Positions 1 through 64,000 of a DNA stretch of 64,000 bases are shown piece after piece (the first letter of the stretch is position 1; every line of letters begins with the position of its first letter). The stretch covers positions 64,127 to 128,126 of the forward strand of contig CAIOPG010000008.1 in assembly GCA_903860135.1 (NCBI GenBank), read 5' to 3'. The stretch comes from Candidatus Omnitrophota bacterium. GTDB lineage: Bacteria > Omnitrophota > Gorgyraeia > Zapsychrales > Fredricksoniimonadaceae. The notes under the pieces were generated by a model. The model saw nothing but the letters and a program-made list of their open reading frames with translations. It did not search any database and was not told the origin of the DNA. The position numbers and the translations under genes were made by a program.

Positions 1-285
1 CCCCAGCCGGCCAGCCATGTCTGGCACGTATCCACCGACCATGTTTCCAGCACCTCGAGGGTCTTGTACCTTTCATCTTTCAGGAAAGACACCGCCTCCT
101 GCCGGATGACCGTATCCCGGTTGAGGACAACGATCGGCCGCGGATCGATCTTCTTGCAACGATCGACCGTCCACCAGAAATACCATTCACACTTCTTGTT
201 GTTCTCATACCCCATGTAGGGGAAAATGATCAACGGTTTGGAATGAATGCCTTTGCTCTCTGAAAGATGTGCCATATTATTCTTC
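1..285 (-). CDS. partial CDS (5' end present, 3' end beyond window edge), hypothetical protein
   Basis: ATG at 285..283 on the minus strand opens a frame that runs to position 1 without a stop (MAHLSESKGIHSKPLIIFPYMGYENNKKCEWYFWW...). It is absent from the ORF track because it is truncated, and it has no strong SD. Confidence 0.3.
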
Positions 286-304
286 AACGTTTAAGCGCGG
301 ATGT

Positions 305-1837
305 TCACGCCTGCCCCCGTTTAGCTTCCAACTGTTTGCGGATCTCATACGCCTTGTCTTCCGAAACCTCAAAGGTCGCGATAATGTAAATCGCGATCAG
401 CGTGGTCACGATCGGGATGCCGACATCGAACAGGCGCATATAAAACAGGGCATCGGGCGACTGATGCAACCCTAACTCCTGCTTGAAACCAGTGGCATTG
501 ATAAGAATACCTGCCAAAAGAGACGCGCCGGCCATGCCCAGTTTCTGTATCCACCAGTAAATGCCGCTGAACATCCCTTCCCGACGGGTACCGGTCTGCA
601 ATTCATCAAGATCGCACACATCCGCGACCATCGAAGGAACCATGGTAAAAAGCGATCCCAAGTGAAAGGCCAAAAATGGCGTGGAGATCAACAAGAGATA
701 AGGATGCTCCGGATTATAACCAATCCATTTTAATCCATACCCCACAATCGCCAACGACATAGTGAACAAGAATGTTTTACGCTTGCCCATCTTGGTGGAG
801 ATCCATGTTGTCAGCGGGATGGCAATAAAGGCTGTACAAATAGCACCAATCATGCCATTAAATCCCAACAAAGTTCCGCCATTCTGATACATCAGATCCA
901 TTGAGCTTTGCCCACCAAAGACGTAAAAGAAAATGACATACACGCTGAAAGAAGCCGCCAGCATAAAGCCGTTGAAGATCAAGAATGTCACGGCACACAA
1001 CTTGACAAACGGCAGGCACTGGAAAGAAGTCACACAATTAGCAACCAGATCCTTGATAACACCCATGGCGCCTTTTTCTTTTTTGGTTCGGGGTAAATTG
1101 GCATAAATTTCCCTGCTGAAAATCGCCGGCAGAATACCAAACACCGCAACAAAAACGCCCACAATGATCGCCACCACACGCGCACCGTGAACCATATCTG
1201 TAAACCCGGTATGCACCACAAACTTCGGGATAATGGTGAACGTGTAGTGCCACAATTTGATGGTCCATTCAATAACAAGATCTTTAGAGCTGATGACCAA
1301 AAGCACCCACGGTGCGATCATCCAAACCGGCTGGGCAAAAAAACTGGCAAAGGCTTGCAGGCGCGTGCGTTCATGATAGTCAGGGGTCATTTCATAACCC
1401 AGCGCGATCCAGGGGATGGAGAAACAGGCAAAAACTATAACGAAAAGGCACTGAACCCCCAGCACATACCAGAAATAAAAACTCTCACTCTGCCCCTGAT
1501 GGAGCTGAAACATCAACGCCAGCAAAATACCGGACACAAGGGCGCCAAAAAAGATCCATGGCCTGCGGCGACCATATTTCGTCCGCGTATTATCTGAACT
1601 GTAGCCGATCAGCGGATCTGAAAAAGCATCAATAAAACGAGGCACCGCCCCGATCAGTCCAACCGCGACAGGATTCATCCCCAGTCCGAGATTCAACACC
1701 ACGATCAACTGCCCTATGGCAGCACCAGCGAACTGATTAACAAAAGAGCCAAAACCATAAACAGCTTTCTGAAGAAAAGGGATACGGTCTTTCTTGGCTG
1801 TTATATGGTGGGTTGAATGCTCCATGCCTTGTCCCAT
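305..1837 (-). CDS. MFS transporter, glycoside-pentoside-hexuronide (GPH) sugar:cation symporter family
   Basis: 510 aa polytopic membrane protein with the GPH signature DPLIGYSSDNTRTKYGRRRPWIF near the N-terminus. Confidence 0.6.
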   Translation of the reverse strand: MGQGMEHSTHHITAKKDRIPFLQKAVYGFGSFVNQFAGAAIGQLIVVLNLGLGMNPVAVGLIGAVPRFIDAFSDPLIGYSSDNTRTKYGRRRPWIFFGALVSGILLALMFQLHQGQSESFYFWYVLGVQCLFVIVFACFSIPWIALGYEMTPDYHERTRLQAFASFFAQPVWMIAPWVLLVISSKDLVIEWTIKLWHYTFTIIPKFVVHTGFTDMVHGARVVAIIVGVFVAVFGILPAIFSREIYANLPRTKKEKGAMGVIKDLVANCVTSFQCLPFVKLCAVTFLIFNGFMLAASFSVYVIFFYVFGGQSSMDLMYQNGGTLLGFNGMIGAICTAFIAIPLTTWISTKMGKRKTFLFTMSLAIVGYGLKWIGYNPEHPYLLLISTPFLAFHLGSLFTMVPSMVADVCDLDELQTGTRREGMFSGIYWWIQKLGMAGASLLAGILINATGFKQELGLHQSPDALFYMRLFDVGIPIVTTLIAIYIIATFEVSEDKAYEIRKQLEAKRGQA

Positions 1838-1896
1838 GCATTACCTCCGATGTGTTGGATGATTATAAGATTGACAGACGGATCTACAGCCCGTCA

Positions 1897-2784
1897 TTAT
1901 GCTTTGACCGCAGAAGCCGCTGTGCGCGGCTGGCGCGCGCCGGTCCTGGCATAATCCAGGATCTTCGCGAGCAGGCCCTTCATGTCTTTGCGCGACACGA
2001 TCATATCGAGCAGCCCGTGGGCCAGCATGAATTCCGATGTTTGAAAACCCTTGGGGAGTTTCTGCCGCACGGTTGACTCGACCACGCGCGGGCCCGCAAA
2101 ACCCAGGAGGGCTTTGGGCTCGGCGATAATAATATCACCGATGCCGGCAAACGACGCCATGATACCGCCCATGGTGGGATTGGTCAGCACGGAAATATAC
2201 ACGAGCCCGGCTTTGCCATGACGCGATAACGCCGCGCAGGTCTTGGCCATCTGCATGAGCGAAATGCACCCCTCGTACATGCGTGCCCCGCCGCCGGAAC
2301 CTGACACAATGATCATCGCCAGTTTATGCGCCGTCGCGTACTCCACCGCCCGCGTCACCTTTTCGCCAACCACCGAACCCATCGACCCCATGATGAACTG
2401 CGAATCCGTCACCGCGATAACCGCAGGGCGTCCGTCGATCTTGCCGTGGCCGGTGATCGCCGCATCGTTTAACCCCGTCAACTTTTGATCGCTGGCGAGC
2501 TTTTCTTTATATGTTTTGACCCCTTTGAACTCGAGCGGATCCATCGACAACATATCAGGATCCATCTCGACAAAGGTCCCCTCGTCGATCAACACATCCA
2601 GGCGCTGGCGCGCGGTCAGCGTCATGTGATAACCGCACTTGGGGCAAAGGCTCTGATTACTGTCCACTTCTTTGGTATACGAAGGCTGGTCGCAGTCCGG
2701 GCATTTCAGCCAGACGCCGTCAGGAATAGCTTTTTTACGCGGGACACGCACAAACGTGTTACTTTTTTTTCCAAAAAGGCTCAT
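1897..2784 (-). CDS. accD: acetyl-CoA carboxylase carboxyltransferase beta subunit
   Basis: N-terminal Zn-ribbon CPDCDQ...CPKCGYH followed by the carboxyltransferase domain. The start was moved to the internal MSLFGKK Met. Confidence 0.85.
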   Translation of the reverse strand: MSLFGKKSNTFVRVPRKKAIPDGVWLKCPDCDQPSYTKEVDSNQSLCPKCGYHMTLTARQRLDVLIDEGTFVEMDPDMLSMDPLEFKGVKTYKEKLASDQKLTGLNDAAITGHGKIDGRPAVIAVTDSQFIMGSMGSVVGEKVTRAVEYATAHKLAMIIVSGSGGGARMYEGCISLMQMAKTCAALSRHGKAGLVYISVLTNPTMGGIMASFAGIGDIIIAEPKALLGFAGPRVVESTVRQKLPKGFQTSEFMLAHGLLDMIVSRKDMKGLLAKILDYARTGARQPRTAASAVKA

Positions 2785-2834
2785 GACGATCTCCACACCC
2801 GCCAAACCGCCTGCCCGAGGCAGGAAGGCCGCGG

Positions 2835-4097
2835 TTAAAGTTTATAAAGGGCAAGCCCTGACAGCGCCTTGGGATAAAAATAGGTGGTCTTGGGCGGCAT
2901 CTTCTCGCCATTCAAAGCGATCACGCGCAACTGGTCAATGCGCACCGGATTGAGGATAAAAGCCGCCTCGGCCTGGCCGTTATCCACCGCCGTGAAGCAG
3001 GCATCCATGTCCTTGTTGCAATACGTGATATCTTCGGACTTGATGTCCAGCTTGTCAAAGACAAAGGCCTTGAGGATCAACGAATCCAGGCAACGGTAAT
3101 CATCCGAACCTTCCTTGATGAACTCATTGATCTGGCTTTTGTTCTTCAGGCGCAGGAGCTGTATCCCTTTACGGGTATATAGCCCGAACGCATGCTCGTT
3201 GCGCCCCGCCTTGGCCAGCATGACCGCGAGGTCTTCCTTCTTCTTGATGCTGTCGATGCGAAAAAGCGTTTCCAGGAACCCGATGTCCCGAGGAAATGTT
3301 TTGATGATGCGATGGATGGGGAAAATCTGCAGTTCACGCGAATCGATATTCGTGAAATACGTCATCACATAATTCCAGGGCTCGTCGCCGGTGGCGTCGG
3401 GAGTCTTCTCGAGCATCAGCTCGCGGTAGCGCCGGGATACTTCATACCGGTGATGGCCGTCAGCGATAAAAAGGTTCTGATTCTCAAAAACATCAGCCAC
3501 CTGCCCGATCAGGTCCGGATCATCGAGGCGCCAAACCATGTTGCGCGTGCCGTCATCTTCGACCACATCCACAAACGGCTTGGTCATCGCCACCTTGCGC
3601 TGAAAGATCCCCTCAACCTTTTTCTGGCTATCGGAAAAACAGACAAAGATCGGGCTGCACGCCGCCTGGAGCGCTGTCCACAGCTTGAAGCGGTCTTCTT
3701 TGGCACCCGCGTGCGTTTTCTCATGCGGATGGATGCGCGTCTTTTCATTATCGATCTTCATGACCGCCAGGAACCCCATGCGGCTGTGGCGTTCACCGAC
3801 GATCTTGTATTCCTGGCGCGTATAATAAATGCACGGCTTCGCATCCTGGACCAGGACACCCGCCTTGAGCCATTTTTCAAACGTCTCGGCCGCCTTGGCG
3901 TAACGGGCATCATCTTCCCCGTGCCGGGCATCCGCCTTGGCGAGCATCACATGGATAAAATTAAAAGGACTGCGCTTCTTGAGGGCCGCTTCCTGTTCCG
4001 GGGATATCACATCATACGGCGGGCAAACGATCTTCGCCATGTCGCCGACTTTATCCGTGTTATACACAATACCATTAAAAGGTTTTATCACTGACAT
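2835..4097 (-). CDS. DUF1015 family protein
   Basis: N-terminus MSVIKPFNGIVYNTDKVGD...PPYDVISPEQ is typical of DUF1015. An AAGGAAGGAA SD lies 9 nt before the ATG at 4097; the track ORF starts 9 nt further upstream. Confidence 0.7.
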   Translation of the reverse strand: MSVIKPFNGIVYNTDKVGDMAKIVCPPYDVISPEQEAALKKRSPFNFIHVMLAKADARHGEDDARYAKAAETFEKWLKAGVLVQDAKPCIYYTRQEYKIVGERHSRMGFLAVMKIDNEKTRIHPHEKTHAGAKEDRFKLWTALQAACSPIFVCFSDSQKKVEGIFQRKVAMTKPFVDVVEDDGTRNMVWRLDDPDLIGQVADVFENQNLFIADGHHRYEVSRRYRELMLEKTPDATGDEPWNYVMTYFTNIDSRELQIFPIHRIIKTFPRDIGFLETLFRIDSIKKKEDLAVMLAKAGRNEHAFGLYTRKGIQLLRLKNKSQINEFIKEGSDDYRCLDSLILKAFVFDKLDIKSEDITYCNKDMDACFTAVDNGQAEAAFILNPVRIDQLRVIALNGEKMPPKTTYFYPKALSGLALYKL

Positions 4098-4106
4098 CCG
4101 CCGCAT

Positions 4107-4194
4107 TTCCTTCCTTGATTTTGATATTCAACCCCGTCAAACATCCATTTAGTATACAAAGAAAATCTGATTTGACAAGAAAAGGTTACACGAA
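4107..4194 (-). promoter_or_regulatory. sigma70-type promoter module (copy 1 of an ~88 bp duplicated element) driving the DUF1015 gene
   Basis: The minus strand reads TTGTCA-N16-TATACT (-35 at 4178..4173, -10 at 4156..4151), followed by AAGGAAGGAA. A near-identical copy lies at 5506..5593. Confidence 0.6.
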
Positions 4195-4466
4195 ACAGTG
4201 GGAACGAAACAGGTACAGGGAGAACGTAACTCTTATTGGTAAACCTCAGAACGTTTCGCGATCTTAGTCATGACGACAGGCCAAGTTCCTTTTCGATCCT
4301 GGCAGAAGGGATGCGGGGCGTTTTACGCGAAGCTTCTATCTCTTTCCAAAACTTTGGATCAGCGTATTCCATGGATTCAATCAGATCTTCCCAAACATTC
4401 TGAGGTAAAAGAACCCCTTTTGCCTGGCCTTTACTGTTGACCAGCCAGATTATTCTTGTGAGCGGG

Positions 4467-4820
4467 TTAACTTAACGGCAGGCCTAATAAATCGCGCAAC
4501 CTTGAATCTATTTCTTTCTGCATGGAAACACTAACATCTCCCAAAAAGCGCGCCGTGCTTGATTGTAACAGGCAAAAGATCTTATCTGTCTTGACCAAAG
4601 ATGCCACATGCAACCCGGTCCTGCTAAAATCAACATGCGTCGAAGAAATCAGGAGGTCAACTGACCGCGGCGAATCAATCACTGAACTAATGGCGATAAA
4701 TAGCGCGTCTTGACTTGTGCGATTGTATTGTTCAGAAGATATAACGAGGGCAGGACGAACTTTATTCCCAATCAAATCAGAAAAAGGATATTTAATCAGT
4801 ACAATATCCCCTTTCTTCAC
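4467..4820 (-). CDS. mazF: type II toxin MazF/PemK family endoribonuclease
   Basis: 117 aa, MKKGDIVLIKYPFSDLIGNKVRPALVIS matches the PemK/MazF N-terminal SH3-like barrel. There is a 4-nt overlap with the upstream ORF. Confidence 0.8.
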   Translation of the reverse strand: MKKGDIVLIKYPFSDLIGNKVRPALVISSEQYNRTSQDALFIAISSVIDSPRSVDLLISSTHVDFSRTGLHVASLVKTDKIFCLLQSSTARFLGDVSVSMQKEIDSRLRDLLGLPLS

Positions 4821-5053
4821 GACAAAGCCCTGCCATCTTCAAGCGTATAAATATCTTCAGCCGGATTGTCGAGGAATGAAAACATCCCTGTTTGAAAGGG
4901 AAGCCGCATTAATTCTTGGTCAGAAATTCCACCTTGAACTAAAGTCGGGGCAAAGACAAGGGTGCGATTAAAGAAAAAGGTCGCTTCAGCCGCGATCTCT
5001 GGTTTCTGATTTATTTTATAGCCAAGCGTCTCATGATCAATTGTTTGTGTCAT
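4817..5053 (-). CDS. hypothetical protein, candidate cognate antitoxin of MazF (non-canonical)
   Basis: 78 aa ORF translationally coupled to mazF (ATGA overlap). It has no AbrB/MazE or RHH signature. Confidence 0.4.
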   Translation of the reverse strand: MTQTIDHETLGYKINQKPEIAAEATFFFNRTLVFAPTLVQGGISDQELMRLPFQTGMFSFLDNPAEDIYTLEDGRALS

Positions 5054-5056
5054 CGC

Positions 5057-5455
5057 CTACACCCCCGATTGTGAAATTTGAAACCGTCTGGCGATGATGG
5101 GCTCGCTATCACATAATACTTCAAATCTATATTCACCGTAATCAGGAAAAGGAACATTGATCATTTCAAAATTAAATTCAACAATTTGCTTCGGGCTCTG
5201 AAAATTAATCTGCCCTTCCATCCCAAACAAATCAGTTTCTTTGCCTACTTGCAAACAGCGCAACCGCATCGTGTAGACCCCCGTGCCCTCTGTTAAGGAA
5301 AGAAATACATTTAAACGAGGATGCGCACAGGGCACCGTTGACGTTGTAATATTATTGAAAAGCCCCACAAGAGACTTCTTCCCCGTCGTCTTGTCGTCAA
5401 TAACAACATCACAAATCGCCATCACTAAAGCCATTGGCTTAGGTTTTTTAATCAT
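5057..5455 (-). CDS. hypothetical protein, first gene of the three-gene MazF module
   Basis: The first ATG gives MIKKPKPMALVMAICDVV... (about 133 aa). The track ORF is extended to a TTG at 5539 inside the promoter repeat. The stop lies 3 nt from the next gene. Confidence 0.4.
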   Translation of the reverse strand: MIKKPKPMALVMAICDVVIDDKTTGKKSLVGLFNNITTSTVPCAHPRLNVFLSLTEGTGVYTMRLRCLQVGKETDLFGMEGQINFQSPKQIVEFNFEMINVPFPDYGEYRFEVLCDSEPIIARRFQISQSGV

Positions 5456-5505
5456 ATGATGAGCACGCTCAGGATAATGGTCAAAAGAAACTTGGGGCGA
5501 AAATA

Positions 5506-5593
5506 CTTCCTTCTTGATTTTGATATTCAACCCTGTCAAACATCCATTTAGTATACAAAGAAAACCTGATTTGACAAGAAAAGGTTACACGAA
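5506..5593 (-). promoter_or_regulatory. sigma70-type promoter module (copy 2 of the ~88 bp duplicated element)
   Basis: Identical -35 TTGTCA (5577..5572), 16-nt spacer and -10 TATACT (5555..5550) as copy 1, with 2 substitutions plus a 1-bp indel across the element. Confidence 0.55.
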
Positions 5594-5611
5594 GAAGGGC
5601 AAGAAAGAAAC

Positions 5612-5944
5612 TCAACGCAAGCGCCGCGCGGCATAGGTGAAGGGCAAGAAATACTTCCGCCAGGAGGCATCGGTGGAACCAAACTCGTTTGAGCCCATAA
5701 AGAAATCAACAACCGCCTCGCGCACACGCGCCACTTCCTTAAGGCGCGGCAGGCCCGATACGCTGTCCAATGTCAGATCCAGAAGCTCCAGGGCCCTTTC
5801 CACGGCCCTGCGGCTGTAAGCGGGATTCTGCTTCACCTGCCAGTTGAGCGCGCGCTCCACCTCACTGCCGATATTGGCCATTTGCGCACACAGCGTCAAT
5901 TCCTTCCAACGCCCGGCAGCCAGATCCTTGTGCTGATAACTCAC
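5612..5944 (-). CDS. hypothetical helical protein
   Basis: 110 aa ORF with GC and codon usage like the host and no recognisable motif. Confidence 0.35.
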   Translation of the reverse strand: MSYQHKDLAAGRWKELTLCAQMANIGSEVERALNWQVKQNPAYSRRAVERALELLDLTLDSVSGLPRLKEVARVREAVVDFFMGSNEFGSTDASWRKYFLPFTYAARRLR

Positions 5945-6190
5945 GCTGTCACCCGCTGCATGACAAGACCCATGACAAAATCCCCAAACATCCCGGCCGC
6001 CATCTGGCGAAGTTCCACGCGGGAAATTGTATCCGTTATTATTTTCAATTTTTCCATCTCCCTGCCATTATTCAACCCCAAAAACCAGTGCTTACTATAA
6101 CGCCTGCCATAATCCGGGTCAATCTTGATCTTTTCCTCATGTTATGGGAAACTACCACCTTTTATTCACTTGGCAAAGATAATCAAGAAC

Positions 6191-6216
6191 AAAAGCCCGT
6201 CATAAGACGGGCTTTT
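6191..6216. terminator. bidirectional rho-independent terminator
   Basis: AAAAGCCCGTC-ataa-GACGGGCTTTT is a perfect 7-bp GC stem flanked by A and T runs, immediately 3' of the giant gene. Confidence 0.8.
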
Positions 6217-6238
6217 GAAGGATAACATGAAACGGTAC

Positions 6239-9200
6239 TTATGACGGCAACAGGCTCTTGACCGGGGTGATGTTAAGGATCACCGGCCGAAACCCGCTCA
6301 CGCCATCAGCCTTGATCCGCGCCAACTCCGCCGGATCCACCGTAACCTTCATCCCCGCGCCCGTGCGCTCGACCTTGAGGTTCAGCTGAGCCGGGTCGAA
6401 GTCGATACCACCGGTGGCGGAATTGTCACGAACCTCACGCATCAAACTTTGCCGTTCCGCAGTCATCTTAACATGATTCAATGTCCACTGAACATCTCGA
6501 CTATTCACACTTGTTTTTCCATCTTGTCCCAGGAAATTCTTCATTGTTATCGGCTCAACACCCGACTCTCTACTGGCGGGAATAATTAGCCTAGGATTCG
6601 TCACAGCCATTTCATCAAACCTCCCATGAATAATGTCGGCAAACGACGTTCCTTTATAATCCGCGATAAGAGATCTGTTAACAAACCTCGGCCCCCCTGT
6701 ATGCACTAATGAAATAATGATTTCATTTTCATACAACTCTAATTTGCTAACCTTTTCCCATCCATTTGAAGAAATATCCCAAACAGTCGGCTCTTCGTTA
6801 CCAACCACCACCCCCTGCAATGCAACATTAGCAATTCCAGGTGCAGCCGTTAAAGGCATATTAATATCACTCTCTTGAAGTATAAAATCCTTAAGATGTA
6901 GGTTATCTGGGACAATAAACTTACTATTTTGAAGATAAGAATTTCCATCCAAAATTAATTTAACACGCTTTGTGGGATCTGGATTTCTAATCGTCACATT
7001 TTCTAAGATCACATGCGCCCCGTCAGGAACAACAAGCTCTATGGTTTCATCAATTTGCACACGGCCTATCCTCGTTTCTTTACCGGGCATACTTTTTGCT
7101 TTATCATGAAAACCTCTAATATACCGATCAACATTCCCATCATCCTGAAATCCATTAACTTGACCAACAAGAATTTTATCTTCCTTCACAGAAACAGGCT
7201 TTGTCACAGCTGTATAAAATTTCTGTTCCTCCGCTGATAACGTTGCAAAGAAAGCAGGATTATACTGTTTCCCAACTGTTAAATCAAAATAACTTCCAGG
7301 GAATATACGTGCTGACTGTCCATTCATTACCCCTTCCTTATACGCAACCTGCTGCTGATCAAAAGCATCCCCAGTGTAAACAAGCAAAAACGCATTAGGA
7401 ATAATGCTGTTTGTATCAATCTTCTTTAACATAAAAAGCATTTGAACAGGCGTAGGTTTTTCCTGAAATAGTTTTTGCACTCCCGTATTTGAATCTGCAA
7501 AGTTTTCCCCCAAATCATGCCATTTATTCTTTTTAATACGTGCAATAGCAGCAGCCAAAGCAGGTGATTTCTTAATGACTGCGTTTTCCGTAATTCCGTC
7601 TTCTTTACCGTCATTGGCTTGAACCAACTCATCCAAAGCTTGAAAAACAGCTTGTTTATCTTGCGGCGCGAAAACCTGTCCAGGAACGCCAAGAATAGTT
7701 ACCCCGAAATTTCCATCATTCTTAAGTTCTGATATTTGCCGAGATCCAACCTTGATACCACCCACAAAATTATATGTTCCATCAGATGCCGCCCAAACCA
7801 GTCGACGCTGAGCACCTTCACCAAAATGAAGCATTTGTGAACGAACGGCCAGGATTGTTTTCATCACTTCCAAATAATATCTTGACCCATTAGCCGTTGG
7901 GAAATTACCGATATGCCCATTTTTTACTGTCGGCGGACCGCCACGATCTTTCGTGCCACCATCTGTAATAATATTGACATTAGCATTTTTAAAAAATTCA
8001 TATCCCATTGTATTCTGCACCGCCTGCACCGCAGATGTCATCCCGCATCCATCCCCCCTCAAAACCTTAACAGACTCTTCAACACTCAAAAATATCTGCA
8101 CATACCCATTGTATTGTTGAGATATTTGTTTCATAAACTCAAGGTACGCAATATGCGAATTCTCAGAAGCTCTTTTAATATTAGTTACAAAATACTGCAC
8201 GCCTAAAACACCACTCTTTAGTGCCGCCTGAAAAACCGCATCATTACGATCAGATTTTTCCTGAGTCTCAAAAGAAAACGGTTCTTTAACTTTTAATTTC
8301 CTAGCTTCTTCCTCTGTTATTCCATTTTCAATATATTGACCAACAACATCCTGAACATCACTCACGCTCATTGTTGTTAAATCAATAGGCTTGGGAGGAT
8401 TCTCCGTCTTTGCTAAAAAAAGCGCTGGCTTTGTCTCTTTGGGGCCATCAAGCTCATTAACACGGGCTTCTTCATAAATCCTATCAATTGCCGAAATATC
8501 ATGCCGCTCTGCCGCTTGTATAATTTGCTGAGAATGACGATTATTTTTTTCATAAAACATCTTTATCTTCTCGATCTTTACCAACTGCTCTTTTTGTCCC
8601 GCCACATCATTATCATCCCAGCGATCAATTAAATGCCCAAATCCATTTTCAGCTGCAAAAAATAATGTTGCTCTTTCCGGCGCATCCACCTGAGAACGCT
8701 CAAAATGAACTTTCGCTCTTTCTGGCAAATTAGAGCTTTTAACAAACTCAACCTGCTCTTGTGGCGTCGCAGCCCTGTCAAATGTCGTCTGCGGCCTCGC
8801 TTCAGGCTTCCCTGGCTTCTGCGTAATAGCAACCTTAACACTACTCAAATCATGACCCGCATCAGCCGCATCCCGAACCTGTACCGGCAATTTTTCAGCC
8901 CTGTCAACCTTTTGAGCATTCTCCCGAACCTTTGCCGCTAGTTCCGTACCCTGAAACCCCCCCGAAAAATACTTGCGCGGGAGGGTTTCCTGGGTGACGG
9001 GGTCTACGTCTTCTTTGATGTAATTGAACACGCCTTCTTTATAGGCGGCGATGTAGCGTTGGTAGATCTTTTCTTTGTCGGTCTTGTCGAGGATATCGAC
9101 GCCGTCGACTTTGTTCTTGTCGGCATAAACCTGGCCGAGGAGGCTGTCTTTAAGGTTGTTCTTGTACCACATGGCCAGCACCATCGCCTGGTAAACCTGG

Positions 9201-10021
9201 CGCAGGAGGGCGAAGTTTTTGCCGGTGTTGATCTCTTTCTCGATTTCGGGGATCACGACCTGGCGCATGACGTCGCTCGCTGATCGGGCGGCGTCGCGGA
9301 TGTCGGCATTGTTCATCTGGCCCATGCCGGCGGCCGGATCCTTCATGTTCTGCTTGAGCGCCAGGTAATCTTCTTCCATCATGACCTTCATGCGCGTCGC
9401 ACCGAGGATCGCGGTATCACCCACCTCATAAACCTTGGCCTGATCGGGCATGATCCAGACTTTATTGAAGGTATTGGTCGGCAGGTCAGCGGTACCGAGC
9501 ACCTGGGTAACCCTGGCGTACACGCGTGACCAGAATTCCTTGCCCAGGTCTTTTTCAGGATAAATGAGTGAAGCGGTCAGCTGTTTGAGCACATAGTCCT
9601 GCGCCAGAAGGTCGCGGCCCATTTCAGTCTGGCCAAAGGCTTCAGGCACAATGCGGTCGTGTTCGTAGGGCGACAGGTTGACCCATAGGTCTTTTTCAGG
9701 GATGGTGAGCGAGGCAAGGAAATATTTAACGAGTTTTTCGGTTTCGGTCTTGATGAGCGCCTGATTGGCATCTGTATCGCCGCTGTCGACGATAAAATCA
9801 AACACCAGGGGCTGGTCAGGGTACACCTTGACCGCGCGCAGAGACACCGGCATATACGCGGCGCTCGGCAGAACCATGGCACCGGGCCTGGGCAGGTCCA
9901 TCACGCCCTGGGCATAACCGGCCGGCAGAAGGCCTGTCAGCATAAAGCAAACCACGACCACTGCGGCTACCGTTTTTCTTAATCCCCGACCACAAGACGT
10001 TCTGTCAAAATGACCCAACAT
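6239..10021 (-). CDS. giant secreted protein (1260 aa): signal peptide, conserved N-terminal module, AT-rich variable core, conserved ~55 aa C-terminal domain
   Basis: Signal-peptide-like N-terminus AAVVVVCFMLTGLLPAGYAQG. The N-terminal ~230 aa are homologous to ORF 23135..23902, with about 85-90% nucleotide identity over a ~160 bp stretch (9550-9700 vs 23500-23660). The C-terminal GGIDFDPAQLNL...GFRPVILNITPVKSL is shared with ORFs 22730..23050 and 63125..63964. GC is ~42% across 6480-8750 versus ~60% in the flanks. Confidence 0.7.
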   Translation of the reverse strand: MLGHFDRTSCGRGLRKTVAAVVVVCFMLTGLLPAGYAQGVMDLPRPGAMVLPSAAYMPVSLRAVKVYPDQPLVFDFIVDSGDTDANQALIKTETEKLVKYFLASLTIPEKDLWVNLSPYEHDRIVPEAFGQTEMGRDLLAQDYVLKQLTASLIYPEKDLGKEFWSRVYARVTQVLGTADLPTNTFNKVWIMPDQAKVYEVGDTAILGATRMKVMMEEDYLALKQNMKDPAAGMGQMNNADIRDAARSASDVMRQVVIPEIEKEINTGKNFALLRQVYQAMVLAMWYKNNLKDSLLGQVYADKNKVDGVDILDKTDKEKIYQRYIAAYKEGVFNYIKEDVDPVTQETLPRKYFSGGFQGTELAAKVRENAQKVDRAEKLPVQVRDAADAGHDLSSVKVAITQKPGKPEARPQTTFDRAATPQEQVEFVKSSNLPERAKVHFERSQVDAPERATLFFAAENGFGHLIDRWDDNDVAGQKEQLVKIEKIKMFYEKNNRHSQQIIQAAERHDISAIDRIYEEARVNELDGPKETKPALFLAKTENPPKPIDLTTMSVSDVQDVVGQYIENGITEEEARKLKVKEPFSFETQEKSDRNDAVFQAALKSGVLGVQYFVTNIKRASENSHIAYLEFMKQISQQYNGYVQIFLSVEESVKVLRGDGCGMTSAVQAVQNTMGYEFFKNANVNIITDGGTKDRGGPPTVKNGHIGNFPTANGSRYYLEVMKTILAVRSQMLHFGEGAQRRLVWAASDGTYNFVGGIKVGSRQISELKNDGNFGVTILGVPGQVFAPQDKQAVFQALDELVQANDGKEDGITENAVIKKSPALAAAIARIKKNKWHDLGENFADSNTGVQKLFQEKPTPVQMLFMLKKIDTNSIIPNAFLLVYTGDAFDQQQVAYKEGVMNGQSARIFPGSYFDLTVGKQYNPAFFATLSAEEQKFYTAVTKPVSVKEDKILVGQVNGFQDDGNVDRYIRGFHDKAKSMPGKETRIGRVQIDETIELVVPDGAHVILENVTIRNPDPTKRVKLILDGNSYLQNSKFIVPDNLHLKDFILQESDINMPLTAAPGIANVALQGVVVGNEEPTVWDISSNGWEKVSKLELYENEIIISLVHTGGPRFVNRSLIADYKGTSFADIIHGRFDEMAVTNPRLIIPASRESGVEPITMKNFLGQDGKTSVNSRDVQWTLNHVKMTAERQSLMREVRDNSATGGIDFDPAQLNLKVERTGAGMKVTVDPAELARIKADGVSGFRPVILNITPVKSLLPS

Positions 10022-10147
10022 AGAACTCCTTTTGATTATTAAGTTCCACCACCATTGTTGTGAATATAACCCGATTGGTAACGAATATTATAACCATACA
10101 CTATAATTTTACGGGAAGCAACCCCATGACCAAAAATACAAAGAAAA

Positions 10148-10417
10148 CTACGCTCCGCATTTACCGGCGTGGGGGCAGGAGGCGGCGCAGGGAGGTGGGG
10201 TAGCGGGTTTGGCTTCTGTCTTGGGGGCATCTTTCTTCTTATAATCGGTTTCATAGAAACCGGTCCCTTTGAAGATAACGCCATTGCCTGACCCTATGAG
10301 GCGGTGCAGTTCTTTCTTGTGGCACCGGGGGCAATCGGTCAGCTTGAGCGCCTGCATGGACTGCAATTCTTCAAACGCATGGCCGCACGCGGCACATTCA
10401 TATTCGTACGTAGGCAT
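10148..10417 (-). CDS. FmdB family zinc-ribbon protein
   Basis: MPTYEYECAACGHAFE...CPRCH is the classic FmdB CxxC...CxxC motif. It sits immediately downstream of dnaJ. Confidence 0.75.
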   Translation of the reverse strand: MPTYEYECAACGHAFEELQSMQALKLTDCPRCHKKELHRLIGSGNGVIFKGTGFYETDYKKKDAPKTEAKPATPPPCAASCPHAGKCGA

Positions 10418-10426
10418 AACAACCTC

Positions 10427-11557
10427 TTATTTGAAAACCTTTTTGATTTTATCCGCGATCGAACCGCCGTGGACCTCTTCACCGCTGGCTTTGGCGAATT
10501 CTTCGAGCAGGCGGCGTTGTTCGGCGGTCAGTTTCTTGGGAACATCGACCATGACCCGGGCATAAAGATCACCGGTCGTCCCGGCATCATGCACATCGGG
10601 CATGCCCTTGGCCTTGAAGCGGAACACCTTGCCGCTTTCTGTTCCCGGCGGCAATTTCATGGTCACCGGGCCGGCCAGCGTATCGGCCGTTACCTCGCCG
10701 CCGAGCGCGGCCTGCGTGAAACTGACCAGCAGGTCCATCTCAAGATCCTTTCCCGAACGGCGGAACTTGGGATGGACGCTCACACGGATGGAAATATACA
10801 GGTCCCCCGCACCGCCCTGGCCAACCTCGCCCTCGCCGCGCATGCGCATCTGGGAATCATTGTCGAGCCCCGGCGGAAAAGTGACATCAATGTTGCGCAC
10901 CACACGGTTATGCCCGGCCCCGCGGCACACCGGGCACGTTTCCTTGATAACACGCCCGGCGCCCCGGCAGGACGGACACGCCTGCGCCATACGGAAAAAC
11001 CCGCTGTTAACCATGACCTGCCCCTGCCCGCCGCACGCGGCACAGGTGCTCAGCGCGGTGCCGCCCTTCGCCCCGGTGCCCTGGCAATCCCGGCAGGATT
11101 CATTGCGCGGAACCTTGATGGTTTTCTTGATCCCCTTGAAAGCTTCTTCGAGCGGGATCTCCACCTCGTACTGAATGTCCCTCCCGCGCGCCGCCCGGCG
11201 TGAACGCCGCCCGCCGCCGCCGCCAAAGGCATCGCCAAAGAAATGCCCCAGGATCTCGTCCATATTCCCTTCGCCAAAGACGCTCGAGAAATCCGCGCCA
11301 CGGAAAATATCCTCGGACGTGTAATTCTGGTCGATCCCCGAATGGCCGTACTGGTCATACGTCTGCCGCTTCTTGACGTCAGACAGGACGCCATAGGCCT
11401 CGGATATCTCCTTGAACCGCTCTTCCGCGGCTTTCTTTTCTTTCTCTTCAACGCGGTCGGGATGAAAGCGCATCGCCAGCTGGCGGTACACCTTCTTGAT
11501 CTCTTCAGCGCTGGCGTCTTTCTTGATCCCGAGGATCTCGTAATAATCTTTTTTCAT
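10427..11557 (-). CDS. dnaJ: molecular chaperone DnaJ
   Basis: J-domain with HPD (MRFHPDR), a G/F-rich linker and a four CxxCxGxG zinc-finger region. Confidence 0.9.
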
Positions 11558-13467
11558 TTATCATCCTGAACCTTAAAATCCGCGTCGATCACATCATCCT
11601 TGCCGCCCGACGGTTTCTCATTGTTCTGCGCCTGCCCGGGCTTCGCGTCCGGGCCGCACCCGCCGCCGCAACCTGGTTCGGCACCTGCCGCACCGGGCTG
11701 GGCCGCCTGGGCCTTATACATTTCTTCTGCCAATTTATGGCTGACCTTGGTCAATGCTTCCGTCGCGGCCTTGATCCGGTCAGGCGCCTTGTCCTTCACC
11801 GCCTGCTTGAGGGCCTCGAGTTCCTTGAGGATGCTGTCCCTCTCGGCCTGCGGCACCTTGTCGCCGTAATCCTTGAGCGATTTCTCGGTGGCATAGACAA
11901 GGGTATTGGCCTGGTTCTCGATCTCGACTTCATCCTTGCGCTTTTTGTCTTCTTCGGCGTATTTCTCGGCTTCCTTGACCATCTTCTGGATCTCTTCTTC
12001 GGAAAGTTTCTTCGGCGAAGTGATCCGGATGGACTGTTCCTTGCCCGTCGCCTTGTCCTTGGCATGAACATGCACAATACCGTTGACGTCGATGTCAAAG
12101 GTCACTTCGATCTGCGGGATGCCGCGCGGTGCCGGAGGAATACCCACAAGGTCGAAACGGCCGAGTTCGGTATTGTCATTGGCCATCTGGCGCTCGCCCT
12201 GCAGGACACGGATGGTGACCGCCGGCTGATTATCGTCGGCCGTCGAAAAGACCTGGCTTTTCTTGGTCGGGATGGTCGTATTGCGTTCAATGATACGGGT
12301 CGAAACGCCGCCCATGGTCTCGATCCCCAGCGACAACGGCGTCACGTCAAGGAGCAGAACATCCTTCACATCACCCTTGATGATGCCGCCCTGGACTGCC
12401 GCCCCGAGCGCCACGCACTCCATGGGGTCAATGCCGCGTTCGATCTTCTGGCCGACCTCTTTCTCGACGAAGCTCTGCACAATGGGCATGCGTGTCGGAC
12501 CGCCGACCATGATGATCTTGTCAACTTTGACATCCTGCCCGAGCTTGGTTGTCGCATCCTTGAGCGCCTGGCGGATCGGTCCGCGGCAACGCTCGACAAT
12601 AGGGCCGACCAGGCTTTCAAGCTTCGCGCGGTCAATCGACAGCGTCAAATGCTTGGGGCCTGTGGCATCGGCCGTGATGAACGGCAGGTTGATATCCGTC
12701 TGGATCGTCGAAGAAAGTTCAACCTTGGCTTTTTCCGCCGCTTCACGCAGGCGCTGGAAGGCCATCTTGTCCTGCATCAGGTCAATGCCGGTCTCTTTCT
12801 TGAACTCGCCCACAATGTGCGCAATGATGACATTGTCCATGTCCGTGCCACCGAGGAGATTGTCGCCGCTGGTCGAAAGGACCTCGAAGGTGCCGCCTTC
12901 GCCCATCTCAAGGATCGTGACGTCGAGCGTACCGCCGCCCAGGTCAAACACCATGATCTTCTGTTCCTTGCCCGCTTTATCAACACCATACGCCAGGCAG
13001 GCCGCTGTGGGCTCATTGATGATGCGCAGGACCTTGAGGCCCGCGATCTCGCCCGCGTCTTTGGTGGCCTGACGCTGGTTATCATTGAAATACGCCGGCA
13101 CCGTGATGACCGCGCCTTCGACGGTGTCCCCCAGGTATTTCTCGGCATCATCCTTGATCTTCTGAAGGATGAACGCGGAGATCTGCTGGGGAGTGAACTC
13201 TTTACCCATCACGCTGAACTTGTGATCTGTGCCCATCTTGCGCTTGGCGGCATAAACCGTCCCTTCAGAATTCATCGCGGCCTGACGACGGGCGGGCTCA
13301 CCTACGAGCCGCTGGCCGTCTTTGGTGAACGCCACAAACGACGGGAACGCTTTGCCCGATGCCACGCCCGCGCCTTCGGCTGACGGGATAATGACCGGAC
13401 GGCCACCCTCAAGGAGCGCCGCGGCCGAATTGGATGTTCCAAGATCGATACCGATAACTCTACCCAT
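11554..13467 (-). CDS. dnaK: molecular chaperone DnaK (Hsp70)
   Basis: [18 protein letters not shown] and the rest of the Hsp70 architecture; 637 aa. Confidence 0.9.
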
Positions 13468-13539
13468 AACTACCTCCTGTTAATGACGGATCATCATCCG
13501 CCACATCATTCGGGCGGGTTTGAAACCCGCCCCTACATG

Positions 13540-14073
13540 TTAATTTTTCTTTGAAACCTTCACTTTGGCGGTGCGTACCACGCGTCCGCCTAAGGTGTAA
13601 CCTTTTTGAAACACTTCAAGCACGGTGCCGTCTTCATGATCGGCGGATTCAAAGACCATGAGCGCCTCGTGATTTTCATGGTCGAACTTAAGCCCCAGGG
13701 CTTCGATCTCGCGCACATCGTACTTCTTTAATAACTGCTGCATCCGGGCATAGACCATTTCCACGCCCTTTAAAAGGATCTCGCCTTCGGCCGGGCTGGC
13801 CTTGGCCGCCGCGATCGTGCGCTCAAAATCCTCAAAGAACCCCAGGAGTTCAATGATCACTTCCTCATGCGCGTATTTGATCAAGGCCGCCCGGTCACGT
13901 TCATGGCGCTTGCGCATATTATCAAAATCAGCAAATAAACGGACATAGGCTTCTTTCGCTTCTGCCAACTCCTGCCGGAGTTTATCCGCCTCGCTGACAA
14001 CAACCTCTTCAGGTGCCGCCACCGGCTGTTCTTCTATATTTTTATTCTCATCGTCCATATTTCTCCAGAACAT
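13540..14073 (-). CDS. grpE: nucleotide exchange factor GrpE
   Basis: FADFDNMRKR motif and a GrpE-like C-terminus, positioned between hrcA and dnaK. Confidence 0.85.
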   Translation of the reverse strand: MFWRNMDDENKNIEEQPVAAPEEVVVSEADKLRQELAEAKEAYVRLFADFDNMRKRHERDRAALIKYAHEEVIIELLGFFEDFERTIAAAKASPAEGEILLKGVEMVYARMQQLLKKYDVREIEALGLKFDHENHEALMVFESADHEDGTVLEVFQKGYTLGGRVVRTAKVKVSKKN

Positions 14074-14080
14074 ATTAGGG

Positions 14081-14809
14081 TCAAAGTGTATCGTGCATCA
14101 GTTCCGCCACATATTCGAGCGTGGATACCACACGCGGATAATCCATCCGCACCGGCCCCAGGACCGCGATGCGCCCCGAAAGCCCGCCACGGGTGTTGAA
14201 CCGCGACACCGCCATCGCGCAATCCTCAAAAGCCGGGCAATCTGTTTCCTGCCCGATATAAACCTTGATCCGGCGGTCAAGGTCACGTCTCAACACCGCC
14301 AGGATCCGGTCTTTTTCCTCGAGCACTTTAAGGATAGCGACCATCTTCTGCAAACCCTGGGTGCCCACGGCTTCTGCCAGATAATTCATCCCGCGAAAAA
14401 TATATCCGTCGGGCTTGGCATCGATGCTGACAATGCTCATGCAATGCGTTGTTTCCGCGATCACCAGCGTTGTCATTTCTGCCAGCGCTTCCAGCTCTTC
14501 AATGCCGCGTTCATATTCTTTACGGATATGCAGCCGCTCTTCATCAAGCAGGGCCATTTCCTTCATCAGGAAATCAACATAATAACGGTACCCCCGCTCG
14601 GTCGGCACACGGCCCGCCGATGTGTGCGGATGCGTCAGATACCCATCCTCTTCGAGTTCCCCGAAAATATTGCGGATAGTCGCGGAACTGATATCCTGCT
14701 CATACTCATCGGCAATGAACGCGGAACTGATCGGCGTCGTCGTACGGATATAATGCCGGACCACCATGCCGAGAATGATATCTTTACGTTGATAAGGATC
14801 TGCACGCAT
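14081..14809 (-). CDS. hrcA: heat-inducible transcription repressor HrcA (short form)
   Basis: SSATIRNIFGELEEDGYLTHPHTSAGRVPTERGYRYYVD is the HrcA wHTH signature. At 242 aa it is about 100 aa shorter than typical HrcA. Confidence 0.75.
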   Translation of the reverse strand: MRADPYQRKDIILGMVVRHYIRTTTPISSAFIADEYEQDISSATIRNIFGELEEDGYLTHPHTSAGRVPTERGYRYYVDFLMKEMALLDEERLHIRKEYERGIEELEALAEMTTLVIAETTHCMSIVSIDAKPDGYIFRGMNYLAEAVGTQGLQKMVAILKVLEEKDRILAVLRRDLDRRIKVYIGQETDCPAFEDCAMAVSRFNTRGGLSGRIAVLGPVRMDYPRVVSTLEYVAELMHDTL

Positions 14810-14922
14810 AACGGTTTCCTTGCCTGACAGGGTTTAGCACTCTTGTCCTTGATTTGCCAAGCGCGCATTATAAAAAAAACACACCCCTGTGTCAACGTAT
14901 TTGCATCACAAAAAACAAATGA

Positions 14923-17055
14923 TCACACAACGATCCTGATCCCGCCCTCCTTGGCGGCATCGACCGTGATGGCCGCACCATCCTTGACATCCCCTTTCAG
15001 GATCCGGAGTGCCAAAGGATCCTGCACCGTACGCTGGATGAGCCGTTTCAGGGGCCTGGCCCCAAACTGCGGGTCATACCCTTCCTGGGCCAGCCAGGCA
15101 CGCGCCTTGTCCGTCACCTTGAGCGTCATCTTGCGTTCGGCCAGCCGCCGCGCCAGGATCGCCATCTGCATATCCACAATATGGATCACCGCCTCTTTCT
15201 TCAACCGCTCAAATACGATCACTTCATCGATACGATTCAGGAATTCAGGCCGAAAATGCCCCTGCAAGGCCCCGCGGATACGCGCCTCAACCACGCTCTT
15301 GGCCTGCTCTTCGAGGGCATATTCCGTTCCGATATTGGACGTCATGACAATGATCGTATTCTTGAAATTGATCGTACGCCCATGGCTGTCGGTCAGGCGC
15401 CCGTCGTCGAGGATCTGTAAAAGGACATTAAAAACATCCGGATGCGCTTTCTCGATCTCATCGAGAAGGACAACACAATAGGGGCGACGGCGCACGGCTT
15501 CAGCGAGCTGTCCGCCTTCTTCATACCCCACATACCCCGGAGGCGCTCCCACAAGGCGGGCCACCGAATGTTTTTCCATGTATTCGCTCATGTCCAGTCG
15601 CACCATGGCATTCTCGTCATCAAACAGGAATTCCGCCAGTGCCTTGGTCAGCTCCGTCTTCCCCACACCCGTCGGGCCGACAAAGATGAACGAGCCCATG
15701 GGCCGGTGCGGGTCATTGAGCCCCGCCCGCGAACGGCGCACACACGCCGCCACCAGGTCCAGCGCATCATCCTGCCCCACCACGCGCTTCTTCAACGCCT
15801 CCTCGATATGCACCAGTTTCCCGGCCTCGCCCTGACAAATGCGTTCCACCGGGATCTTGGTCCATTTCGCCACCACCGCCGCAATATCTTCCTCGCCCAC
15901 TTCTTCTTTTAGCAGGGGCTGTCCGCCCTGAAGCGCCAACAATACCGTATTCTTTGTATCGAGCTCTCGCTTCAATTCAACCAGCTTCCCGTAACGCAAT
16001 TCCGAGGCGCGCGCCAGATCGCCGGAACGCTCGGCCCTGGCTTCTTCAAGTTTGAACTGCTCCATGCTGGCTTTGATCTGACGCATCGTATCAATGACGG
16101 CCTTCTCTTTCTGCCAGCGCTTGCGCAGGTCGAGATTAATTTCTTTAAGGCCCTTCAACTGGGACTCCAGTTTCTCCAGGCGCTCTTTGGAGGCATCATC
16201 TTTTTCCTTCACCAGCGCCTGGCGCTCGATCTCGAGCTTCCGCACCTGCCGCTCATTCTCATCCAGGGCATGCGGCATGCTGTCAATGGCGATGCGCAGG
16301 CGCGAGGCCGCCTCATCAATCAAGTCTACCGCCTTGTCGGGCAGGAACCTGTCGGCAATATAACGGTCGGACATCACCGCCGCCGCCACGATCGCCGGGT
16401 CCTGGATGCGCACCCCATGATGCACCTCATAACGCTCCTTGAGCCCACGCAGGATCGCGATCGTATCCTCGACCGACGGCTCTGCCACCATGACCGGCTG
16501 GAACCGGCGTTCCAGGGCCGGGTCTTTTTCAATGTGCGTGCGATACTCATCGAGCGTTGTCGCCCCCACACAGCGCAGGGACCCCCGCGCCAGGGCAGGC
16601 TTCAACATATTCGACGCATCGAGCGCCCCATCCGCCCGCCCGGCACCCACGATCGTATGCAATTCATCAATGAAAAGCACGATCTCGCCAGCCTTGTCTT
16701 CCACTTCCTTTAACAGCGCCCGCAGACGCTCTTCAAACTCGCCACGAAATTTCGCCCCGGCCAACAAGGATCCCATATCAAGCGAAACCACCTTCTTGCC
16801 CTTGAGGCTTTCGGGGACATCCTGGGTCACAATGCGCTGGGCCAGCCCTTCCACGATCGCCGTCTTCCCGACCCCCGGCTCACCGATCAGGACCGGATTG
16901 TTCTTGGTGCGCCGCGACAACACCTGCACCACACGCCGGATCTCCTCATCACGCCCGATCACCGGATCAAGTTTCCCCTGGGCCGCCAACGCCGTCAGGT
17001 CCCGTCCGTATTTATCCAATGGACTTCTATTGTCGTCCTGATTTTCCATCTGCAT
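14923..17055 (-). CDS. clpB: ATP-dependent chaperone ClpB lacking the N-terminal domain
   Basis: It starts directly in NBD1 ([18 protein letters not shown]). A coiled-coil middle domain is present, and the second Walker A is [15 protein letters not shown]; 710 aa. Confidence 0.85.
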
Positions 17056-17087
17056 ATCATGCCCCTTCCGTAACCCTCATCACCATA

Positions 17088-17114
17088 TTATCACTCAGAT
17101 ACCAAGAGTGCTAA
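17088..17114. promoter_or_regulatory. CIRCE element (HrcA operator) upstream of clpB
   Basis: TTATCACTC-N9-GAGTGCTAA, one mismatch from the TTAGCACTC-N9-GAGTGCTAA consensus, 33 nt upstream of the clpB start codon. Confidence 0.7.
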
Positions 17115-17126
17115 TTGTTCTCGCTT

Positions 17127-17158
17127 AAAAAACCCCTTGGCTAAATCACACCAAGGGG
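17127..17158 (-). terminator. rho-independent terminator (minus strand)
   Basis: CCCCTTGG-11 nt loop-CCAAGGGG with a T6 run on the minus strand, separating the DUF2442 gene from the clpB promoter. Confidence 0.5.
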
Positions 17159-17333
17159 TGCATCTATTTCGAAATTAATACAACCTGCGAATTTTGTCAA
17201 GTATTTTTCATCAGAGATGTTGAATTGCCGACGATGAAACATGAAAATCACACACGTTTACAACAACGGAACGGCTTGAAACCGTTCCCTACGAAAATTT
17301 TCACATTAACCAATATCTGTCACCTTGACATCC

Positions 17334-17591
17334 TCACGCATGCGTCATTACAGGAGCCTGTGGCACCGCAAACGGTATAATAGCATCAATAGAAAGATCC
17401 TCGTCGATCAAGGGCCAATGGATACCATATCCGGAAGAAGTCACCTCGCAATACCGACGCTGATCCATAGATGAACGTGCAAGCCGAGCAGAGATCTTTC
17501 GAACCTCAACCCGATAACCAACCTCATCAATATTCAATAACATATAACCATGATCAAAAGAAATATCAGTAACACTATGTATTTTCTTCAT
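17334..17591 (-). CDS. DUF2442 domain protein
   Basis: 85 aa partner of a DUF4160 gene, with a 1-nt gap between the two. Confidence 0.55.
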   Translation of the reverse strand: MKKIHSVTDISFDHGYMLLNIDEVGYRVEVRKISARLARSSMDQRRYCEVTSSGYGIHWPLIDEDLSIDAIIPFAVPQAPVMTHA

Positions 17592-17592
17592 A

Positions 17593-17844
17593 TCAACGCC
17601 TTTCCTTCAATTCCTGCCATCTCTCAGTAATATAATCGAAATGATCAAAAATAATTCTACGGATCTCCCGTGATTCACTGGCTTTAAGCCCATATGAAAA
17701 GGCTTCCCGGACGTCAAACGTTTTTGAATCAAGCCAGAATTTACATTCAACCCCAGCTTTCCGCGCATGAATATGCATGGGCTCATGAGACTCATTGGAA
17801 TAAAAAAACAGTCGCCATCCGGATATTTCAAGTATTGTCGGCAT
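17593..17844 (-). CDS. DUF4160 domain protein
   Basis: 83 aa; the MHIHARKAGVECKFWL motif is typical of DUF4160. Confidence 0.6.
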   Translation of the reverse strand: MPTILEISGWRLFFYSNESHEPMHIHARKAGVECKFWLDSKTFDVREAFSYGLKASESREIRRIIFDHFDYITERWQELKERR

Positions 17845-17895
17845 AATTATAACCCAATTAAACTCATATCGAAACGATTTGAAACCGTTCTTCCA

Positions 17896-18099
17896 TTATT
17901 GATCAATCCCCTCAAAAAGCTCCTTTAAATCCTTTGTCTTAGTCACTCTCCCAGTCTTAATATCAATGGTCGCCCGACGTTCGTCAGCTTGCCACTCTTG
18001 CGTATAAAAATACTGCTGATCCTTTGGCACTGCAATCTGATTATTGTGTCCTAATTGGTATTGCATCAATGCCCCCTCCAAACATAACATCTGCATCAC
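17896..18099 (-). CDS. small hypothetical protein translationally coupled to vapC
   Basis: 67 aa ORF whose ATG overlaps the vapC stop (ATGA). Confidence 0.3.
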   Translation of the reverse strand: MMQMLCLEGALMQYQLGHNNQIAVPKDQQYFYTQEWQADERRATIDIKTGRVTKTKDLKELFEGIDQ

Positions 18100-18539
18100 G
18101 CGATGTCAAAGTGTTGCACATCAAAGGGATTAAATACCGACGCGCCGGTCATGGCGACATCTTTGGCATTGCGCGTGACGAGGGTCAAATTATGATGAAT
18201 CGCCGTAGCCGCCAAAAGGCCGTCGATCACAGGGATCAATACTTTGTTTTTCTGCGCATGACCGGCAATTACGCCCCAGCGGTCAGCCACACCTTCACTC
18301 ACTGGAATAATACGCCCTTCAAAACGGCGACGCAGGTCTTTTTCCAGCCAGGCCTCGATACTCACCCGGCGACCAGCGTCCGTCAGGGCGGCAACTCCTT
18401 TTCTAATTTCACCCAGCGTCAGAACACTCAAATAAAGCAGATCTTCATCGAGCCCTTTAAGCCATGCCGTGACCTTGGCATCAGGCCGTGGCCTGATCAA
18501 TTCGGAAATGATATTCGTATCCAGAAGAAAGCCGCTCAT
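18096..18539 (-). CDS. vapC: type II toxin VapC (PIN domain)
   Basis: MSGFLLDTNIISELIRP... with the PIN acidic residues (D6, E?, D in VIDGLLAATA and TRNAKD). Confidence 0.8.
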   Translation of the reverse strand: MSGFLLDTNIISELIRPRPDAKVTAWLKGLDEDLLYLSVLTLGEIRKGVAALTDAGRRVSIEAWLEKDLRRRFEGRIIPVSEGVADRWGVIAGHAQKNKVLIPVIDGLLAATAIHHNLTLVTRNAKDVAMTGASVFNPFDVQHFDIA

Positions 18540-18841
18540 AATGCAATGCTCCGGCCATGATCGGCATCACGTTGGAATTTAATTTCAGCACCAGACAGCG
18601 GCGACTTCGCAAAGAAATCAACCAAACTTTGCGATCCCGTATTTTTTCTAACCAGTCGCTCGAACTGCTCTGACGAAAGAATGACCACCGCCTCTTTTCC
18701 CTGGCGTGTAACCCATTGCGGCCCTTTGGTTCTAACCAACCGAAACAACTCGCTAAAACGCGCCTTGGCTACCTGCAACTGCCAGGCACCTTTCAAATTT
18801 ACGGAAACACTTCGCTTATCCAATACCTCGGCTGTAAACAT
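18536..18841 (-). CDS. phd: type II antitoxin Phd/YefM family
   Basis: KEAVVILSSEQFERL is the Phd/YefM signature. There is a 4-nt overlap with vapC. Confidence 0.8.
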   Translation of the reverse strand: MFTAEVLDKRSVSVNLKGAWQLQVAKARFSELFRLVRTKGPQWVTRQGKEAVVILSSEQFERLVRKNTGSQSLVDFFAKSPLSGAEIKFQRDADHGRSIAL

Positions 18842-18855
18842 AATATCCTTTCCTA

Positions 18856-18882
18856 TGACTAGTCTGACTAGTCTGACTAGTT
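18856..18882. promoter_or_regulatory. three tandem 9-bp repeats (TGACTAGTC x2 + TGACTAGTT), candidate Phd-VapC operator
   Basis: The repeats lie 15 nt upstream of the phd start. Each contains the palindrome ACTAGT. Confidence 0.45.
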
Positions 18883-19031
18883 AAGTATACAATCTATCAT
18901 CACATTTGACAATATATCATATCCATCCCAACGCCCCTCACAGCCCCAACTTCACATACACCGGCCTGTGGTCCGACCCCACATCAGGGCCTGTCCGGCG
19001 TTCCAGCACGGTGAAATCTTTCATCAGCAAC

Positions 19032-19370
19032 TCACCCCACTAAATTCGCCGCATGTTCGACGCAGTCGGCGCACGTTAGTTTGCCATTGGCCCGGATCTC
19101 GCGGCATGTCACGGCGCCGGCCTCTTTCATGAAATGCTCCTCTATAGCCGTTTCTTTGTTCAGCGACTTCATGGCAGATGCGGTTAGGGCCGCATACACC
19201 GCCCCGCAATACCCGCCCGGCGCGCGCCCGCCCCTGGCCCCGGCCATGGAGCCGACAAAAGCCTCATCGAGCCCCAACGGTTCGCGCAAGGCCTCTGCCA
19301 CGGCTTGGGCACACCCCAGCCGCGCCACCCCTTGCCCGAGATAATGTTTTCTTGCTGTTGATCCGACCAT
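19032..19370 (-). CDS. C_GCAxxG_C_C family putative redox protein (tentative)
   Basis: 112 aa with the Cys pattern LGCAQAV...YCGAV...TCREI...CADC. Confidence 0.45.
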   Translation of the reverse strand: MVGSTARKHYLGQGVARLGCAQAVAEALREPLGLDEAFVGSMAGARGGRAPGGYCGAVYAALTASAMKSLNKETAIEEHFMKEAGAVTCREIRANGKLTCADCVEHAANLVG

Positions 19371-19371
19371 G

Positions 19372-20610
19372 CTACACCGCCTTTTCTAATAATGCCGCCA
19401 GATGCCGCGGGACTGAGGCGCGGATATGAATTGTATTAGCGAGGTAATCCATACCTGAGATGGACCCTTCCTCGTGAACCCTGTTGACAAGGTCCATGCG
19501 AGTCATGGGGATACGGACATCAACGTCGACAACACGTCCGCCAAGTTCATGGTCAATGATGCGCAACAGACCGTCCATATTGATCTTGCCGCGGGCGGAG
19601 ATAACAACGGCATGACCGTATTCTTTGCGGATCGCCGAAACAAGTTCCGTGTCATTGACGGCATCGATCTTGTTGAGCACAAGGATCGTGGGCTTGGCGA
19701 GAGCGCCCAATTCCTCGAGCACCTTGTCAACACTGACTTTCAACGCACGGTGTGATGGGTTGCTGATATCGACAACATGCAACAGAAGGTCCGCGCTCTC
19801 GACCTCTTCGAGTGTTGCCTTGAAGGCTTCAATGAGATTATGCGGCAGGTCGTGCATGAACCCGACGGTATCCGAAAAAACAACCTTCTGGTGACTCGGC
19901 ATAACATGCTGACGCGCCAGGGAATCAAGGGTTGTGAAAAGCCCGTTACGGATCGTCTGGTGCGACCCGGTGAGCGCGTTCAAAAGAGTTGATTTGCCGG
20001 CATTGGTATACCCGACCAGCGAAATGAGCGGGATATGCTGGCGTTCACGATTCTTGCGTTTGGTCATGCGCCCCTGGGTCACGTCTTCCAGGTCTTTCTT
20101 CAGCCGGTCAATGCGTTCGCCGATACGGCGACGATCAGATTCAAGTTTTGTCTCCCCCGGGCCCAGGGTGCCGATGCCGCCGCCCTGGCGTGACAGATCA
20201 TTGTAATTCCCCGTTAGACGCGGCAAACGATACGCCAGCTGGGCCAATTCCACCTGCAATTTACCTTCCTGGGATACCGCCCGACGGGCAAAAATATCCA
20301 GGATCAGCTGGGTGCGGTCAAGGGTCTTCACCGCGATGGCTTCTTCAAGATTGCGCTGTTGCACGCCTTTTAATTCCTCGCTGAAAATAACCGCCTGGGC
20401 TGCAAGCGCCCGCGCATGCGCCGCCAACTCCTCGACCTTGCCGCTCTGGATCAGGGTCGCCGCCGTCGGAGGGCTTGCCGGGCAAACAAATGTCCCGACC
20501 ACCTCACCGCCGCAAGCCTTGACCAGCTCCGCCATCTCAAGGGATGTCTCCGGGATCGGCCATCCCCCACTGCGCCTGAAATCTACGATCGCTAAGATAA
20601 CTTTTTCCAT
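19372..20610 (-). CDS. hflX: GTPase HflX
   Basis: HflX N-domain followed by a G-domain with GYTNAGKSTLLNALTG and DTVGF. Confidence 0.85.
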   Translation of the reverse strand: MEKVILAIVDFRRSGGWPIPETSLEMAELVKACGGEVVGTFVCPASPPTAATLIQSGKVEELAAHARALAAQAVIFSEELKGVQQRNLEEAIAVKTLDRTQLILDIFARRAVSQEGKLQVELAQLAYRLPRLTGNYNDLSRQGGGIGTLGPGETKLESDRRRIGERIDRLKKDLEDVTQGRMTKRKNRERQHIPLISLVGYTNAGKSTLLNALTGSHQTIRNGLFTTLDSLARQHVMPSHQKVVFSDTVGFMHDLPHNLIEAFKATLEEVESADLLLHVVDISNPSHRALKVSVDKVLEELGALAKPTILVLNKIDAVNDTELVSAIRKEYGHAVVISARGKINMDGLLRIIDHELGGRVVDVDVRIPMTRMDLVNRVHEEGSISGMDYLANTIHIRASVPRHLAALLEKAV

Positions 20611-20612
20611 AA

Positions 20613-21524
20613 TTAACCCCTGATCTGTTTATATATTCTGTCTGCCGTTGCGCCAGGCGTTTCATCCGGTGCCAGCGTCAGCCATTCGATCCGTTTATCC
20701 TTGCGGAACCATGTCATCTGGCGTTTCACATAATGCCGCGTGTGCAATTTCATCAGATATCGGGCATGGTCGATAGCATAAAGCCCGTCGACAGCCCCCT
20801 TGACCTCCGGCAACCCGATGATCCGCGACCCGGTCGATGACAACGGCAATGCCAACAATGCCTGGACCTCCTCAACAAGCCCGCCCGCGAACATGGCATC
20901 GATCCTCGCCTCCGCCCGGCGATATAATTCTTCCCGCGGCCGTTCAAGGCCGAAGATCCGCACCGCATACTTCCCCCAGAAACCTTTGCGCTGCTGCTTG
21001 GCCTGTGAGAACGGAATGCCGGTGGCTTTATAAACCTCGAGCGCCCGCGCCACACGCCGAACATTGCCCGGCGGAATGGCCGCAGCCGCTTCAGGGTCAA
21101 CCCGTTGTAATTCGGTGTAAAGGTCCGTTGGATCTGCCGCTAGCAGCGCAGCCCTCAGATCAGGGTTGACTTCCCCCTCAAAGAGCCCGTCGAGCAGGGC
21201 CATCATGTACATCCCGCTACCGCCAACCACCAGCGGCACCTTGCCCCGGGCATGAATGCCCGCCACCGCCGCAGACGCCAACGCACGATAACGCGCCGCG
21301 CTGAATGCTTCGGTAACAGAAACAACGTCAATCAAATGATGCGCGATGCGCTGTTGAAGATCAAGGGAAGGTTTATCGCTGGCAATATGGGCTTCCCGAT
21401 AAACCTGCATGGCATCGCAGGAAACGATCTCGGCATTAACCAATGCCGCCAAGGCCACGGCGATCGCGGATTTCCCGACAGCTGTCGGCCCGACGATGAA
21501 AATAACAGGCAGACGATCAGTCAC
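20613..21524 (-). CDS. miaA: tRNA dimethylallyltransferase MiaA
   Basis: P-loop GPTAVGKS plus the MiaA architecture. There is a 4-nt overlap with the upstream gene. Confidence 0.85.
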   Translation of the reverse strand: MTDRLPVIFIVGPTAVGKSAIAVALAALVNAEIVSCDAMQVYREAHIASDKPSLDLQQRIAHHLIDVVSVTEAFSAARYRALASAAVAGIHARGKVPLVVGGSGMYMMALLDGLFEGEVNPDLRAALLAADPTDLYTELQRVDPEAAAAIPPGNVRRVARALEVYKATGIPFSQAKQQRKGFWGKYAVRIFGLERPREELYRRAEARIDAMFAGGLVEEVQALLALPLSSTGSRIIGLPEVKGAVDGLYAIDHARYLMKLHTRHYVKRQMTWFRKDKRIEWLTLAPDETPGATADRIYKQIRG

Positions 21525-22279
21525 GGATAAATACGCGTCGGGTAACCCAAACCGGAAAGTTTAGTCTCCAGGGCAAGGGCATCCTTCAAAGCCGTTGTCC
21601 GCCCCACACGCACACGATAAAAAAGCCGCCCGTCCGGGGCTGTCGTTGCGACGATGTAGGCATATTCCCCGCGGTCAAGGAGATCGCGCGTTAGCCGTTC
21701 CGCCAGCGCCTTGTCAAGAAAAGCACCCACCTGGACCGTGAAATACTGCTTCTCTTCGAGCAATTGCCGGGCCAGCCTGCCTTCGAAACTCTTAGGGTAA
21801 TCATGGACGATCTTTTGAAGGAAATCCTGCGCCTGGGCCCAATGAGCCAGCCTGAGACTGGCCCGCGCAGCCTTGAGATAGATCAATCCCAGCATCTCCG
21901 AACGGGGACGCCTGCCCATGAGCGACAACGCCTCCTGGAGCGCCTGCTCATAACGGCCCTGCATATAAAGCGCGTCGATCACGCCGATGTATGCCTTTTC
22001 ATATATTTGATCGGAGGGGCGCTCATTGACCACCTGTTTAAACGCGTCATACGCCTGCGGGTAATCGCCCAACCGCAAACGGCTCAACCCCAAATAATAC
22101 CCTGCGTACGCGGCATCATGGCGCGACAAATACCCCTTACGCGCCCCCTTGGCCAATGCCCCGGCTTTCTTGTAATCTTCCTGGATAATGGCCGCCTCAA
22201 TATCGGCCAAAGGGCTGGTGCGGGCCAACGCCGTCAACGGCACAGCCACCATGATCAGGCAAAACAGCATGCGTTTCAT
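21521..22279 (-). CDS. TPR-repeat protein with C-terminal SPOR domain
   Basis: Signal peptide, TPR-like helices, and a C-terminal YFTVQVGAF...YRVRVG SPOR motif. Confidence 0.6.
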   Translation of the reverse strand: MKRMLFCLIMVAVPLTALARTSPLADIEAAIIQEDYKKAGALAKGARKGYLSRHDAAYAGYYLGLSRLRLGDYPQAYDAFKQVVNERPSDQIYEKAYIGVIDALYMQGRYEQALQEALSLMGRRPRSEMLGLIYLKAARASLRLAHWAQAQDFLQKIVHDYPKSFEGRLARQLLEEKQYFTVQVGAFLDKALAERLTRDLLDRGEYAYIVATTAPDGRLFYRVRVGRTTALKDALALETKLSGLGYPTRIYP

Positions 22280-22729
22280 GAGTTTCCCTCGTTAAACGAA
22301 TACATAAGATATTATTAACTATACGCACACAAGGGAGTCTGTCAACGAAAGTTTAACCCGCACTTTTCAATAAACAGAGGTAATGCGGGCTGAATCCGGG
22401 GTTAGAAGGAAGAAACAGGGGCGACAGAGATTCGGAGGGAACTACAGTTTGGTGGATTCGTCATTACGGGAGGGCCCTGATCACCCCTGAATTCAATTGG
22501 GAAATTTGGTTTGAAACGATCCCTCACTCCCCTCCCACAACCAACCTAATAGGCTGACCACCTGCTAAAGTATGCACTAAAACCATAAGAAAATCAATGG
22601 TTAGAAACAAAAATTATCGAGGAATAAGGAAAAGTTCCTGTTATCGACGGATCGATGTGATTGATATTCAGCGTTTTATGAATCATGTTGAAAACTTTCG
22701 GTTGAAAGACACTCCAAAGCCAGCCAAGA

Positions 22730-23050
22730 TCACTTCCCCAATATCACCGAAAGACCTAGGAATTCCGAAAGACTTGCCAGCGGCTTAACGCCCATGATCA
22801 CCGGTGACACGCCGGAGGCGTTCTGCAGACGGGCAAGCATGGCAGGGTCGAGGTTGAATTCAATCGCCGGGCCATGGCTGTTGGTGGTCATGTTGATTTG
22901 GGAGGGATTGAGGTCGATACCGCCGGAGTGATTTACATTCATACTATTAGGAACATTTTTCGATGGTAATGCTTCAGGCATATTAATAACTTGCGTATAC
23001 AAATTAATTATATTGGGAAGTGATAAATCTCCTTTAAACTCAACATCCAC
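22730..23050 (-). pseudogene. remnant encoding only the conserved C-terminal module of the giant-protein family
   Basis: SGGIDLNPSQINM...NLDPAMLARLQNASGVSPVIMGVKPLASL aligns with the last ~55 aa of ORF 6239..10021. Upstream lies only ~85 bp of AT-rich filler before the N-module ORF. Confidence 0.4.
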
Positions 23051-23134
23051 ATACTTTGATCGTTTCTTATAAATCGAAGGATAATAAAAACGAATTTTTT
23101 TCCATCATCAGAAACAAACTCTTTGGCAACCGTT

Positions 23135-23902
23135 TCAATAAATAATCGTAACGCAGGACTGCCCTCCCCACGCTAGCGCGGGGGCGGGTGATAATTGGTT
23201 GATGCCCTGGGTCGCTTGCGTATCCGATAAAAAAGGGCGGGTCATGGCCCCGCCCCTACGTGAGAATTCATCATTTTCTGCGGTGGCCTTATAATCGGAC
23301 TCCAACATTACCTTTAACCTGGATTCAACGACGTAGGCGGCGTCTTGGTGTTCGTAGACGGTGGCTTTCTCGGGGGTGATCCAGACTTTGTTGAAGGTGG
23401 CGACGGGGATATCCGTGGTGCCGTAGCGTTTTAAGGCTTCGGCGTAGACTTTAGCCCAGAATTCCTTGCCGACTTTATCGTCGGGATAAATGACGGATGC
23501 GGTAATTTGTTTAAGAATATAATCCTGCGCCAAAAGGTCGCGGCCCATTTCGGTCTGGCCAAAGGCTTCGGGCACAATGCGGTCTTTTTCATACGGACTT
23601 AAATTCACCCACAGGTCTTTCTCGGGAACCGTGAGCGAGGCGAGAAAATATTTGATCAGGCGCAGGGAATCCCCTTCAGCCTTCGCATCCCCTTTATCCA
23701 AGATAAAATCAAAGCGGAAAGGGTCGTTCCGATACACCTTGATGCCCTTTAAAAGCGGCGGGGCAAAGACCGGGCTCAAAGCCAGGCGCGTACCCGGCGC
23801 GGGCAATGTCACCTGCGCATAAAGCCGTGCATCCGGCATGATCAATGCCGTGATCAGGATGCTGGCGATAAACTTATATAGTTTTACCCTGAAATTATAC
23901 AA
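23135..23902 (-). CDS. truncated paralog of the giant protein (signal peptide + conserved N-terminal module only)
   Basis: A TTG start at 23902 with a GAGGG SD gives a signal peptide KLYKFIASILITALIM. There is about 70% aa identity to residues ~60-280 of the giant protein, after which it diverges and stops. Confidence 0.5.
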   Translation of the reverse strand: MYNFRVKLYKFIASILITALIMPDARLYAQVTLPAPGTRLALSPVFAPPLLKGIKVYRNDPFRFDFILDKGDAKAEGDSLRLIKYFLASLTVPEKDLWVNLSPYEKDRIVPEAFGQTEMGRDLLAQDYILKQITASVIYPDDKVGKEFWAKVYAEALKRYGTTDIPVATFNKVWITPEKATVYEHQDAAYVVESRLKVMLESDYKATAENDEFSRRGGAMTRPFLSDTQATQGINQLSPAPALAWGGQSCVTIIY

Positions 23903-24063
23903 AATTATCCCTCTATTGATATAAATGAACCCAACCTTAATGATAAAGATAACATATATAAGCGAATGCAATATGTTGGACAAATTGGCAATTGAATTGA
24001 CAATTTGTCCAGTGCAGGAAATCTTGGGGAATGCTTTATGATTAAATCAGGGGAAATAAATCT

Positions 24064-24489
24064 TCAATCACGCCCTGCATCAAACGGGTTAACAATCTTG
24101 ATACCTTCATACAGGCACCCGACACTAAAATCTTCGCTCAGGATCTCGTCGGCCTTGGCTGACCTAGCTGCCGCGATGATCAATGAATCCCAAAAAGACA
24201 GCTTCAACCGCGACTTCAATCGCATCCCTTCGGTCAACAGCGCCGCATCATTAACAACAACATTCCATTGAAGCAAGTCTTCAATAATTTCTGCTGCCAG
24301 GTTTTCCGAGACACCCTTCCTGACAAAATTAACATAACACTCCTGCAAAACCTGAATACTGATGCTCGGCGGAATCGCTTGTCCCCATAATGATTTAAGG
24401 ATGCGCACCGCCATCGTGTGCCGCGCCCCCGCATCAAGGTCATAGGCATAAATGATTATATTGGAATCAACGAACACCTTTTTACTCAT
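24064..24489 (-). CDS. PIN domain toxin (VapC-like)
   Basis: MSKKVFVDSNIIIYAYD... PIN fold. Confidence 0.75.
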   Translation of the reverse strand: MSKKVFVDSNIIIYAYDLDAGARHTMAVRILKSLWGQAIPPSISIQVLQECYVNFVRKGVSENLAAEIIEDLLQWNVVVNDAALLTEGMRLKSRLKLSFWDSLIIAAARSAKADEILSEDFSVGCLYEGIKIVNPFDAGRD

Positions 24490-24709
24490 AAATATCAGCC
24501 CGGCTTAACGGCTTGCCGCCCAGATGAAACCCTTGCTTCAGGCTTGCCAATGCCCGTGCCCTTGCGCGCTGGTGATCATCTGACGCTGATACCTCAGAAG
24601 CAATAAGGTCACTGACCCATTGGGAAAGCGATTTATTATAAGCAACAGCCTTGTATCGCGCCTTATGCAAAAGCTGTGCATCCAGTCTCAATGTGATATT
24701 CTTTGTCAT
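24482..24709 (-). CDS. antitoxin partner of PIN toxin (RHH-like)
   Basis: 75 aa ORF that overlaps the PIN gene by 8 nt. Confidence 0.55.
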   Translation of the reverse strand: MTKNITLRLDAQLLHKARYKAVAYNKSLSQWVSDLIASEVSASDDHQRARARALASLKQGFHLGGKPLSRADIYE

Positions 24710-24789
24710 GAATTCATCCTCCTCAGACCAATATTAGCACATTTTGTGTGCAGAATAAAGGCGGATAGGGATCAATGCTGCTTTGTTCT

Positions 24790-25041
24790 TTACATAACAG
24801 CATGAAAATGTTGCGCCACCAAAACCTTGACAACCGCCTGACGCGTAATGCCAAGACGCCCGGCCTCTTTATCCAGTGAATTCAACATCCACACAGGAAA
24901 ATCAACATTAACCCGCTTGATCTCCTGCCCACCACGTCTTGTTTTAGCAAGATCCAAATGTGTTGTCACATTTTTACCTGCATCAAAAATAGCATCAAAT
25001 TCTTTAGCTTTCATAAATAGCCCTCTCTTCTGGCCTTGCAC
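24790..25041 (-). CDS. BrnA-like (CopG family) antitoxin, orphan
   Basis: KAKEFDAIFDAGKNVTTHLDLAKTRR resembles BrnA. No BrnT-like ORF is adjacent. Confidence 0.45.
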   Translation of the reverse strand: MQGQKRGLFMKAKEFDAIFDAGKNVTTHLDLAKTRRGGQEIKRVNVDFPVWMLNSLDKEAGRLGITRQAVVKVLVAQHFHAVM

Positions 25042-25052
25042 GGCGCATCTAT

Positions 25053-25793
25053 TCAGCGCCCGAGAGATTTTAGGTAGTCGTCGATGACATTGTTGTGGTC
25101 AAAGGCGCAAGGGGTGGTGCGTAAGGCGGTAAAGGGAATGATGCGCAGGGCTTGGGCGTCGTCTCCGGCCTGGGGGTTGCCGATGCCTTTGGCGGTAAAG
25201 ACGGTGGTGACCGTATGGAAACGCGGGTCACGGGACGGGTCGGAATAGATGTGGAACTGCTTTAGATCTTCCAGGTCCATGCCCGTTTCTTCCTTGGCTT
25301 CACGCCGGGCAGCGGTTTCAAGGCTTTCCCCGCGGTCCACAAAACCTCCGGGCAAAGCCCAGCCAAAGGGCGGATTGGTGCGCTCGATCAGGATGATCCC
25401 TTCGCCAACCTCAATGATGATATCCGTTGTCACGTAAGGCCCCCAGGCAAGGTCTTCCATGATATGGCGCAGGTAACCAAAGACCTGTTTTTCAAAAAGA
25501 CGCAACATATCATCTGTCGGCAACGTAATAACAATTTCTTTAAGAATGCTGTCTGTCGCCGCCTCACGGGCAACACGTAAAATTTCCTGCGACATGATTT
25601 TAGACGACGCGATCAACGGGAATCCGACATCACACCCCACCGCCGGAAGGGCTAGCACCGGCAATGCGGCATTCTGGACAAAAAATCCCGCATAAGCCGC
25701 ACGCACTGTATGTTCATTGACCCCTGCCCCGATAACAACAGCCGGGACATGCCCCTTGACGATCGAAACCTTGATGTGGCGCACCATGATCAT
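25053..25793 (-). CDS. NUDIX hydrolase with N-terminal extension
   Basis: NUDIX box [23 protein letters not shown]. Confidence 0.6.
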
Positions 25794-27223
25794 GACGTAA
25801 CCGCCTTTCTGACAAATTCCAAGGCCTGTTCTTTGGTCGTGATCTTGCCCAAATGCTGGGCCTCTTCGACCTGCTCAAGCCACACGGCAAAATCCGGCCC
25901 GGGCTTAAGGCCAAGCACTCGGATCAGATCATCCCCACCGAGCAGACGCACGAACGGTTTTTCCTTCTTCTTCTGAAAATACTGCCGCATCAACGGCAGG
26001 CAGATAGCCTGCATATGCGCAAGGTCCCCGTCGGTGGTCAAAGGGCCGCGCGTGGCGCGCTGATCAGCCAGGCACAACAAAAGGATCGCCGCCGCCTCAT
26101 CTTTGGCATCACGGAAATAACGGAAAACCGCCTTGTCCGACGGCCGCTTGAAATTGGCCAGATACCCCGGGCGCAAATGCAAGGCCACCATATCTTCGAG
26201 GGCGTGCCGTTCTTTCGTCGAAAATAATAATTGCCGGGCCATGATCTGCACGATCCGGCGCCCCACATGTTCATGGCCGTGAAAACTGGTACGCCCGCCC
26301 GGTTCTTTCTTCATGGTGTCCGGCTTGCCGCTATCATGCCACAGGCAGGCCAGCTTGAGGAGCGCGCCGCGCCTGTGCCCTCCGGCGATCTCCTCGTCGA
26401 GATAAGCCTTAAGGTCAGGCTCAGCGGCCAGTTCAACCAAGAGCTTTTCGAGCTGAACAAGCGTTTCGAGCGAATGCTTCCAGACATCCAGATGATGATA
26501 CCCCCCCTGCACCACGCCATACATCACCCGCACCTGCGGCATGACCATAAAAAGCACCCCGTCGCGGTCCATGGCCTTGATCACCCGCGCCGCTCGCGGG
26601 CTCTGCAATATCTTGAAAAGTTCTTCGCGCACGCGTTCGGGAGATACCGCCTTAATCAAGGAACATTCCGCCTTAATGCGCGCCCTGGTCAACGGCTCGA
26701 TCTTGAAACCCAGCTGGGCCGAAAGGCTGTAGGCACGCAATATCCTTAAGGGATCTTCCTTAAACGCTGCGGCAAACGCCATGCGGATCACCTTCGCCGC
26801 GATGTCCGCTTTCGCCCGGGGATGGGCGATGACACGCAAAGGTGTCTGATGCAGCTGACCGTCGATACCGGAAATATCCGCCGCAAAAGTGTTGATCGTA
26901 AAGTCCCGGCGCCGCAAGTCCCCCCGGATGGTCGTAGCCCGCAGGTCAGCAAAGTCATACGTCCATAACCCGTCAGGCCGTTTACGGACCACACGGCCAC
27001 AGCCATGGTCAGCATCGAGAAGGACAAAAGCCCCGCGTACCGCCCTGGCAAAACGCCGCGCCAGCGCCACAGCCCCCGAGGAGACCGCAAAGTCAAGGTC
27101 GCGCCCAGACCGCCCGACCTGGGCATCGCGTAAATAGCCGCCGACGAGGAAAACCTGTGTTTTCCCCCGGCGGAGCATTTTTTGTAATAACTGGAGTTCG
27201 GGTTGATCAGGCAGGAACAGCAT
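25790..27223 (-). CDS. cca: CCA-adding tRNA nucleotidyltransferase with HD domain
   Basis: PolyA-polymerase head domain GGYLRD...DLDF followed by an HD domain. Confidence 0.8.
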
Positions 27224-27226
27224 CGG

Positions 27227-27631
27227 CTATGCGTCCGTACCAAGGACCTGCGCAAAGATCTTGTTCTCGATGAAGATCGGGATATTCATGCGCACGGACA
27301 AGGCAATGCCGTCGGACGGCCGGCAATCTATCAGCACCTGTGCCCCTTCCCTGTTCTTCAAACACAGTTTGGCAAAGAATGTCCCTTCAAGAAAACCATC
27401 AATGAAAAGATGTTCCACTTCGGCCTCCAACGCTTTGATCACCGCCGAGAGAAGATCATGCGTCATGGGGCGCGGGGTCGTGACACCGGCGATGCACATC
27501 TGGATGCTCGACGCCTCAACAAAACCGATCATGATCGGGATCAGGCGGCCGCCGTCCTTCTCGCGCAGGACAACGGCCTGGTCATGATTCTTCTCGTCGA
27601 TAATGATCCGTGCCAGCTCAACCCTGATCAT
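27227..27631 (-). CDS. bifunctional nuclease (BFN/DUF151) family protein
   Basis: 134 aa with the RPSDGIALSV motif. Confidence 0.65.
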   Translation of the reverse strand: MIRVELARIIIDEKNHDQAVVLREKDGGRLIPIMIGFVEASSIQMCIAGVTTPRPMTHDLLSAVIKALEAEVEHLFIDGFLEGTFFAKLCLKNREGAQVLIDCRPSDGIALSVRMNIPIFIENKIFAQVLGTDA

Positions 27632-28101
27632 GCCCGCACCTTTTCTTTCTCGCGCTCAAGGATGACCTTGATCTCGTTCATGAAATGATTCACGTCGCGG
27701 AATTGACGGTAAACAGAAGCAAAACGCACATAGGCCACTTCATCCAGGTCGTAAAGCCTTTCCATGATCTGCTCGCCGATCACGGTCGCGGCCACTTCAC
27801 GGTCATAGCGCTTCTGAAGTTCCCGCTCGATGTCCATGGCAATGTTCTCGATCTGGACAATGCTGACCGGCCGTTTTTCGCAGGCCTTGATCATGCCGTT
27901 AATGATGCGCGCGCGGTCATACGCCTGGCGCCGGCCGTCTTTCTTGATGATCATCAGAGACACATGCTCGATATATTCGTGCGTCGTAAAACGCTTCGAA
28001 CACTTCAGGCACTCCCTACGGCGGCGGATAGATGAACCTTCCGCGTTCATGCGCGAATCGATGACCTTGGTCTCTTTATACTGACACGCCGGGCATTTCA
28101 T
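27628..28101 (-). CDS. nrdR: transcriptional repressor NrdR
   Basis: MKCPACQYKETKVIDSR Zn-ribbon followed by an ATP-cone. Confidence 0.85.
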   Translation of the reverse strand: MKCPACQYKETKVIDSRMNAEGSSIRRRRECLKCSKRFTTHEYIEHVSLMIIKKDGRRQAYDRARIINGMIKACEKRPVSIVQIENIAMDIERELQKRYDREVAATVIGEQIMERLYDLDEVAYVRFASVYRQFRDVNHFMNEIKVILEREKEKVRA

Positions 28102-28104
28102 GTA

Positions 28105-29349
28105 TCAGGCAAGCCCTGGATAGATCGGAAATTTCTTTGTCAACGCCGCGACACCCGCGCGCACCTTGTCAAGCGCTGGGGCATCATCACGGTGGATAAT
28201 GGCCTCATCGATGAAACGGGCGATCTCTTCCACCTCCGCCTCGTCCATGCCGCGGGTCGTGACCGCCGGTGTGCCGATACGGATGCCGCTGGTGACCGCC
28301 GGTGCCTGGGTATCAAAAGGAACAAGATTTTTATTGACCGTGATCTTGACCGTATCCAGGAGCGTCGCGGCATCCTTGCCGGTAATATTCTTGGGGCGCA
28401 GGTCAACCATGAAAAGATGGTTATCCGTCCCGCCGGAAACAATGCGGAAACCGCGCCGCTCGAGTGCCGCGGCAAAAACCTTGGCGTTGCGGACAACACG
28501 TTCCTGGTACGCCTTGAATCCGGGAGCAAGGGCTTCCTTGAAAGCCACGGCCTTGCCGGCAATGACATGCATCAACGGGCCGCCCTGAATACCGGGGAAA
28601 ATGGCCGCATCGATTTTCTTGGCAAATGCCTGACGGCACAGGATGATCCCGCCGCGCGGGCCACGCAGGGTCTTGTGCGTCGTAGAAGTAACAAAATCAG
28701 CATACGGCACCGGGCTTGGATGAAGCCCCGCCGCCACAAGCCCCGCAAAATGAGCCATATCTACAAAAAGGTAGGCACCCACCTTATCGCAGATCTCACG
28801 GAACCGCTTGAAATCCAGGACGCGGGAATACGCTGAATACCCGGCAATGATCATTTTAGGTTTATGCTCGAGCGCGATACGCTCCACCTCATCCATATCA
28901 ATGCGCTCGGTAACCGCATCAACTTTGTAGGAAACAATATTATAAAGGCGGCCGGAAATATTGATCTTCAATCCGTGCGTCAAATGCCCGCCGCAAGCCA
29001 GGTCAAGGCCCATCAGGGTGTCGCCGGGCTTGAGGGCCGCTAGAAAAACGGCGGTGTTCGCCTGAGAACCGGAATGCGGCTGAACATTGGCATGATCCGC
29101 CCCGAAAAGCTGTTTGAGACGGTCAAGGGCCAGCTGTTCCACGGCATCAACGTGCTCACAACCGTTGTACCAGCGCGCCGCGGGATACCCTTCGGCATAC
29201 TTGTTGGTCAGAACCGAACCCATGGCCTCGATCACGGCTTCGGAAACGATATTCTCCGACGCAATAAGTTCAAGGTTCTCCTGCTGACGCCCAAGCTCCG
29301 CCTGAATGGCATTAAAAATTTCCTGATCCGCTTGTTGAAGATATGACAT
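28105..29349 (-). CDS. glyA: serine hydroxymethyltransferase
   Basis: [14 protein letters not shown] and [12 protein letters not shown]. The start was moved to the MSYLQQ Met, which has a GGAG SD; the track ORF is 75 aa too long. Confidence 0.9.
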
Positions 29350-29362
29350 ACCTGCTCCGTTA

Positions 29363-29836
29363 TTAAAGATCCTTGAAAAGTTTTTTCTCCATCGCCGCGA
29401 TCTGCTTCGTGCGGCGCAAATGCCTGCCCCCTTCAAACTCCGTTGCCAACCATACCTTGATGATCTCGAATAGATCCTCATGCGCCACGAACTTCGCGCC
29501 CAGGACAAGGATATTGGCATTATTATGCTGACGCGATAATATGGCTGCTTCCTTGTTATAGCACAACGCGGCATAAGCCCCGGGCACTTTGTTGGCCGCG
29601 ATCGAATGCCCGATCCCGCTCATGCAGACCAGGATACCGCGCCCTTTCTTAAAACGGGCCACCTGCGATGCCACCTCATAAGCAATGAGCGGATAATCAC
29701 AAGGCTCAACATCATAAGAACCAGCGTCGATCACCTCATGCCCGAGCTTCTTAAGAAACACCATGATCTCCGCCTTCAGCTCAAACCCGCGATGATCGGC
29801 GCCGATAAAAACAGGGCTGCGTCCTTTAACTGTCAT
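29363..29836 (-). CDS. rpiB: ribose-5-phosphate isomerase B
   Basis: RpiB/LacA/LacB fold with [10 protein letters not shown]. The start was moved to MTVKGRSPV. Confidence 0.8.
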
Positions 29837-29840
29837 AACC

Positions 29841-30905
29841 TCACACCAATCCTTTAATGCGGCCAAGGCAATCCTTGATCGCGTCACGGCATAACTGATA
29901 TTCCCCCTGCGCCTTGCCGATAGGATCCGGGATATCCAGATCGTGTTCATGCCGCACCTTGTGGCTGGCAAACTCGCCGAGCAGATAAACCCTTTTCTCG
30001 ACCGACGGGGCACGCTCGAGCACCTGATTGCGGTGGGCGCGTGTCATCACAAAAATAAGATCCGCTTGCTTAAGGAGCATGCTCGTCACAGGCCGTGAAC
30101 GATGCGCCCGCGCCTCGATGCCCTCTTCCCGAAGAACATTGACCGCCTCGGCACTGGCCGCAGAGTGGAAATAAACGCCTATTCCCGCCGAAGCCACCGT
30201 AACATCCGGATGAGCCCCGAGCATCTTCCTGAAAAGATACTCGGCCATGACCGAACGGCAGCTGTTCCCTGTGCAAACAAACAGAACCTGCCGGGTTCCT
30301 GTAACCTTCAAGACATCTGCCGTCGAGATCGCGCCTTCGCGCACGACCGATAAGGGGTCGGTCGCGAAATCAACGATCGTCGACGCCGTGCCAATGGCCA
30401 CCGGCCCGCTGTCGATAGCCATGTCCACCAACCCGTCAAGATCACGCAGGGCTTCCGCGCACGTCGTTGGTGCCGGAGCCCCTTCAACATTGGCTGAAGG
30501 CGCGGCGATGGTACAGTGGGCATGCTCCACCAGCTTGAGAGCCACCGGATGATCCGGGATACGGATACCGAGCGTGCCACCGGCCTTCCCCGTCGGGACA
30601 ATGACCGTCAACGGCCCTGGCCAGTAATGATCAATGAGCTTGAATAATTTGGGATCTTGATGATCCGTATAATTGCCGATCAATTCTTTCTGGGCGATCA
30701 TCACCGAAAAAGGTTTGCCCGCCGAACGCTTTTTCACTGCCTGTAAACGCCGCATCGCCTGGGGATTGGCATGGTCCGCGGCAATGCCGTAAACCGTCTC
30801 CGTCGGAAAAATAACAAGCCCACCCTGATGTACCAGGCGGGCCGCGTCAAGGATAAGATTGGCTTCGGGCGACTTCGGGTTGATCCTGACAACTTTTGTT
30901 TTCAC
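29841..30905 (-). CDS. tsaC: fusion protein: L-threonylcarbamoyladenylate synthase (TsaC/YwlC, Sua5-YciO-YrdC domain) + low-molecular-weight protein tyrosine/arginine phosphatase
   Basis: N-terminal YrdC domain (GGLVIFPTETVYGIAAD), then a C-terminal LMW-PTP P-loop VLFVCTGNSCRSVMAE and DP motif. Confidence 0.75.
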   Translation of the reverse strand: MKTKVVRINPKSPEANLILDAARLVHQGGLVIFPTETVYGIAADHANPQAMRRLQAVKKRSAGKPFSVMIAQKELIGNYTDHQDPKLFKLIDHYWPGPLTVIVPTGKAGGTLGIRIPDHPVALKLVEHAHCTIAAPSANVEGAPAPTTCAEALRDLDGLVDMAIDSGPVAIGTASTIVDFATDPLSVVREGAISTADVLKVTGTRQVLFVCTGNSCRSVMAEYLFRKMLGAHPDVTVASAGIGVYFHSAASAEAVNVLREEGIEARAHRSRPVTSMLLKQADLIFVMTRAHRNQVLERAPSVEKRVYLLGEFASHKVRHEHDLDIPDPIGKAQGEYQLCRDAIKDCLGRIKGLV

Positions 30906-30942
30906 AGACGATCCTCGGCGTTCAAAGGCCGCTTCTTTTTGA

Positions 30943-31419
30943 CTATCCCTTTAAGATCTTTTCCGCCTGGTCTCTGTTAAAAGCTTCGAGTTTCCCGACC
31001 AGTGCCGTATCCGACAAGGCCAGGATCCGCACCGCCACCAGTGCCGCATTCTTGGCACCAGGCTTGCCGATACCCACCCCCGCCACAGGCACTCCGGGCG
31101 GCATCTGAACGGTTGATAACAGCGCATCCAGGCCATTGAATCCCATGGAATCAAGCGGGATGCCAATGACCGGCAGGCAGGTGTGCGCCGCGACCGTCCC
31201 GGCCAGCGCCGCAGAACCGCCCGCCGCACAAATAACAACCTTGACCCCTCGCCCGGCCAGTGCTTCAGCGTAAGCCACCGTTTCTTTAGGCGTGCGATGT
31301 GCTGACAAAACCCGCGTCTCATGCCGCACACCAAAAACATCCAACATTTTTAACGCTTCTTCCACGACAGGCATATCATTCCTGCTGCCCATCATCAATG
31401 CCACCTGGATTTCTTCCAT
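30943..31419 (-). CDS. purE: N5-carboxyaminoimidazole ribonucleotide mutase
   Basis: VALMMGSRNDMPVVEE...AGGSAALAG. The start was moved to MEEIQV. Confidence 0.85.
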   Translation of the reverse strand: MEEIQVALMMGSRNDMPVVEEALKMLDVFGVRHETRVLSAHRTPKETVAYAEALAGRGVKVVICAAGGSAALAGTVAAHTCLPVIGIPLDSMGFNGLDALLSTVQMPPGVPVAGVGIGKPGAKNAALVAVRILALSDTALVGKLEAFNRDQAEKILKG

Positions 31420-31459
31420 AATATCTCCCGTCAACGGTACGCTCAACGCGCCGCCTGCC

Positions 31460-32728
31460 TCAATGCCGGTCCAAGGCCTTCTTGCCGATATCACGGCGGA
31501 ACTGCATGCCTTCAAAAGTGATCTTGCTGACATCCCCGTACGCCTGGTTGATCGCACCGGCAATATCTTCGCCGAGCGCCGTCACACCCAGGACACGCCC
31601 GCCGGCGGTAACAACCCCGGCACCCTGTTTCCTGGTACCGGCATGAAAAACATGCGCCAGAGAAGAGACCCGGTCAAGGCCGTTGATCGGCGCGCCCACA
31701 GGAGACTCGCCGGGATAACCACCCGCGGCCAGCACCACACACACACAGGCACGCGCCTCCCACTCAAGCTTCACCTCGGCCAGCCGTCCTTCAACAGAAG
31801 CCAGCATTAAATCCACAAGATCCGACTTTAAGCGCGGCAGGATCGCCTGCGCTTCAGGATCGCCAAAACGCACATTAAACTCAAGGACCTTCGGGCCATC
31901 AGCCGTCACCATGATACCGGCGTAAAGGATGCCTTTGAACGGAGCGCCCTCATCGGCCATGCCCTCCATCACGGGACGGATGATCGTATCAGCGATCACG
32001 CGTGAAAGCGCGGGGGTAATGACCGGAGCCGGAGAATATGCCCCCATCCCGCCGGTGTTGGGTCCTTCATCCTGGTCAAAAATACGTTTATGATCCTGCG
32101 ACGATTCAAGGACAATAAAATCTTTACCGTCAGCAATGGCAAGGATCGACGCTTCCTCGCCGGCCATGAACGCTTCGATGACCACGCTATTGCCCGCATC
32201 GCTGAACATCTTCCCGGACATGATCCGCGATACCGCGCCTTCCGCCTGCGCCTGGTCACGGCAAATGATAACGCCTTTGCCGGCGGCAAGGCCTGATGCC
32301 TTGACGACCAGCGGATACTTCTGCCCGGCAAGATACGCCAACGCCGCTTTCTCCTGGCTGAAAGCCGCGTAACCGGCCGTCGGTATATCCCAGCGTTTCA
32401 TGAAATTCTTCGCAAAGACCTTACTGCCTTCAAGGCGTGCCGCGGCCTGCGAAGGCCCGAAGATCTTAAGGCCTTCTTCTTCAAAAAGGTCAACGATCCC
32501 CGCCGCCAGAGGCACCTCTGGCCCGACGACTGTCAGGTCGATGCCCTCGGCCAGCGCGAAATCCGCAAGGGCAATGATATCGTCAGCCTTGATGTCCACA
32601 CACTCAGCTATATCCGCGATGCCGCCGTTGCCCGGCGCACAAAAAACCCTGCTCACACGGGGATTTTGTCTGATCTTCCAAATAAGCGCATGTTCGCGCC
32701 CGCCTGAACCCACTACAAGTATTTTCAT
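31460..32728 (-). CDS. purD: phosphoribosylamine--glycine ligase
   Basis: MKILVVGSGGREHAL and the ATP-grasp domain. Confidence 0.9.
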   Translation of the reverse strand: MKILVVGSGGREHALIWKIRQNPRVSRVFCAPGNGGIADIAECVDIKADDIIALADFALAEGIDLTVVGPEVPLAAGIVDLFEEEGLKIFGPSQAAARLEGSKVFAKNFMKRWDIPTAGYAAFSQEKAALAYLAGQKYPLVVKASGLAAGKGVIICRDQAQAEGAVSRIMSGKMFSDAGNSVVIEAFMAGEEASILAIADGKDFIVLESSQDHKRIFDQDEGPNTGGMGAYSPAPVITPALSRVIADTIIRPVMEGMADEGAPFKGILYAGIMVTADGPKVLEFNVRFGDPEAQAILPRLKSDLVDLMLASVEGRLAEVKLEWEARACVCVVLAAGGYPGESPVGAPINGLDRVSSLAHVFHAGTRKQGAGVVTAGGRVLGVTALGEDIAGAINQAYGDVSKITFEGMQFRRDIGKKALDRH

Positions 32729-33729
32729 ATCAGCTCTAATTTCTCTTTGCCGCGCCCGGTCACCGCACCAATAAGGTAAGACGGCATCCCTGTTTTCTTG
32801 AGCGCTGATTGAACCGCGTTAATATCCTTGGCCTTGACGATCACCATGAAACCGATCCCCATGTTGAACGTCCTGTACAGCTCACGCTCGGCGATATCCG
32901 CCTTCTGCGTGATCAACTTGAAAATTTCAGGCAGGGGCCATGTGCCCTTATGAATGGCCAGGCTGCAATGATCAGGCAGGCATTTGGTCAGCTTCTCATA
33001 AAACGCACCGCCGGTATTGTGCGCCATGCCATGAATATCAAACTTTTTGACCAGCGGCAAAATGTTCCGCACATAGATACGCGTCGGTTCCATGATGAGC
33101 TGGGCATATTTCTTCTGTTCCGCCGGTGTAAAAACTTTCCGGACCATGGAATACCCGTTGGAATGCACCCCGCTCGATGGGAGGCCGATGACCGCATCCC
33201 CCGGCATGATCTTCGCCCCGTCGATGATGCGCGCCTTCTCAACGACACCGACGGTAAACCCGGCCAGGTCATAATCACCATGATGGTACATTCCCGGCAT
33301 CTCGGCTGTCTCGCCGCCAACCAGGGCGCAATCCGCCTGCCGGCAGCCCTCGGCGATACCCTTCATCACCTCGACAAGGATCTTTTTATCCACCTTGCCG
33401 CAGGCCACATAATCAAGGAAGAACAAAGGCTTGGCGCCGACACAGAGGACATCATTGACATTCATTGCTACAAGGTCGATCCCCACCGTATCATGACGCC
33501 CGACGTGGTTGGCGATGAGGAGTTTGGTGCCAACACCGTCGGTCGACGCCACCAGCACCGGTTCACGGTACCCTTTGGGAAGGGCGAACAAAGAACCAAA
33601 GGCCCTGGTCCTGTCCATGACCCCGGGCTTGCGGGTCGACCCCACAAGGCCCTTGATCGCGGCCACGAACGCATCCGCCTTGGCAATATCCACACCACTG
33701 TCTTTATACGTCAGCTGTTTTTTTGTCAC
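32725..33729 (-). CDS. purM: phosphoribosylformylglycinamidine cyclo-ligase
   Basis: AIR synthase-related architecture, YKDSGVDI. Confidence 0.9.
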   Translation of the reverse strand: MTKKQLTYKDSGVDIAKADAFVAAIKGLVGSTRKPGVMDRTRAFGSLFALPKGYREPVLVASTDGVGTKLLIANHVGRHDTVGIDLVAMNVNDVLCVGAKPLFFLDYVACGKVDKKILVEVMKGIAEGCRQADCALVGGETAEMPGMYHHGDYDLAGFTVGVVEKARIIDGAKIMPGDAVIGLPSSGVHSNGYSMVRKVFTPAEQKKYAQLIMEPTRIYVRNILPLVKKFDIHGMAHNTGGAFYEKLTKCLPDHCSLAIHKGTWPLPEIFKLITQKADIAERELYRTFNMGIGFMVIVKAKDINAVQSALKKTGMPSYLIGAVTGRGKEKLELI

Positions 33730-34541
33730 AAAAGATTTTCTTTCACGTAATTGATACCGTTGGCGAATATCTGCGCTCCGTCGCCGAGCGCCGCACGGTC
33801 ATGCCCGCCCTCAGCCTTGAGCCTGGTCCAGAAAGGATGCTGGGTGAAATGGAAATGCCTTTCCGGATGAGGCATAAGCCCCAGGATGCGGCCTGTAGCA
33901 TCCGTGATCCCGGCCACATCATCCACCGCTCCGTTGGGATTGTGCGGATACCCACCGCGCGCACCGTCGGCACACACATAGCGGAACGCCACCTGACCGT
34001 TAGCCGCCAGCGCCTTCATCAACTGGTCATTGGCCGGAATGAACTTGCCTTCCCCATGAGCGACGGGGATGTAAATCACATCTTTAAGCCCTCGAGTCCA
34101 AACGCTATGGCCTTCGACCTTCAGATACGTCCACCGGTCCTCAAATTTACCGGAATCATTGTTGGTCAGCGTCACCGTCTGCTGGCCGGACGCTTCAGGC
34201 GCAAAAGGCCCGGGAAGGATACCGGCCTTGACGAGGATCTGAAAGCCGTTGCAAATCCCGATAATTAATTTCTTGTCGTCAATGAAACGGGCAATGTCCT
34301 TGCCCAGGCGAAGCCTCAGCTCATTGGCAAAGATGCGGCCCGAAGCAATATCATCCCCGTAACTGAACCCGCCCGGCAAAGCCAGGATATGGTAATCGGC
34401 CAGCTTGACCTCGCCGGCAAACACCCGTTCCAGATGCACTTCGTCGACCACCGCGCCGCCGTGCGTGAACGCAAAAGCTGTTTCCACATTACAATTGGTC
34501 CCTGCCGTACGCAGGACCAGAACCCGGACTTTTTGAGGCAT
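33726..34541 (-). CDS. purQ: phosphoribosylformylglycinamidine synthase subunit PurQ (glutaminase)
   Basis: Class I glutamine amidotransferase (GICNGFQ), long PurQ form. Confidence 0.85.
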   Translation of the reverse strand: MPQKVRVLVLRTAGTNCNVETAFAFTHGGAVVDEVHLERVFAGEVKLADYHILALPGGFSYGDDIASGRIFANELRLRLGKDIARFIDDKKLIIGICNGFQILVKAGILPGPFAPEASGQQTVTLTNNDSGKFEDRWTYLKVEGHSVWTRGLKDVIYIPVAHGEGKFIPANDQLMKALAANGQVAFRYVCADGARGGYPHNPNGAVDDVAGITDATGRILGLMPHPERHFHFTQHPFWTRLKAEGGHDRAALGDGAQIFANGINYVKENLL

Positions 34542-34544
34542 GGC

Positions 34545-35213
34545 CTATTTCGCCTTGTTTTTCTTGTAAAAATTTTTGATAACCTTGAGGGCATCCTCTG
34601 GTTCATCCACAATATGATAAAGATACAGGTCATTCTCGTCAATGCACTGCTCGCCGAGGATCTTGTCCTTGATCCAGGCCTCCAGCCCGTTCCAGTAATA
34701 ACTGCCGAACAAGATCACCGGCACCTTCGGCATACGGCCCGTCTGAACGAGCGTCAGGCTTTCAAAAAGCTCGTCGAGCGTCCCGAAACCGCCGGGAAAC
34801 ACAATGACCGCCTTGGCGTATTTAACGAACATGACCTTGCGGCAAAAGAAATAATGAAAATTGATGAGCGTCCGGATAAAAGGATTCGGCTTCTGCTCAA
34901 ACGGCAATTCAATATTCAGACCGATCGACTCGCCCTTGGCCATGAACGCCCCGCGATTGCCCGCCTCCATGATGCCAGGGCCTCCGCCGGTGATGACCGC
35001 ATAACCATTCTCGACCAGCAGCTGAGCCGTTTGTTCGGCGAGCTGGTACATCTTGTGATTAGGCTTCAGACGCGCGGAACCAAAGATCGTAACCCCGTTA
35101 TCAACCTTGTGCAGGCTGTCAAAGCCTTCCACAAATTCCGCCATGATGCGAAAAATACGCCACTGATCCATTTCATAAAAATCAGCTGCTGAACCTTCAT
35201 TCTTCCTGCTCAT
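34545..35213 (-). CDS. LOG family protein (cytokinin riboside 5'-monophosphate phosphoribohydrolase-like, TIGR00730)
   Basis: GGGPGIMEA and PGGFGTLDE motifs. It is embedded between purSL and purQ. Confidence 0.8.
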   Translation of the reverse strand: MSRKNEGSAADFYEMDQWRIFRIMAEFVEGFDSLHKVDNGVTIFGSARLKPNHKMYQLAEQTAQLLVENGYAVITGGGPGIMEAGNRGAFMAKGESIGLNIELPFEQKPNPFIRTLINFHYFFCRKVMFVKYAKAVIVFPGGFGTLDELFESLTLVQTGRMPKVPVILFGSYYWNGLEAWIKDKILGEQCIDENDLYLYHIVDEPEDALKVIKNFYKKNKAK

Positions 35214-35222
35214 AGGCCCTCA

Positions 35223-38138
35223 CTAGAATTGCAACGGTTTCTTCCAGGTTTCCTTCAGCGCATGCACCTTCGCCTTGAGGCAGAGATTATCCTTCAGCCC
35301 GTAAACAAAGAGTTCCGGCGCCTGCTGGACGCGGCCGATCAATCCCACGGGAACCCCCGCCATCGCCTGCGCGAACGCTTTCTGACGGGAAGGATCCACC
35401 TCGACCAGAAACCTTGAATTCGATTCGGAAAAAAGGACGGTGTCATCGCGCCTGGCGGTGCCTTCAAAAGGCACAGCCCCGAGGATCGCATTGGCGCCAA
35501 ACCCGCCGGCGAACGCCATTTCAGCCAAAGCCACCGCAAGCCCTCCCTCGGAACAATCATGCGCGGCCAGGACCAGCCCGCGGCGGATCGCACCAGCGAG
35601 AGCCGTATACGCTGCCAAGGCCTCTGCCGGACGCACCTGCGGCACAGCATTCCCCAAAGCACCGAATGTCTTAAAATAAACGGAGCCGCCCAGCTCATCA
35701 TACGTCTTGCCGACGGCATAGATCAAACTGCCGGCTTTCTTGAAGTCCATGGTGACTGCCTTGGCCACATCGCTGACAATGGCCATCGCAGAAATGAGCA
35801 GCGTCCCCGGGATCGCGATCGAACGGCCCTTGTCCGTGTATTCATTGTAAAAACTGTCTTTGCCGGAAATAAAAGGCGTCGCGTAAGCCACGGCAAAATC
35901 ATGACAGCCCTTGGCCGCACGCACAAGGCCGCCCAGCCGGTCAGGCTTATCCGGATTTCCCCAGCAGAAATTATCAAGGATGGCGATGGTCGGGATATCA
36001 CCGCCGACAGCCACGATCTGGCGTATCGCCTCGTCGATCACGCTGCCAGCCATCCAGTAAGGGTCGATCAGGCCAAAGCGCGGGTTGATGCCGTTGGACA
36101 CCGCGATGCCTTTTTTGGAATCAAGGCGCGGGCGGATGACACTCGCATCCGACGGGCCGTCGCAGGCAGGGCCGACTAAAGGCTTCACCACACTGCCACC
36201 CTGAACCTCATGGTCATAGCGGCGGATGATAGCCTCCTTGGAGCACACATTGTAATCGGCGAGGACTTCCTCCAGTTTCGGCAAGAGATCCGCCGGACAG
36301 GCAAACTTCGGCTCCTTATGCCGCGGCTCCGCCCATACAGCTTCCTTGGCGATCTTGGGGATACCGCCGTGCATGAAAGACATATCCAGGTCACAGACCC
36401 GCACCGCATGGTAATAAAGTTCAAGCCGCCCGGTGCCCGTGTAGGTACCGATGACCGCCAGCTCAACATTTTCCGATGCGAAGAGAGCCTTGAGTGTGGC
36501 GATCTTCGACGGAGAGACAGCCATGACCATGCGTTCCTGCGACTCGCTGATCCATATTTCCGTATAATGAAGACCCTGATATTTCAGCGGCACCTTGTCC
36601 AGATCGACACGCGCGCCAAGCACCTCGCCCATCTCGCCCACGGCGCTCGAAAGGCCGCCGGCACCGCAATCGGTCAAGGCCGTAAAAAGCCCCTGGTCAC
36701 GGGCCTGCATCAGCACATCGAGGACTTTCTTCTCTTCAATCGGATTACCGATCTGCACCGCCCCTGATGACACCACTTCGGACTCGTGCGTGAGTTCACC
36801 GGAAGAAAAGGTAGCGCCGTGGATACCGTCACGCCCCGTGCGCCCGCCGGCCACGACCACAAGATCGCCCTTGCGGGCAGCCTTCTTGTCCTTCCCCTTG
36901 GGGATCAAGCCGATCGTGCCGCAGAAAACCAGCGGATTACCAACAAAATGTTCGTGGAAACAAACCGCGCCATTGACCGTGGGGATACCCATCTTGTTGC
37001 CATAATCGCGCACCCCGCTGACAACGCCTTTCATCACACGCTTGGGATGAAGGACGCCCGCAGGCAACTTGTCCGCAGGGAAGTCCGGCGGTGCAAAACA
37101 AAAAATATCCGTATTGCAAACAGGCTTGGCGCCAAGGCCGGTGCCCAGGATATCACGGATAACGCCGCCCACCCCGGTATTCGCTCCGCCAAAAGGCTCG
37201 AGCGCCGACGGATGATTGTGCGTTTCCGCCTTGAAACACATATTATATTCATTGTCAAACTTCACAATACCGGCATTGTCATGAAAAACAGAAACACACC
37301 ACGACTTATTGAGCGTCGTGGTCGCCTTAACGATCGTGTTCTTTAAAAGGTTCTGGATCAGCTCCGTCTTGGCCTTGCCTTTGTGCTTGACCGTGTAACG
37401 GATATCGCCACGGAAGGTCTTGTGATGGCAGTGCTCGCTCCAGGTCTGGGCAATGGTCTCAAGCTCAATGTCCGTCGGCGCACGGCCCTTGCCATCAAAA
37501 TGCGCCTGGATCGCCTTCATCTCATTGGCATTAAGGTACAGCTGGCCGCAGGCGGCAAGCGCGGTCAACTTCTTGGCCGAAAGCCCTTTCAACGGGACCA
37601 CCGCCACAGCAGGCACGGCCTTGGTCACCCGGTCAAGCACGACCGTACGGAAGGAATCCGCCGGATCCTTGACCGCGTGCTGGATCAGCTTGTTCATCAG
37701 GGCCTTATCCTTGATGAGCTCAAATTCTTTGTCACTCACCGTGCCGCCGATCACAAACTGCCGGGCGGTGCGCACGGACTTGATGCCGGCGACCCGCATA
37801 TCAGCGATCCCCTTGAGGGTTGTTGTTTCCACCGGATCCATCACGCCGGGATTATAGGCCACTTCGGCCACGCGTGATCGCACCGCCGAAGAAACCACGA
37901 ACGGTTCAGCCACAGGCTTGCCTGTAATACGGTAATCCTGCGCCACCGGATCAACGAGAAGTTCACGGGCAATACGATCCGCATCTGGCAGGCTGAAGTC
38001 GCCTTCAAGGATAAAAACCTGCACCACGCGCACATCCACCACCGATGCCACGCCCATATCGGCGATGTCGCGCAGGACGCCATGCCCTGCGGCATCAAAA
38101 ATACCGTCTTTGTCTTTTATTTCAATACGACAGATCAT
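35223..38138 (-). CDS. purL: phosphoribosylformylglycinamidine synthase PurL with fused N-terminal PurS domain (PurSL)
   Basis: 971 aa. The first ~80 aa (IEIKDKDGIFDAAGHGVLRDIADMGV...VRVVQVFILE) are PurS-like; the rest is the PurL AIRS/AIRS_C duplication. Confidence 0.85.
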   Translation of the reverse strand: MICRIEIKDKDGIFDAAGHGVLRDIADMGVASVVDVRVVQVFILEGDFSLPDADRIARELLVDPVAQDYRITGKPVAEPFVVSSAVRSRVAEVAYNPGVMDPVETTTLKGIADMRVAGIKSVRTARQFVIGGTVSDKEFELIKDKALMNKLIQHAVKDPADSFRTVVLDRVTKAVPAVAVVPLKGLSAKKLTALAACGQLYLNANEMKAIQAHFDGKGRAPTDIELETIAQTWSEHCHHKTFRGDIRYTVKHKGKAKTELIQNLLKNTIVKATTTLNKSWCVSVFHDNAGIVKFDNEYNMCFKAETHNHPSALEPFGGANTGVGGVIRDILGTGLGAKPVCNTDIFCFAPPDFPADKLPAGVLHPKRVMKGVVSGVRDYGNKMGIPTVNGAVCFHEHFVGNPLVFCGTIGLIPKGKDKKAARKGDLVVVAGGRTGRDGIHGATFSSGELTHESEVVSSGAVQIGNPIEEKKVLDVLMQARDQGLFTALTDCGAGGLSSAVGEMGEVLGARVDLDKVPLKYQGLHYTEIWISESQERMVMAVSPSKIATLKALFASENVELAVIGTYTGTGRLELYYHAVRVCDLDMSFMHGGIPKIAKEAVWAEPRHKEPKFACPADLLPKLEEVLADYNVCSKEAIIRRYDHEVQGGSVVKPLVGPACDGPSDASVIRPRLDSKKGIAVSNGINPRFGLIDPYWMAGSVIDEAIRQIVAVGGDIPTIAILDNFCWGNPDKPDRLGGLVRAAKGCHDFAVAYATPFISGKDSFYNEYTDKGRSIAIPGTLLISAMAIVSDVAKAVTMDFKKAGSLIYAVGKTYDELGGSVYFKTFGALGNAVPQVRPAEALAAYTALAGAIRRGLVLAAHDCSEGGLAVALAEMAFAGGFGANAILGAVPFEGTARRDDTVLFSESNSRFLVEVDPSRQKAFAQAMAGVPVGLIGRVQQAPELFVYGLKDNLCLKAKVHALKETWKKPLQF

Positions 38139-38171
38139 ATAAGGTAGGAAAAAATGAAACGCTGATTAAAT

Positions 38172-38885
38172 TCAAGCTGCCTTGCCCGTTACTCTTTTTA
38201 AAACTTCCTGGTACCCTTCCTTTATATTCCCAAGGTCATGGCGAAAACGATCTTTGTCAAGGCGCACCCCGGTGCCCACTTCCCAGAAACGGCACGTGTC
38301 CGGTGATATCTCGTCGGCAAGAATAACCTCGCCTTTGTGCCGGCCGAATTCGACCTTAAAATCGATCAACTCGATATTGAGCGCCAGAAAGAACTTCTTC
38401 ATCAGTTCATTGATCTTGAAGGTCAACTCCCTGATCGTGGCAATTTCAGATGCCGTGGCGATATCCAGCGCCAGGATGTGCGTCTCATTCATCAAAGGAT
38501 CATTGAACGCATCCTCTTTATAACAGAATTCAAGGACGGGCGCCGATAATGTCCGGCCTTCGGTCACACCATAGTTGCGGCACAAGGAACCTGCCGCACG
38601 GTTACGGATGATGACCTCGACCTTGACGATCTCGACTTTCTTGACCAGCATTTCCCGGTCGGATAGCTGTCGGACAAAATGCGTCGGAATGCCGTTCTGC
38701 CCCAGGTACTCAAACACCTTGGTCGAAATGGCATTGTTCATGATCCCTTTTTCATCGACCGTGCCTTTTTTCTTGGCATTGAACGCCGTCGCATCATCCT
38801 TGAAATACTGGATAACGCAATCCGGATTATCGGTCGCGTAAAGGATCTTGGCCTTGCCCTCGTAAAGTTTAGCGCGCTTTTCCAT
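38172..38885 (-). CDS. purC: SAICAR synthetase
   Basis: LYEGKAKILY motif. Confidence 0.9.
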   Translation of the reverse strand: MEKRAKLYEGKAKILYATDNPDCVIQYFKDDATAFNAKKKGTVDEKGIMNNAISTKVFEYLGQNGIPTHFVRQLSDREMLVKKVEIVKVEVIIRNRAAGSLCRNYGVTEGRTLSAPVLEFCYKEDAFNDPLMNETHILALDIATASEIATIRELTFKINELMKKFFLALNIELIDFKVEFGRHKGEVILADEISPDTCRFWEVGTGVRLDKDRFRHDLGNIKEGYQEVLKRVTGKAA

Positions 38886-40180
38886 TACTTAAGCCCCACT
38901 TTTTTGAAAATAAGGTCGCGGTGTTTGATGTAATACTTGATATCGAAACAGGCATTGATCTCGTCTTGCGACATATGCTTGCGCACGCGGCGGTCGCGGG
39001 AAAGGACATCCTTGAAATCCGATGTCTCCTGCCACACCTGCATGGCACAGCTCTGGATGATCTCGTAAGCCTCCGAGCGCGGCAGGCCTTTCTTCATCAA
39101 CTCAAGCAGGCAGCGCTGCGAGTAGATAAGGCCGCGTGTCTTCTGCAGGGACTCGATCATGTTCTTGGGATAAACGAGCAACCCTTCAACCAGCGGAATG
39201 AACTTGTTGAGCATATAATCCAGGGCGATGGTGCTATCGGGGATAATGACGCGTTCTGCCGACGAATGGCTGATGTCGCGCTCGTGCCAGAGATCCATAT
39301 TATCAATGCCGACCTGGGCATTGGCCTTGAGGATACGCGCCAGCCCGCAGATACGTTCGCACGTGACAGGGTTACGCTTATGCGGCATGGCAGATGACCC
39401 GATCTGCCCCTTGAAGAAAGGCTCCTCAACTTCGAGCACTTCAGTCTTTTGAAGAAGGCGGATCTCCGTGGCGAACTTGCTCAAAGACGCGCCGACAACC
39501 GCAATGACATTCAAAAAATGCGCATGATGATCGCGCTGGATGACCTGCGTGGCGATATTGGCAGGCTTTAATTTCAGCTTCTCGCAGACATACTGCTCGA
39601 CCTGCGGATCAATATTGGCATACGTCCCCACTGCTCCGGAAAGTTTACCGATGCGCATATCTTCGGCGGCTGTTTCAAGGCGGATAAGATTGCGGCTCAT
39701 CTCATCGTACCAGATGGCCAGCTTGAGCCCAAAGGTCATGGGTTCGGCGTGCACACCGTGCGTACGGGCGATACATACGGTATCTTTATACTTCTTGGCC
39801 TTAAGTTTCAGGACACCGAGCAGTTTCTTGATATCACCAATAACAATATCACTGGCCTCAACGCACTGCACCGACAATGCCGTGTCAAGCAGGTCGGAAG
39901 AGGTCATCCCGATATGCAGGTATTGCGCTTCAGGTCCGAGATTCTGGCCGACGTTCTGGATGAACGCCACAACATCGTGCTTGGTGCGCTCTTCGATGCG
40001 CTTAACCTCGTCGAGATCGAACCGAGCATTCTTCTTTATTTTTTCAAGAGCCGGTTTGGGGATCTTCCCCAGGCCGCACATCGCTTCGCAGGCAAGGACT
40101 TCAATCTGGAGCATGATCTCAAGCTTGTGCTGTTCCGACCATATCCGCCCCATCTTCGAAAGTGTATACCTGTCGATCAT
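38885..40180 (-). CDS. purB: adenylosuccinate lyase
   Basis: Lyase_1 family with GSSAMPHKRNP. Confidence 0.9.
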   Translation of the reverse strand: MIDRYTLSKMGRIWSEQHKLEIMLQIEVLACEAMCGLGKIPKPALEKIKKNARFDLDEVKRIEERTKHDVVAFIQNVGQNLGPEAQYLHIGMTSSDLLDTALSVQCVEASDIVIGDIKKLLGVLKLKAKKYKDTVCIARTHGVHAEPMTFGLKLAIWYDEMSRNLIRLETAAEDMRIGKLSGAVGTYANIDPQVEQYVCEKLKLKPANIATQVIQRDHHAHFLNVIAVVGASLSKFATEIRLLQKTEVLEVEEPFFKGQIGSSAMPHKRNPVTCERICGLARILKANAQVGIDNMDLWHERDISHSSAERVIIPDSTIALDYMLNKFIPLVEGLLVYPKNMIESLQKTRGLIYSQRCLLELMKKGLPRSEAYEIIQSCAMQVWQETSDFKDVLSRDRRVRKHMSQDEINACFDIKYYIKHRDLIFKKVGLK

Positions 40181-40288
40181 AATATGCTCCTTTTAATAGA
40201 TTAAAAATCTCATCTGATGTTCAAGGAATTCCCAATATAACAAAGAACCCCCTTGAAATCAAATAAATTTTACCCGTAAAATTATAAA

Positions 40289-40945
40289 CTATTGCGCGGT
40301 AACAGGTTGAGTGGCTGCCGGCTCACCCTGATCCTGCTTGAGGCTCGCGGGAAGATGCGCATCGAGGTATTTCATGCTCATTTCCACGGAATCCTTCATC
40401 AGAAGGGGCAGGGTCTGTACCAGTTTTCTACCTTCAGGTGATGCGTAAAAACGAATATAGGCACGCAGGTCGGCTTCAGAAAAATGTTTGTCATAGATCG
40501 GCAAAAGTTCCTGGATGATCTCATCCACTTTGACCGAACCACGAAATGCTTCCGCTTGCTCAGGCTTAAGGGAAGCGGTCATCTGATCAAAATTCGCCTG
40601 CATATTCTCCTTGACCCCGTAAATTTCGACAAACTTGCGGATCAGAGCGTCCTTCTGCAAGCCGTCAAACTCATCTGCCGGAACCACTGGTGCCAATATC
40701 TTATCGGACGCAGGTAGCACGGCCGGTGCTGCCGCCGCAACTGGTTCCTGGGAAGATTCAACCGCATCGACTTCATCATTATAATAGGTCAGCGGCACGC
40801 CATTGACATTGATCTTGATCCATTCAGAGCTTCTCTCGATAAGATTCCCTTCAACCACGGAGCCGTTCTTCAATTTGACAGTATCCGCGAGAGCCGGCAT
40901 AGCACCCAGACACAAACCCACAAGCATGACAATAAGTCCCCTCAT
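40289..40945 (-). CDS. DUF2059 domain periplasmic protein
   Basis: Signal peptide MRGLIVMLVGLCLGAMPALA and a C-terminal YIRFYASPEGRK motif. Confidence 0.5.
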   Translation of the reverse strand: MRGLIVMLVGLCLGAMPALADTVKLKNGSVVEGNLIERSSEWIKINVNGVPLTYYNDEVDAVESSQEPVAAAAPAVLPASDKILAPVVPADEFDGLQKDALIRKFVEIYGVKENMQANFDQMTASLKPEQAEAFRGSVKVDEIIQELLPIYDKHFSEADLRAYIRFYASPEGRKLVQTLPLLMKDSVEMSMKYLDAHLPASLKQDQGEPAATQPVTAQ

Positions 40946-41061
40946 AGCATCCCCCTTGTTGTTATGATCCAAAGATATACCATCGATTGTAAAAACTTTA
41001 CGCCTGCCGTCAATCGAATTCGTACTTGGACGCAAGCGGTGTTCATGATACCATAACCGTT

Positions 41062-42147
41062 ATGTTAAACAACCTGCGCCAGAAAATCGATCAAACCCTT
41101 GTCTCTTTCCTTGATACCGTCGAGAAGGAATACAACTTCCACCGCGTTAACCCTTTGCTTTACACCAGTATCCGCGAATTCTCCTTGCGCGAAGGCAAGC
41201 GCATCCGGCCACTCTTGTTCCTGCTCGCCTACAAAGGGTATGCCCCTCAAGGGAAAAAGATCACGGCGGCGCTGTACCGTACCGCCACCGCCATCGAATT
41301 CCTGCACAACTTCATGCTCATCCACGACGACATCATCGACCGCTCGGACCTGCGCCGTGGCCGGCCAACCATGCATCGCCTGCTCGAGAAAACTATCCCG
41401 GCCGCAGATCCCTACAGGCTGGGTACCGATCTGGCGATCATCGCGGGCGACATTGTCCATGCCATGGCCATCGACGCCTTCCTCGCCGTCAGCGAAGACC
41501 CCGCGCGCAAAGAACGCGCCTTAAGCTATTTCGTCCACACCTCCGCCTTCACGGCCATGGGCGAATTCGTGGACACCCTGCACGGGGTAGACCAGCTGAA
41601 ACATGTCGCCGAGGATGATGTCTTCCTCAATTATTCCCTGAAGACCGCGCGCTACACTTTCCAGTGCCCACTGGTTACAGGCGCGATCCTCGCCGGTGCT
41701 TCCCGGCACGAAACGCAGCGTCTGGCCGAGTTCGGGCTACTTATCGGGCAGGCCTTCCAGATCCAGGATGATATCATCGGGATATTTGAGACCGAACAAG
41801 CCATTGGCAAGTCCATTTTGAGCGACCTGGCCGAACAAAAAAAGACACTGCTCATGGTGCACGCCGACCGCACCCTCAGGGGCAAAGCCCATCAGCATTT
41901 CACGCAATTATTCCTCAAGCCCGCTCCAAACCTGGCGGATCTGGATGCCATACGCAAGATCCTCGTCGATGCCGGCACGCTGGTCTATGCCCTCGATGCC
42001 ATGCGCACCCACGCCACTCAAGCCAACACGATCCTCAAAAGCCTCAAGCTAACCCCGCGCTACCGCACCCTCATCCACACCGCCCTCTTCAACCTCTTCC
42101 GGCACGCCGAAACTGTTGCTAAAAAGTGGCAATCTCCAGGAAGTTAA
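41062..42147 (+). CDS. polyprenyl diphosphate synthase (trans-isoprenyl diphosphate synthase family)
   Basis: Two DDxxD motifs: LIHDDIIDR and FQIQDDIIG. Confidence 0.8.
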   Translation: MLNNLRQKIDQTLVSFLDTVEKEYNFHRVNPLLYTSIREFSLREGKRIRPLLFLLAYKGYAPQGKKITAALYRTATAIEFLHNFMLIHDDIIDRSDLRRGRPTMHRLLEKTIPAADPYRLGTDLAIIAGDIVHAMAIDAFLAVSEDPARKERALSYFVHTSAFTAMGEFVDTLHGVDQLKHVAEDDVFLNYSLKTARYTFQCPLVTGAILAGASRHETQRLAEFGLLIGQAFQIQDDIIGIFETEQAIGKSILSDLAEQKKTLLMVHADRTLRGKAHQHFTQLFLKPAPNLADLDAIRKILVDAGTLVYALDAMRTHATQANTILKSLKLTPRYRTLIHTALFNLFRHAETVAKKWQSPGS

Positions 42148-42212
42148 AAACCGGAGCTGCTGAATACGCCGATTCAACAACTCCGGTTCAAAATATTCAC
42201 TTTCGTGTGTCC

Positions 42213-42626
42213 TTATTTCGTCACCCAGCGGCCCGAGGGTTCCTGGATTTTTTCACCCACAGCGGCTTTGTCGCGCTGAACACCGGCGAAAACACCTTCA
42301 ACCGTGGCCATGGCTTTAGCACCGAGGTCATTCTGCTCGACGATCGCCTGGTAAAGCTCTTTACGATTGGCATTCTCGGCGTTAACAAGTTCTTTCACAA
42401 AAACACCGCTCCCGTCGAAGATTTCCACATAACCACGGTTATTCTCACCCACAACGCCCTGCCCTTTGATCGCTTTCAACTCGGCAAAACGGGCTTTGCG
42501 CGCCTGCAGCGCGGCCTCGACCTGCGGAGTCATGACCTTGATATCATAACCGGCCTGCGCCGCGGACATACCGCAAACACCTGCCAGAAAGACCGCCAAA
42601 AAAACAGCACAACCGAACTTTCTCAT
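42213..42626 (-). CDS. YdbL-like DUF1318 periplasmic protein
   Basis: Signal peptide; this gene order matches the ydbH-ynbE-ydbL neighbourhood. Confidence 0.55.
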   Translation of the reverse strand: MRKFGCAVFLAVFLAGVCGMSAAQAGYDIKVMTPQVEAALQARKARFAELKAIKGQGVVGENNRGYVEIFDGSGVFVKELVNAENANRKELYQAIVEQNDLGAKAMATVEGVFAGVQRDKAAVGEKIQEPSGRWVTK

Positions 42627-42636
42627 AACCCCCCCC

Positions 42637-42825
42637 TTATTTGGTTTGCCCGCCGCTGATCATATCCTCGATACCCGACGCGGTCTTTTCCAGGCCTTTG
42701 ATATCAATGGTAATATGCGCATTGATCGTGATCGGACGATTGGGATCGCCGATAGCCTTGACGGTACAACCACTCCCAACCGCCATGCTCATCATCAGGA
42801 CAAAAATCATTTTCGATCGTTGCAT
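42637..42825 (-). CDS. YnbE family lipoprotein
   Basis: 62 aa with a lipobox-like AVGSGC; lies between the YdbH-like and YdbL-like genes. Confidence 0.5.
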   Translation of the reverse strand: MQRSKMIFVLMMSMAVGSGCTVKAIGDPNRPITINAHITIDIKGLEKTASGIEDMISGGQTK

Positions 42826-42834
42826 GCCTCCTCC

Positions 42835-43857
42835 TCATTTCAAGAATTTCTGACCGTACGCCGCTAGGGAAGCGAGCGTCCCATCCGTATTGATCTCGTG
42901 CGCCAGATTCAACTCAAGATTAACCTCTCGGCTTCTCAGGCGCAGTTCCCCCGTGAATTTCCCCTTGGCACCGCCCTTCATTGTAAACGAAAAAAGCTCC
43001 ATGGCAAGCTTCCCGCCATTGCGGATAAGAAAATCCAGCCGTTTCTTCTCGCGCGACCTGGGCAAATACTGTGTCAACGCCGCCAGCAACGCCGCACTCA
43101 CCTGGCCTCCGGCGGGCATGGTCAGGTCGACATCCAGGGTATCCACCGTACCGATACCACCTGCCAGCTTGACCGCGCCTGTCATCACACCATTTAATTG
43201 ATCAGCGAGTTCACGGTTAAGCTCTGCCAGCTGTGCCACATCGCACCCTTCAACAAAGATCTCCGCCGCATACGTCAACGATGGACCCAGATGAACAACC
43301 GCCTGCCCCGTCACACGGCCACCATAAGCCTGCAGCTTGACCGCACGCCATTCAATCTCCGCGCCTTTGATGATAATAAAGGCCGACACAGCCCGCGCAC
43401 GGATATTATCCCAGACCGCCTCCTGCGCTGTAACGGAACCGCTCAGCGTATCCCCGGCGAGCGTCAACTGCAGACCCGCCTCCCTGGCATCGCCGGCATC
43501 ATAAACCCCATGGGCATGCTCTAGGCTCACCAGGATCCGCCGCTCCCTGCCCCACACACTTTGCAACCCGGTAACAATGACGCCGGGCGTTTCCAAGATC
43601 AACGGTTTACCATTGATCCCAAGCTCAATGCGGACGTCCTTCAGTTCTAACCGGCCAGGCAGGGAAAACGACTGCCGGCCGATGCGCAGTTCTTTCATAA
43701 CAACCCCGGGACGTCCTGCCAACGCACGGCTACAGGCTTCACGGGTCAACCAAGGGGTTTGCAACGCGCTCACCACCAACAGCACCACAGATAAAGAAAT
43801 GGCCGGAATCAACCAACGCATAAACAGCTCCATTGTGTATTCAAAGAAACCTATCAA
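42835..43857 (-). CDS. YdbH/AsmA-like membrane-anchored protein (short form)
   Basis: N-terminal TM segment; grouped with ynbE-ydbL by synteny. Confidence 0.45.
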   Translation of the reverse strand: MIGFFEYTMELFMRWLIPAISLSVVLLVVSALQTPWLTREACSRALAGRPGVVMKELRIGRQSFSLPGRLELKDVRIELGINGKPLILETPGVIVTGLQSVWGRERRILVSLEHAHGVYDAGDAREAGLQLTLAGDTLSGSVTAQEAVWDNIRARAVSAFIIIKGAEIEWRAVKLQAYGGRVTGQAVVHLGPSLTYAAEIFVEGCDVAQLAELNRELADQLNGVMTGAVKLAGGIGTVDTLDVDLTMPAGGQVSAALLAALTQYLPRSREKKRLDFLIRNGGKLAMELFSFTMKGGAKGKFTGELRLRSREVNLELNLAHEINTDGTLASLAAYGQKFLK

Positions 43858-44966
43858 ATAAGCCTGGCCGATATTTCATCGAGCACCAGGCGCCCGCGGT
43901 CAGCCACTTGCATACACGCCCCGTCGCGGATCAGCCATCCGTCGGCTACCAGCACATCCAGTTCTTCACGCCGGTCAACAGGCAACAAGACACCAAAACG
44001 TTCCTCGAGCAGGGCGATATTGATACCCGCGTTCATCCGTAACCCGAGAACAAGCGTTTCCATCAACCTTGCCACCGGCGTCAAATGCTCCTGCCCGATG
44101 ACGGCACGCCCGCCGGTACGGATCATCTTGAGGTACTGCGGCAGGGTGTCCGCGTTCCAGGAGCGCTGGCCGTCATGATGCGCATGCGCCCCCATCCCCA
44201 GCCCCACATAATTACCGCCCTGCCAGTAATGGCTATTATGGCGCGACTCAAATCCGGACCTGGCGAAATTACTGACCTCATACTGGAAAAGCCCCGCCGC
44301 TTTCAACCGGGCACACACCTGCTGGTACAATTCCGCTTGGCTATCCAGCGATACCTTTTCTCCGCGCACATGAAAGACACTGCGCTCCTCGACGGTAAGG
44401 GCATAAACCGCCACATGCTCACTGCCCAGGGACACCAACGCATCCATATCCTGATCCAGCTGCGCCGTCGTCTGCCCCGGGAACCCGAACATCAGATCGA
44501 CACTGATATTATCAAAACCAGCCGATCGAAGCACCTTAAATGCGTAAAAGTTTTCCGCGACCCCGTGCGTCCGCCCCAGCCATGACAAATACCGACGGTC
44601 AAACGACTGCGCGCCAAAACTCACACGGTTAAAACCGAGCGATCTTAATAGGGCTGCTTTCTCTGGCGTCACGCTTTCGGGGTTCATTTCAAACACACGC
44701 TCGGCATCCCCGCCGATGAAGTTCTCCCTGACCAACGCAGCCAGGCGTCTGATCCCGTCCGTAGACAAGAGCGAGGGCGTCCCGCCGCCCACATACAACG
44801 AAGAAACCGCCTGTTGCCTGTACGGCTGTGCCTCGAGCTCCACAGCGTCAAGATAGTCCGCTTCACGGAAAAATCTGCCCGTCACGACAGGGAACGCGCA
44901 ATACAGGCATTTCCGCGCGCAGCACGGGATATGAATATACAGCGATGTCATCATAAGCAGCCTCAT
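43854..44966 (-). CDS. hemW: radical SAM heme chaperone HemW (HemN-like)
   Basis: YIHIPCCARKCLYCAF CxxxCxxC radical SAM motif and a HemN C-domain. Confidence 0.8.
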   Translation of the reverse strand: MRLLMMTSLYIHIPCCARKCLYCAFPVVTGRFFREADYLDAVELEAQPYRQQAVSSLYVGGGTPSLLSTDGIRRLAALVRENFIGGDAERVFEMNPESVTPEKAALLRSLGFNRVSFGAQSFDRRYLSWLGRTHGVAENFYAFKVLRSAGFDNISVDLMFGFPGQTTAQLDQDMDALVSLGSEHVAVYALTVEERSVFHVRGEKVSLDSQAELYQQVCARLKAAGLFQYEVSNFARSGFESRHNSHYWQGGNYVGLGMGAHAHHDGQRSWNADTLPQYLKMIRTGGRAVIGQEHLTPVARLMETLVLGLRMNAGINIALLEERFGVLLPVDRREELDVLVADGWLIRDGACMQVADRGRLVLDEISARLI

Positions 44967-45086
44967 TTTCTCACCCACCCACAGGAAAAATTGAACCCAT
45001 GAAGGCTTCCTTATCAACACCGTCGATAAGCAATAACTCGTTATCATGTCATAATTAATAATTAAAGAAAAAATAATTAAATATTT

Positions 45087-45115
45087 TTTACATCTTAAAC
45101 TATAAATGTTAATAT
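45087..45115 (+). promoter_or_regulatory. strong sigma70-type promoter for the small basic protein gene
   Basis: TTTACA-N17-TAATAT in an AT-rich tract, about 40 nt upstream of an AAAGGAG SD. Confidence 0.6.
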
Positions 45116-45157
45116 AAACGTAAGTTTTAACATTTAATCATGAAAGGAGAAAATAAC

Positions 45158-45271
45158 ATGGCTTGCTCAACAAAATGCTGTCCCAAGGGCGTCACCAAGA
45201 AGGCTCCCGCTGCGAAAGCAGCTCCTGCCAAGAAGGCGGCTCCTGCGAAGAAAACAGCGAAGAAGAAGTAA
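45158..45271 (+). CDS. small (37 aa) Lys/Ala-rich basic protein, histone-H1-like AKKAAPAKK repeats with an N-terminal CxxxCC
   Basis: MACSTKCCPKGVTKKAPAAKAAPAKKAAPAKKTAKKK. A perfect AAAGGAG SD lies 8 nt upstream and a terminator immediately downstream. It is below the 60-aa ORF-track cutoff. Confidence 0.6.
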   Translation: MACSTKCCPKGVTKKAPAAKAAPAKKAAPAKKTAKKK

Positions 45272-45297
45272 GACCTCTTATCGTGATGTGTTAAAGA

Positions 45298-45326
45298 CCC
45301 TCCGGGATTCCGGGGGGTTTTTTATA
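45298..45326. terminator. rho-independent terminator shared by convergent genes
   Basis: CCCTCCGG-gatt-CCGGGGGG followed by TTTTTT. Confidence 0.7.
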
Positions 45327-45345
45327 GCACGGACACCCCCACTTG

Positions 45346-46590
45346 TCAGAAATTTAACATCATCTCTTTTATATCCGCAGACGTTTTAGTCTCTGATAAT
45401 AACACGGAGCGACGGGCCATGTCGGTTCGTGCTGTGTCGACGTGTGCGGCGAGGGCGGCAATAAGTTCCTTGTAGGCCAACACGTCGGAACGGTCTGCCC
45501 TTGCGACCCTGCGGGCATACGTCAGCACTTGTTGCTTGTCACGCACGATCTGCCGGAATTCACTGGACAGGGCGGGATCAGCAAGGCAATAGTTCAGGTA
45601 TTCATCCGCCTGGAGGTAAAGCCCGTCCACTTCGGCAAAAGCCCCAGCATCGGCCAATTTCAGGATCATGATCCCCTGCGGCACATCAGCCAGCAGGTCG
45701 ACCCCGGCCAGGGTGCGCGCCGTAACAGGAACGCCAGACCATGATAATTCTTCCAAGGCTGCCGTTGTCCCCTTACCGGTGGCGCGGAACTTGGCCAGTG
45801 CCTCACGCCAGCGACGCGCCTTGACCTCCCTCGCTTCATTGAATGCCTGAACGAAGGTCTTGACCGGAAACACCTCTTTATAACTATCCTCGGAAAGCAC
45901 CCGATCACCGGTGATCCCAATGACCTGGTCAATGCGTCTTTGATCAAGTCCCAGGCGACCGAGCGCCTGCGCCACCACATGGATGCGCCGCCTCCCGTCG
46001 GACAATGATACGGTGCCGTCTAAACTGGCCAGCGCGTCAAAAGGCCGAACGGATTTCTGGCACACCCGCATGGCCTCGACCAACCCCAAGCCCTGATTGG
46101 CCTTGAGGCACTCCCGCTCCGACTGCCGGCTCAATCGCTCCGCCGGGCCTTCAGCGCCGCGTTCGATCTCGGACAGCCGCGCCGACTCCATGGCAAGCCG
46201 CTCGTAAGCGGCCATGCGGTAATGTTTAAGAACATCAGCGGTCACGGGGCTTGAGTATTCAAGTAATAGCAAAGGATGCCGGAGCGAAACATAACTCTGG
46301 TAATCCTTATCCTGCCGCAGGTTCTTGATTAAATATTTATCGAAGGCCGCGTCAAGGTCGCGCAAGGCACTCGGGCGTGTCATCCCCTCGACCGCAAGCG
46401 CTTTAACCTCGGACATCTTCTCCTGATGCCCGACCTGGTCGATGCCAGGCGTGCGAAAATAATAATCTGCCTGATCCTCTTTCAGGGCTTCGCGGAGCAC
46501 CGTATCCGCCGGACGGACACGTTCAAAAATATCGGCGTGCGCCAACGGCATGGCCGGCAGCATCAGCAAAAACAGGATCAAGCCTCTCAT
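45346..46590 (-). CDS. periplasmic T4SS accessory protein, TraH/PFL_4711-like (tentative); last gene of the T4SS/T4P operon
   Basis: Signal peptide MRGLILFLLMLPAMPLAHA. It follows traU as in F/G-type mating-pair-formation (MPF) systems. No direct motif was confirmed. Confidence 0.4.
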   Translation of the reverse strand: MRGLILFLLMLPAMPLAHADIFERVRPADTVLREALKEDQADYYFRTPGIDQVGHQEKMSEVKALAVEGMTRPSALRDLDAAFDKYLIKNLRQDKDYQSYVSLRHPLLLLEYSSPVTADVLKHYRMAAYERLAMESARLSEIERGAEGPAERLSRQSERECLKANQGLGLVEAMRVCQKSVRPFDALASLDGTVSLSDGRRRIHVVAQALGRLGLDQRRIDQVIGITGDRVLSEDSYKEVFPVKTFVQAFNEAREVKARRWREALAKFRATGKGTTAALEELSWSGVPVTARTLAGVDLLADVPQGIMILKLADAGAFAEVDGLYLQADEYLNYCLADPALSSEFRQIVRDKQQVLTYARRVARADRSDVLAYKELIAALAAHVDTARTDMARRSVLLSETKTSADIKEMMLNF

Positions 46591-46874
46591 TCCGGCAGCC
46601 TCTCCAGGATACGCTGAGCCGCGGCGATCTTCTTGAGACGTTCTTTCTGCCACGCGAGGTATTTCAGCGCTGTTGTTGCATTGGGGTCATCGAGAAAAGC
46701 CTCGACGACCGCTGGCGGCGCGAAACCTCTTTCCACCCATAAAGGATCCGGGAACGAAGGCTTAGCCTGGGCATTTTCTTTAACGGCAAAATATTCGATC
46801 CGGCCGATGCCGTAAAGATCCGCCGCGACCACCGACGGGAAGGCCGCACAGCCCACGATCAAAACAAGCAACAT
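46587..46874 (-). CDS. small periplasmic protein (TrbC/TraW-like position, tentative)
   Basis: Signal peptide MLLVLIVGCAAFPSVVAA; ATGA overlap with the downstream gene. Confidence 0.35.
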   Translation of the reverse strand: MLLVLIVGCAAFPSVVAADLYGIGRIEYFAVKENAQAKPSFPDPLWVERGFAPPAVVEAFLDDPNATTALKYLAWQKERLKKIAAAQRILERLPE

Positions 46875-47722
46875 TCTTTTTTTCGCCAGTAGATCCACAC
46901 AAACCTCCCGTCGCGTGCGTTCACGCCATTGTCCCATAAGGCCGGATCTGCCCCGACAGCCATGCAGCGCTGCTTGACCGGCGACACCATCTGCAAGCGG
47001 TCAAAACGGACATCCGGCCAGAAAAGCACCGGGGCTACAACCTGATGCGGTGTCTGAGGTTTTAGCGCCGCGATATCAACCGCCCTGAAAGCCGCCACCG
47101 CAGAAGCCGTGGCCGGGCTGGCGTGCACCACAAACCCGGTGCGCGGATAAAGCGGCCCCCAGACCCCCAGACATAACCCCGGGAATAAAGCACCGTAACG
47201 CGCACAGACAGGGGCGACCTTAGCGGTCATCTGCGCCAGGGGATGCTTCATCTCGTAACGCGCGCGCCGCCATTCATCCCTGTCCTGTTCACTGATATAA
47301 CTGATCGCACTCCCCAAATCCGGCAGACCTTCACACGGGGCTTCGACCATGAGTGAAAAGGTATCTGAAAAAGGAAACCCGAAAACATGGGCCTCGTTCA
47401 GGTGAAGATTGGTCGTATCGGCTTGTCCCGCGGCCCCGCACGCAGAGGCCTCTGCCCGCGAACCGGCCATAGCGGCCACAACAGACTTATATTCCATGAT
47501 GCCCGATACCCCGGAACGTCGGGTGGTTTCAACCAGCAAGACCGGCTGCCAGTAACGGACCTTGGCTCCTACAAAGGGCGGTGAATTCCTCCGGCAAACG
47601 CCGAGCACCTGGAACCTGACACACGGCCAGTCCGCCTGGGCTGCCAAAGCAACAAGGCTTTCATCGGCTGTCACCGGAACAACAGTAAAAGTCAAAAGGA
47701 TCAGGGCAATGATGGCTTGCAT
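46859..47722 (-). CDS. traU: conjugal transfer protein TraU family
   Basis: Signal peptide and conserved Cys residues. The C-terminus VWIYWRKKECCLF matches the F TraU C-terminus ...MWRKRNCVFL. Confidence 0.7.
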   Translation of the reverse strand: MQAIIALILLTFTVVPVTADESLVALAAQADWPCVRFQVLGVCRRNSPPFVGAKVRYWQPVLLVETTRRSGVSGIMEYKSVVAAMAGSRAEASACGAAGQADTTNLHLNEAHVFGFPFSDTFSLMVEAPCEGLPDLGSAISYISEQDRDEWRRARYEMKHPLAQMTAKVAPVCARYGALFPGLCLGVWGPLYPRTGFVVHASPATASAVAAFRAVDIAALKPQTPHQVVAPVLFWPDVRFDRLQMVSPVKQRCMAVGADPALWDNGVNARDGRFVWIYWRKKECCLF

Positions 47723-47723
47723 A

Positions 47724-48611
47724 TCACGACCTTATGATCCAGTACAACGCCATCGACGGCTGAACGTTGTTGTGCGCAAGGCCGCCCCCGGCTGCTGCTG
47801 TGACGCCCGCGCGCTGGGATGTGAGTAACGGGGAAGAACTCCCATCGTACCGACTGCCCGTCCAAGGTGATTCGTTATAGCCGTGCGTGTGCGCCGGCAT
47901 TTCGGCGATGGTCAACCGATGCGCTTCTTCACCGAAGATCCCGCCCAGCGAACGCCCCCGGGTATCGGTCATGACATTGGCCGCAGAGCCGCCCATATTA
48001 TCAAGCCCCACGACCGTGCGTCCGCGCAAATCAGGCAGATTGAACGTTGTTGACCCGTTGCCTGGACCATAGGTGGTGCCGATCACAGCGAACAATCCCG
48101 TATAATCCGCGCGCGCCACAGCGCGGCCGTCACAGATCAGCCAGCCTGAGGGCAGTGTCCCCGCAGGCCACGGCACGATCGTCCCGGCCGCTGCCAGTGA
48201 TTCCGTCCCCGGCGGTGTTACCTTGAGATTGACCCGTGTTCCGTTGATAACCGGCATCGGCAATAACACGGCTGTCGCTGACGCAAGGTCCGCCGGTAAA
48301 GTCGTGGTCAAATTTAGAAGCGCCCCCGCCTTCTGAACTTCATAAAGGTTCCCAAAAGGATTCCTGGTGCTCCAGGCTGTGTCTAGGAATCCGGCCGTAC
48401 GCAAAGCATCAAGGCTGTCAGGCCATTGTTGTTTTTCGATATAATACGCGCGCGCAACCTCGGCGATCTGGGACATCTCCATCGCCGTCTTTCTGGCCGC
48501 TTCCAAGCGCACCCCGCGGACAAAATCAGGGACGACCGCGCCGGCCAGGATCATGGCCATGGCCAGGGCCAGCGACAATTCGATCAAGGTGAAACTCCGT
48601 CTACGGTGCAT
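47724..48611 (-). CDS. minor pilin with class-III prepilin N-terminus fused to a phage tail-collar (MdpB-like) domain; candidate pilus-tip adhesin
   Basis: RRRSFTLIELSLALAMAMIL prepilin leader/helix. The C-terminus carries the LICDGRAVARADYTGLFAVIGTTYG...FNLPDLRGR...AHTHGY tail-collar signature. Confidence 0.6.
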   Translation of the reverse strand: MHRRRSFTLIELSLALAMAMILAGAVVPDFVRGVRLEAARKTAMEMSQIAEVARAYYIEKQQWPDSLDALRTAGFLDTAWSTRNPFGNLYEVQKAGALLNLTTTLPADLASATAVLLPMPVINGTRVNLKVTPPGTESLAAAGTIVPWPAGTLPSGWLICDGRAVARADYTGLFAVIGTTYGPGNGSTTFNLPDLRGRTVVGLDNMGGSAANVMTDTRGRSLGGIFGEEAHRLTIAEMPAHTHGYNESPWTGSRYDGSSSPLLTSQRAGVTAAAGGGLAHNNVQPSMALYWIIRS

Positions 48612-49050
48612 GCTTATTCCTTTGTTGGTATAATAACCGCGCCGCTTGGCCATGATCCTTTCCAATCGACAGACGGATCAGGTCCCAGGAGCCCCTGGAC
48701 TGAACCACAAACCCGTATCTCCCGGCGTCTGCTTTGGCCGTTCCGGCGGGAACCTCGGTTTCGATCCACAGGCGCCGCGCGTCTGAAGCAAAGGTGTACG
48801 CACGGCCCCAGCTATTATTTTCCGGCATCCTGGGAAGCACCCCATGGATCTCCTGCCACGCGGCAGGCCATACCCCCTGAAGGCTGGCGTATTGACGGCC
48901 AGCCTCAAGAAAAGCCGCCATATCATTGACCGTGCGCCGGGCACGGGCCATGGCCACCGGTTTACCGGCAGAACAGAGAACCCCGCCGGCCACGGCCACG
49001 AGCAAGACGCACGTCAACGACAATTCCAGCAAGCTGGCCGCGCGCTTCAT
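48601..49050 (-). CDS. minor (pseudo)pilin
   Basis: MKRAASLLELSLTCVLLVAVAGG is a prepilin-like N-terminal helix. Confidence 0.5.
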   Translation of the reverse strand: MKRAASLLELSLTCVLLVAVAGGVLCSAGKPVAMARARRTVNDMAAFLEAGRQYASLQGVWPAAWQEIHGVLPRMPENNSWGRAYTFASDARRLWIETEVPAGTAKADAGRYGFVVQSRGSWDLIRLSIGKDHGQAARLLYQQRNKHAP

Positions 49051-49496
49051 CAAAACGTGGCTTTCCATACCTTGCCTGCCTGGTCGTAATTAGTCGCTTC
49101 CGCTCGCGATAGAAACGTACTGGTCAATTCAGCACCCGCCGACGCAGGGACGCTGGCGAGCGCAATGTCCACCCGCGTATTATCCGCCGCGTTCGCCGCC
49201 ACGGTGTAATCACCGCCAAAGCTATTGGCAAGGGCAGGATCAAAGTTGTTGGGCAACAGGCCGGCAGTCTTGAGCGTCCCTACGCTAACGCCGGTATAGG
49301 TGAGATTCTGCCCCGAAAGATAATTCTGCGCAGCGATGCGCAAACTGTCGACCGCCTGCGCCTCCCGCTGAAGGCGGCATTTATTCATCATCCCGCCACC
49401 GGCGGCCACAACGCTCACAAGGACACCCATGAGCCCTATGGCTATCGCCAGTTCCATCAAAGAAAATCCCCGGTTATAACGTGCGTTCCTCTTCAT
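49050..49496 (-). CDS. major type IV pilin (class III signal peptide)
   Basis: MKRNARYNRGFSLMELAIAIGLMGVLVSVVA has a G|FSLMEL cleavage/methylation motif. The start was moved; the track ORF is 64 aa too long. Confidence 0.7.
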   Translation of the reverse strand: MKRNARYNRGFSLMELAIAIGLMGVLVSVVAAGGGMMNKCRLQREAQAVDSLRIAAQNYLSGQNLTYTGVSVGTLKTAGLLPNNFDPALANSFGGDYTVAANAADNTRVDIALASVPASAGAELTSTFLSRAEATNYDQAGKVWKATF

Positions 49497-49510
49497 CTTC
49501 CCCTCCTGGT

Positions 49511-50572
49511 TTACGGTTTCAACACACCAATGTGTGTCAGATTGGCATAAATAGGTTTCAAGAATGCAAGTGCCATGAGCATGACAAAGAACGCCGCTAC
49601 GCCCAGCAAGGCCGGCTGAAGTGTTGCCGCCAGCAGGCCGACGCGCGTTTCGAAGGAACGATAATAAAATTTGAACACACGCTCGCAATATTCATCGTAA
49701 TGCCCGGTTTCCTCGCCGAGCCTGACAGTTTCAACAACCAGCCGCGGGAAATATTTTCCAACAGCCAAAGCAGCTGAAAACGTATGCCCTCCGGCAAGGT
49801 ATTGCCGGCAGTGTTTTAATTCCATCCCGGTTCTGTTGACAGCCGCGGCCGCCGCCTCCGTGAGGGCGGTGTCGAGCGGAATACCACTGCGCAACAGCAC
49901 AAAGATATCGAAAAAACACAAGGCGATCTCGAGGTCCCGGTGCGCCCGGCCAACCAAAGGAAGTTCATTCAAAAAGGCATGCCATTGATCAGGATAGCGT
50001 GAGATCAATCCCATCATGGTCAGCCCCAGGACTGCGGTCCCACCAAACAACCATCCCCCCGCGTGCACGATGAAAGCGCTGAAAGTGATAAGGGCGCGTG
50101 TCAACCAATTATCCAAGGCCTCCGGCGGTAACAGCGGCGCCAGTTGGGGCACAACGGCCTGTGCCATATAAATGAGCACCACCAAAAGAAGCCCGATGAC
50201 GCTTGCCGGATAAATAACCGCCTGAAGGCATTTATCCTTTAAACGCGCGGACAGGTCAAAATGATCCGCCAGAAGCCCCATGACCAAAGGTAGATTCCCG
50301 GCATGCTCGCCAGCCTTAACCGCATTTAAAGCCAAACGAGGGAAAAGGCCTGTTTGCCCCATGGCCTGTGCCAACGGGCGGCCTGCGGCAAGTTCAAGGA
50401 GCATCACCGCACAACCCCGCGACAACCGTGGATCAAGGACAGCTTCTTTGAGTGAACCCAGGGCATGGTTAAGGGCAATGCCCGCCACCAGCATATTGGC
50501 AAGGTCCCTGAAGAAAAACGACAGACGTGCGGCCGGGACAGCCCTTGGCGGTAACAAGAACAACGCTGTCAT
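49511..50572 (-). CDS. type II secretion/type IV pilus platform protein (GspF/PilC/PilR family)
   Basis: 353 aa polytopic membrane protein with duplicated GspF-like cytoplasmic domains; directly downstream of the ATPase. Confidence 0.7.
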   Translation of the reverse strand: MTALFLLPPRAVPAARLSFFFRDLANMLVAGIALNHALGSLKEAVLDPRLSRGCAVMLLELAAGRPLAQAMGQTGLFPRLALNAVKAGEHAGNLPLVMGLLADHFDLSARLKDKCLQAVIYPASVIGLLLVVLIYMAQAVVPQLAPLLPPEALDNWLTRALITFSAFIVHAGGWLFGGTAVLGLTMMGLISRYPDQWHAFLNELPLVGRAHRDLEIALCFFDIFVLLRSGIPLDTALTEAAAAAVNRTGMELKHCRQYLAGGHTFSAALAVGKYFPRLVVETVRLGEETGHYDEYCERVFKFYYRSFETRVGLLAATLQPALLGVAAFFVMLMALAFLKPIYANLTHIGVLKP

Positions 50573-52197
50573 CGCACCACCCGCGCAGCCTCTTCGGGCG
50601 CGATGACCCCTTCGCGCACAAGCCGGCAGGCATCGGCGTGCATGGTGATCACGCCGGGCCTGGCCCTGACTTTCAAGAAGATCTCGTTGACCAGCCCCTG
50701 CTCGATCATGAAACGTATTTCATCATCGATGAACAAGGTTTCCGCCACCACGGTCCGCCCCCGATAACCGTCAAAACACCAGGGGCATCCCCGCGGATCC
50801 GCCCGATGAATGATCTGCCCCGGCCCGTTGACAAAAGCCTGTTCCGCCTCGCCGAGGAGCAGCGGCGTCACAAATTCCTCGATCCGGCAATGCGGACAAA
50901 GCTTGCGCACCAGCCGCTGGGCGACAACACACTTCAGGGTGCTGGCGATATAACTGTTATCCACTCCCAGGTCACGCAGGCGCAAGATGGCACTTACGGC
51001 ATCACGGGTATGCAGTGTTGAAAAGACCTTGTGCCCCGTGATCGCCGCACGCACGGCTTCTTTGGCCGTCTTTTCATCGCGGATCTCGCCGATCAGGATG
51101 ATATCCGGGTCATGCCGCAGAAAGGCCCGTGCCAACTGATGGAAATCATGCCCTTTACGGATATCGACCGGCACCTGGGTCACCAGCGGCAATTTGATCT
51201 CAACCGGATCTTCCGCCGCCACAACCTTGATCCCGACAGCCTTGACATGATTGAGCATGGCATAAAGGCTGGTGGTCTTGCCACAACCGGTAGGCCCGGT
51301 CAAGAGCACGATACCGCCGGGGCTTTTAACCGCACGCTCAATGACACGGCAATGCCCCGGGGCATAACCCAGGCTTTCCAGGGGCACGGCCGAGCGTGTT
51401 TTATCGAGAAGCCTCAGTACGAGCGAGGCCCCGTTGACCGACGGTATGTGCGAAAGCCGGATATCCATCCGGCGGTTGCCGCACACATGATCAAAGCGCG
51501 CGTCATGCAGTTTCATGAAATCGCCCGCGCTGATCTCGGCACGATTAAAGAATATGTTCACGATCCGTGCATGATCCCCGCGCGCGAAAGAACGGTGAAA
51601 GCGCAGGACCCCGTCGAGACGCAAGCGCACTTCGACCGAGTCTCCCGAAGGTTCGATGTGGATATCCGTTGCGCCCAGATCGATCGCTTCTTCCAGAAGG
51701 CTGTCCGCGGCATCCTGGACACCGCGTGTGCCGGCCTCAACAGCCCCTTGCTGCGCCTTCACGAAATGGGCCGCCCCCGCCGCAATGGTATCGCTATTGC
51801 CAATAAAGAACCGCACCTCCGAACCGAACACCGACACCACCTGATCCGTTGCCCGGGTATCATACGGGTCCGCAAGGACAAAAACGGTCCCCGCCGTATC
51901 GGTGCAAGGTAAAACCAGATGCTCCTGCATGAAAGCCCCGCCCAACCGGCTCGCCGCCGCTTGATCGAGGCACGCCGCACCTTCATAAACCGGCCAGCCT
52001 GATTGCTCGGACAATCCGGCCATCAGGTCTTCCTCACGCACAAGCGCATACTGACGCAAGATGTTCCCGAGGCGTTCGCGCCCCGCTGAAGACGCCTGCA
52101 CCCCAAGGCCCAACGCCACATCGCCCGACGTCAGGGCGCCCCGCCTTACCAGCAATGCTCCCAAGGGTTCGGGTTTCATCCGTCGTGCCGTTATCAT
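50569..52197 (-). CDS. type II/IV secretion system ATPase (GspE/PilB/PilQ-R64 family)
   Basis: Walker A LLTGPTGCGKTTSLYAML, a tetracysteine motif (CPHC...CPWC), and a GspE N-domain. Confidence 0.85.
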   Translation of the reverse strand: MITARRMKPEPLGALLVRRGALTSGDVALGLGVQASSAGRERLGNILRQYALVREEDLMAGLSEQSGWPVYEGAACLDQAAASRLGGAFMQEHLVLPCTDTAGTVFVLADPYDTRATDQVVSVFGSEVRFFIGNSDTIAAGAAHFVKAQQGAVEAGTRGVQDAADSLLEEAIDLGATDIHIEPSGDSVEVRLRLDGVLRFHRSFARGDHARIVNIFFNRAEISAGDFMKLHDARFDHVCGNRRMDIRLSHIPSVNGASLVLRLLDKTRSAVPLESLGYAPGHCRVIERAVKSPGGIVLLTGPTGCGKTTSLYAMLNHVKAVGIKVVAAEDPVEIKLPLVTQVPVDIRKGHDFHQLARAFLRHDPDIILIGEIRDEKTAKEAVRAAITGHKVFSTLHTRDAVSAILRLRDLGVDNSYIASTLKCVVAQRLVRKLCPHCRIEEFVTPLLLGEAEQAFVNGPGQIIHRADPRGCPWCFDGYRGRTVVAETLFIDDEIRFMIEQGLVNEIFLKVRARPGVITMHADACRLVREGVIAPEEAARVVR

Positions 52198-52655
52198 CGG
52201 ACCTCCAGCAAGCTTTCATGCCCGTCTTGCGTCACCATGGTGATCTCCGTCGCGGATATTTTCTTGATGATCCTGTCCGCGCAACGATCGCCTTCTTGCC
52301 AACGCTTGAGCACGCCGTCCACATCCACCACCGCTTCCTTGCGCGTCCCGGTGATGGCTATATAACGCACATGAATATTGGGCTCCGTTCCGGCTTGTTC
52401 GTGCGGCTTTCGGGTTTCCCCGCCGCCTGAAAGCCCGGCGAGTTCGAGTGAAACTTTTTTGCGCTCAAGTTCAAGCTTCAAGCGCTCCACATCCAGATGC
52501 AGTAACTGCAGTTCTTCCTCCCTGGCGCGCTCCGTGTCAACACGCCCCCGCATCTTTTCGAGCGTTGCCGTCCCGTCGTCAACAGCCGGTCCGGCCGCCA
52601 GTGCCGCGCTGGCGAACATGAAGATCAAGCAAATGCTCCCCACCTGTTTTTTCAT
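52194..52655 (-). CDS. pilus assembly protein, PilP-like periplasmic beta-domain protein
   Basis: Signal peptide MKKQVGSICLIFMFASAALA, a coiled-coil, and a C-terminal beta domain. Confidence 0.45.
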   Translation of the reverse strand: MKKQVGSICLIFMFASAALAAGPAVDDGTATLEKMRGRVDTERAREEELQLLHLDVERLKLELERKKVSLELAGLSGGGETRKPHEQAGTEPNIHVRYIAITGTRKEAVVDVDGVLKRWQEGDRCADRIIKKISATEITMVTQDGHESLLEVR

Positions 52656-53161
52656 GATGCCCCCTCCTGAAGTCCAACAATAATAACTTCCATCTCGAGC
52701 GTATCTTTTGTTCCCTTTATACGACGGATCACCGCCGTCCCCTTCTCTTCTATCCCTGAGAAAGCCCTCAGCATCGAAAAGAAGGCACTCCGGCTCTGTA
52801 GCCCCGTGCAATGCACATTTAGCGGCAGTTGCTGCACCCCCGCCCAGGGAGAAGCTTCCACCGCGCGGCGCATATCCCCTTGAACCATGCCCGGGACGAT
52901 CACCGTGCAGGCCGTATGCTCCGAGCGCCCGATTACATAAATGTCATTGATAAACCCGGCGTACGCCTCTTTAAAAATATCTTTCGGGGGTGTGCGCTCC
53001 AGCACGGCACAAGCTTTAAGCTCCTCGTTCAGACGGCGTGTCTCGTGCAGCGTTTGGGCCAGTGCCACGTTCTTTCTGGCCGCACGATCCCGAGCGGCAT
53101 AGCCTGTCACTAAGCCCGCAACCAGCAACAGGCTTCCGGCAAAGATCACCAGCAGCCTCAT
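52652..53161 (-). CDS. pilus assembly protein, PilO-like (TM + periplasmic domain)
   Basis: N-terminal TM MRLLVIFAGSLLLVAGLVTGY; ATGA overlaps on both sides. Confidence 0.45.
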   Translation of the reverse strand: MRLLVIFAGSLLLVAGLVTGYAARDRAARKNVALAQTLHETRRLNEELKACAVLERTPPKDIFKEAYAGFINDIYVIGRSEHTACTVIVPGMVQGDMRRAVEASPWAGVQQLPLNVHCTGLQSRSAFFSMLRAFSGIEEKGTAVIRRIKGTKDTLEMEVIIVGLQEGAS

Positions 53162-54231
53162 GGTGCTCTCCTTTCTTCGGCCGGGCAGGTAGAAAATACA
53201 GCACGGATCTTCAACCCCGGCTTATCCTCTATCACAATAGCCTCGCTGACAGCTTCCGTAAAAAGCCCATGGCCTGAAAAAGGGAAAACCTGTTTTTGTT
53301 CAAACACAAGCTCACCTGTGAAGATCCACCCGTCGCTCTGCCCGCGTTCAAACGTAACTGAACTGACCCGGCTCTCCAAAGGCAAGCCCTCCATAAACTG
53401 ACGGGACACATCAAAAAAATCAACGCGCGGCCATTGCCTGAGGCGCGCCTGATAGGTCACGATCGACACCTCTTTCAAGGCCGGCACACCACCGGCTCTT
53501 TGATCAGTAGCCTCCTGTGCCGCCGTGTCAACCGCCTGTTCAGACATGACCGCGCTCCAGCCATACCCGATACCGGCCAAGGCCATCAGCAACGCCATCG
53601 CCCCTGCACCCAACAAGCCCCGCCGGTCTGCCTGCCGCTGCCTTGCGGCCGCATCTTCCGGTGCCATCAAATGCACCGCGAACCTGACCGTACCCAACAC
53701 CTCAAAAGCCGGGAATAATGTTTCAAAGAAAACTACATTTTCTTTATCTTCCGCGCTCAACACCTCGATCACGGCGGCGTCATTGCCCAGCAAGCAGCAG
53801 GCCGCCGTCGGCAGCCCTTCGATCAAATTCTTGCGGGAACGCCGCACTTCCTCGGCGATCCGCTCCGCGTTCTGTGGCAGGAGCACCCGTGTTTCCACGG
53901 CCTCACGCGTGTTATAGGCCGTGAGCAAATACCTGTCGCCGATGTTGTCAATCACGATCATGGGCTGTTCGGCCGGGACCAAATTCTGCCCCCAAAGATA
54001 AGCCCGCAACGCCAGGCTGTACGGCACAAATGTCCTGATCCCGCCGCGCGGGAAAGCCCGGCTGATACGCCGGATCATGGCCGGCTGATCCTCCGTCGAC
54101 AGCACCAGCAGGACATGCGCCTCCTTATCTGCAACATGCGCAGAAGCCATAAAATCATCAACCGTCATGCAGGTCGGGTCATCCCCGCAGGCAAAGTAAA
54201 CATTCCCGTTCTGAAAAAGATAGCGTCCCAT
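53158..54231 (-). CDS. pilus assembly protein, GspL/PilM-PilN-like (cytoplasmic domain + TM + periplasmic domain)
   Basis: 357 aa with a central TM GLLGAGAMALLMALAGIGYGW. It follows the secretin, in the position of R64 PilO. Confidence 0.45.
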   Translation of the reverse strand: MGRYLFQNGNVYFACGDDPTCMTVDDFMASAHVADKEAHVLLVLSTEDQPAMIRRISRAFPRGGIRTFVPYSLALRAYLWGQNLVPAEQPMIVIDNIGDRYLLTAYNTREAVETRVLLPQNAERIAEEVRRSRKNLIEGLPTAACCLLGNDAAVIEVLSAEDKENVVFFETLFPAFEVLGTVRFAVHLMAPEDAAARQRQADRRGLLGAGAMALLMALAGIGYGWSAVMSEQAVDTAAQEATDQRAGGVPALKEVSIVTYQARLRQWPRVDFFDVSRQFMEGLPLESRVSSVTFERGQSDGWIFTGELVFEQKQVFPFSGHGLFTEAVSEAIVIEDKPGLKIRAVFSTCPAEERRAP

Positions 54232-54233
54232 AT

Positions 54234-55814
54234 TTAACCTTGGTGCGGGGTCATGAAAATGACCAGTTCTGTCCGCCGGTTTCGGCGAACCTCATAGGAA
54301 AACAATCTGCCCAATACAGGCAGGCGGCACAGGAAAGGCACCCCCTGCTGTTCCTTCCGCTTGTCGCGCGTGATAAGCCCGCCGATGGCTACCGTCTGCC
54401 CGTCTTTCACCCGCACCTGCGTGGTCATGGTCTTGATGGACGTGTCGGGCGCCTCCAGCCGGCTCCCGCCGCCGAGCGTGATCGTGCGGATATCATCAAT
54501 GCTGGTCACGACCGGCGTCACCCCCAGGAACACATCCTCGCCGGCAATACTGCCGACGATCTGGAGCGTCACGCCGCCATGGACTTCATTCAAGGCCGCC
54601 GACGTGATCGTACCCCCGTTCTGTGTGGTTTCCACGTTACTGCTCTCCACATACGATCGGGTTTCCCCGACCTGAATACTGGCCACCGCGTTATTGAGCA
54701 TCATGAGGCGCGGCTGAGACACCACCTCGATCTGCCCGAATGATTCCAGCGCTTTTAAGACGGCCTTGATCCCCGATGCGGTATCACCCGCCCCGCTTCG
54801 GCCGGCGCTGGCCGCCAGGGTCATCACATTGCCGGTGGCCATATTCCCGGAGGCAAAGTTCGTCGACGCCCGCAGGCCTTTTAAACTGCCCCCGGCCATC
54901 AGGGCACCCCAATCGATCCCCAGCTTATGCTCCCTGGAAAGTTCCACCTCGACGACCTTGACATCCACCATGATCTGACGCGCCGCCCGGGCATTGATAT
55001 CCTTGAGAAAAGTTTCCAGCGTTTCCAGCCGTCGCGGCGTATCCGTGACCACGATCACACCGGCCGCCTTGTTAACCGAAACAAGCCCGTCCTTGGAAAC
55101 AAGATTCCTCACACCCGCTTCAACATCACTCCAGTAGGAAAGTGCCTCGGCCTTGTTGTGGATAACAACCCTGGCTCCCACGCGCACATGACTGCGCCCG
55201 GCGGTGCCCGCCCCTGCATTACCTTCCTCGCCGGCACTTGAACTTTCATTGGTCGTGGCTGTATCAAAAGCCTGCGCCACCGGTGGTAGGTCGATGCGGA
55301 AAGACTGCGTATCACGGGCCAGGATAACAAGCTCTCCCCCGTTGACCTTATACCCGTATTCGAGCGGAACCAGGATGGCCCTTAACGCGCGCGCCAGCGG
55401 GGCTTGGCTAATATTCAGCGTCAATTCAGTGTCCACGACACCCGGCCCCAGGACAACCTGCTTTCCGGCGGCTTCGGCGATGATCTTCAAAGCTTCAAAC
55501 AGTTTCACCTGCCCTGCCAGCGTGATCAGCCGCGGTGCTCCGCCTTTAAACACCACGGTGCCGGTGCCCGTTGCAACAGCCTGCACAGGCATGACCAGCG
55601 GCTGAGCCGGTGCCCTCACCCAGGCCCCAGGCCTTAGGATCACCAGCTCATCACGGGCAGGATAATAAACACCGTCAGTGATCCCCGCCGGGACCCGCAC
55701 CTCTGAAACCAGAGGCTCCACCCACTGGTCGCTGGCTTGCGTCGCTGCCGCCCAGCCGCCTGACAGGCACCACAACCATAACCCTGCCCACACAATATTG
55801 GTCCGCATGATCAT
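54234..55814 (-). CDS. secretin (GspD/PilQ/PilN-R64 family)
   Basis: Signal peptide and STN-like N-domain. The secretin core IMVDVKVVEVELS...LGIDW and the C-terminal GVPFLCRLPVLGRLFSYEVRRNRRTELVIFMTP are present. Confidence 0.85.
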   Translation of the reverse strand: MIMRTNIVWAGLWLWCLSGGWAAATQASDQWVEPLVSEVRVPAGITDGVYYPARDELVILRPGAWVRAPAQPLVMPVQAVATGTGTVVFKGGAPRLITLAGQVKLFEALKIIAEAAGKQVVLGPGVVDTELTLNISQAPLARALRAILVPLEYGYKVNGGELVILARDTQSFRIDLPPVAQAFDTATTNESSSAGEEGNAGAGTAGRSHVRVGARVVIHNKAEALSYWSDVEAGVRNLVSKDGLVSVNKAAGVIVVTDTPRRLETLETFLKDINARAARQIMVDVKVVEVELSREHKLGIDWGALMAGGSLKGLRASTNFASGNMATGNVMTLAASAGRSGAGDTASGIKAVLKALESFGQIEVVSQPRLMMLNNAVASIQVGETRSYVESSNVETTQNGGTITSAALNEVHGGVTLQIVGSIAGEDVFLGVTPVVTSIDDIRTITLGGGSRLEAPDTSIKTMTTQVRVKDGQTVAIGGLITRDKRKEQQGVPFLCRLPVLGRLFSYEVRRNRRTELVIFMTPHQG

Positions 55815-55843
55815 GCCCTCTCCTTGATGTTCTTCCGCATCCT

Positions 55844-58291
55844 TCAGCGCACACCGCCGGGATATTTTGCCGCACAAACCCTGAGGGCTTCCAATAGGTC
55901 ACCCCCGGCCTTTTCCTTTTCCGCATCTAATAGCGCATTGTCGCGCGGCTCTGACGTGGCCGCCCAATAAAGCAGAGGGTCAGGCACCAGCCGGATAACC
56001 CCTGTCGAAGAAGGCGTCATCACCAAAGCCTCGGCATACCGCCCTTTGACCGTGCGGACCGACCGCAGCAAACCTGCCGCCTCGTCGGCGAGAGACAATT
56101 CTCTTTTTAAATGTTCGATCAGCGCAACTTCCTGCTTCAAAAAGATCTTGTTGGCTGTATTGGCCAGGATCGCCAGCCCGCTCTTTTGTTGCAGGAAGTC
56201 AGCAACCTCCTGGGTAACCGCCACTGCCGCACAGCGGTATTTGCGGAATGTCTTGAAGGCATTGGCAATAAAATCACCGGTGCTGGCGAGCTTTAATAAC
56301 TGCCACGCTTCATCGATCAGCATGAACTTCCTCTTGCCGCGGATGCGCGGATCACCCACAAACTGCGTCACAAAGAACATGATATTAAGGAGCACCACCA
56401 GCTGAAGGTCCGGGTAAGCACTCAGATTCGCCAGTTCAAACACCGTGAAACGGCTGTTCACTGTAAACTGATTCTGCCCGTCGAAGAATTTCCCGTACGG
56501 CCCTTTCCGGGTGAACGGTGCCAGCCTGAGCGCCAAACGAGGCCCCATTGCACTCACATCCTCGAGCGTCGCGTTGTTCAACACGCCGGCGACATCGGTC
56601 AATGTCACCTCACGGCCTTTCACCGTCCTGTACGCTTCAAGCACTGCCTGCTGGAGAAAGCCTTTCTCCTCGCGCGTCAGGCGGTCGCGTTCATCGCCGC
56701 CCGAAGCCATGAAACCCAGCACTTCGACAAGGAAAGCCAGATTTTCGCTGTCAGGAGCACACAGGAACGGATTGATCGTCAGCGGCGCCCGCAGGTCAAA
56801 ATCAAGGTACTGCCCGCCGAGGATGGCGCAGGTCTTGCGGTAAGAATGCCCTTTGTCGAGCACAAAGAAATGCGCGCCCAAACGGTAATTCTGATAAATA
56901 AAATCATTGATCAGGAATGACTTCCCGGCCCCCGAAGCCCCGATCACCAGCCCGTGAGGATTTGTTTCCGAATCAAAAAGATCCAGCCATACCGGCTCGC
57001 CCCGGCGGTTCATGTAAAGCCCCGCCGGTGTGGCTGTACCGCGGCAGGCGCCGTAAAAGGGCAGCATATCCGCGAAATTATCTGAGAGAATGCGGCGTTC
57101 CCGGCGCACAAAACACTCGTTGCGGTGGTCGAAATTTAGCGGCAGGCATGTCAGGTAGATCGACGGAGCAATGATCTCTTCTTTCAAGCCTTCGGCCCCC
57201 ATCCGGTGCAGAGCGGCCAGCAGTGTGTCGCACACCCCTTCAAGGGCAGGCAAAGCCTCGCCCCACACCACGAGATGCCAGCGCGCCTGCACGATCACCT
57301 TGCCGCTCTTAAAGGTCTGCGTGATAAGCCCGCTCAGTTCCTCTTTCTTTTGCACCGCCTCCTCGCTCACATCACCCATCGACGACGTCCGCTGCATAAA
57401 CGCCAGGGCCTTCTGAAATTTGAGCCGCGACAGGGCCGACTGCTGATCGGGCACCGTGAAATTGACAACGACCATCATGTCCCTGTGACTGTCACATAAG
57501 CCTTCGCGGGTTGATAACATCCCCGCCCATGTCGCCGGCGGTAATTCCTTCAGGCTCAACACCCGGGTGTGATAACCGTCAAAGATAAAGCCGTTGCCAT
57601 GCACGTCCGGTGCCCCGTACAAAACCTGTTCTCTCAAAAAGTCTTGTCCCAGCCGTGGCGGCGGAATTCTGAGCGCACGGCGAGGGTTCAACAGCCGGTA
57701 AACAAGCGCACACAAACCCGCTCCGTCGATTTCAACCCACGGGATCCGCATGGCCTGCAGTTGGCTTTCGATGACGGCACAAAATCGAAGAAAATCACCG
57801 CGCACTTTGTCTTGCGTCCGGGCATCGTGCGCCGCGCCTTGAGACACCGGAAAAGACCGTACAGTCAAAAACAGCCGCATCCGCCTGGGGAACAGTTCTT
57901 CCCCGGCCTGCCGGAAAAACCCTTCCCGGCTGTCTTCCATATGCTGCACTTTCCCGTCGATGATCATCGCTGTGGCCTTATCCGCTCCGGCCGGCGTCAT
58001 GGCCTGGTACGGACCGGTCAGCGGCGTAATATCGCTGTCCGATACGAGGATGGCCTGCGCGCTGATCCCCGGTAACATACGCCCGACAAGCCCCCCGAGC
58101 ATATGCACAAATTCATCCAGCTGTGCCGCCCCTACAGCCTCGGATTCATAAAGGGATAGTTCCCACACGCGCCCGATACTGCCGTCCACATGAAGAAATA
58201 TCCCGCCAGCGTATTCCGCGTACGGCAAATGATCAACGAGCGATTTCCCTTCATCGAACAAAGCCTGTATCCCTGACACGGTCAACATCAC
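55844..58291 (-). CDS. traC: conjugative transfer ATPase TraC/VirB4 family
   Basis: 815 aa with Walker A VIGASGAGKSFLINDFI and a Walker B-like FMLIDEAW. Confidence 0.8.
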   Translation of the reverse strand: MMLTVSGIQALFDEGKSLVDHLPYAEYAGGIFLHVDGSIGRVWELSLYESEAVGAAQLDEFVHMLGGLVGRMLPGISAQAILVSDSDITPLTGPYQAMTPAGADKATAMIIDGKVQHMEDSREGFFRQAGEELFPRRMRLFLTVRSFPVSQGAAHDARTQDKVRGDFLRFCAVIESQLQAMRIPWVEIDGAGLCALVYRLLNPRRALRIPPPRLGQDFLREQVLYGAPDVHGNGFIFDGYHTRVLSLKELPPATWAGMLSTREGLCDSHRDMMVVVNFTVPDQQSALSRLKFQKALAFMQRTSSMGDVSEEAVQKKEELSGLITQTFKSGKVIVQARWHLVVWGEALPALEGVCDTLLAALHRMGAEGLKEEIIAPSIYLTCLPLNFDHRNECFVRRERRILSDNFADMLPFYGACRGTATPAGLYMNRRGEPVWLDLFDSETNPHGLVIGASGAGKSFLINDFIYQNYRLGAHFFVLDKGHSYRKTCAILGGQYLDFDLRAPLTINPFLCAPDSENLAFLVEVLGFMASGGDERDRLTREEKGFLQQAVLEAYRTVKGREVTLTDVAGVLNNATLEDVSAMGPRLALRLAPFTRKGPYGKFFDGQNQFTVNSRFTVFELANLSAYPDLQLVVLLNIMFFVTQFVGDPRIRGKRKFMLIDEAWQLLKLASTGDFIANAFKTFRKYRCAAVAVTQEVADFLQQKSGLAILANTANKIFLKQEVALIEHLKRELSLADEAAGLLRSVRTVKGRYAEALVMTPSSTGVIRLVPDPLLYWAATSEPRDNALLDAEKEKAGGDLLEALRVCAAKYPGGVR

Positions 58292-58680
58292 GGCTCCTTT
58301 ACCGGTAAGACCGGAACGATCGCTCGTCCGTCGGTGCTTTCCCCCGCAGGCCGCTCGATATACCAGTGCGGCTCATCGACCATGAGAAACGTCCAATGCC
58401 CGGCGACCATGGCGTCGCGGCCGTGGCCGCTCACATGCGCCGGGATCCATACTTTCCGGATGCGCGGGGGTTCATAGATCGGCCAATACGGTCGCACCAC
58501 GCCAGCCTCAGGCAAAAGCTCCACCCTGCCCGTAGCACCACCCTCGGCAGTGCCGCACGAATGGTGATAGATCTGTGCCAGCGTACGCGGCGCCTCCCCT
58601 TGCGCCGGGACTGCCTGACGGCCCGCGCAACCGCTAATCAGCGTAACGCACAGGCATAACAGCACTCTTCTTGAGCCCAT
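58288..58680 (-). CDS. T4SS lipoprotein (TraV/TIGR03751-like position)
   Basis: Lipobox LCLCVTLISGC. It lies immediately upstream of traC, as TraV does in F-like systems. Confidence 0.5.
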   Translation of the reverse strand: MGSRRVLLCLCVTLISGCAGRQAVPAQGEAPRTLAQIYHHSCGTAEGGATGRVELLPEAGVVRPYWPIYEPPRIRKVWIPAHVSGHGRDAMVAGHWTFLMVDEPHWYIERPAGESTDGRAIVPVLPVKEP

Positions 58681-59806
58681 AAACCGCCGTCCCTTCGAGT
58701 ACAATGAAATAAACGCCGACCCCGGCCTCAACCTTGACCGCCGGGACAATATTCCCCAGCTGATCCTCGTAATACTTGGACATTTGCGCCGCGCTCTGCG
58801 CCAACCCCTGAAACCCGGCATTCTTTGTGCGGCTCCCGGTCACATTCCTTGTCATATGCCCGTTATCGCCCATGACCGTTGTTGTCTGGGCGTCGGCCAT
58901 GGCCTGCGCAGCCCCGCCGGTAAATCCGGTCATGAACGACATCGCCAACTGCCGGCCGGCGTTATAAACGACCTCGCCTTTCAAGCCCAACTGGCCGGAA
59001 ACATCTGTCAGATACCCGATATTCCCTTTGTGCTCAAAAGTCTCACCTTGCGGGAACACCGCCGACACCGTCGTGATCTGGACAAGCGCCCGTTCGCTCA
59101 CAAGATCCCCCGACGCCTTGCCTGCCGCCAGGGCACCTTCGAGCGGTATGCGCGACCCGTTGGGGCCATAAAAAGCTTCCTTAAGGCGGATCAAGACCGG
59201 CAAGGGATTGGCATTGCCTGACGGCGCATAAACCCCCGTCAGCAATGTCCCGCTCACAAAACTGCCGGCGGGCAAATACACCCGGTCTCTGTCGTTCTCG
59301 CGCGCAACAGGGGCCGCGATATTGATCACATCCATCTGATACCGCCGCATATCCGGCTGTTGCACCATAGCCCCGGCGGGGGATGACACCTCCGCCTTGT
59401 TGCTCACCGCCTCGGCCATGCGCCCGGCAAGGCTCGCGAAACTCTCGGACAACCGCCCCTGGCCCTTGGACAGCTCACTCACTTTCCCGGCAAGATCGTC
59501 GATCCGCCCCTGCAAAAGCTGATCTTTCTCTGCGGCAGAAAAATATTGCGCCTCAAGCCGCTGCACATACGCCTTCTTGTCAATGTCCTCCCCCAGGAAA
59601 TACCCGCCCTCGTCCTTCTTCACCTCTTGCGGCGACGCCAATGGCTTCACCGGGCCATCGCCGGGCACTGGTTCTTTGGGCAGAAACAGCCAGCACGCCG
59701 CGATCAGCAAGCCTCCGGCCGCGCACAGTGCCGTCAAGCGCCCGCGCGTGTCCAGTGCCTGAAATTTTTCCTGCCACGACCGGATCAACGCCTGAATATT
59801 ATTCAT
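58634..59806 (-). CDS. traB: TraB/VirB10 family protein
   Basis: N-terminal TM, a coiled-coil, and a C-terminal beta-barrel region (RVYLPAGSFVSGTLLTGV). Confidence 0.6.
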   Translation of the reverse strand: MNNIQALIRSWQEKFQALDTRGRLTALCAAGGLLIAACWLFLPKEPVPGDGPVKPLASPQEVKKDEGGYFLGEDIDKKAYVQRLEAQYFSAAEKDQLLQGRIDDLAGKVSELSKGQGRLSESFASLAGRMAEAVSNKAEVSSPAGAMVQQPDMRRYQMDVINIAAPVARENDRDRVYLPAGSFVSGTLLTGVYAPSGNANPLPVLIRLKEAFYGPNGSRIPLEGALAAGKASGDLVSERALVQITTVSAVFPQGETFEHKGNIGYLTDVSGQLGLKGEVVYNAGRQLAMSFMTGFTGGAAQAMADAQTTTVMGDNGHMTRNVTGSRTKNAGFQGLAQSAAQMSKYYEDQLGNIVPAVKVEAGVGVYFIVLEGTAVYGLKKSAVMPVRYAD

Positions 59807-60468
59807 CGCCGGACCACCATATAAATCCGCCCTTTCATCCGCGGGCCAAGCGTATCTTCCTCTGCCGCCACCGCCAGCAGGCCGGGATACGTTATCCGCT
59901 GCAACGGCAGTATGACCGGCGCATCCGTCACATTCTCAGCGGCGAGCACATACCCGGCGACCATGGGCCATTCATCGCTCCATAAAAGAACCAGCCTGAG
60001 CTGGGCATCCTCAAAAACCACCTGCCCGCCGTTGTGCCGCACAACCCCCTCCGGCTGACGCTCCTGCATCAAGGCCCGCATGGCCGCCATGACCGGATCC
60101 GTTCCCGCCGCTGGCCCTGCCGGCACGCGGCAATCCGCGATCGTCACCTTGTCATCGACCCCCTCACCAAAAACATACCTGACCCGGTGCGAACGCCCAT
60201 TGCTATCGAGGATGGTGATGCCCGCCGGCGCGGCTGTAAGCGGCGTCAGAAAAAGATGCCCCGCCGCGTGCTCCACCTTCACCGTTGCCGGATCACCCCA
60301 GCGCACAAGATCGGATATCCCATCCTCCATATAAATATCGACCATCTTGCCGACCTCCACCCGCACCGCTGTATCAGCCCCGGCGCAGATACGTTTTTCC
60401 GCCGCCGCGCCGCCCACCCCGCCGAGCAGGATCAGCCCTGCCACCAGACAATGCTCAACTCGGATCAT
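59803..60468 (-). CDS. traK: TraK/VirB9-like protein
   Basis: Signal peptide MIRVEHCLVAGLILLGGVGGAAA; placed between the TraE-like and TraB-like genes. The start was moved. Confidence 0.5.
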   Translation of the reverse strand: MIRVEHCLVAGLILLGGVGGAAAEKRICAGADTAVRVEVGKMVDIYMEDGISDLVRWGDPATVKVEHAAGHLFLTPLTAAPAGITILDSNGRSHRVRYVFGEGVDDKVTIADCRVPAGPAAGTDPVMAAMRALMQERQPEGVVRHNGGQVVFEDAQLRLVLLWSDEWPMVAGYVLAAENVTDAPVILPLQRITYPGLLAVAAEEDTLGPRMKGRIYMVVRR

Positions 60469-61078
60469 GGCTGGCCTTCTCTTTCCTGACATCCTCGACC
60501 GCAAGCCCGTAAGGATTGCGCGTCGTTGGCGTGATCCGCCGGACAGCCACCGTGAAACGCACGGCTTCACCTGACATTTCTTCCTTGCCCATGTAGATCC
60601 GGCGCTCGCCCTCAAAAACAACCGTAAAACCCACCGCTTGCGCCTCACACTGCGGCACGCCTTTCAGCGTGAATACCGACGACAATCTGTCGCGGGCGAT
60701 CTTTTCAAGCTCGGCCTTCAACCCCGCCTGGATCCTGGCCGTGAACCCGGGCATGACCAGGGTGAGCGCCCGCTGATAAACGCTTTCGGCGGTGTCGGGG
60801 GTATAATTCATCCAGTCCAGGATCCAGGCCGCCGTGAAACTGCTCACCGACGGCAAAGGCACCTGTCCCGGGTAGGATAGTCCCGCCGCGGGCATGGCCG
60901 GAATATAATGAATAGGCTTGGGGCGCAGGGCTGTCATCACCAGGGCCGCCGCCAGCACCACACTGACCAACCCCAAAACAAAAACAGCCCCTGCCAGCAC
61001 CGCGCGCTGTTGTTCCGCCTGGGCGTAGCGTTCAAAATACAGGGAACTTTTGGATCTCACCGCCTTCTCCTGACTCAT
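60455..61078 (-). CDS. traE: TraE/VirB8-like bitopic protein
   Basis: N-terminal TM VLAGAVFVLGLVSVVLAAALVM followed by a periplasmic domain; F-type gene order. Confidence 0.5.
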   Translation of the reverse strand: MSQEKAVRSKSSLYFERYAQAEQQRAVLAGAVFVLGLVSVVLAAALVMTALRPKPIHYIPAMPAAGLSYPGQVPLPSVSSFTAAWILDWMNYTPDTAESVYQRALTLVMPGFTARIQAGLKAELEKIARDRLSSVFTLKGVPQCEAQAVGFTVVFEGERRIYMGKEEMSGEAVRFTVAVRRITPTTRNPYGLAVEDVRKEKASHDPS

Positions 61079-61368
61079 GCCGCCTCCTTAAGGAATGCCC
61101 CGTAACGTTCTCCGTGCGCAGGTACCGGCGGCAAAAGTCCAGGCAGTGGTACGCCTGCCCGGTACAAGGCATGCGCCACATACCCTTCTGGCTTGCCCCG
61201 CTTGAAGGCGACGAGCGCCGGCCAGACCGCAAAGATCAGGATCAACGGGATCGCCGGAGAGATCAGGATCGCCGGCACCCCGAACAAGAGCATCAGCACC
61301 GCGATATCCTCCCCTTCGAGCCCGAGGATCAGCAAAGGCTTGTCAATGGTCTTGGGGCAATGCCGCAT
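61075..61368 (-). CDS. traL: TraL/VirB3-like small membrane protein
   Basis: 97 aa; LILGLEGEDIAVLMLLFGV resembles the TraL family. Confidence 0.5.
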   Translation of the reverse strand: MRHCPKTIDKPLLILGLEGEDIAVLMLLFGVPAILISPAIPLILIFAVWPALVAFKRGKPEGYVAHALYRAGVPLPGLLPPVPAHGERYGAFLKEAA

Positions 61369-61371
61369 CTG

Positions 61372-61686
61372 TCACCGCCCGAACACGTTTAAGATCTGCG
61401 GTAAAAAAACCAGGGCCAGCAAGGCGATCACACACCCCACCGCCGTGCCATAATCCCGGTTGATGATCTTCCATATACCGACGAGAAGCAGTACCAGCGC
61501 GATGATCTTGGCCACCGGCCCGGTCATGACCGTCACGATGAATTTCGACAGGTTGTCAAACTGTTGCTTTGTTTCATCTTCGATCCCGGATGCCTGGGCC
61601 CATGCCCGGGTGACCACCCCCATCACAACCACCGCCCCCGCACTCACGCGTAACAAGATCCGCTCCCCGACTTTGATATACCTCAT
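61372..61686 (-). CDS. conjugative pilin (TraA/VirB2/PFL_4701-like)
   Basis: About 104 aa: a signal-like segment plus two hydrophobic helices (KIIALVLLLVGIW, VGCVIALLALVFL). The track ORF is over-extended upstream in a Gly-rich out-of-context frame. Confidence 0.45.
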   Translation of the reverse strand: MRYIKVGERILLRVSAGAVVVMGVVTRAWAQASGIEDETKQQFDNLSKFIVTVMTGPVAKIIALVLLLVGIWKIINRDYGTAVGCVIALLALVFLPQILNVFGR

Positions 61687-62906
61687 GCCTGCCCCCTTGT
61701 TGAATGGCATCTGTTGAGAACCAAAAGAAATACCCCCAGCCCTGCCAGCGGCAACACCAAGACCGCGGTCGCCGTTATCACATTCACCACCGGCGACAAC
61801 CACAGCGCCGTACTCCCCGGCATCGCCGGCAACAGGAACAATACCCCCGCCGCCTTGGCCGCCAAGACCCACAAGACTGTCCAGCCTTTCACCGCCAGCA
61901 ACAACCCCAGCCATAACGCCAGTGCCCCCGCCGCACGGCATAAGAGTGCCGCCACCATAACCACAGGCAAGGCCACCCATAAACACAGCAGGCACAATCC
62001 TTGCGCCGCAGGATAAAACCGCACGATCACCCAGGCAAAGGCATCGAGCACGCCCGGTGCCCCCGCTTCAACCGCGACCTGCTGGGGTGCCCCATAAGCA
62101 AAGCGCGTATACGCTTGCGGTCTCAACCGCATTTCCTGTTCGAGCAAGGCCTGCACCACCGCATCCTTGTCGATCACCGCGCCGTAAAACCGCTCGAACA
62201 TCCGGTCAAAGATCTTTTCCTGGTTCACACAACCATACAACGCATCACGTAACACGCCCCAGCGTGCCCGGGCGTCTTCCTTATACACAGCCACCACCCG
62301 CTTATCCCCCGGCCACAGGCCCACGGTCTCAACATCCAATCCGCGCACGGCTTTCCAGTAATCCTGCTGATAGAACCTGGCCGCGGCATCGCTCAACGCA
62401 CGATCCGTGATCCCCCGCCCGATGATCGCGCGCGTGATCAGCGACACCTTGACCGCCAGGAACGGACTCGCCAGATACCCCCGCGCACCGCCGCCCTTCC
62501 CCATCCGGTCAACGACCGCCGCCACGCCCGTGACCAGCGCGTCAACGCCCCGGCTGACCGCAAAGAAAACCGGATTAACCACCACCGCGTCATATCCACC
62601 CTTCTTTATCAGTTCCGCCGCGCTCAAGCCCTGATACCCGTTGCGTTCCATGGCTGACACAGGCGCCACGACCGTTGCCCGCGGCTGAACCCCCAGGAAC
62701 CACACCCCAAAGAAGGCAACCACAAACACCATAACCCCCTTAAAATTTCCCCTCTCTAACCCCCTGGCAAGCCCGAGGATAAAACCCAGCGCAAAAATAA
62801 CTTTCCCGCCGAGCGTCTCTACAAAAATAAACCGCATCAACGCCTGCGCCTCGTGCAAGCCCATCATTTCAAATGCCGCATCGACCGGTGTGATCCCCAA
62901 GATCAT
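61683..62906 (-). CDS. polytopic membrane protein, first gene of T4SS/T4P operon (VirB6/TraG-N-like?, tentative)
   Basis: Multiple TM helices throughout. A GGAGAGAGGGG SD lies before the ATG at 62906. Confidence 0.4.
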   Translation of the reverse strand: MILGITPVDAAFEMMGLHEAQALMRFIFVETLGGKVIFALGFILGLARGLERGNFKGVMVFVVAFFGVWFLGVQPRATVVAPVSAMERNGYQGLSAAELIKKGGYDAVVVNPVFFAVSRGVDALVTGVAAVVDRMGKGGGARGYLASPFLAVKVSLITRAIIGRGITDRALSDAAARFYQQDYWKAVRGLDVETVGLWPGDKRVVAVYKEDARARWGVLRDALYGCVNQEKIFDRMFERFYGAVIDKDAVVQALLEQEMRLRPQAYTRFAYGAPQQVAVEAGAPGVLDAFAWVIVRFYPAAQGLCLLCLWVALPVVMVAALLCRAAGALALWLGLLLAVKGWTVLWVLAAKAAGVLFLLPAMPGSTALWLSPVVNVITATAVLVLPLAGLGVFLLVLNRCHSTRGQA

Positions 62907-62943
62907 AACCCCTCTCTCCACGTGTACGCCCATCAACCAGAGA

Positions 62944-62988
62944 TTTGATTTATAATCAAAATATAAACCATCGTTGCACGAAAAGCAA
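62944..62988 (-). promoter_or_regulatory. promoter of T4SS/T4P operon with an overlapping palindromic operator
   Basis: The minus strand reads TTGCTT-N17-TATATT (-35 at 62988..62983, -10 at 62965..62960). A perfect palindrome TTTGATT-tat-AATCAAA (62944..62960) spans the -10/+1 region. Confidence 0.5.
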
Positions 62989-63027
62989 GTTTTATTTTGA
63001 TATTACATCAAAACAAACCCCAAGGAA

Positions 63028-63050
63028 AAACCCCGCTCGTCGGGGATAAT
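63028..63050. terminator. bidirectional terminator hairpin
   Basis: AAAAA-CCCCG-ctcgt-CGGGG-ataATAAAAAA. Confidence 0.5.
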
Positions 63051-63065
63051 AAAAAAGTATATGTT

Positions 63066-63097
63066 TAAAAAGCCCGCGCGATGACCCGCACGGGCTT
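63066..63097 (-). terminator. rho-independent terminator of gene 63125..63964
   Basis: The minus strand reads GCCCGTGCGGG-tcat-CGCGCGGGC followed by TTTTT, a 9-bp stem with one G.U pair. Confidence 0.6.
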
Positions 63098-63124
63098 TCA
63101 AGTACGTCCAATACCGCTACGCGC

Positions 63125-63964
63125 TTACGGCGTTATCAGGCCCTGCAACAGGCTGGCGCCGACAGGCTGTATGCTCAGGATCTCGGGCACAAGGCCGTCG
63201 ATCCGTATATTCTCCAGATTCTGCTGGCTCACCGGCAAAACCACCCCGGCCCCATCACGCTTGATCTGCATGTCAAGGTTCGACTGCGCAAAGTCGATAC
63301 CACCTTTTAAATCTTGACTATTATCATGGTTAGTCGTGAATTTGTTATGTTTATCCTGCTCAATAAGTTGTTTCGCTGTGTTACCTTTCAACATTCCCTC
63401 AATATAGGGCCTGACACGAAAATATTCATTCGAGTCTTTTTCAAAAATGGCCTTAAGTGCCACACCCACACGATAATTCAGACTATCTATCTGAACTGTT
63501 GGAAAATGATCCAAGAATGGCGTCATGCTGATAACATGCAACGCCATGGCGCGTCCATTCCCACGCTTAAAATCCTCTTCCATTGCTGTATTAAAACGAG
63601 CAAATATCCCATTTAAATAATTTTCAGTTATCGCGCTCGCCTGATCGACCTTAAAAGAAATAACAACAGGATTCATTTGAAAGTCTGGATTGCCTATAAC
63701 TTCTAAACTCTTAACATCCCAATTCATGGCATCAGCAAATATTTTCGTATAGTTTCTTACGTCGCCATTATCGACAAATGGCATCGATACCGTAATAACC
63801 TGTCGATCATTTGATGTTATTTTTATCCTTTTATAGATCGTTGCATTGATATTGTTAATATTCCTTTCATTTTCTAAGCTATGCTTTAGAATATAGATCG
63901 TTGCATTGATATTGTTAATATTCCTTTCATTTTCTAAGCTATGCTTTAGAATAAAAGCATGCAA
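63125..63964 (-). CDS. protein with AT-rich N-terminal region and conserved GC-rich C-terminal domain shared with the giant protein; possibly 5'-incomplete at window edge
   Basis: The C-terminus GGIDFAQSNLDMQIKRDGAGVV...GLVPEILSIQPVGASL aligns with the C-terminus of ORF 6239..10021. GC drops sharply at ~63310. It contains an in-frame 60-bp tandem duplication. Confidence 0.5.
   Translation of the reverse strand: MHAFILKHSLENERNINNINATIYILKHSLENERNINNINATIYKRIKITSNDRQVITVSMPFVDNGDVRNYTKIFADAMNWDVKSLEVIGNPDFQMNPVVISFKVDQASAITENYLNGIFARFNTAMEEDFKRGNGRAMALHVISMTPFLDHFPTVQIDSLNYRVGVALKAIFEKDSNEYFRVRPYIEGMLKGNTAKQLIEQDKHNKFTTNHDNSQDLKGGIDFAQSNLDMQIKRDGAGVVLPVSQQNLENIRIDGLVPEILSIQPVGASLLQGLITP
63834..63953. 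repeat. perfect 60-bp tandem duplication (2 copies) inside a CDS
   Basis: TAGATCGTTGCATTGATATTGTTAATATTCCTTTCATTTTCTAAGCTATGCTTTAGAATA x2, in-frame, which duplicates the peptide ILKHSLENERNINNINATIY. Confidence 0.9.
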
Positions 63965-64000
63965 AATGATGGGCGAAAGTTATCCAGAGAAGTTCAGGAA

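Follow-up and report, generated by a model that had tools for sequence, protein, structure and literature searches.

A bimodular type IV minor pilin with a phage tail-fibre module in a pilus gene cluster of Omnitrophota

Omnitrophota are ultra-small, presumed host-dependent bacteria. A gene from this phylum that joins the N-terminus of a pilin to a domain typical of phage tail fibres raises the question of whether the tip of a bacterial pilus can be built from a phage receptor-binding fold. The gene lies in the window, the 64,000-nucleotide stretch of Omnitrophota DNA analysed here, to which all coordinates refer, and its product is called the collar-pilin in the following. An earlier note, made from the sequence alone, took it for a minor pilin with a tail-collar domain, placed like the tip adhesin PilV of R64 and likely to determine target-cell specificity.

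The coding sequence occupies 47724..48611 of the minus strand and encodes 295 amino acids plus a stop codon, as supported by the open reading frame, by Pfam matches to Collar and N_methyl and by 30 full-length orthologs. The motifs on which the earlier reading was based (SFTLIELSLALAMAMIL, DYTGLFAVIGTTYG, FNLPDLRGR, THGY and NNVQP) are all present in the translation of this minus-strand frame. That note named no strand for 47724-48611; a reading on the plus strand is ruled out by many stops. The ATG at 48611 is preceded by a Shine-Dalgarno sequence, AAAGGA (48618..48623, minus strand, read from the sequence), at a distance of 6 nt, and the reading frame begins inside the preceding minor-pilin gene, overlapping its 3' end by 11 nt, an overlap that recurs in orthologous loci. 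An alternative TTG start at 48665, which would give 313 aa, was rejected, since the ATG has the Shine-Dalgarno sequence and yields a leader like that of the orthologs. Scanning 44.9-50 kb for promoters and terminators gave no decisive signal.

The protein joins a pilin part, aa 1-136 with the leader included, to a 159-aa module of the phage tail-fibre type. Its N-terminus reads MHRRRS followed by FTLIELSLALAMAMILAGAVV and combines a short basic leader, a hydrophobic residue at +1, a Glu at +5 and a run of some 20 hydrophobic residues, as is characteristic of type IV pilins. MHRRRS (aa 1-6; 48594..48611, minus strand) is the predicted class III leader, with predicted cleavage before Phe7 and a Ser (codon AGT) at -1; it was called from the ortholog alignment (A1), in which G, A or S at -1 is followed by F-[TS]-L-[IL]-E. 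The +5 Glu, E11, is invariant across 31 sequences, and N_methyl (PF07963) matches aa 1-26 with 21.4 bits, against a cut-off of 21.2 bits. The pilin module proper, aa 7-136 (48204..48593, minus strand), was delimited by AF2, Foldseek and phmmer and contains a hydrophobic alpha-1 helix with E11, a 4-stranded sheet and the conserved motif WP...L...GFLD..W...NPFG..Y. In the AF2 model of the monomer, built with 31 sequences, the helix runs unbroken over aa 9-60 and is followed by the sheet, with a pLDDT of ~90 for aa 4-136. The closest PDB folds found by Foldseek are C. difficile PilA1, gonococcal pilin and T. thermophilus PilA4 (probability 0.99-1.0, E ~4e-3 to 2e-2), and a profile of 31 orthologs compared with PDB sequences matches PilE, PilA, GspG and geopilin at its N-terminus (1e-5 to 1e-3). 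The invariant +5 Glu, the modelled helix and the type IV pilin matches in the PDB exclude a Sec signal and bear out the class III prepilin N-terminus. No gene for a prepilin peptidase (Peptidase_A24) is found among the scanned ORFs of the window, and it is presumably located elsewhere in the genome.

The C-terminal module, aa 137-295 (47727..48203, minus strand), comprises a collar and a gp12-type head, as indicated by AF2, Foldseek and tblastn. The Collar domain proper (PF07484) covers aa 143-200 (48012..48185, minus strand) and is matched over profile positions 1-57 of 57 with E=3.5e-25 and 88.2 bits, against a cut-off of 24 bits, which leaves little doubt about the tail-collar signature seen earlier; a further match, to Gp10_C, is weak (0.0029, aa 197-294). 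Compared with PDB sequences, the C-terminal half of the 31-ortholog profile finds the cyanophage A-1(L) fibre 8KEC (6e-13) and T4 gp12 (1PDI/1OCY, ~1e-8). Modelled alone with a 102-sequence alignment, aa 137-295 reach a pLDDT of 83.5; in the full-length monomer with 31 sequences, this half stays below 50. The best PDB match of the model is the receptor-binding domain of T4 gp12 (1OCY, E=7.8e-6, TM 0.45), followed by 8KEC, 5IV5, the Pa223 fibre 9NXK and the gp37 tip 2XGF, and all seven PDB matches with E<=0.001 are phage tail fibres, although identity to the fibre structures is just 22-26% in the fold alignment. A tblastn search with the module finds 611 phage records, 194 of which cover at least 80% of it at 41-45% identity and are annotated as minor tail protein. 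Profile and fold matches thus establish, as far as comparison and modelling reach, that the module is homologous to the collar and metal-binding head of T4 gp12-type receptor-binding domains. In gp12 (1OCY, 1PDI, 5IV5), the collar and the knitted trimeric head are joined to the baseplate by a long beta-helical shaft, whereas the module of the collar-pilin is joined to the pilin helix by a linker of ~6-10 residues.

Within the module, conservation is distributed very unevenly. The most conserved segment of the whole protein is aa 161-205, with a mean pairwise identity of 0.69. An HxH motif, H241-T-H243 (47883..47891, minus strand), is invariant across 31 orthologs as well as across 102 collar proteins, and its histidines align in the HMM alignment with the HKH of 1PDI/1OCY, that is with His445 and His447 of T4 gp12, which in each chain bind the Zn ion located on the threefold axis (PMC3004832). 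Directly behind it, aa 244-274 (47790..47882, minus strand) have a mean pairwise identity of 0.19, an entropy of 2.5 bits and many indels in alignment A1. A check for variation among relatives had been proposed; hypervariability is found in this segment alone, where the pLDDT also drops to 59-73 and where one ortholog (L010) has a different, longer head. The segment is a candidate for the receptor-contact region. It is followed by a conserved C-terminal segment, aa 275-295 (47727..47789, minus strand; AGG..HNNxQPSMALYWII), the last strand of which rejoins the collar sheet in the AF2 model. The closest homologues that consist of a collar only are bacterial 'MdpB-like' proteins with no assigned function, so that receptor binding is extrapolated from the phage proteins.

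The fusion is not peculiar to the window. The 30 full-length orthologs (42-69% identity) come mostly from Omnitrophota MAGs and keep both halves. A scan of GTDB genomes gives four full-length loci (L007-L010). A further 76 loci were kept, whose matches fall mainly in the collar half and in no case extend into the N-terminal pilin helix. Among 84 matching plasmid records, nearly all matches are confined to the collar half, none reaches 80% coverage of the query, and no plasmid-borne pilin-collar fusion is found. A phmmer search with the pilin module yields 381 relatives, some of which bear other trimeric fibre modules, such as Peptidase_S74 and the YadA head, suggesting a modular tip-pilin family; in one relative, a 1195-aa fibre takes the same locus position. 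With two separately folding modules, a boundary at ~aa 136-142 and relatives that differ in their C-terminal modules, the collar-pilin is, by sequence and model, a bimodular ('modular') type IV minor pilin. The prepilin/tail-collar reading is in this way supported in all the parts that could be examined.

The surrounding genes, all on the minus strand, belong to two machineries. As noted earlier, the collar-pilin follows directly after a major pilin and a pilin-like gene. The major pilin (49050..49496, 148 aa, ATG at 49496) is PilS-like and has the canonical N-terminus RG/FSLMELA, the slash marking the predicted cleavage site; it matches Pfam N_methyl and PilS (1.4e-05) and was aligned with its orthologs and with R64 PilS. 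The second minor pilin-like gene (48601..49068, 155 aa) has a degenerate class III N-terminus in an alignment (A4) of 5 orthologs, one of which (L005) is canonical, G/FSLLE; it shares the motif WP...N.WG..Y with the pilin module of the collar-pilin and lies beside it in 8 loci. Upstream are a platform protein of the GspF/PilC family (49511..50572) and an assembly ATPase of the GspE/PilB family (50569..52197), whose profile matches are best as GspF and GspE, and, at the pilO/pilP positions within 52194..55877, three unannotated genes of 357 aa, 169 aa and ~150-205 aa. The secretin (54234..55877) is best matched by the NCBIfam model MshL (7.5e-66, PilN 2.3e-41, with GspD after MshL), all scores being under the curated cut-offs. 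This region of secretin and unannotated genes (52194-55877) is conserved in L010, in L088 and on the P0002 contig.

On both sides, the pilus genes adjoin an F-type type IV secretion system (T4SS). A TraU homologue (46859..47722, Pfam TraU 1.2e-29) starts 2 nt past the stop of the collar-pilin and adjoins or nearly adjoins it at all orthologous loci examined. At the end of the operon, a 116-aa gene (46587..46937) has no Pfam match, and neither has the window copy of a 435-aa gene (45346..46653), whose product is probably a divergent TraH judging from an ortholog (L005:7556-8809) with a TraH match of 6e-07. Upstream, 55844..62936 contains TraC/VirB4, TraV, TraB, TraK, TraE and TraL, together with a VirB2/TrbC-like pilin and a 417-aa polytopic membrane protein, as assigned with Pfam and NCBIfam; an exact look-up of the 417-aa protein returned no record. 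The type IV pilus gene set is hence nested inside the F-type T4SS operon, with the collar-pilin as third pilin gene. The cassette of major pilin, minor pilin, collar-pilin and TraU is kept in 8 loci, with same-strand genes that overlap or abut, and the cluster is flanked by housekeeping genes whose order is shared by several species. Within a group of Omnitrophota, this nesting of a pilus in a T4SS operon is conserved and lies on the chromosome. As far as the 64-kb window shows, it does not correspond to an F-type conjugative accessory pilus on a mobile element: F-type Tra genes are present, and no relaxase, coupling protein (T4CP) or integrase occurs in it. Since relaxase and coupling protein are absent from the window, a conjugative role of the neighbouring T4SS is unproven. 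In the literature found, papers on Omnitrophota treat T4aP, Tad and T2SS and do not cover this cluster.

The proposed likeness to R64 PilV is borne out in gene order only, homology not being demonstrable by Pfam. In R64 (IncI1), PilV is likewise the last pilin gene of an operon of secretin, ATPase, platform and major pilin that accompanies a T4SS, there a conjugative one, and the order secretin, 357-aa gene, 169-aa gene, ATPase, platform, major pilin and minor pilin(s) parallels pilN-O-P-Q-R-S...V. The variable C-terminus of R64 PilV is described as selecting the recipient LPS (cited in PMC9881135). The two proteins share a weak N-terminal motif, L..GFL...[FW]...N..G. Membership of the PilV family is rejected: the Shufflon_N domain (PF04917) gives no match at E<=0.01, and hhalign against R64 PilV gives E=0.009 with a probability of 4.5% over 82 columns. 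Two of 150 relatives of the pilin module do match PF04917, so a distant relationship to PilV is possible and unproven. A shufflon was likewise rejected, as an inverted-repeat search of 45-50 kb returned only short, chance-level pairs (71-93% complementary); no recombinase is found in the window, and TraU follows the collar-pilin directly. Also absent here are the I-type (Dot/Icm-like) T4SS, the long leaders, the Rci recombinase and the adjacent prepilin peptidase and transglycosylase of R64. Signs of a type IVb pilus are mixed: the genes are clustered, with only two minor pilins and a PilS-like major pilin, yet type IVb pili have long leaders with a variable residue at +1 and a PilN-type secretin, and the short leaders, the Phe at +1 and the best match of the secretin to MshL argue against a clean IncI-type type IVb pilus. 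T4bP have been reported in Proteobacteria only (PMC10191384).

The design is not new in kind: modular pilins have been described before, and a fusion of PilV with a tail collar was published in 2023. This protein, from Pectobacterium brasiliense (UCP91044.1, CP084655.1), is also a type IV minor pilin with PF07484, encoded among pilus genes, and its phage tail domain was proposed, on computational grounds, to be repurposed for partner-cell specificity (Milman et al., 2023, NAR, PMC9881135). It differs in having a PF04917 constant region, a length of ~525 aa, shufflon diversification and a gammaproteobacterial host, whereas the collar-pilin has 295 aa, neither PF04917 nor inverted-repeat cassettes, and a chromosomal location in Omnitrophota tied to TraU and an F-type T4SS. 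A catalogue of modular pilins (Raynaud et al., 2021, PMC8179133), in which a short linker joins an N-terminal pilin module to a further module from outside pilus biology, lists 264 architectures. Pilin-Peptidase_S74 is among them (29 proteins), and the architecture of the Pectobacterium fusion, IPR012902-IPR007001-IPR011083, occurs once; a simple pilin-collar combination is absent. Apart from these, the literature search found no paper that joins tail collar and minor pilin. Other precedents are more distant. S. sanguinis PilB-vWA and PilC-lectin (PMC8179133) belong to monoderm type IVa pili and carry effector modules other than a collar. CofB of ETEC CFA/III and TcpB of V. cholerae TCP are large minor pilins in which a linker connects a pilin module to beta-rich C-terminal domains. 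At the tip of the pilus, CofB assembles as a homotrimer and mediates attachment via CofJ (PMC8179133, PMC10191384). In structural terms, CofB sets a precedent for a tip with threefold symmetry, to which a trimeric fibre head would be suited, the trimer of the collar-pilin being inferred. The C-terminal domains of CofB and TcpB (a beta-repeat and a lectin-like sandwich) are unrelated, and no sequence similarity to the collar-pilin was detected.

Taken as a whole, the locus is best explained if the collar-pilin is a trimeric adhesin at the pilus tip and determines which target cells are bound, a reading that we regard as probable. In this model, a prepilin peptidase encoded elsewhere would cleave behind the 6-residue leader, and the C-terminal modules would intertwine to a homotrimer like that of gp12, in which H241 and H243 hold a metal ion on the threefold axis. 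The trimer would cap the pilus tip, where aa 244-274, behind the HxH motif, may contact a surface glycan or protein of another cell, and the pilus could so select and hold its partner. Trimer and metal site are suggested by the invariant HxH and its alignment with the gp12 Zn ligands, by relatives that carry obligate-trimer modules and by the CofB tip trimer; a role in specificity is suggested by the contrast between the conserved collar core (0.69) and the hypervariable segment (0.19), by the swapped head of L010 and by the 1195-aa fibre of a relative. Such a pilus might take part in transfer through the T4SS, as a functional analogue of the R64 thin pilus with its PilV, or it might be used for the episymbiotic or predatory attachment that has been proposed for Omnitrophota.

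A wider reading is put forward only tentatively. It supposes that this lineage of Omnitrophota vertically inherits a chromosomal machine in which the genes of a type IV pilus have been built into those of an F-type T4SS that lacks an obvious relaxase or coupling protein, with TraU and the TraH-like protein co-opted for the pilus. The tip would be a cassette position at which trimeric phage-fibre modules are exchanged, gp12-like here and S74-chaperoned or YadA-like in relatives, and the tip pilin would decide which hosts or prey an episymbiont or predator can use and would not be an accessory of conjugation. The linkage to TraU and TraH-like genes in a chromosomal F-type T4SS with no visible DNA-processing genes hints at an undescribed pilus-T4SS hybrid. 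The collar-pilin family also suggests that pilus tips and phage tail fibres share one pool of trimeric recognition modules, which would fit the threefold tip of type IVb minor pilins. As Omnitrophota are uncultured, the soluble-looking 159-aa head offers a tractable handle on how partner cells are found and held.

Several other explanations compete with the tip adhesin. The collar-pilin might be a minor pilin that primes assembly by nucleating the filament, its collar serving merely as a trimerisation clamp; in type IVb-like systems, one or two initiating minor pilins take the place of the four-pilin priming complex (PMC10191384), conservation peaks in the collar core and not in the head, and the HxH is a structural feature of the trimer. 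A clamp alone, however, explains neither a hypervariable, indel-rich aa 244-274 and the swapping of heads among close relatives nor the long fibre modules that replace the collar at the same locus, and this option appears rather improbable; priming and adhesion are compatible, and CofB does both. Somewhat less probable still is a T2SS-like or short-pseudopilus machine, coupled to the F-type T4SS in place of a long surface pilus, in which the collar 'pseudopilin' tips a periplasmic or short piston or acts in the T4SS envelope complex with TraU and TraH. The GspE- and GspF-like ATPase and platform, the secretin that is closest to MshL and then to GspD and the absence of a retraction ATPase from the cluster point in this direction, as does the invariable company of periplasmic TraU and TraH-like proteins, which is kept also at loci where TraC and the secretin do not adjoin. 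Against it, the major pilin resembles PilS and has the usual size of a pilin, the operon has no evident genes for secreted substrates, and a hypervariable receptor-binding fibre head makes little sense in the periplasm.

The residue at -1 raises a different doubt about the tip adhesin, namely that in the genome of the window the protein is processed poorly or not at all, so that it would be anchored in the membrane as a surface protein, or its gene would be in decay. Family members (n=30) have Gly in 19 cases and Ala in 10, and the only Ser is the deviating one of the window, which makes the efficiency of cleavage uncertain. Bacterial prepilins nearly always have Gly at -1. In archaellins, Gly at -1 is critical for cleavage (PMC4307647); nothing directly relevant to Ser at this position in bacteria was found in the literature. 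Yet the reading frame is intact with all invariant residues kept, the identical protein occurs on 5 contigs (P0001), and the frequent Ala at -1 suggests that the cognate peptidase tolerates small residues, so that loss of processing is judged quite unlikely. A tail-fibre gene left behind by a phage or prophage, with an N-terminus that resembles a pilin by chance, would agree with the annotation of the orthologs as 'tail fiber protein' at NCBI and with the identity of the C-terminal module to phage minor tail proteins. Context and N-terminal fold effectively refute it: the neighbours are pilus and T4SS genes with no phage genes nearby, the pilin fold is modelled with confidence around an invariant +5 Glu, and the pilin synteny extends over 8 loci with common chromosomal flanks.

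The gene is intact at 47724-48611 on the minus strand and encodes 295 aa from an ATG at 48611, with an AAAGGA Shine-Dalgarno sequence 6 nt upstream; its first 11 nt lie within the end of the gene before it, an overlap that recurs in the orthologous loci. Read on the plus strand, the same interval contains stops throughout. The translation holds all the motifs quoted in the earlier note, which had proposed a minor pilin with a phage tail-collar receptor-binding domain. At the N-terminus, N_methyl (PF07963) matches aa 1-26 just above the Pfam gathering score (21.4 vs 21.2 bits), and an alignment that joins 30 full-length orthologs (295-341 aa, at 42-69% identity) to the protein displays a class III signal: the leader is short and basic, and a small residue precedes F-[TS]-L-[IL]-E, whose Glu at +5 is invariant. 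Position -1 is Gly in 19 and Ala in 10 family members and Ser solely in the window protein, whose AGT codon is a single transition away from GGT. AlphaFold2, run on the 31-sequence alignment, predicts aa 4-136 with pLDDT ~90 as an unbroken helix (aa 9-60) with a sheet of four strands after it. [quoted passage not shown]

The C-terminal half is related to phage tail fibres. Collar (PF07484) matches aa 143-200 over its full profile (E=3.5e-25), Gp10_C weakly matches aa 197-294, and the C-terminal half of the ortholog profile retrieves tail fibres from all PDB sequences, among them 8KEC (6e-13) and the T4 gp12 entries 1PDI and 1OCY (~1e-8). This half has low confidence in the full-length monomer AlphaFold2 model; predicted alone with 102 collar-family sequences it reaches a mean pLDDT of 83.5, and more than 90 for aa 137-231. 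All seven Foldseek matches of that model in the PDB with E<=0.001 are phage fibre receptor-binding domains, including those of T4 gp12 (1OCY, E=7.8e-6; in the baseplate, 5IV5 and 1PDI), the cyanophage A-1(L) fibre (8KEC), the Pseudomonas phage Pa223 fibre (9NXK) and the gp37 needle tip (2XGF), and the bacterial collar protein 6OV6 comes next (E=3.4e-3). In phages, 611 records contain minor tail proteins that match the 159-aa module, and in 194 of these the match extends over at least 80% of the module, with an identity of 41-45%. Two histidines, H241 and H243, occur without exception in the 31 orthologs and in the 102 collar proteins and align with the H-K-H of gp12, whose His445 and His447 from each chain bind the Zn on the threefold axis (PMC3004832). 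The observation of the earlier note is confirmed, and it lies far above chance.

Conservation is uneven along the protein. Mean pairwise identity in the ortholog alignment is 0.69 in the collar core (aa 161-205), 0.63 at the C-terminal end (aa 275-295) and ~0.56 in the pilin helix, and falls to 0.19, with many indels, in the segment just after the histidine pair (aa 244-274). In the ortholog from locus L010 (9980-10903), the pilin module, collar core, histidine pair and last C-terminal strand are retained, with another, longer segment in the head, which looks like the replacement of a head domain between related genomes. In an Omnitrophota MAG, a 595-aa non-pilin protein (L011:8669-10456) has at its C-terminal end a collar/head module that is closely related (49% identity); such proteins may be a pool of donors, inside the phylum, for the fusion to the pilin.

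Among 1.84 billion cluster representatives, the pilin module by itself (aa 1-140) retrieves 381 at E<=1e-3, of which 95 reach E<=1e-10; the top matches mostly span the entire module, and total protein lengths run from 80 to 1833 aa. Among the best 150 of the 381, Pfam detects N_methyl in 112, Collar in 18, Gp10_C in five, Peptidase_S74 in three, Shufflon_N in two and YadA_head in one. The Peptidase_S74 (intramolecular-chaperone domain) proteins P0173, P0195 and P0264 are fibres of 1190-1445 aa on the pilin module, and in one case such a long fibre has YadA-head repeats. P0163 (L087:8001-11588), with 1195 aa and no recognised C-terminal domain, follows a pilin and a small pilin-like gene, the same position as here, in a pilus cluster that lacks TraU. 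The position is thus a cassette site, where a common pilin scaffold receives varied modules; those that can be recognised form obligate trimers in the fibres of phages and in trimeric autotransporters.

Every gene from 62936 down to 45346 lies on the minus strand and abuts or overlaps its neighbor. A 417-aa membrane protein and a VirB2/TrbC-like pilin (61372-61995) are followed by TraL, TraE, TraK, TraB, TraV and TraC, whose best NCBIfam matches are F-type, then by a secretin (54234-55877, best match MshL), three unannotated genes at pilO/pilP positions, a GspE/PilB-family ATPase, a GspF/PilC platform protein, a PilS-like major pilin (49050-49496), a 155-aa pilin-like protein and the collar pilin; TraU, a 116-aa gene and a 435-aa gene, whose L005 ortholog matches Pfam TraH at 6e-07, close the run. 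Within an F-type T4SS operon that has a VirB2/TrbC-like pilin of its own, a type IV pilus gene set complete from secretin to tip pilin is nested with traC before it and traU after it, a hybrid of which no description was found in the literature. Searches of the 64-kb window detected neither a relaxase nor a coupling protein, integrase, recombinase or prepilin peptidase. The pilus falls into no clean class: it combines a secretin scoring best as MSHA-type MshL, a major pilin matching the type IVb PilS domain and IVa-like leaders (short, Phe at +1). Because MSHA and type IVb pili have been reported from Proteobacteria only (PMC10191384), the Omnitrophota system may represent a separate type IV filament lineage.

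The named orthologs come from Candidatus Omnitrophota MAGs. In eight independent loci (L001, L002, L004, L005, L008, L009, L010 and L088) the cassette of major pilin, small minor pilin, tip pilin, TraU and ~110-aa gene is kept, usually with the TraH-like gene, near position 10000 (~3700 in L005, ~8000 in L088). The ATPase and platform genes stand before or after it depending on the locus, and TraC and the secretin are directly upstream in some loci only; because the cassette holds even where these two are not adjacent, TraU and the TraH-like protein may be functionally tied to the pilins. Several loci continue with the same housekeeping genes as the window (TatA/C, HemN, DUF1318, polyprenyl synthase, DUF2059, PurB). 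The pattern is that of a chromosomal system passed on vertically, and not of recent plasmid or ICE acquisition.

Modular pilins are well established, with 264 architectures catalogued, among them pilin-Peptidase_S74 (29 proteins), pilin-Shufflon_N-Collar (one) and pilin-FN3-Collar x3 (one); the simple pilin-Collar arrangement is absent from that catalogue (PMC8179133). A shufflon-diversified PilV-tail-collar fusion has been described in Pectobacterium brasiliense, where the phage domain was proposed to be repurposed for recipient specificity (Milman et al., 2023; PMC9881135), so that the concept is already published and the protein is not new in kind. The present family differs: it is chromosomal in Omnitrophota, has no shufflon, carries short leaders with Phe at +1 and is joined to TraU and a TraH-like protein in a cluster of F-type T4SS genes where no DNA-processing genes are visible. 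The parallel with the R64 PilV tip adhesin drawn in the earlier note is one of position, directly after the major pilin and the 155-aa pilin-like gene; the sequence fails the PilV Pfam test and aligns weakly with R64 PilV in hhalign (E=0.009, 4.5% probability). The interpretation given in the note is supported within the reach of sequence analysis. The literature search found no paper combining 'tail collar' with 'minor pilin', and no mention of the pilus/T4SS cluster in the Omnitrophota literature.

The analysis establishes domain composition, predicted folds, operon linkage, conservation pattern and modularity, and very probably the protein is a modular minor pilin whose added module is the receptor-binding one of a tail fibre. 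In the full tip-adhesin model, which is probable, the prepilin would be cut before Phe7 and three copies would start the filament in the manner of CofB, a trimer that is located at the tip of CFA/III pili and starts the filament (PMC8179133, PMC10191384). The C-terminal modules would assemble as a gp12-like trimer round a metal held by H241/H243, leaving the hypervariable segment to contact a surface structure of another cell. Such contacts might be steadied for the adjacent T4SS, by functional analogy with the R64 thin pilus, in which variants of PilV recognise the LPS of recipients (cited in PMC9881135), or might serve the host or prey attachment proposed for the Omnitrophota, which are characterised as ultra-small, host-dependent and pilus-rich (PMC10066038). 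A tentative extension, itself rather doubtful, would be a chromosomal hybrid of pilus and T4SS whose phage-fibre tip can be exchanged and determines the range of partners of episymbiotic Omnitrophota. The protein offers a tractable candidate determinant of host recognition in an uncultured phylum, and adds to the evidence that pilus tips and phage fibres draw on common trimeric modules.

It is unlikely that the protein is a priming minor pilin whose collar serves purely as a trimer clamp, as the hypervariable head and the swapping of modules count against it. Slightly less probable again is a component of a T2SS-like or T4SS-integrated pseudopilus, which is favored by the GspE/GspF/MshL-like scores and by the gene's invariable proximity to TraU, but with which a recognition module of extracellular type fits poorly. 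Poor processing owing to the Ser at -1 is very improbable, and a phage remnant, excluded by gene context and N-terminal fold, is scarcely credible.

The remaining genes of the window, in which no tRNA was found, are housekeeping ones (DnaK, DnaJ, HrcA, ClpB, HflX, MiaA, SHMT, PurL, PurQ, PurB, HemN, polyprenyl synthase). Amid them, a low-GC stretch (0.42-0.49) holds a 1260-aa ORF (6239-10021, minus) with no Pfam match. Just past the T4SS cluster, where GC falls to 0.50, an AT-rich ORF of 279 aa (63125-63964, minus), also with no Pfam match, carries the N-terminal 20-residue repeat ILKHSLENERNINNINATIY twice. PurB (38885-40180) is 92% identical to its counterpart at L004:19473-20765, against only ~50-60% for the neighboring syntenic proteins, which would reflect either unusually strong conservation or recent exchange.

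Follow-up and report, generated by a model that had tools for sequence, protein, structure and literature searches.

An IS630-family element with a doubled end and the probable truncation of a secreted-protein gene beside a secretion-type operon of an Omnitrophota bacterium

The closest described systems

The insertion sequences (ISs) of the IS630 family (IS630/Tc1/mariner), represented by ISY100 of Synechocystis and IS630 of Shigella sonnei, are the closest known relatives of the element considered in this report, which is like them in carrying one transposase with an HTH N-terminal and a DDE_3 C-terminal part, in its length of ~1.1 kb, in having inverted repeats with a TA on both sides and in being multi-copy, a property by which such elements collapse short-read assemblies. 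For ISY100, a bacterial member of the family, the targeting of TA dinucleotides and their duplication have been shown experimentally (PMC2170065). The present element is unlike its described relatives in its host, an uncultured member of the Omnitrophota, and in that its first 58 nt plus a TA are doubled here. Nested, self-targeted insertions provide a further comparison, since the order flank-TA-IS[1-58]-TA-IS[1-...] at this locus is like theirs, the second transposase gene and the transcript being presumed in our case. Outward-facing and hybrid promoters at IS ends are well known for many IS families, and the tip of this element resembles them in having a -35-like hexamer 17 nt from the tip and a -10-like hexamer that is completed by the tip together with the flank.

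The gene next to the element has its relatives in a family of Omnitrophota proteins built from a large N-domain, a variable middle and a short C-domain. It resembles the members of this family in a C-domain that matches with full score, in an AT-rich segment and in lying at the same locus as an intact member, and differs from them in having neither a signal peptide nor the N-domain of ~370 aa. For the family as a whole, the CTD of the T9SS and the XVIPCD of the T4SS effectors of Xanthomonadales offer an analogy, and one to be read as an analogy only, in the presence of a short conserved C-domain on unrelated cargo, in the many paralogues per genome and in the position of one copy adjoining a secretion-type operon. 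The Omnitrophota proteins are unlike these systems in their large N-domain and Sec-type leader, and 37 of 38 of their loci have no machine genes within 10 kb.

The locus lies near one end of a 64,000-nt stretch of DNA, referred to below as the window. We consider it highly probable (at roughly 0.85) that an IS630-family element inserted in a gene for a secreted protein and left a truncated 3' remnant of that gene beside a doubled IS end. The insertion would have taken place at a TA in the AT-rich variable region of a gene located directly upstream of a TraC/secretin machine operon. Taken as a whole, such a disruption by an IS is routine and represents an ordinary event.

The repeat unit and the IS630-family element

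Tandem Repeats Finder reports a direct repeat at 63832-63953 with a period of 60, 2.0 copies, 100% matches and a score of 244. An earlier note on this DNA had described an exact duplication of 2x60 bp and placed its start at 63834; the exactness stands, and the start given there belongs to the same repeat shifted in phase by 2 nt. The probability that an exact repeat of 60 nt arose by chance is negligible, and the view that such an exact repeat must be young can be retained. The repeat overlaps an ORF of 279 codons on the minus strand (63964->63125, TTG start), in which the 20-aa segment ILKHSLENERNINNINATIY occurs twice in frame. TTG 63964 is the earliest possible start of this ORF and the first ATG is its codon 61 (63784), where the gene call on record for the public contigs begins and yields a product of 219 aa; an exact look-up of the 279-aa product that would start at the TTG returned nothing on record. 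The suggestion that the ORF might continue past the edge of the window proved wrong, since an in-frame TAA at 63982-63984 prevents it from leaving the window.

When 44 bases of the repeat unit were used as an exact probe against the JGI metagenomes, one contig (L043) was matched. It contains the unit a single time, as the left terminus of an element of ~1.1 kb that has a TA on both sides. The element carries 28-nt terminal inverted repeats at 193-220 and 1263-1290 (93% complementary), with one 336-aa ORF (261-1271) between the arms. The product of this ORF scores 208.1 bits over residues 18-319 of 336 against the NCBIfam model NF033545, "IS630 family transposase", for which the equivalog cut-off is 100 bits, and it matches DDE_3 of Pfam at 3.8e-34 in addition to HTH_33, HTH_28 and HTH_23. 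Window positions 63891-64000 are 100% identical to positions 193-302 of L043, and positions 63832-63893 provide a second match, to nt 2-63 of the IS. The same organism is represented by a public MEGAHIT contig (L004), which has the identical duplication and on which the match to the IS extends 30 nt past the end of the window. Residues 1-24 of the transposase are matched there by tblastn with 100% identity; the first 14 codons (MQNDGRKLSREVQE, from ATG 63959) lie within the window, at 63959..64000 on the plus strand, and correspond to the beginning of the ORF at 261-1271 in L043.

An identical transposase (P0274) is present on 14 contigs, all of them <=1758 bp long. Among the 8 contigs for which DNA was available, there are at least 4 types of left flank and at least 7 types of right flank, and in all 8 a TA stands directly outside TAGATCG...CGATCTA, with variable bases beyond it. 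Both IS copies in the window likewise have a TA directly outside the left end TAGATCG, so that the left arm of the terminal inverted repeat occurs twice in the window, the element's own right end lying off the contig. The duplication of the target TA, as read from the flanking TAs of occupied sites only, agrees with the TA targeting and duplication of ISY100 (PMC2170065). Assignment of the element to the IS630 family is thus drawn from the transposase model, the DDE_3 and HTH domains, the inverted repeats, the insertion at TA and the multi-copy state.

With these boundaries the right-hand end of the window can be read base by base. Copy A occupies 63832..63891 on the plus strand and consists of a TA (63832-33) followed by nt 1-58 of the IS (63834-63891), with 100% identity to positions 194-253 of L043 and to copy B; it represents an isolated left end of the IS that includes the terminal inverted repeat. 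Copy B (63892..64000, plus strand, 100% identical to L043) consists of a TA (63892-93) and IS nt 1-107, which lead into the body of the element and include a further TA at IS nt 59-60 (63952-53). Judged by these sequence identities, the repeat unit is a TA plus nt 1-58 of an IS630-family element, and codons 1-44 of the 279-codon ORF, with both copies of ILKHSLENERNINNINATIY, are the IS end read in antisense. On the same comparison, the ORF is a chimaera in which only codons 45-279 are native. The start of the outward-reading frame, MHAFILKHSLENERNINNINATIY, is present in L043 as well, where it reads from the IS into unrelated DNA; the N-terminus of the ORF is a property of the IS and not of the gene. 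The earlier note had treated the 20-aa repeat as a segment of a protein and had emphasised that the duplication is in frame. Neither point survives, inasmuch as the repeat and everything to the right of it are insertion-sequence DNA read in antisense, and the period is simply 58 + 2, set by the position of a TA in the IS. Rather than a tandem duplication within a coding sequence, the unit is an antisense IS end, and the recorded gene call starts downstream of it.

A member of an Omnitrophota protein family and its surroundings

Typical members of the family to which the native codons belong consist of a signal peptide, the N-domain of ~370 aa, an AT-rich variable middle and a C-domain of ~50 aa with the consensus GGIDFAQSNLDMQIKRDG.G..LPVSQQNL.NI.IDGLVP.IL.I.P (also with.G.PLPVSQQNL), of the GGIDF...DGLVP type. 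Among 1.84 billion representatives, 4409 clusters (50% identity) were retrieved with a profile of the C-domain at E<=1e-3, and the domain was at the extreme C-terminus every time. The same position was found for it in 50 ORFs from 38 Omnitrophota loci (MAGs), and almost all of these ORFs are 800-3400 aa long and contain the N-domain, with a signal-peptide-like helix first. Neither Pfam nor NCBIfam has a model for the C-domain. Searches with the N-domain alone brought up at least 1439 proteins, essentially all of them designated "hypothetical protein, Candidatus Omnitrophota", and NUDIX, HAD and ankyrin domains are present in its match list. A structural model of the N-domain (pLDDT 76) had no significant match in the PDB by Foldseek; NheA, SmhB and MakE were rejected as fold matches (E 0.23-0.64, TM ~0.1). 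Among 40 full-length members the variable middle, or cargo, is mostly without a Pfam domain, and the domains encountered singly are Response_reg, AvrB_AvrC, cNMP_binding, HEAT_2 and COMMD1_N. Searches of the literature on secretion and effectors in Omnitrophota brought up no description of this N-domain/C-domain family. Papers on the giant genes of Omnitrophota do mention type II/IV-like secretion genes nearby, but not this architecture.

Three members of the family are located in the window: an intact gene at 6239-10021 (1260 aa), a broken copy at 22733-23983, in which the N-domain is cut at model position 228 and is followed by stops and then by the C-domain, and the remnant at 63125-63831. 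The C-domain copies other than that of the remnant fall at 6242-10087 and 22733-23104. In all three members, and at many other loci, the variable middle markedly exceeds the N-domain, the C-domain and the genome in AT content. A machine of the type encoded beside the remnant lies within 10 kb of family members in one of the 38 loci that were fetched, and linkage between the family and the machine is not general.

The native 3' remnant (63125..63831, minus strand, codons 45-279 plus the stop), as defined by the ORF, the family matches and synteny, is composed of two parts. The conserved C-terminal domain (63128..63292, minus strand) has a host-like GC content of 0.56 and is recognised by the C-domain HMM with 107 bits at ORF residues 225-273, which bears out the earlier description of a gene with a conserved C-domain. 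The remainder (63293..63831, minus strand), delimited by module matches and GC content, is the AT-rich variable or cargo part. The GC content over ~63200-64000 is 0.27-0.45, against values of 0.54 in the window overall and ~0.6 in the adjoining operon, and it returns to about 0.56-0.59 at the C-domain, from ~63292. The AT-richness of the ORF had been correctly noticed before; it is a trait of the family, to which the AT-rich tip of the IS is added. Pfam and NCBIfam searches with the whole ORF (63964->63125) gave only a sub-threshold match to Dit, which was treated as due to chance.

The ORF at 63125-63964 is devoid of the signal peptide and of the N-domain, as judged by the N-domain HMM, which does detect the domain at 6242-10087 and 23138-24046. 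No Shine-Dalgarno motif precedes either ATG 63784 or TTG 63964, and AGGAGG-like motifs are found at many genes of the window. From ATG 63784 the frame is open all the way back to the edge of the IS. In a search of 5.8 billion proteins the ORF had one close relative, P0001, which has another N-terminus and is 96% identical over the whole stretch from residue ~107 onwards, and 20 further proteins whose similarity to it is confined to the last ~50 residues. A helical module at residues 105-224 is common to P0001 (96%) and to a protein of locus L005 (60%), and only these two and P0056 share it with the ORF; in L005 this 120-aa module stands at the C-terminal end of a full-length member of 892 aa. 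Residues 45-104 are an orphan segment to which nothing was matched in these searches. The 234 native residues were modelled with AlphaFold2 at low confidence (pLDDT 60), and the model hints at a small alpha/beta unit, which would start before the ATG, followed by a helical bundle, the C-domain taking no clear form in the model.

The strongest evidence for remnant status, as far as gene order can indicate it, comes from locus L009, which has a TraC 76% identical to that of the window. There, an intact family member of 774 aa is flanked by a DHquinase gene on one side and by the same operon on the other; the genes of this operon occur in the order p417 homologue, pilin-like gene, TraE, TrbI, TraC and secretin. 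The contig that encodes P0001 has the same upstream synteny, namely PGI - MJ0043_C - DHquinase, then a 342-aa ORF that has no match in Pfam and then P0001. What lies at 63125-63831 is most probably the 3' end left over from a longer gene that an IS has interrupted, rather than the separately evolved, small and complete C-domain protein for which it could be taken. The missing 5' part of the gene is presumably located beyond the IS. All public contigs end within the IS, which places the 5' side of the gene outside the available sequence, and none of the 7 right-flank types of the element could be linked to the gene when translated in the expected frame. The native part would be a leaderless 3' remnant and is probably non-functional.

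Transcription of the remnant might nevertheless start at outward-facing promoter-like hexamers in the IS end. A TTAACA is located 17 nt from the tip of the IS, and the bases that follow the tip complete a -10-like hexamer with it: TTAACA-17-TATATT extends over the junction between copy B and copy A (63890..63918, minus strand, 10/12 consensus matches), and TTAACA-17-TATAAA over the junction between copy A and the flank (63830-63858, minus strand), the latter read directly from the sequence, both being consensus matches only. A scan of the region found 3 promoter-like sites where 3.2 were expected, without excess over shuffled sequences. To the extent that consensus matches can indicate it, the IS end could have outward promoter activity. 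Any influence on the machine operon downstream is unlikely because two terminators are predicted between it and the remnant. On the minus strand, downstream of the stop, one hairpin has its stem at 63072-63095 and a U-run at 63067-71, and a second has its stem at 63031-63045 and a U-run at 63026-30; both are GC-rich stem-loops followed by a U-run, as in intrinsic terminators, although a consensus scan listed only the second of them and the fold z-score of the 113-nt hairpin region is modest (-1.75). The separation of the remnant from the operon by two terminator-like hairpins (63026..63095, minus strand) had already been pointed out in the earlier note.

Origin of the doubled end and alternative readings of the locus

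The most likely origin of the doubled end, and the one that we favour at somewhat better than even odds, is a nested insertion, in which a second copy of the IS would have entered TA59-60 of the resident copy in the same orientation. Since nt 59-60 of the IS are TA, and since members of the IS630 family insert at TA and duplicate it, self-insertion would give exactly the observed repeat: the product would read flank-TA-IS[1-58]-TA-IS[1-58]-TA-IS[61...], with a period of 60 = 58 + 2. Over its whole length the structure would be IS[1-58]-TA-full IS-TA-IS[61-end], with two tandem transposase genes and a junction of ...CAACGATCTA-TA-AAAGCATGCAAAATG. Replication slippage or unequal exchange on a 2-nt TA microhomology, which would double the tip after the same insertion and leave a single IS copy, is an alternative that we regard as possible but rather unlikely. 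It would account for a repeat that is bordered by TA...TA and reaches 122 nt, and the 8 IS contigs examined, none of them from the sample of L004, do not contain the junction expected from nesting (the right end of the IS followed by TA-AAAGCATGC). On the other hand, the left edge of the duplication falls exactly on the boundary between the IS and the target-site duplication, and slippage has no reason to begin at the tip; the right edge falls on an internal TA, the obligatory target of the family (PMC2170065). That slippage should hit both edges by chance would be rare (by a rough estimate, one in tens to a hundred), and 2 nt of microhomology are weak support for a duplication of 60 nt. The two processes leave the same visible sequence and differ only beyond the end of the contig, in two as opposed to one transposase genes. 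That the assembler itself made the tandem copy at the boundary of a repeat is unlikely, in our estimation very much so, even though the feature lies <170 nt from a contig end and in multi-copy DNA. Such multi-copy DNA is where the public contigs break, and L004 (MEGAHIT, k=141) ends after 139-140 nt (k-1) of the IS sequence that it shares with other copies, which is where a contig is expected to stop when a unitig meets a real multi-copy repeat. A single 141-mer that begins in the unique flank spans the 60 nt of copy A and its junction with part of copy B, so that the tandem junction should occur in the reads. The window and L004 have the identical structure, although these two sequences are possibly not independent, and our judgement of the assembly is drawn from this k-mer geometry of the contigs.

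A different set of alternatives concerns the gene rather than the element. The interpretation offered in the earlier note, according to which the ORF encodes a genuine small C-domain protein with a recent in-frame duplication of 20 codons (by slippage or recombination), fits with a frame that is open from TTG 63964 and with a repeat length that is a multiple of three, and yet it is hardly credible: what is repeated is terminal DNA of an IS630-family element known from other places with other flanks, the TTG is located in the transposase gene, on its antisense strand, the ILKHSLENERNINNINATIY peptide is present in no homologue, the recorded gene call begins at ATG 63784, downstream of the repeat, and the start has no SD motif. 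The accompanying claim that the locus is changing is borne out, but through transposition and not through the evolution of a protein repeat. More deserving of attention, if still improbable, is a natively short gene of 219 aa that starts at ATG 63784 and has received the IS in its upstream spacer, possibly together with a promoter. Public gene callers do start at this ATG, the IS end contains outward promoter-like hexamers, and other short C-domain ORFs exist (P0001 with 205 aa and P0002 with 258 aa), which count against the reading as a remnant. Against a natively short gene stand the absence of a signal peptide, N-domain and SD motif, the full length of the syntenic gene in L009, the terminal position of the 120-aa module in the 892-aa protein of L005, the open frame between the ATG and the edge of the IS and, from the low-confidence AlphaFold2 model, a beta-hairpin that would run across the ATG.

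For annotation, the truncation of a longer gene by the IS means that a description of the ORF 63964->63125 as a "repeat-containing protein" is to be avoided and that its 44 N-terminal residues are to be discarded. The multi-copy IS also explains the break of the contig. The locus provides a clean candidate for a self-targeted (nested) IS630 insertion and points to an active IS630-family element in Omnitrophota that would have disrupted a copy of the N-domain/C-domain family beside a secretion-type operon.

It is this family, rather than the duplication, that seems to us worth a study of its own. One idea about it, which we regard as improbable, is that the AT-rich middles are swappable effector cargo, that the C-domain is a recognition tag for the adjacent hybrid TraC/TrbI/secretin/T2SS-ATPase machine and that leaderless 3' fragments persist as recombinational cassettes. 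If this were true, leaderless fragments like the present one, here supplied with outward promoters by the doubled IS end, would be kept as cassettes for cargo exchange and would not be dead remnants. A related proposal, in which the C-domain marks T4SS effectors and the AT-rich part is a foreign cassette, was no longer used to explain the duplication after the IS had been found. A 9-nt likeness to the tip of the IS (TAGATCGTT) is present near the start of L001 and L006 and is probably due to chance.

Architecture and cargo of the N-domain/C-domain family

The Omnitrophota protein family to which the remnant gene belongs is built from a signal peptide, a conserved N-domain of ~370 aa, an AT-rich hypervariable middle and an invariant C-domain of ~50 aa, and the GC content of its genes is 10-25 points lower in the middle segment and returns exactly at the C-domain. 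The family is very large and without annotation; its C-domain occurs in 4409 clusters (50% identity), and neither Pfam nor NCBIfam contains a model for the family. Several paralogues are present per genome, often in tandem, and members are located in the window at 6239-10021, 22733-23983 and 63125-63831, all on the (-) strand, as well as in loci L005-L042. In the variable middle, or "cargo", of the family proteins P0154-P0273 and of those in alignment A5, the domains found occasionally are AvrB_AvrC, NUDIX, HAD, ankyrin, HEAT, response-regulator receiver, cNMP-binding and COMMD1_N, and the majority of these segments exhibit no Pfam domain whatever. The domains found are of kinds typical for intracellular or effector proteins.

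An AlphaFold2 model of the N-domain (window 8822-10021), which is reasonably confident (pLDDT 76, pTM 0.74), predicts a fold of long helices and one long beta-hairpin. Foldseek detected no significant match to this model in the PDB; the top, non-significant matches were to the alpha-pore-forming toxins NheA, SmhB and MakE (E 0.2-0.6, TM ~0.1).

The machine operon and its counterpart in a related genome

The "machine" operon beside the remnant gene (~46800-62936, (-) strand) combines two kinds of parts. Its F-type T4SS-like parts are a TrbC/VirB2-like pilin, TraL, TraE, TrbI/TraB and a TraC/VirB4 ATPase (55844-58291, (-)). These are accompanied by a secretin, encoded at 54234-55877 (-), and by an ATPase of the T2SS/T4P type at 50569-52197 (-). 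The gene order is kept in locus L009 of the related MAG AM4_bin-704. There (L009 7880-12422) an undamaged family gene of 774 aa occupies the syntenic position and is separated from the operon by a 102-aa ORF that, to judge from its size and position, might specify a toxin-like product.

Broken family genes, contig ends and base composition

A second disrupted family member of the window (22733-24046, (-)) has an N-domain that is cut short at model position 228; behind it come stop codons, a brief run of AT-rich sequence and a C-domain that has diverged (28 bits). This gene showed no sign of an IS. The contigs that carry the genes for the short C-domain proteins P0001 and P0002 (among them L001-L003 and L006) likewise stop within 60-190 nt of them in several independent assemblies. 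It therefore seems that assemblies generally break at genes of this family, through repeats or strain variation. The similarity of TAGATCGTT, located ~50-140 nt from the contig start in L001 and L006, to the tip of the IS630-family element is probably due to chance. Further segments of the window with GC below 0.45 (window mean 0.54) are located at 601-1100, 3951-6240, 16951-18150, 24601-25050, 40001-40500 and 44801-45400.
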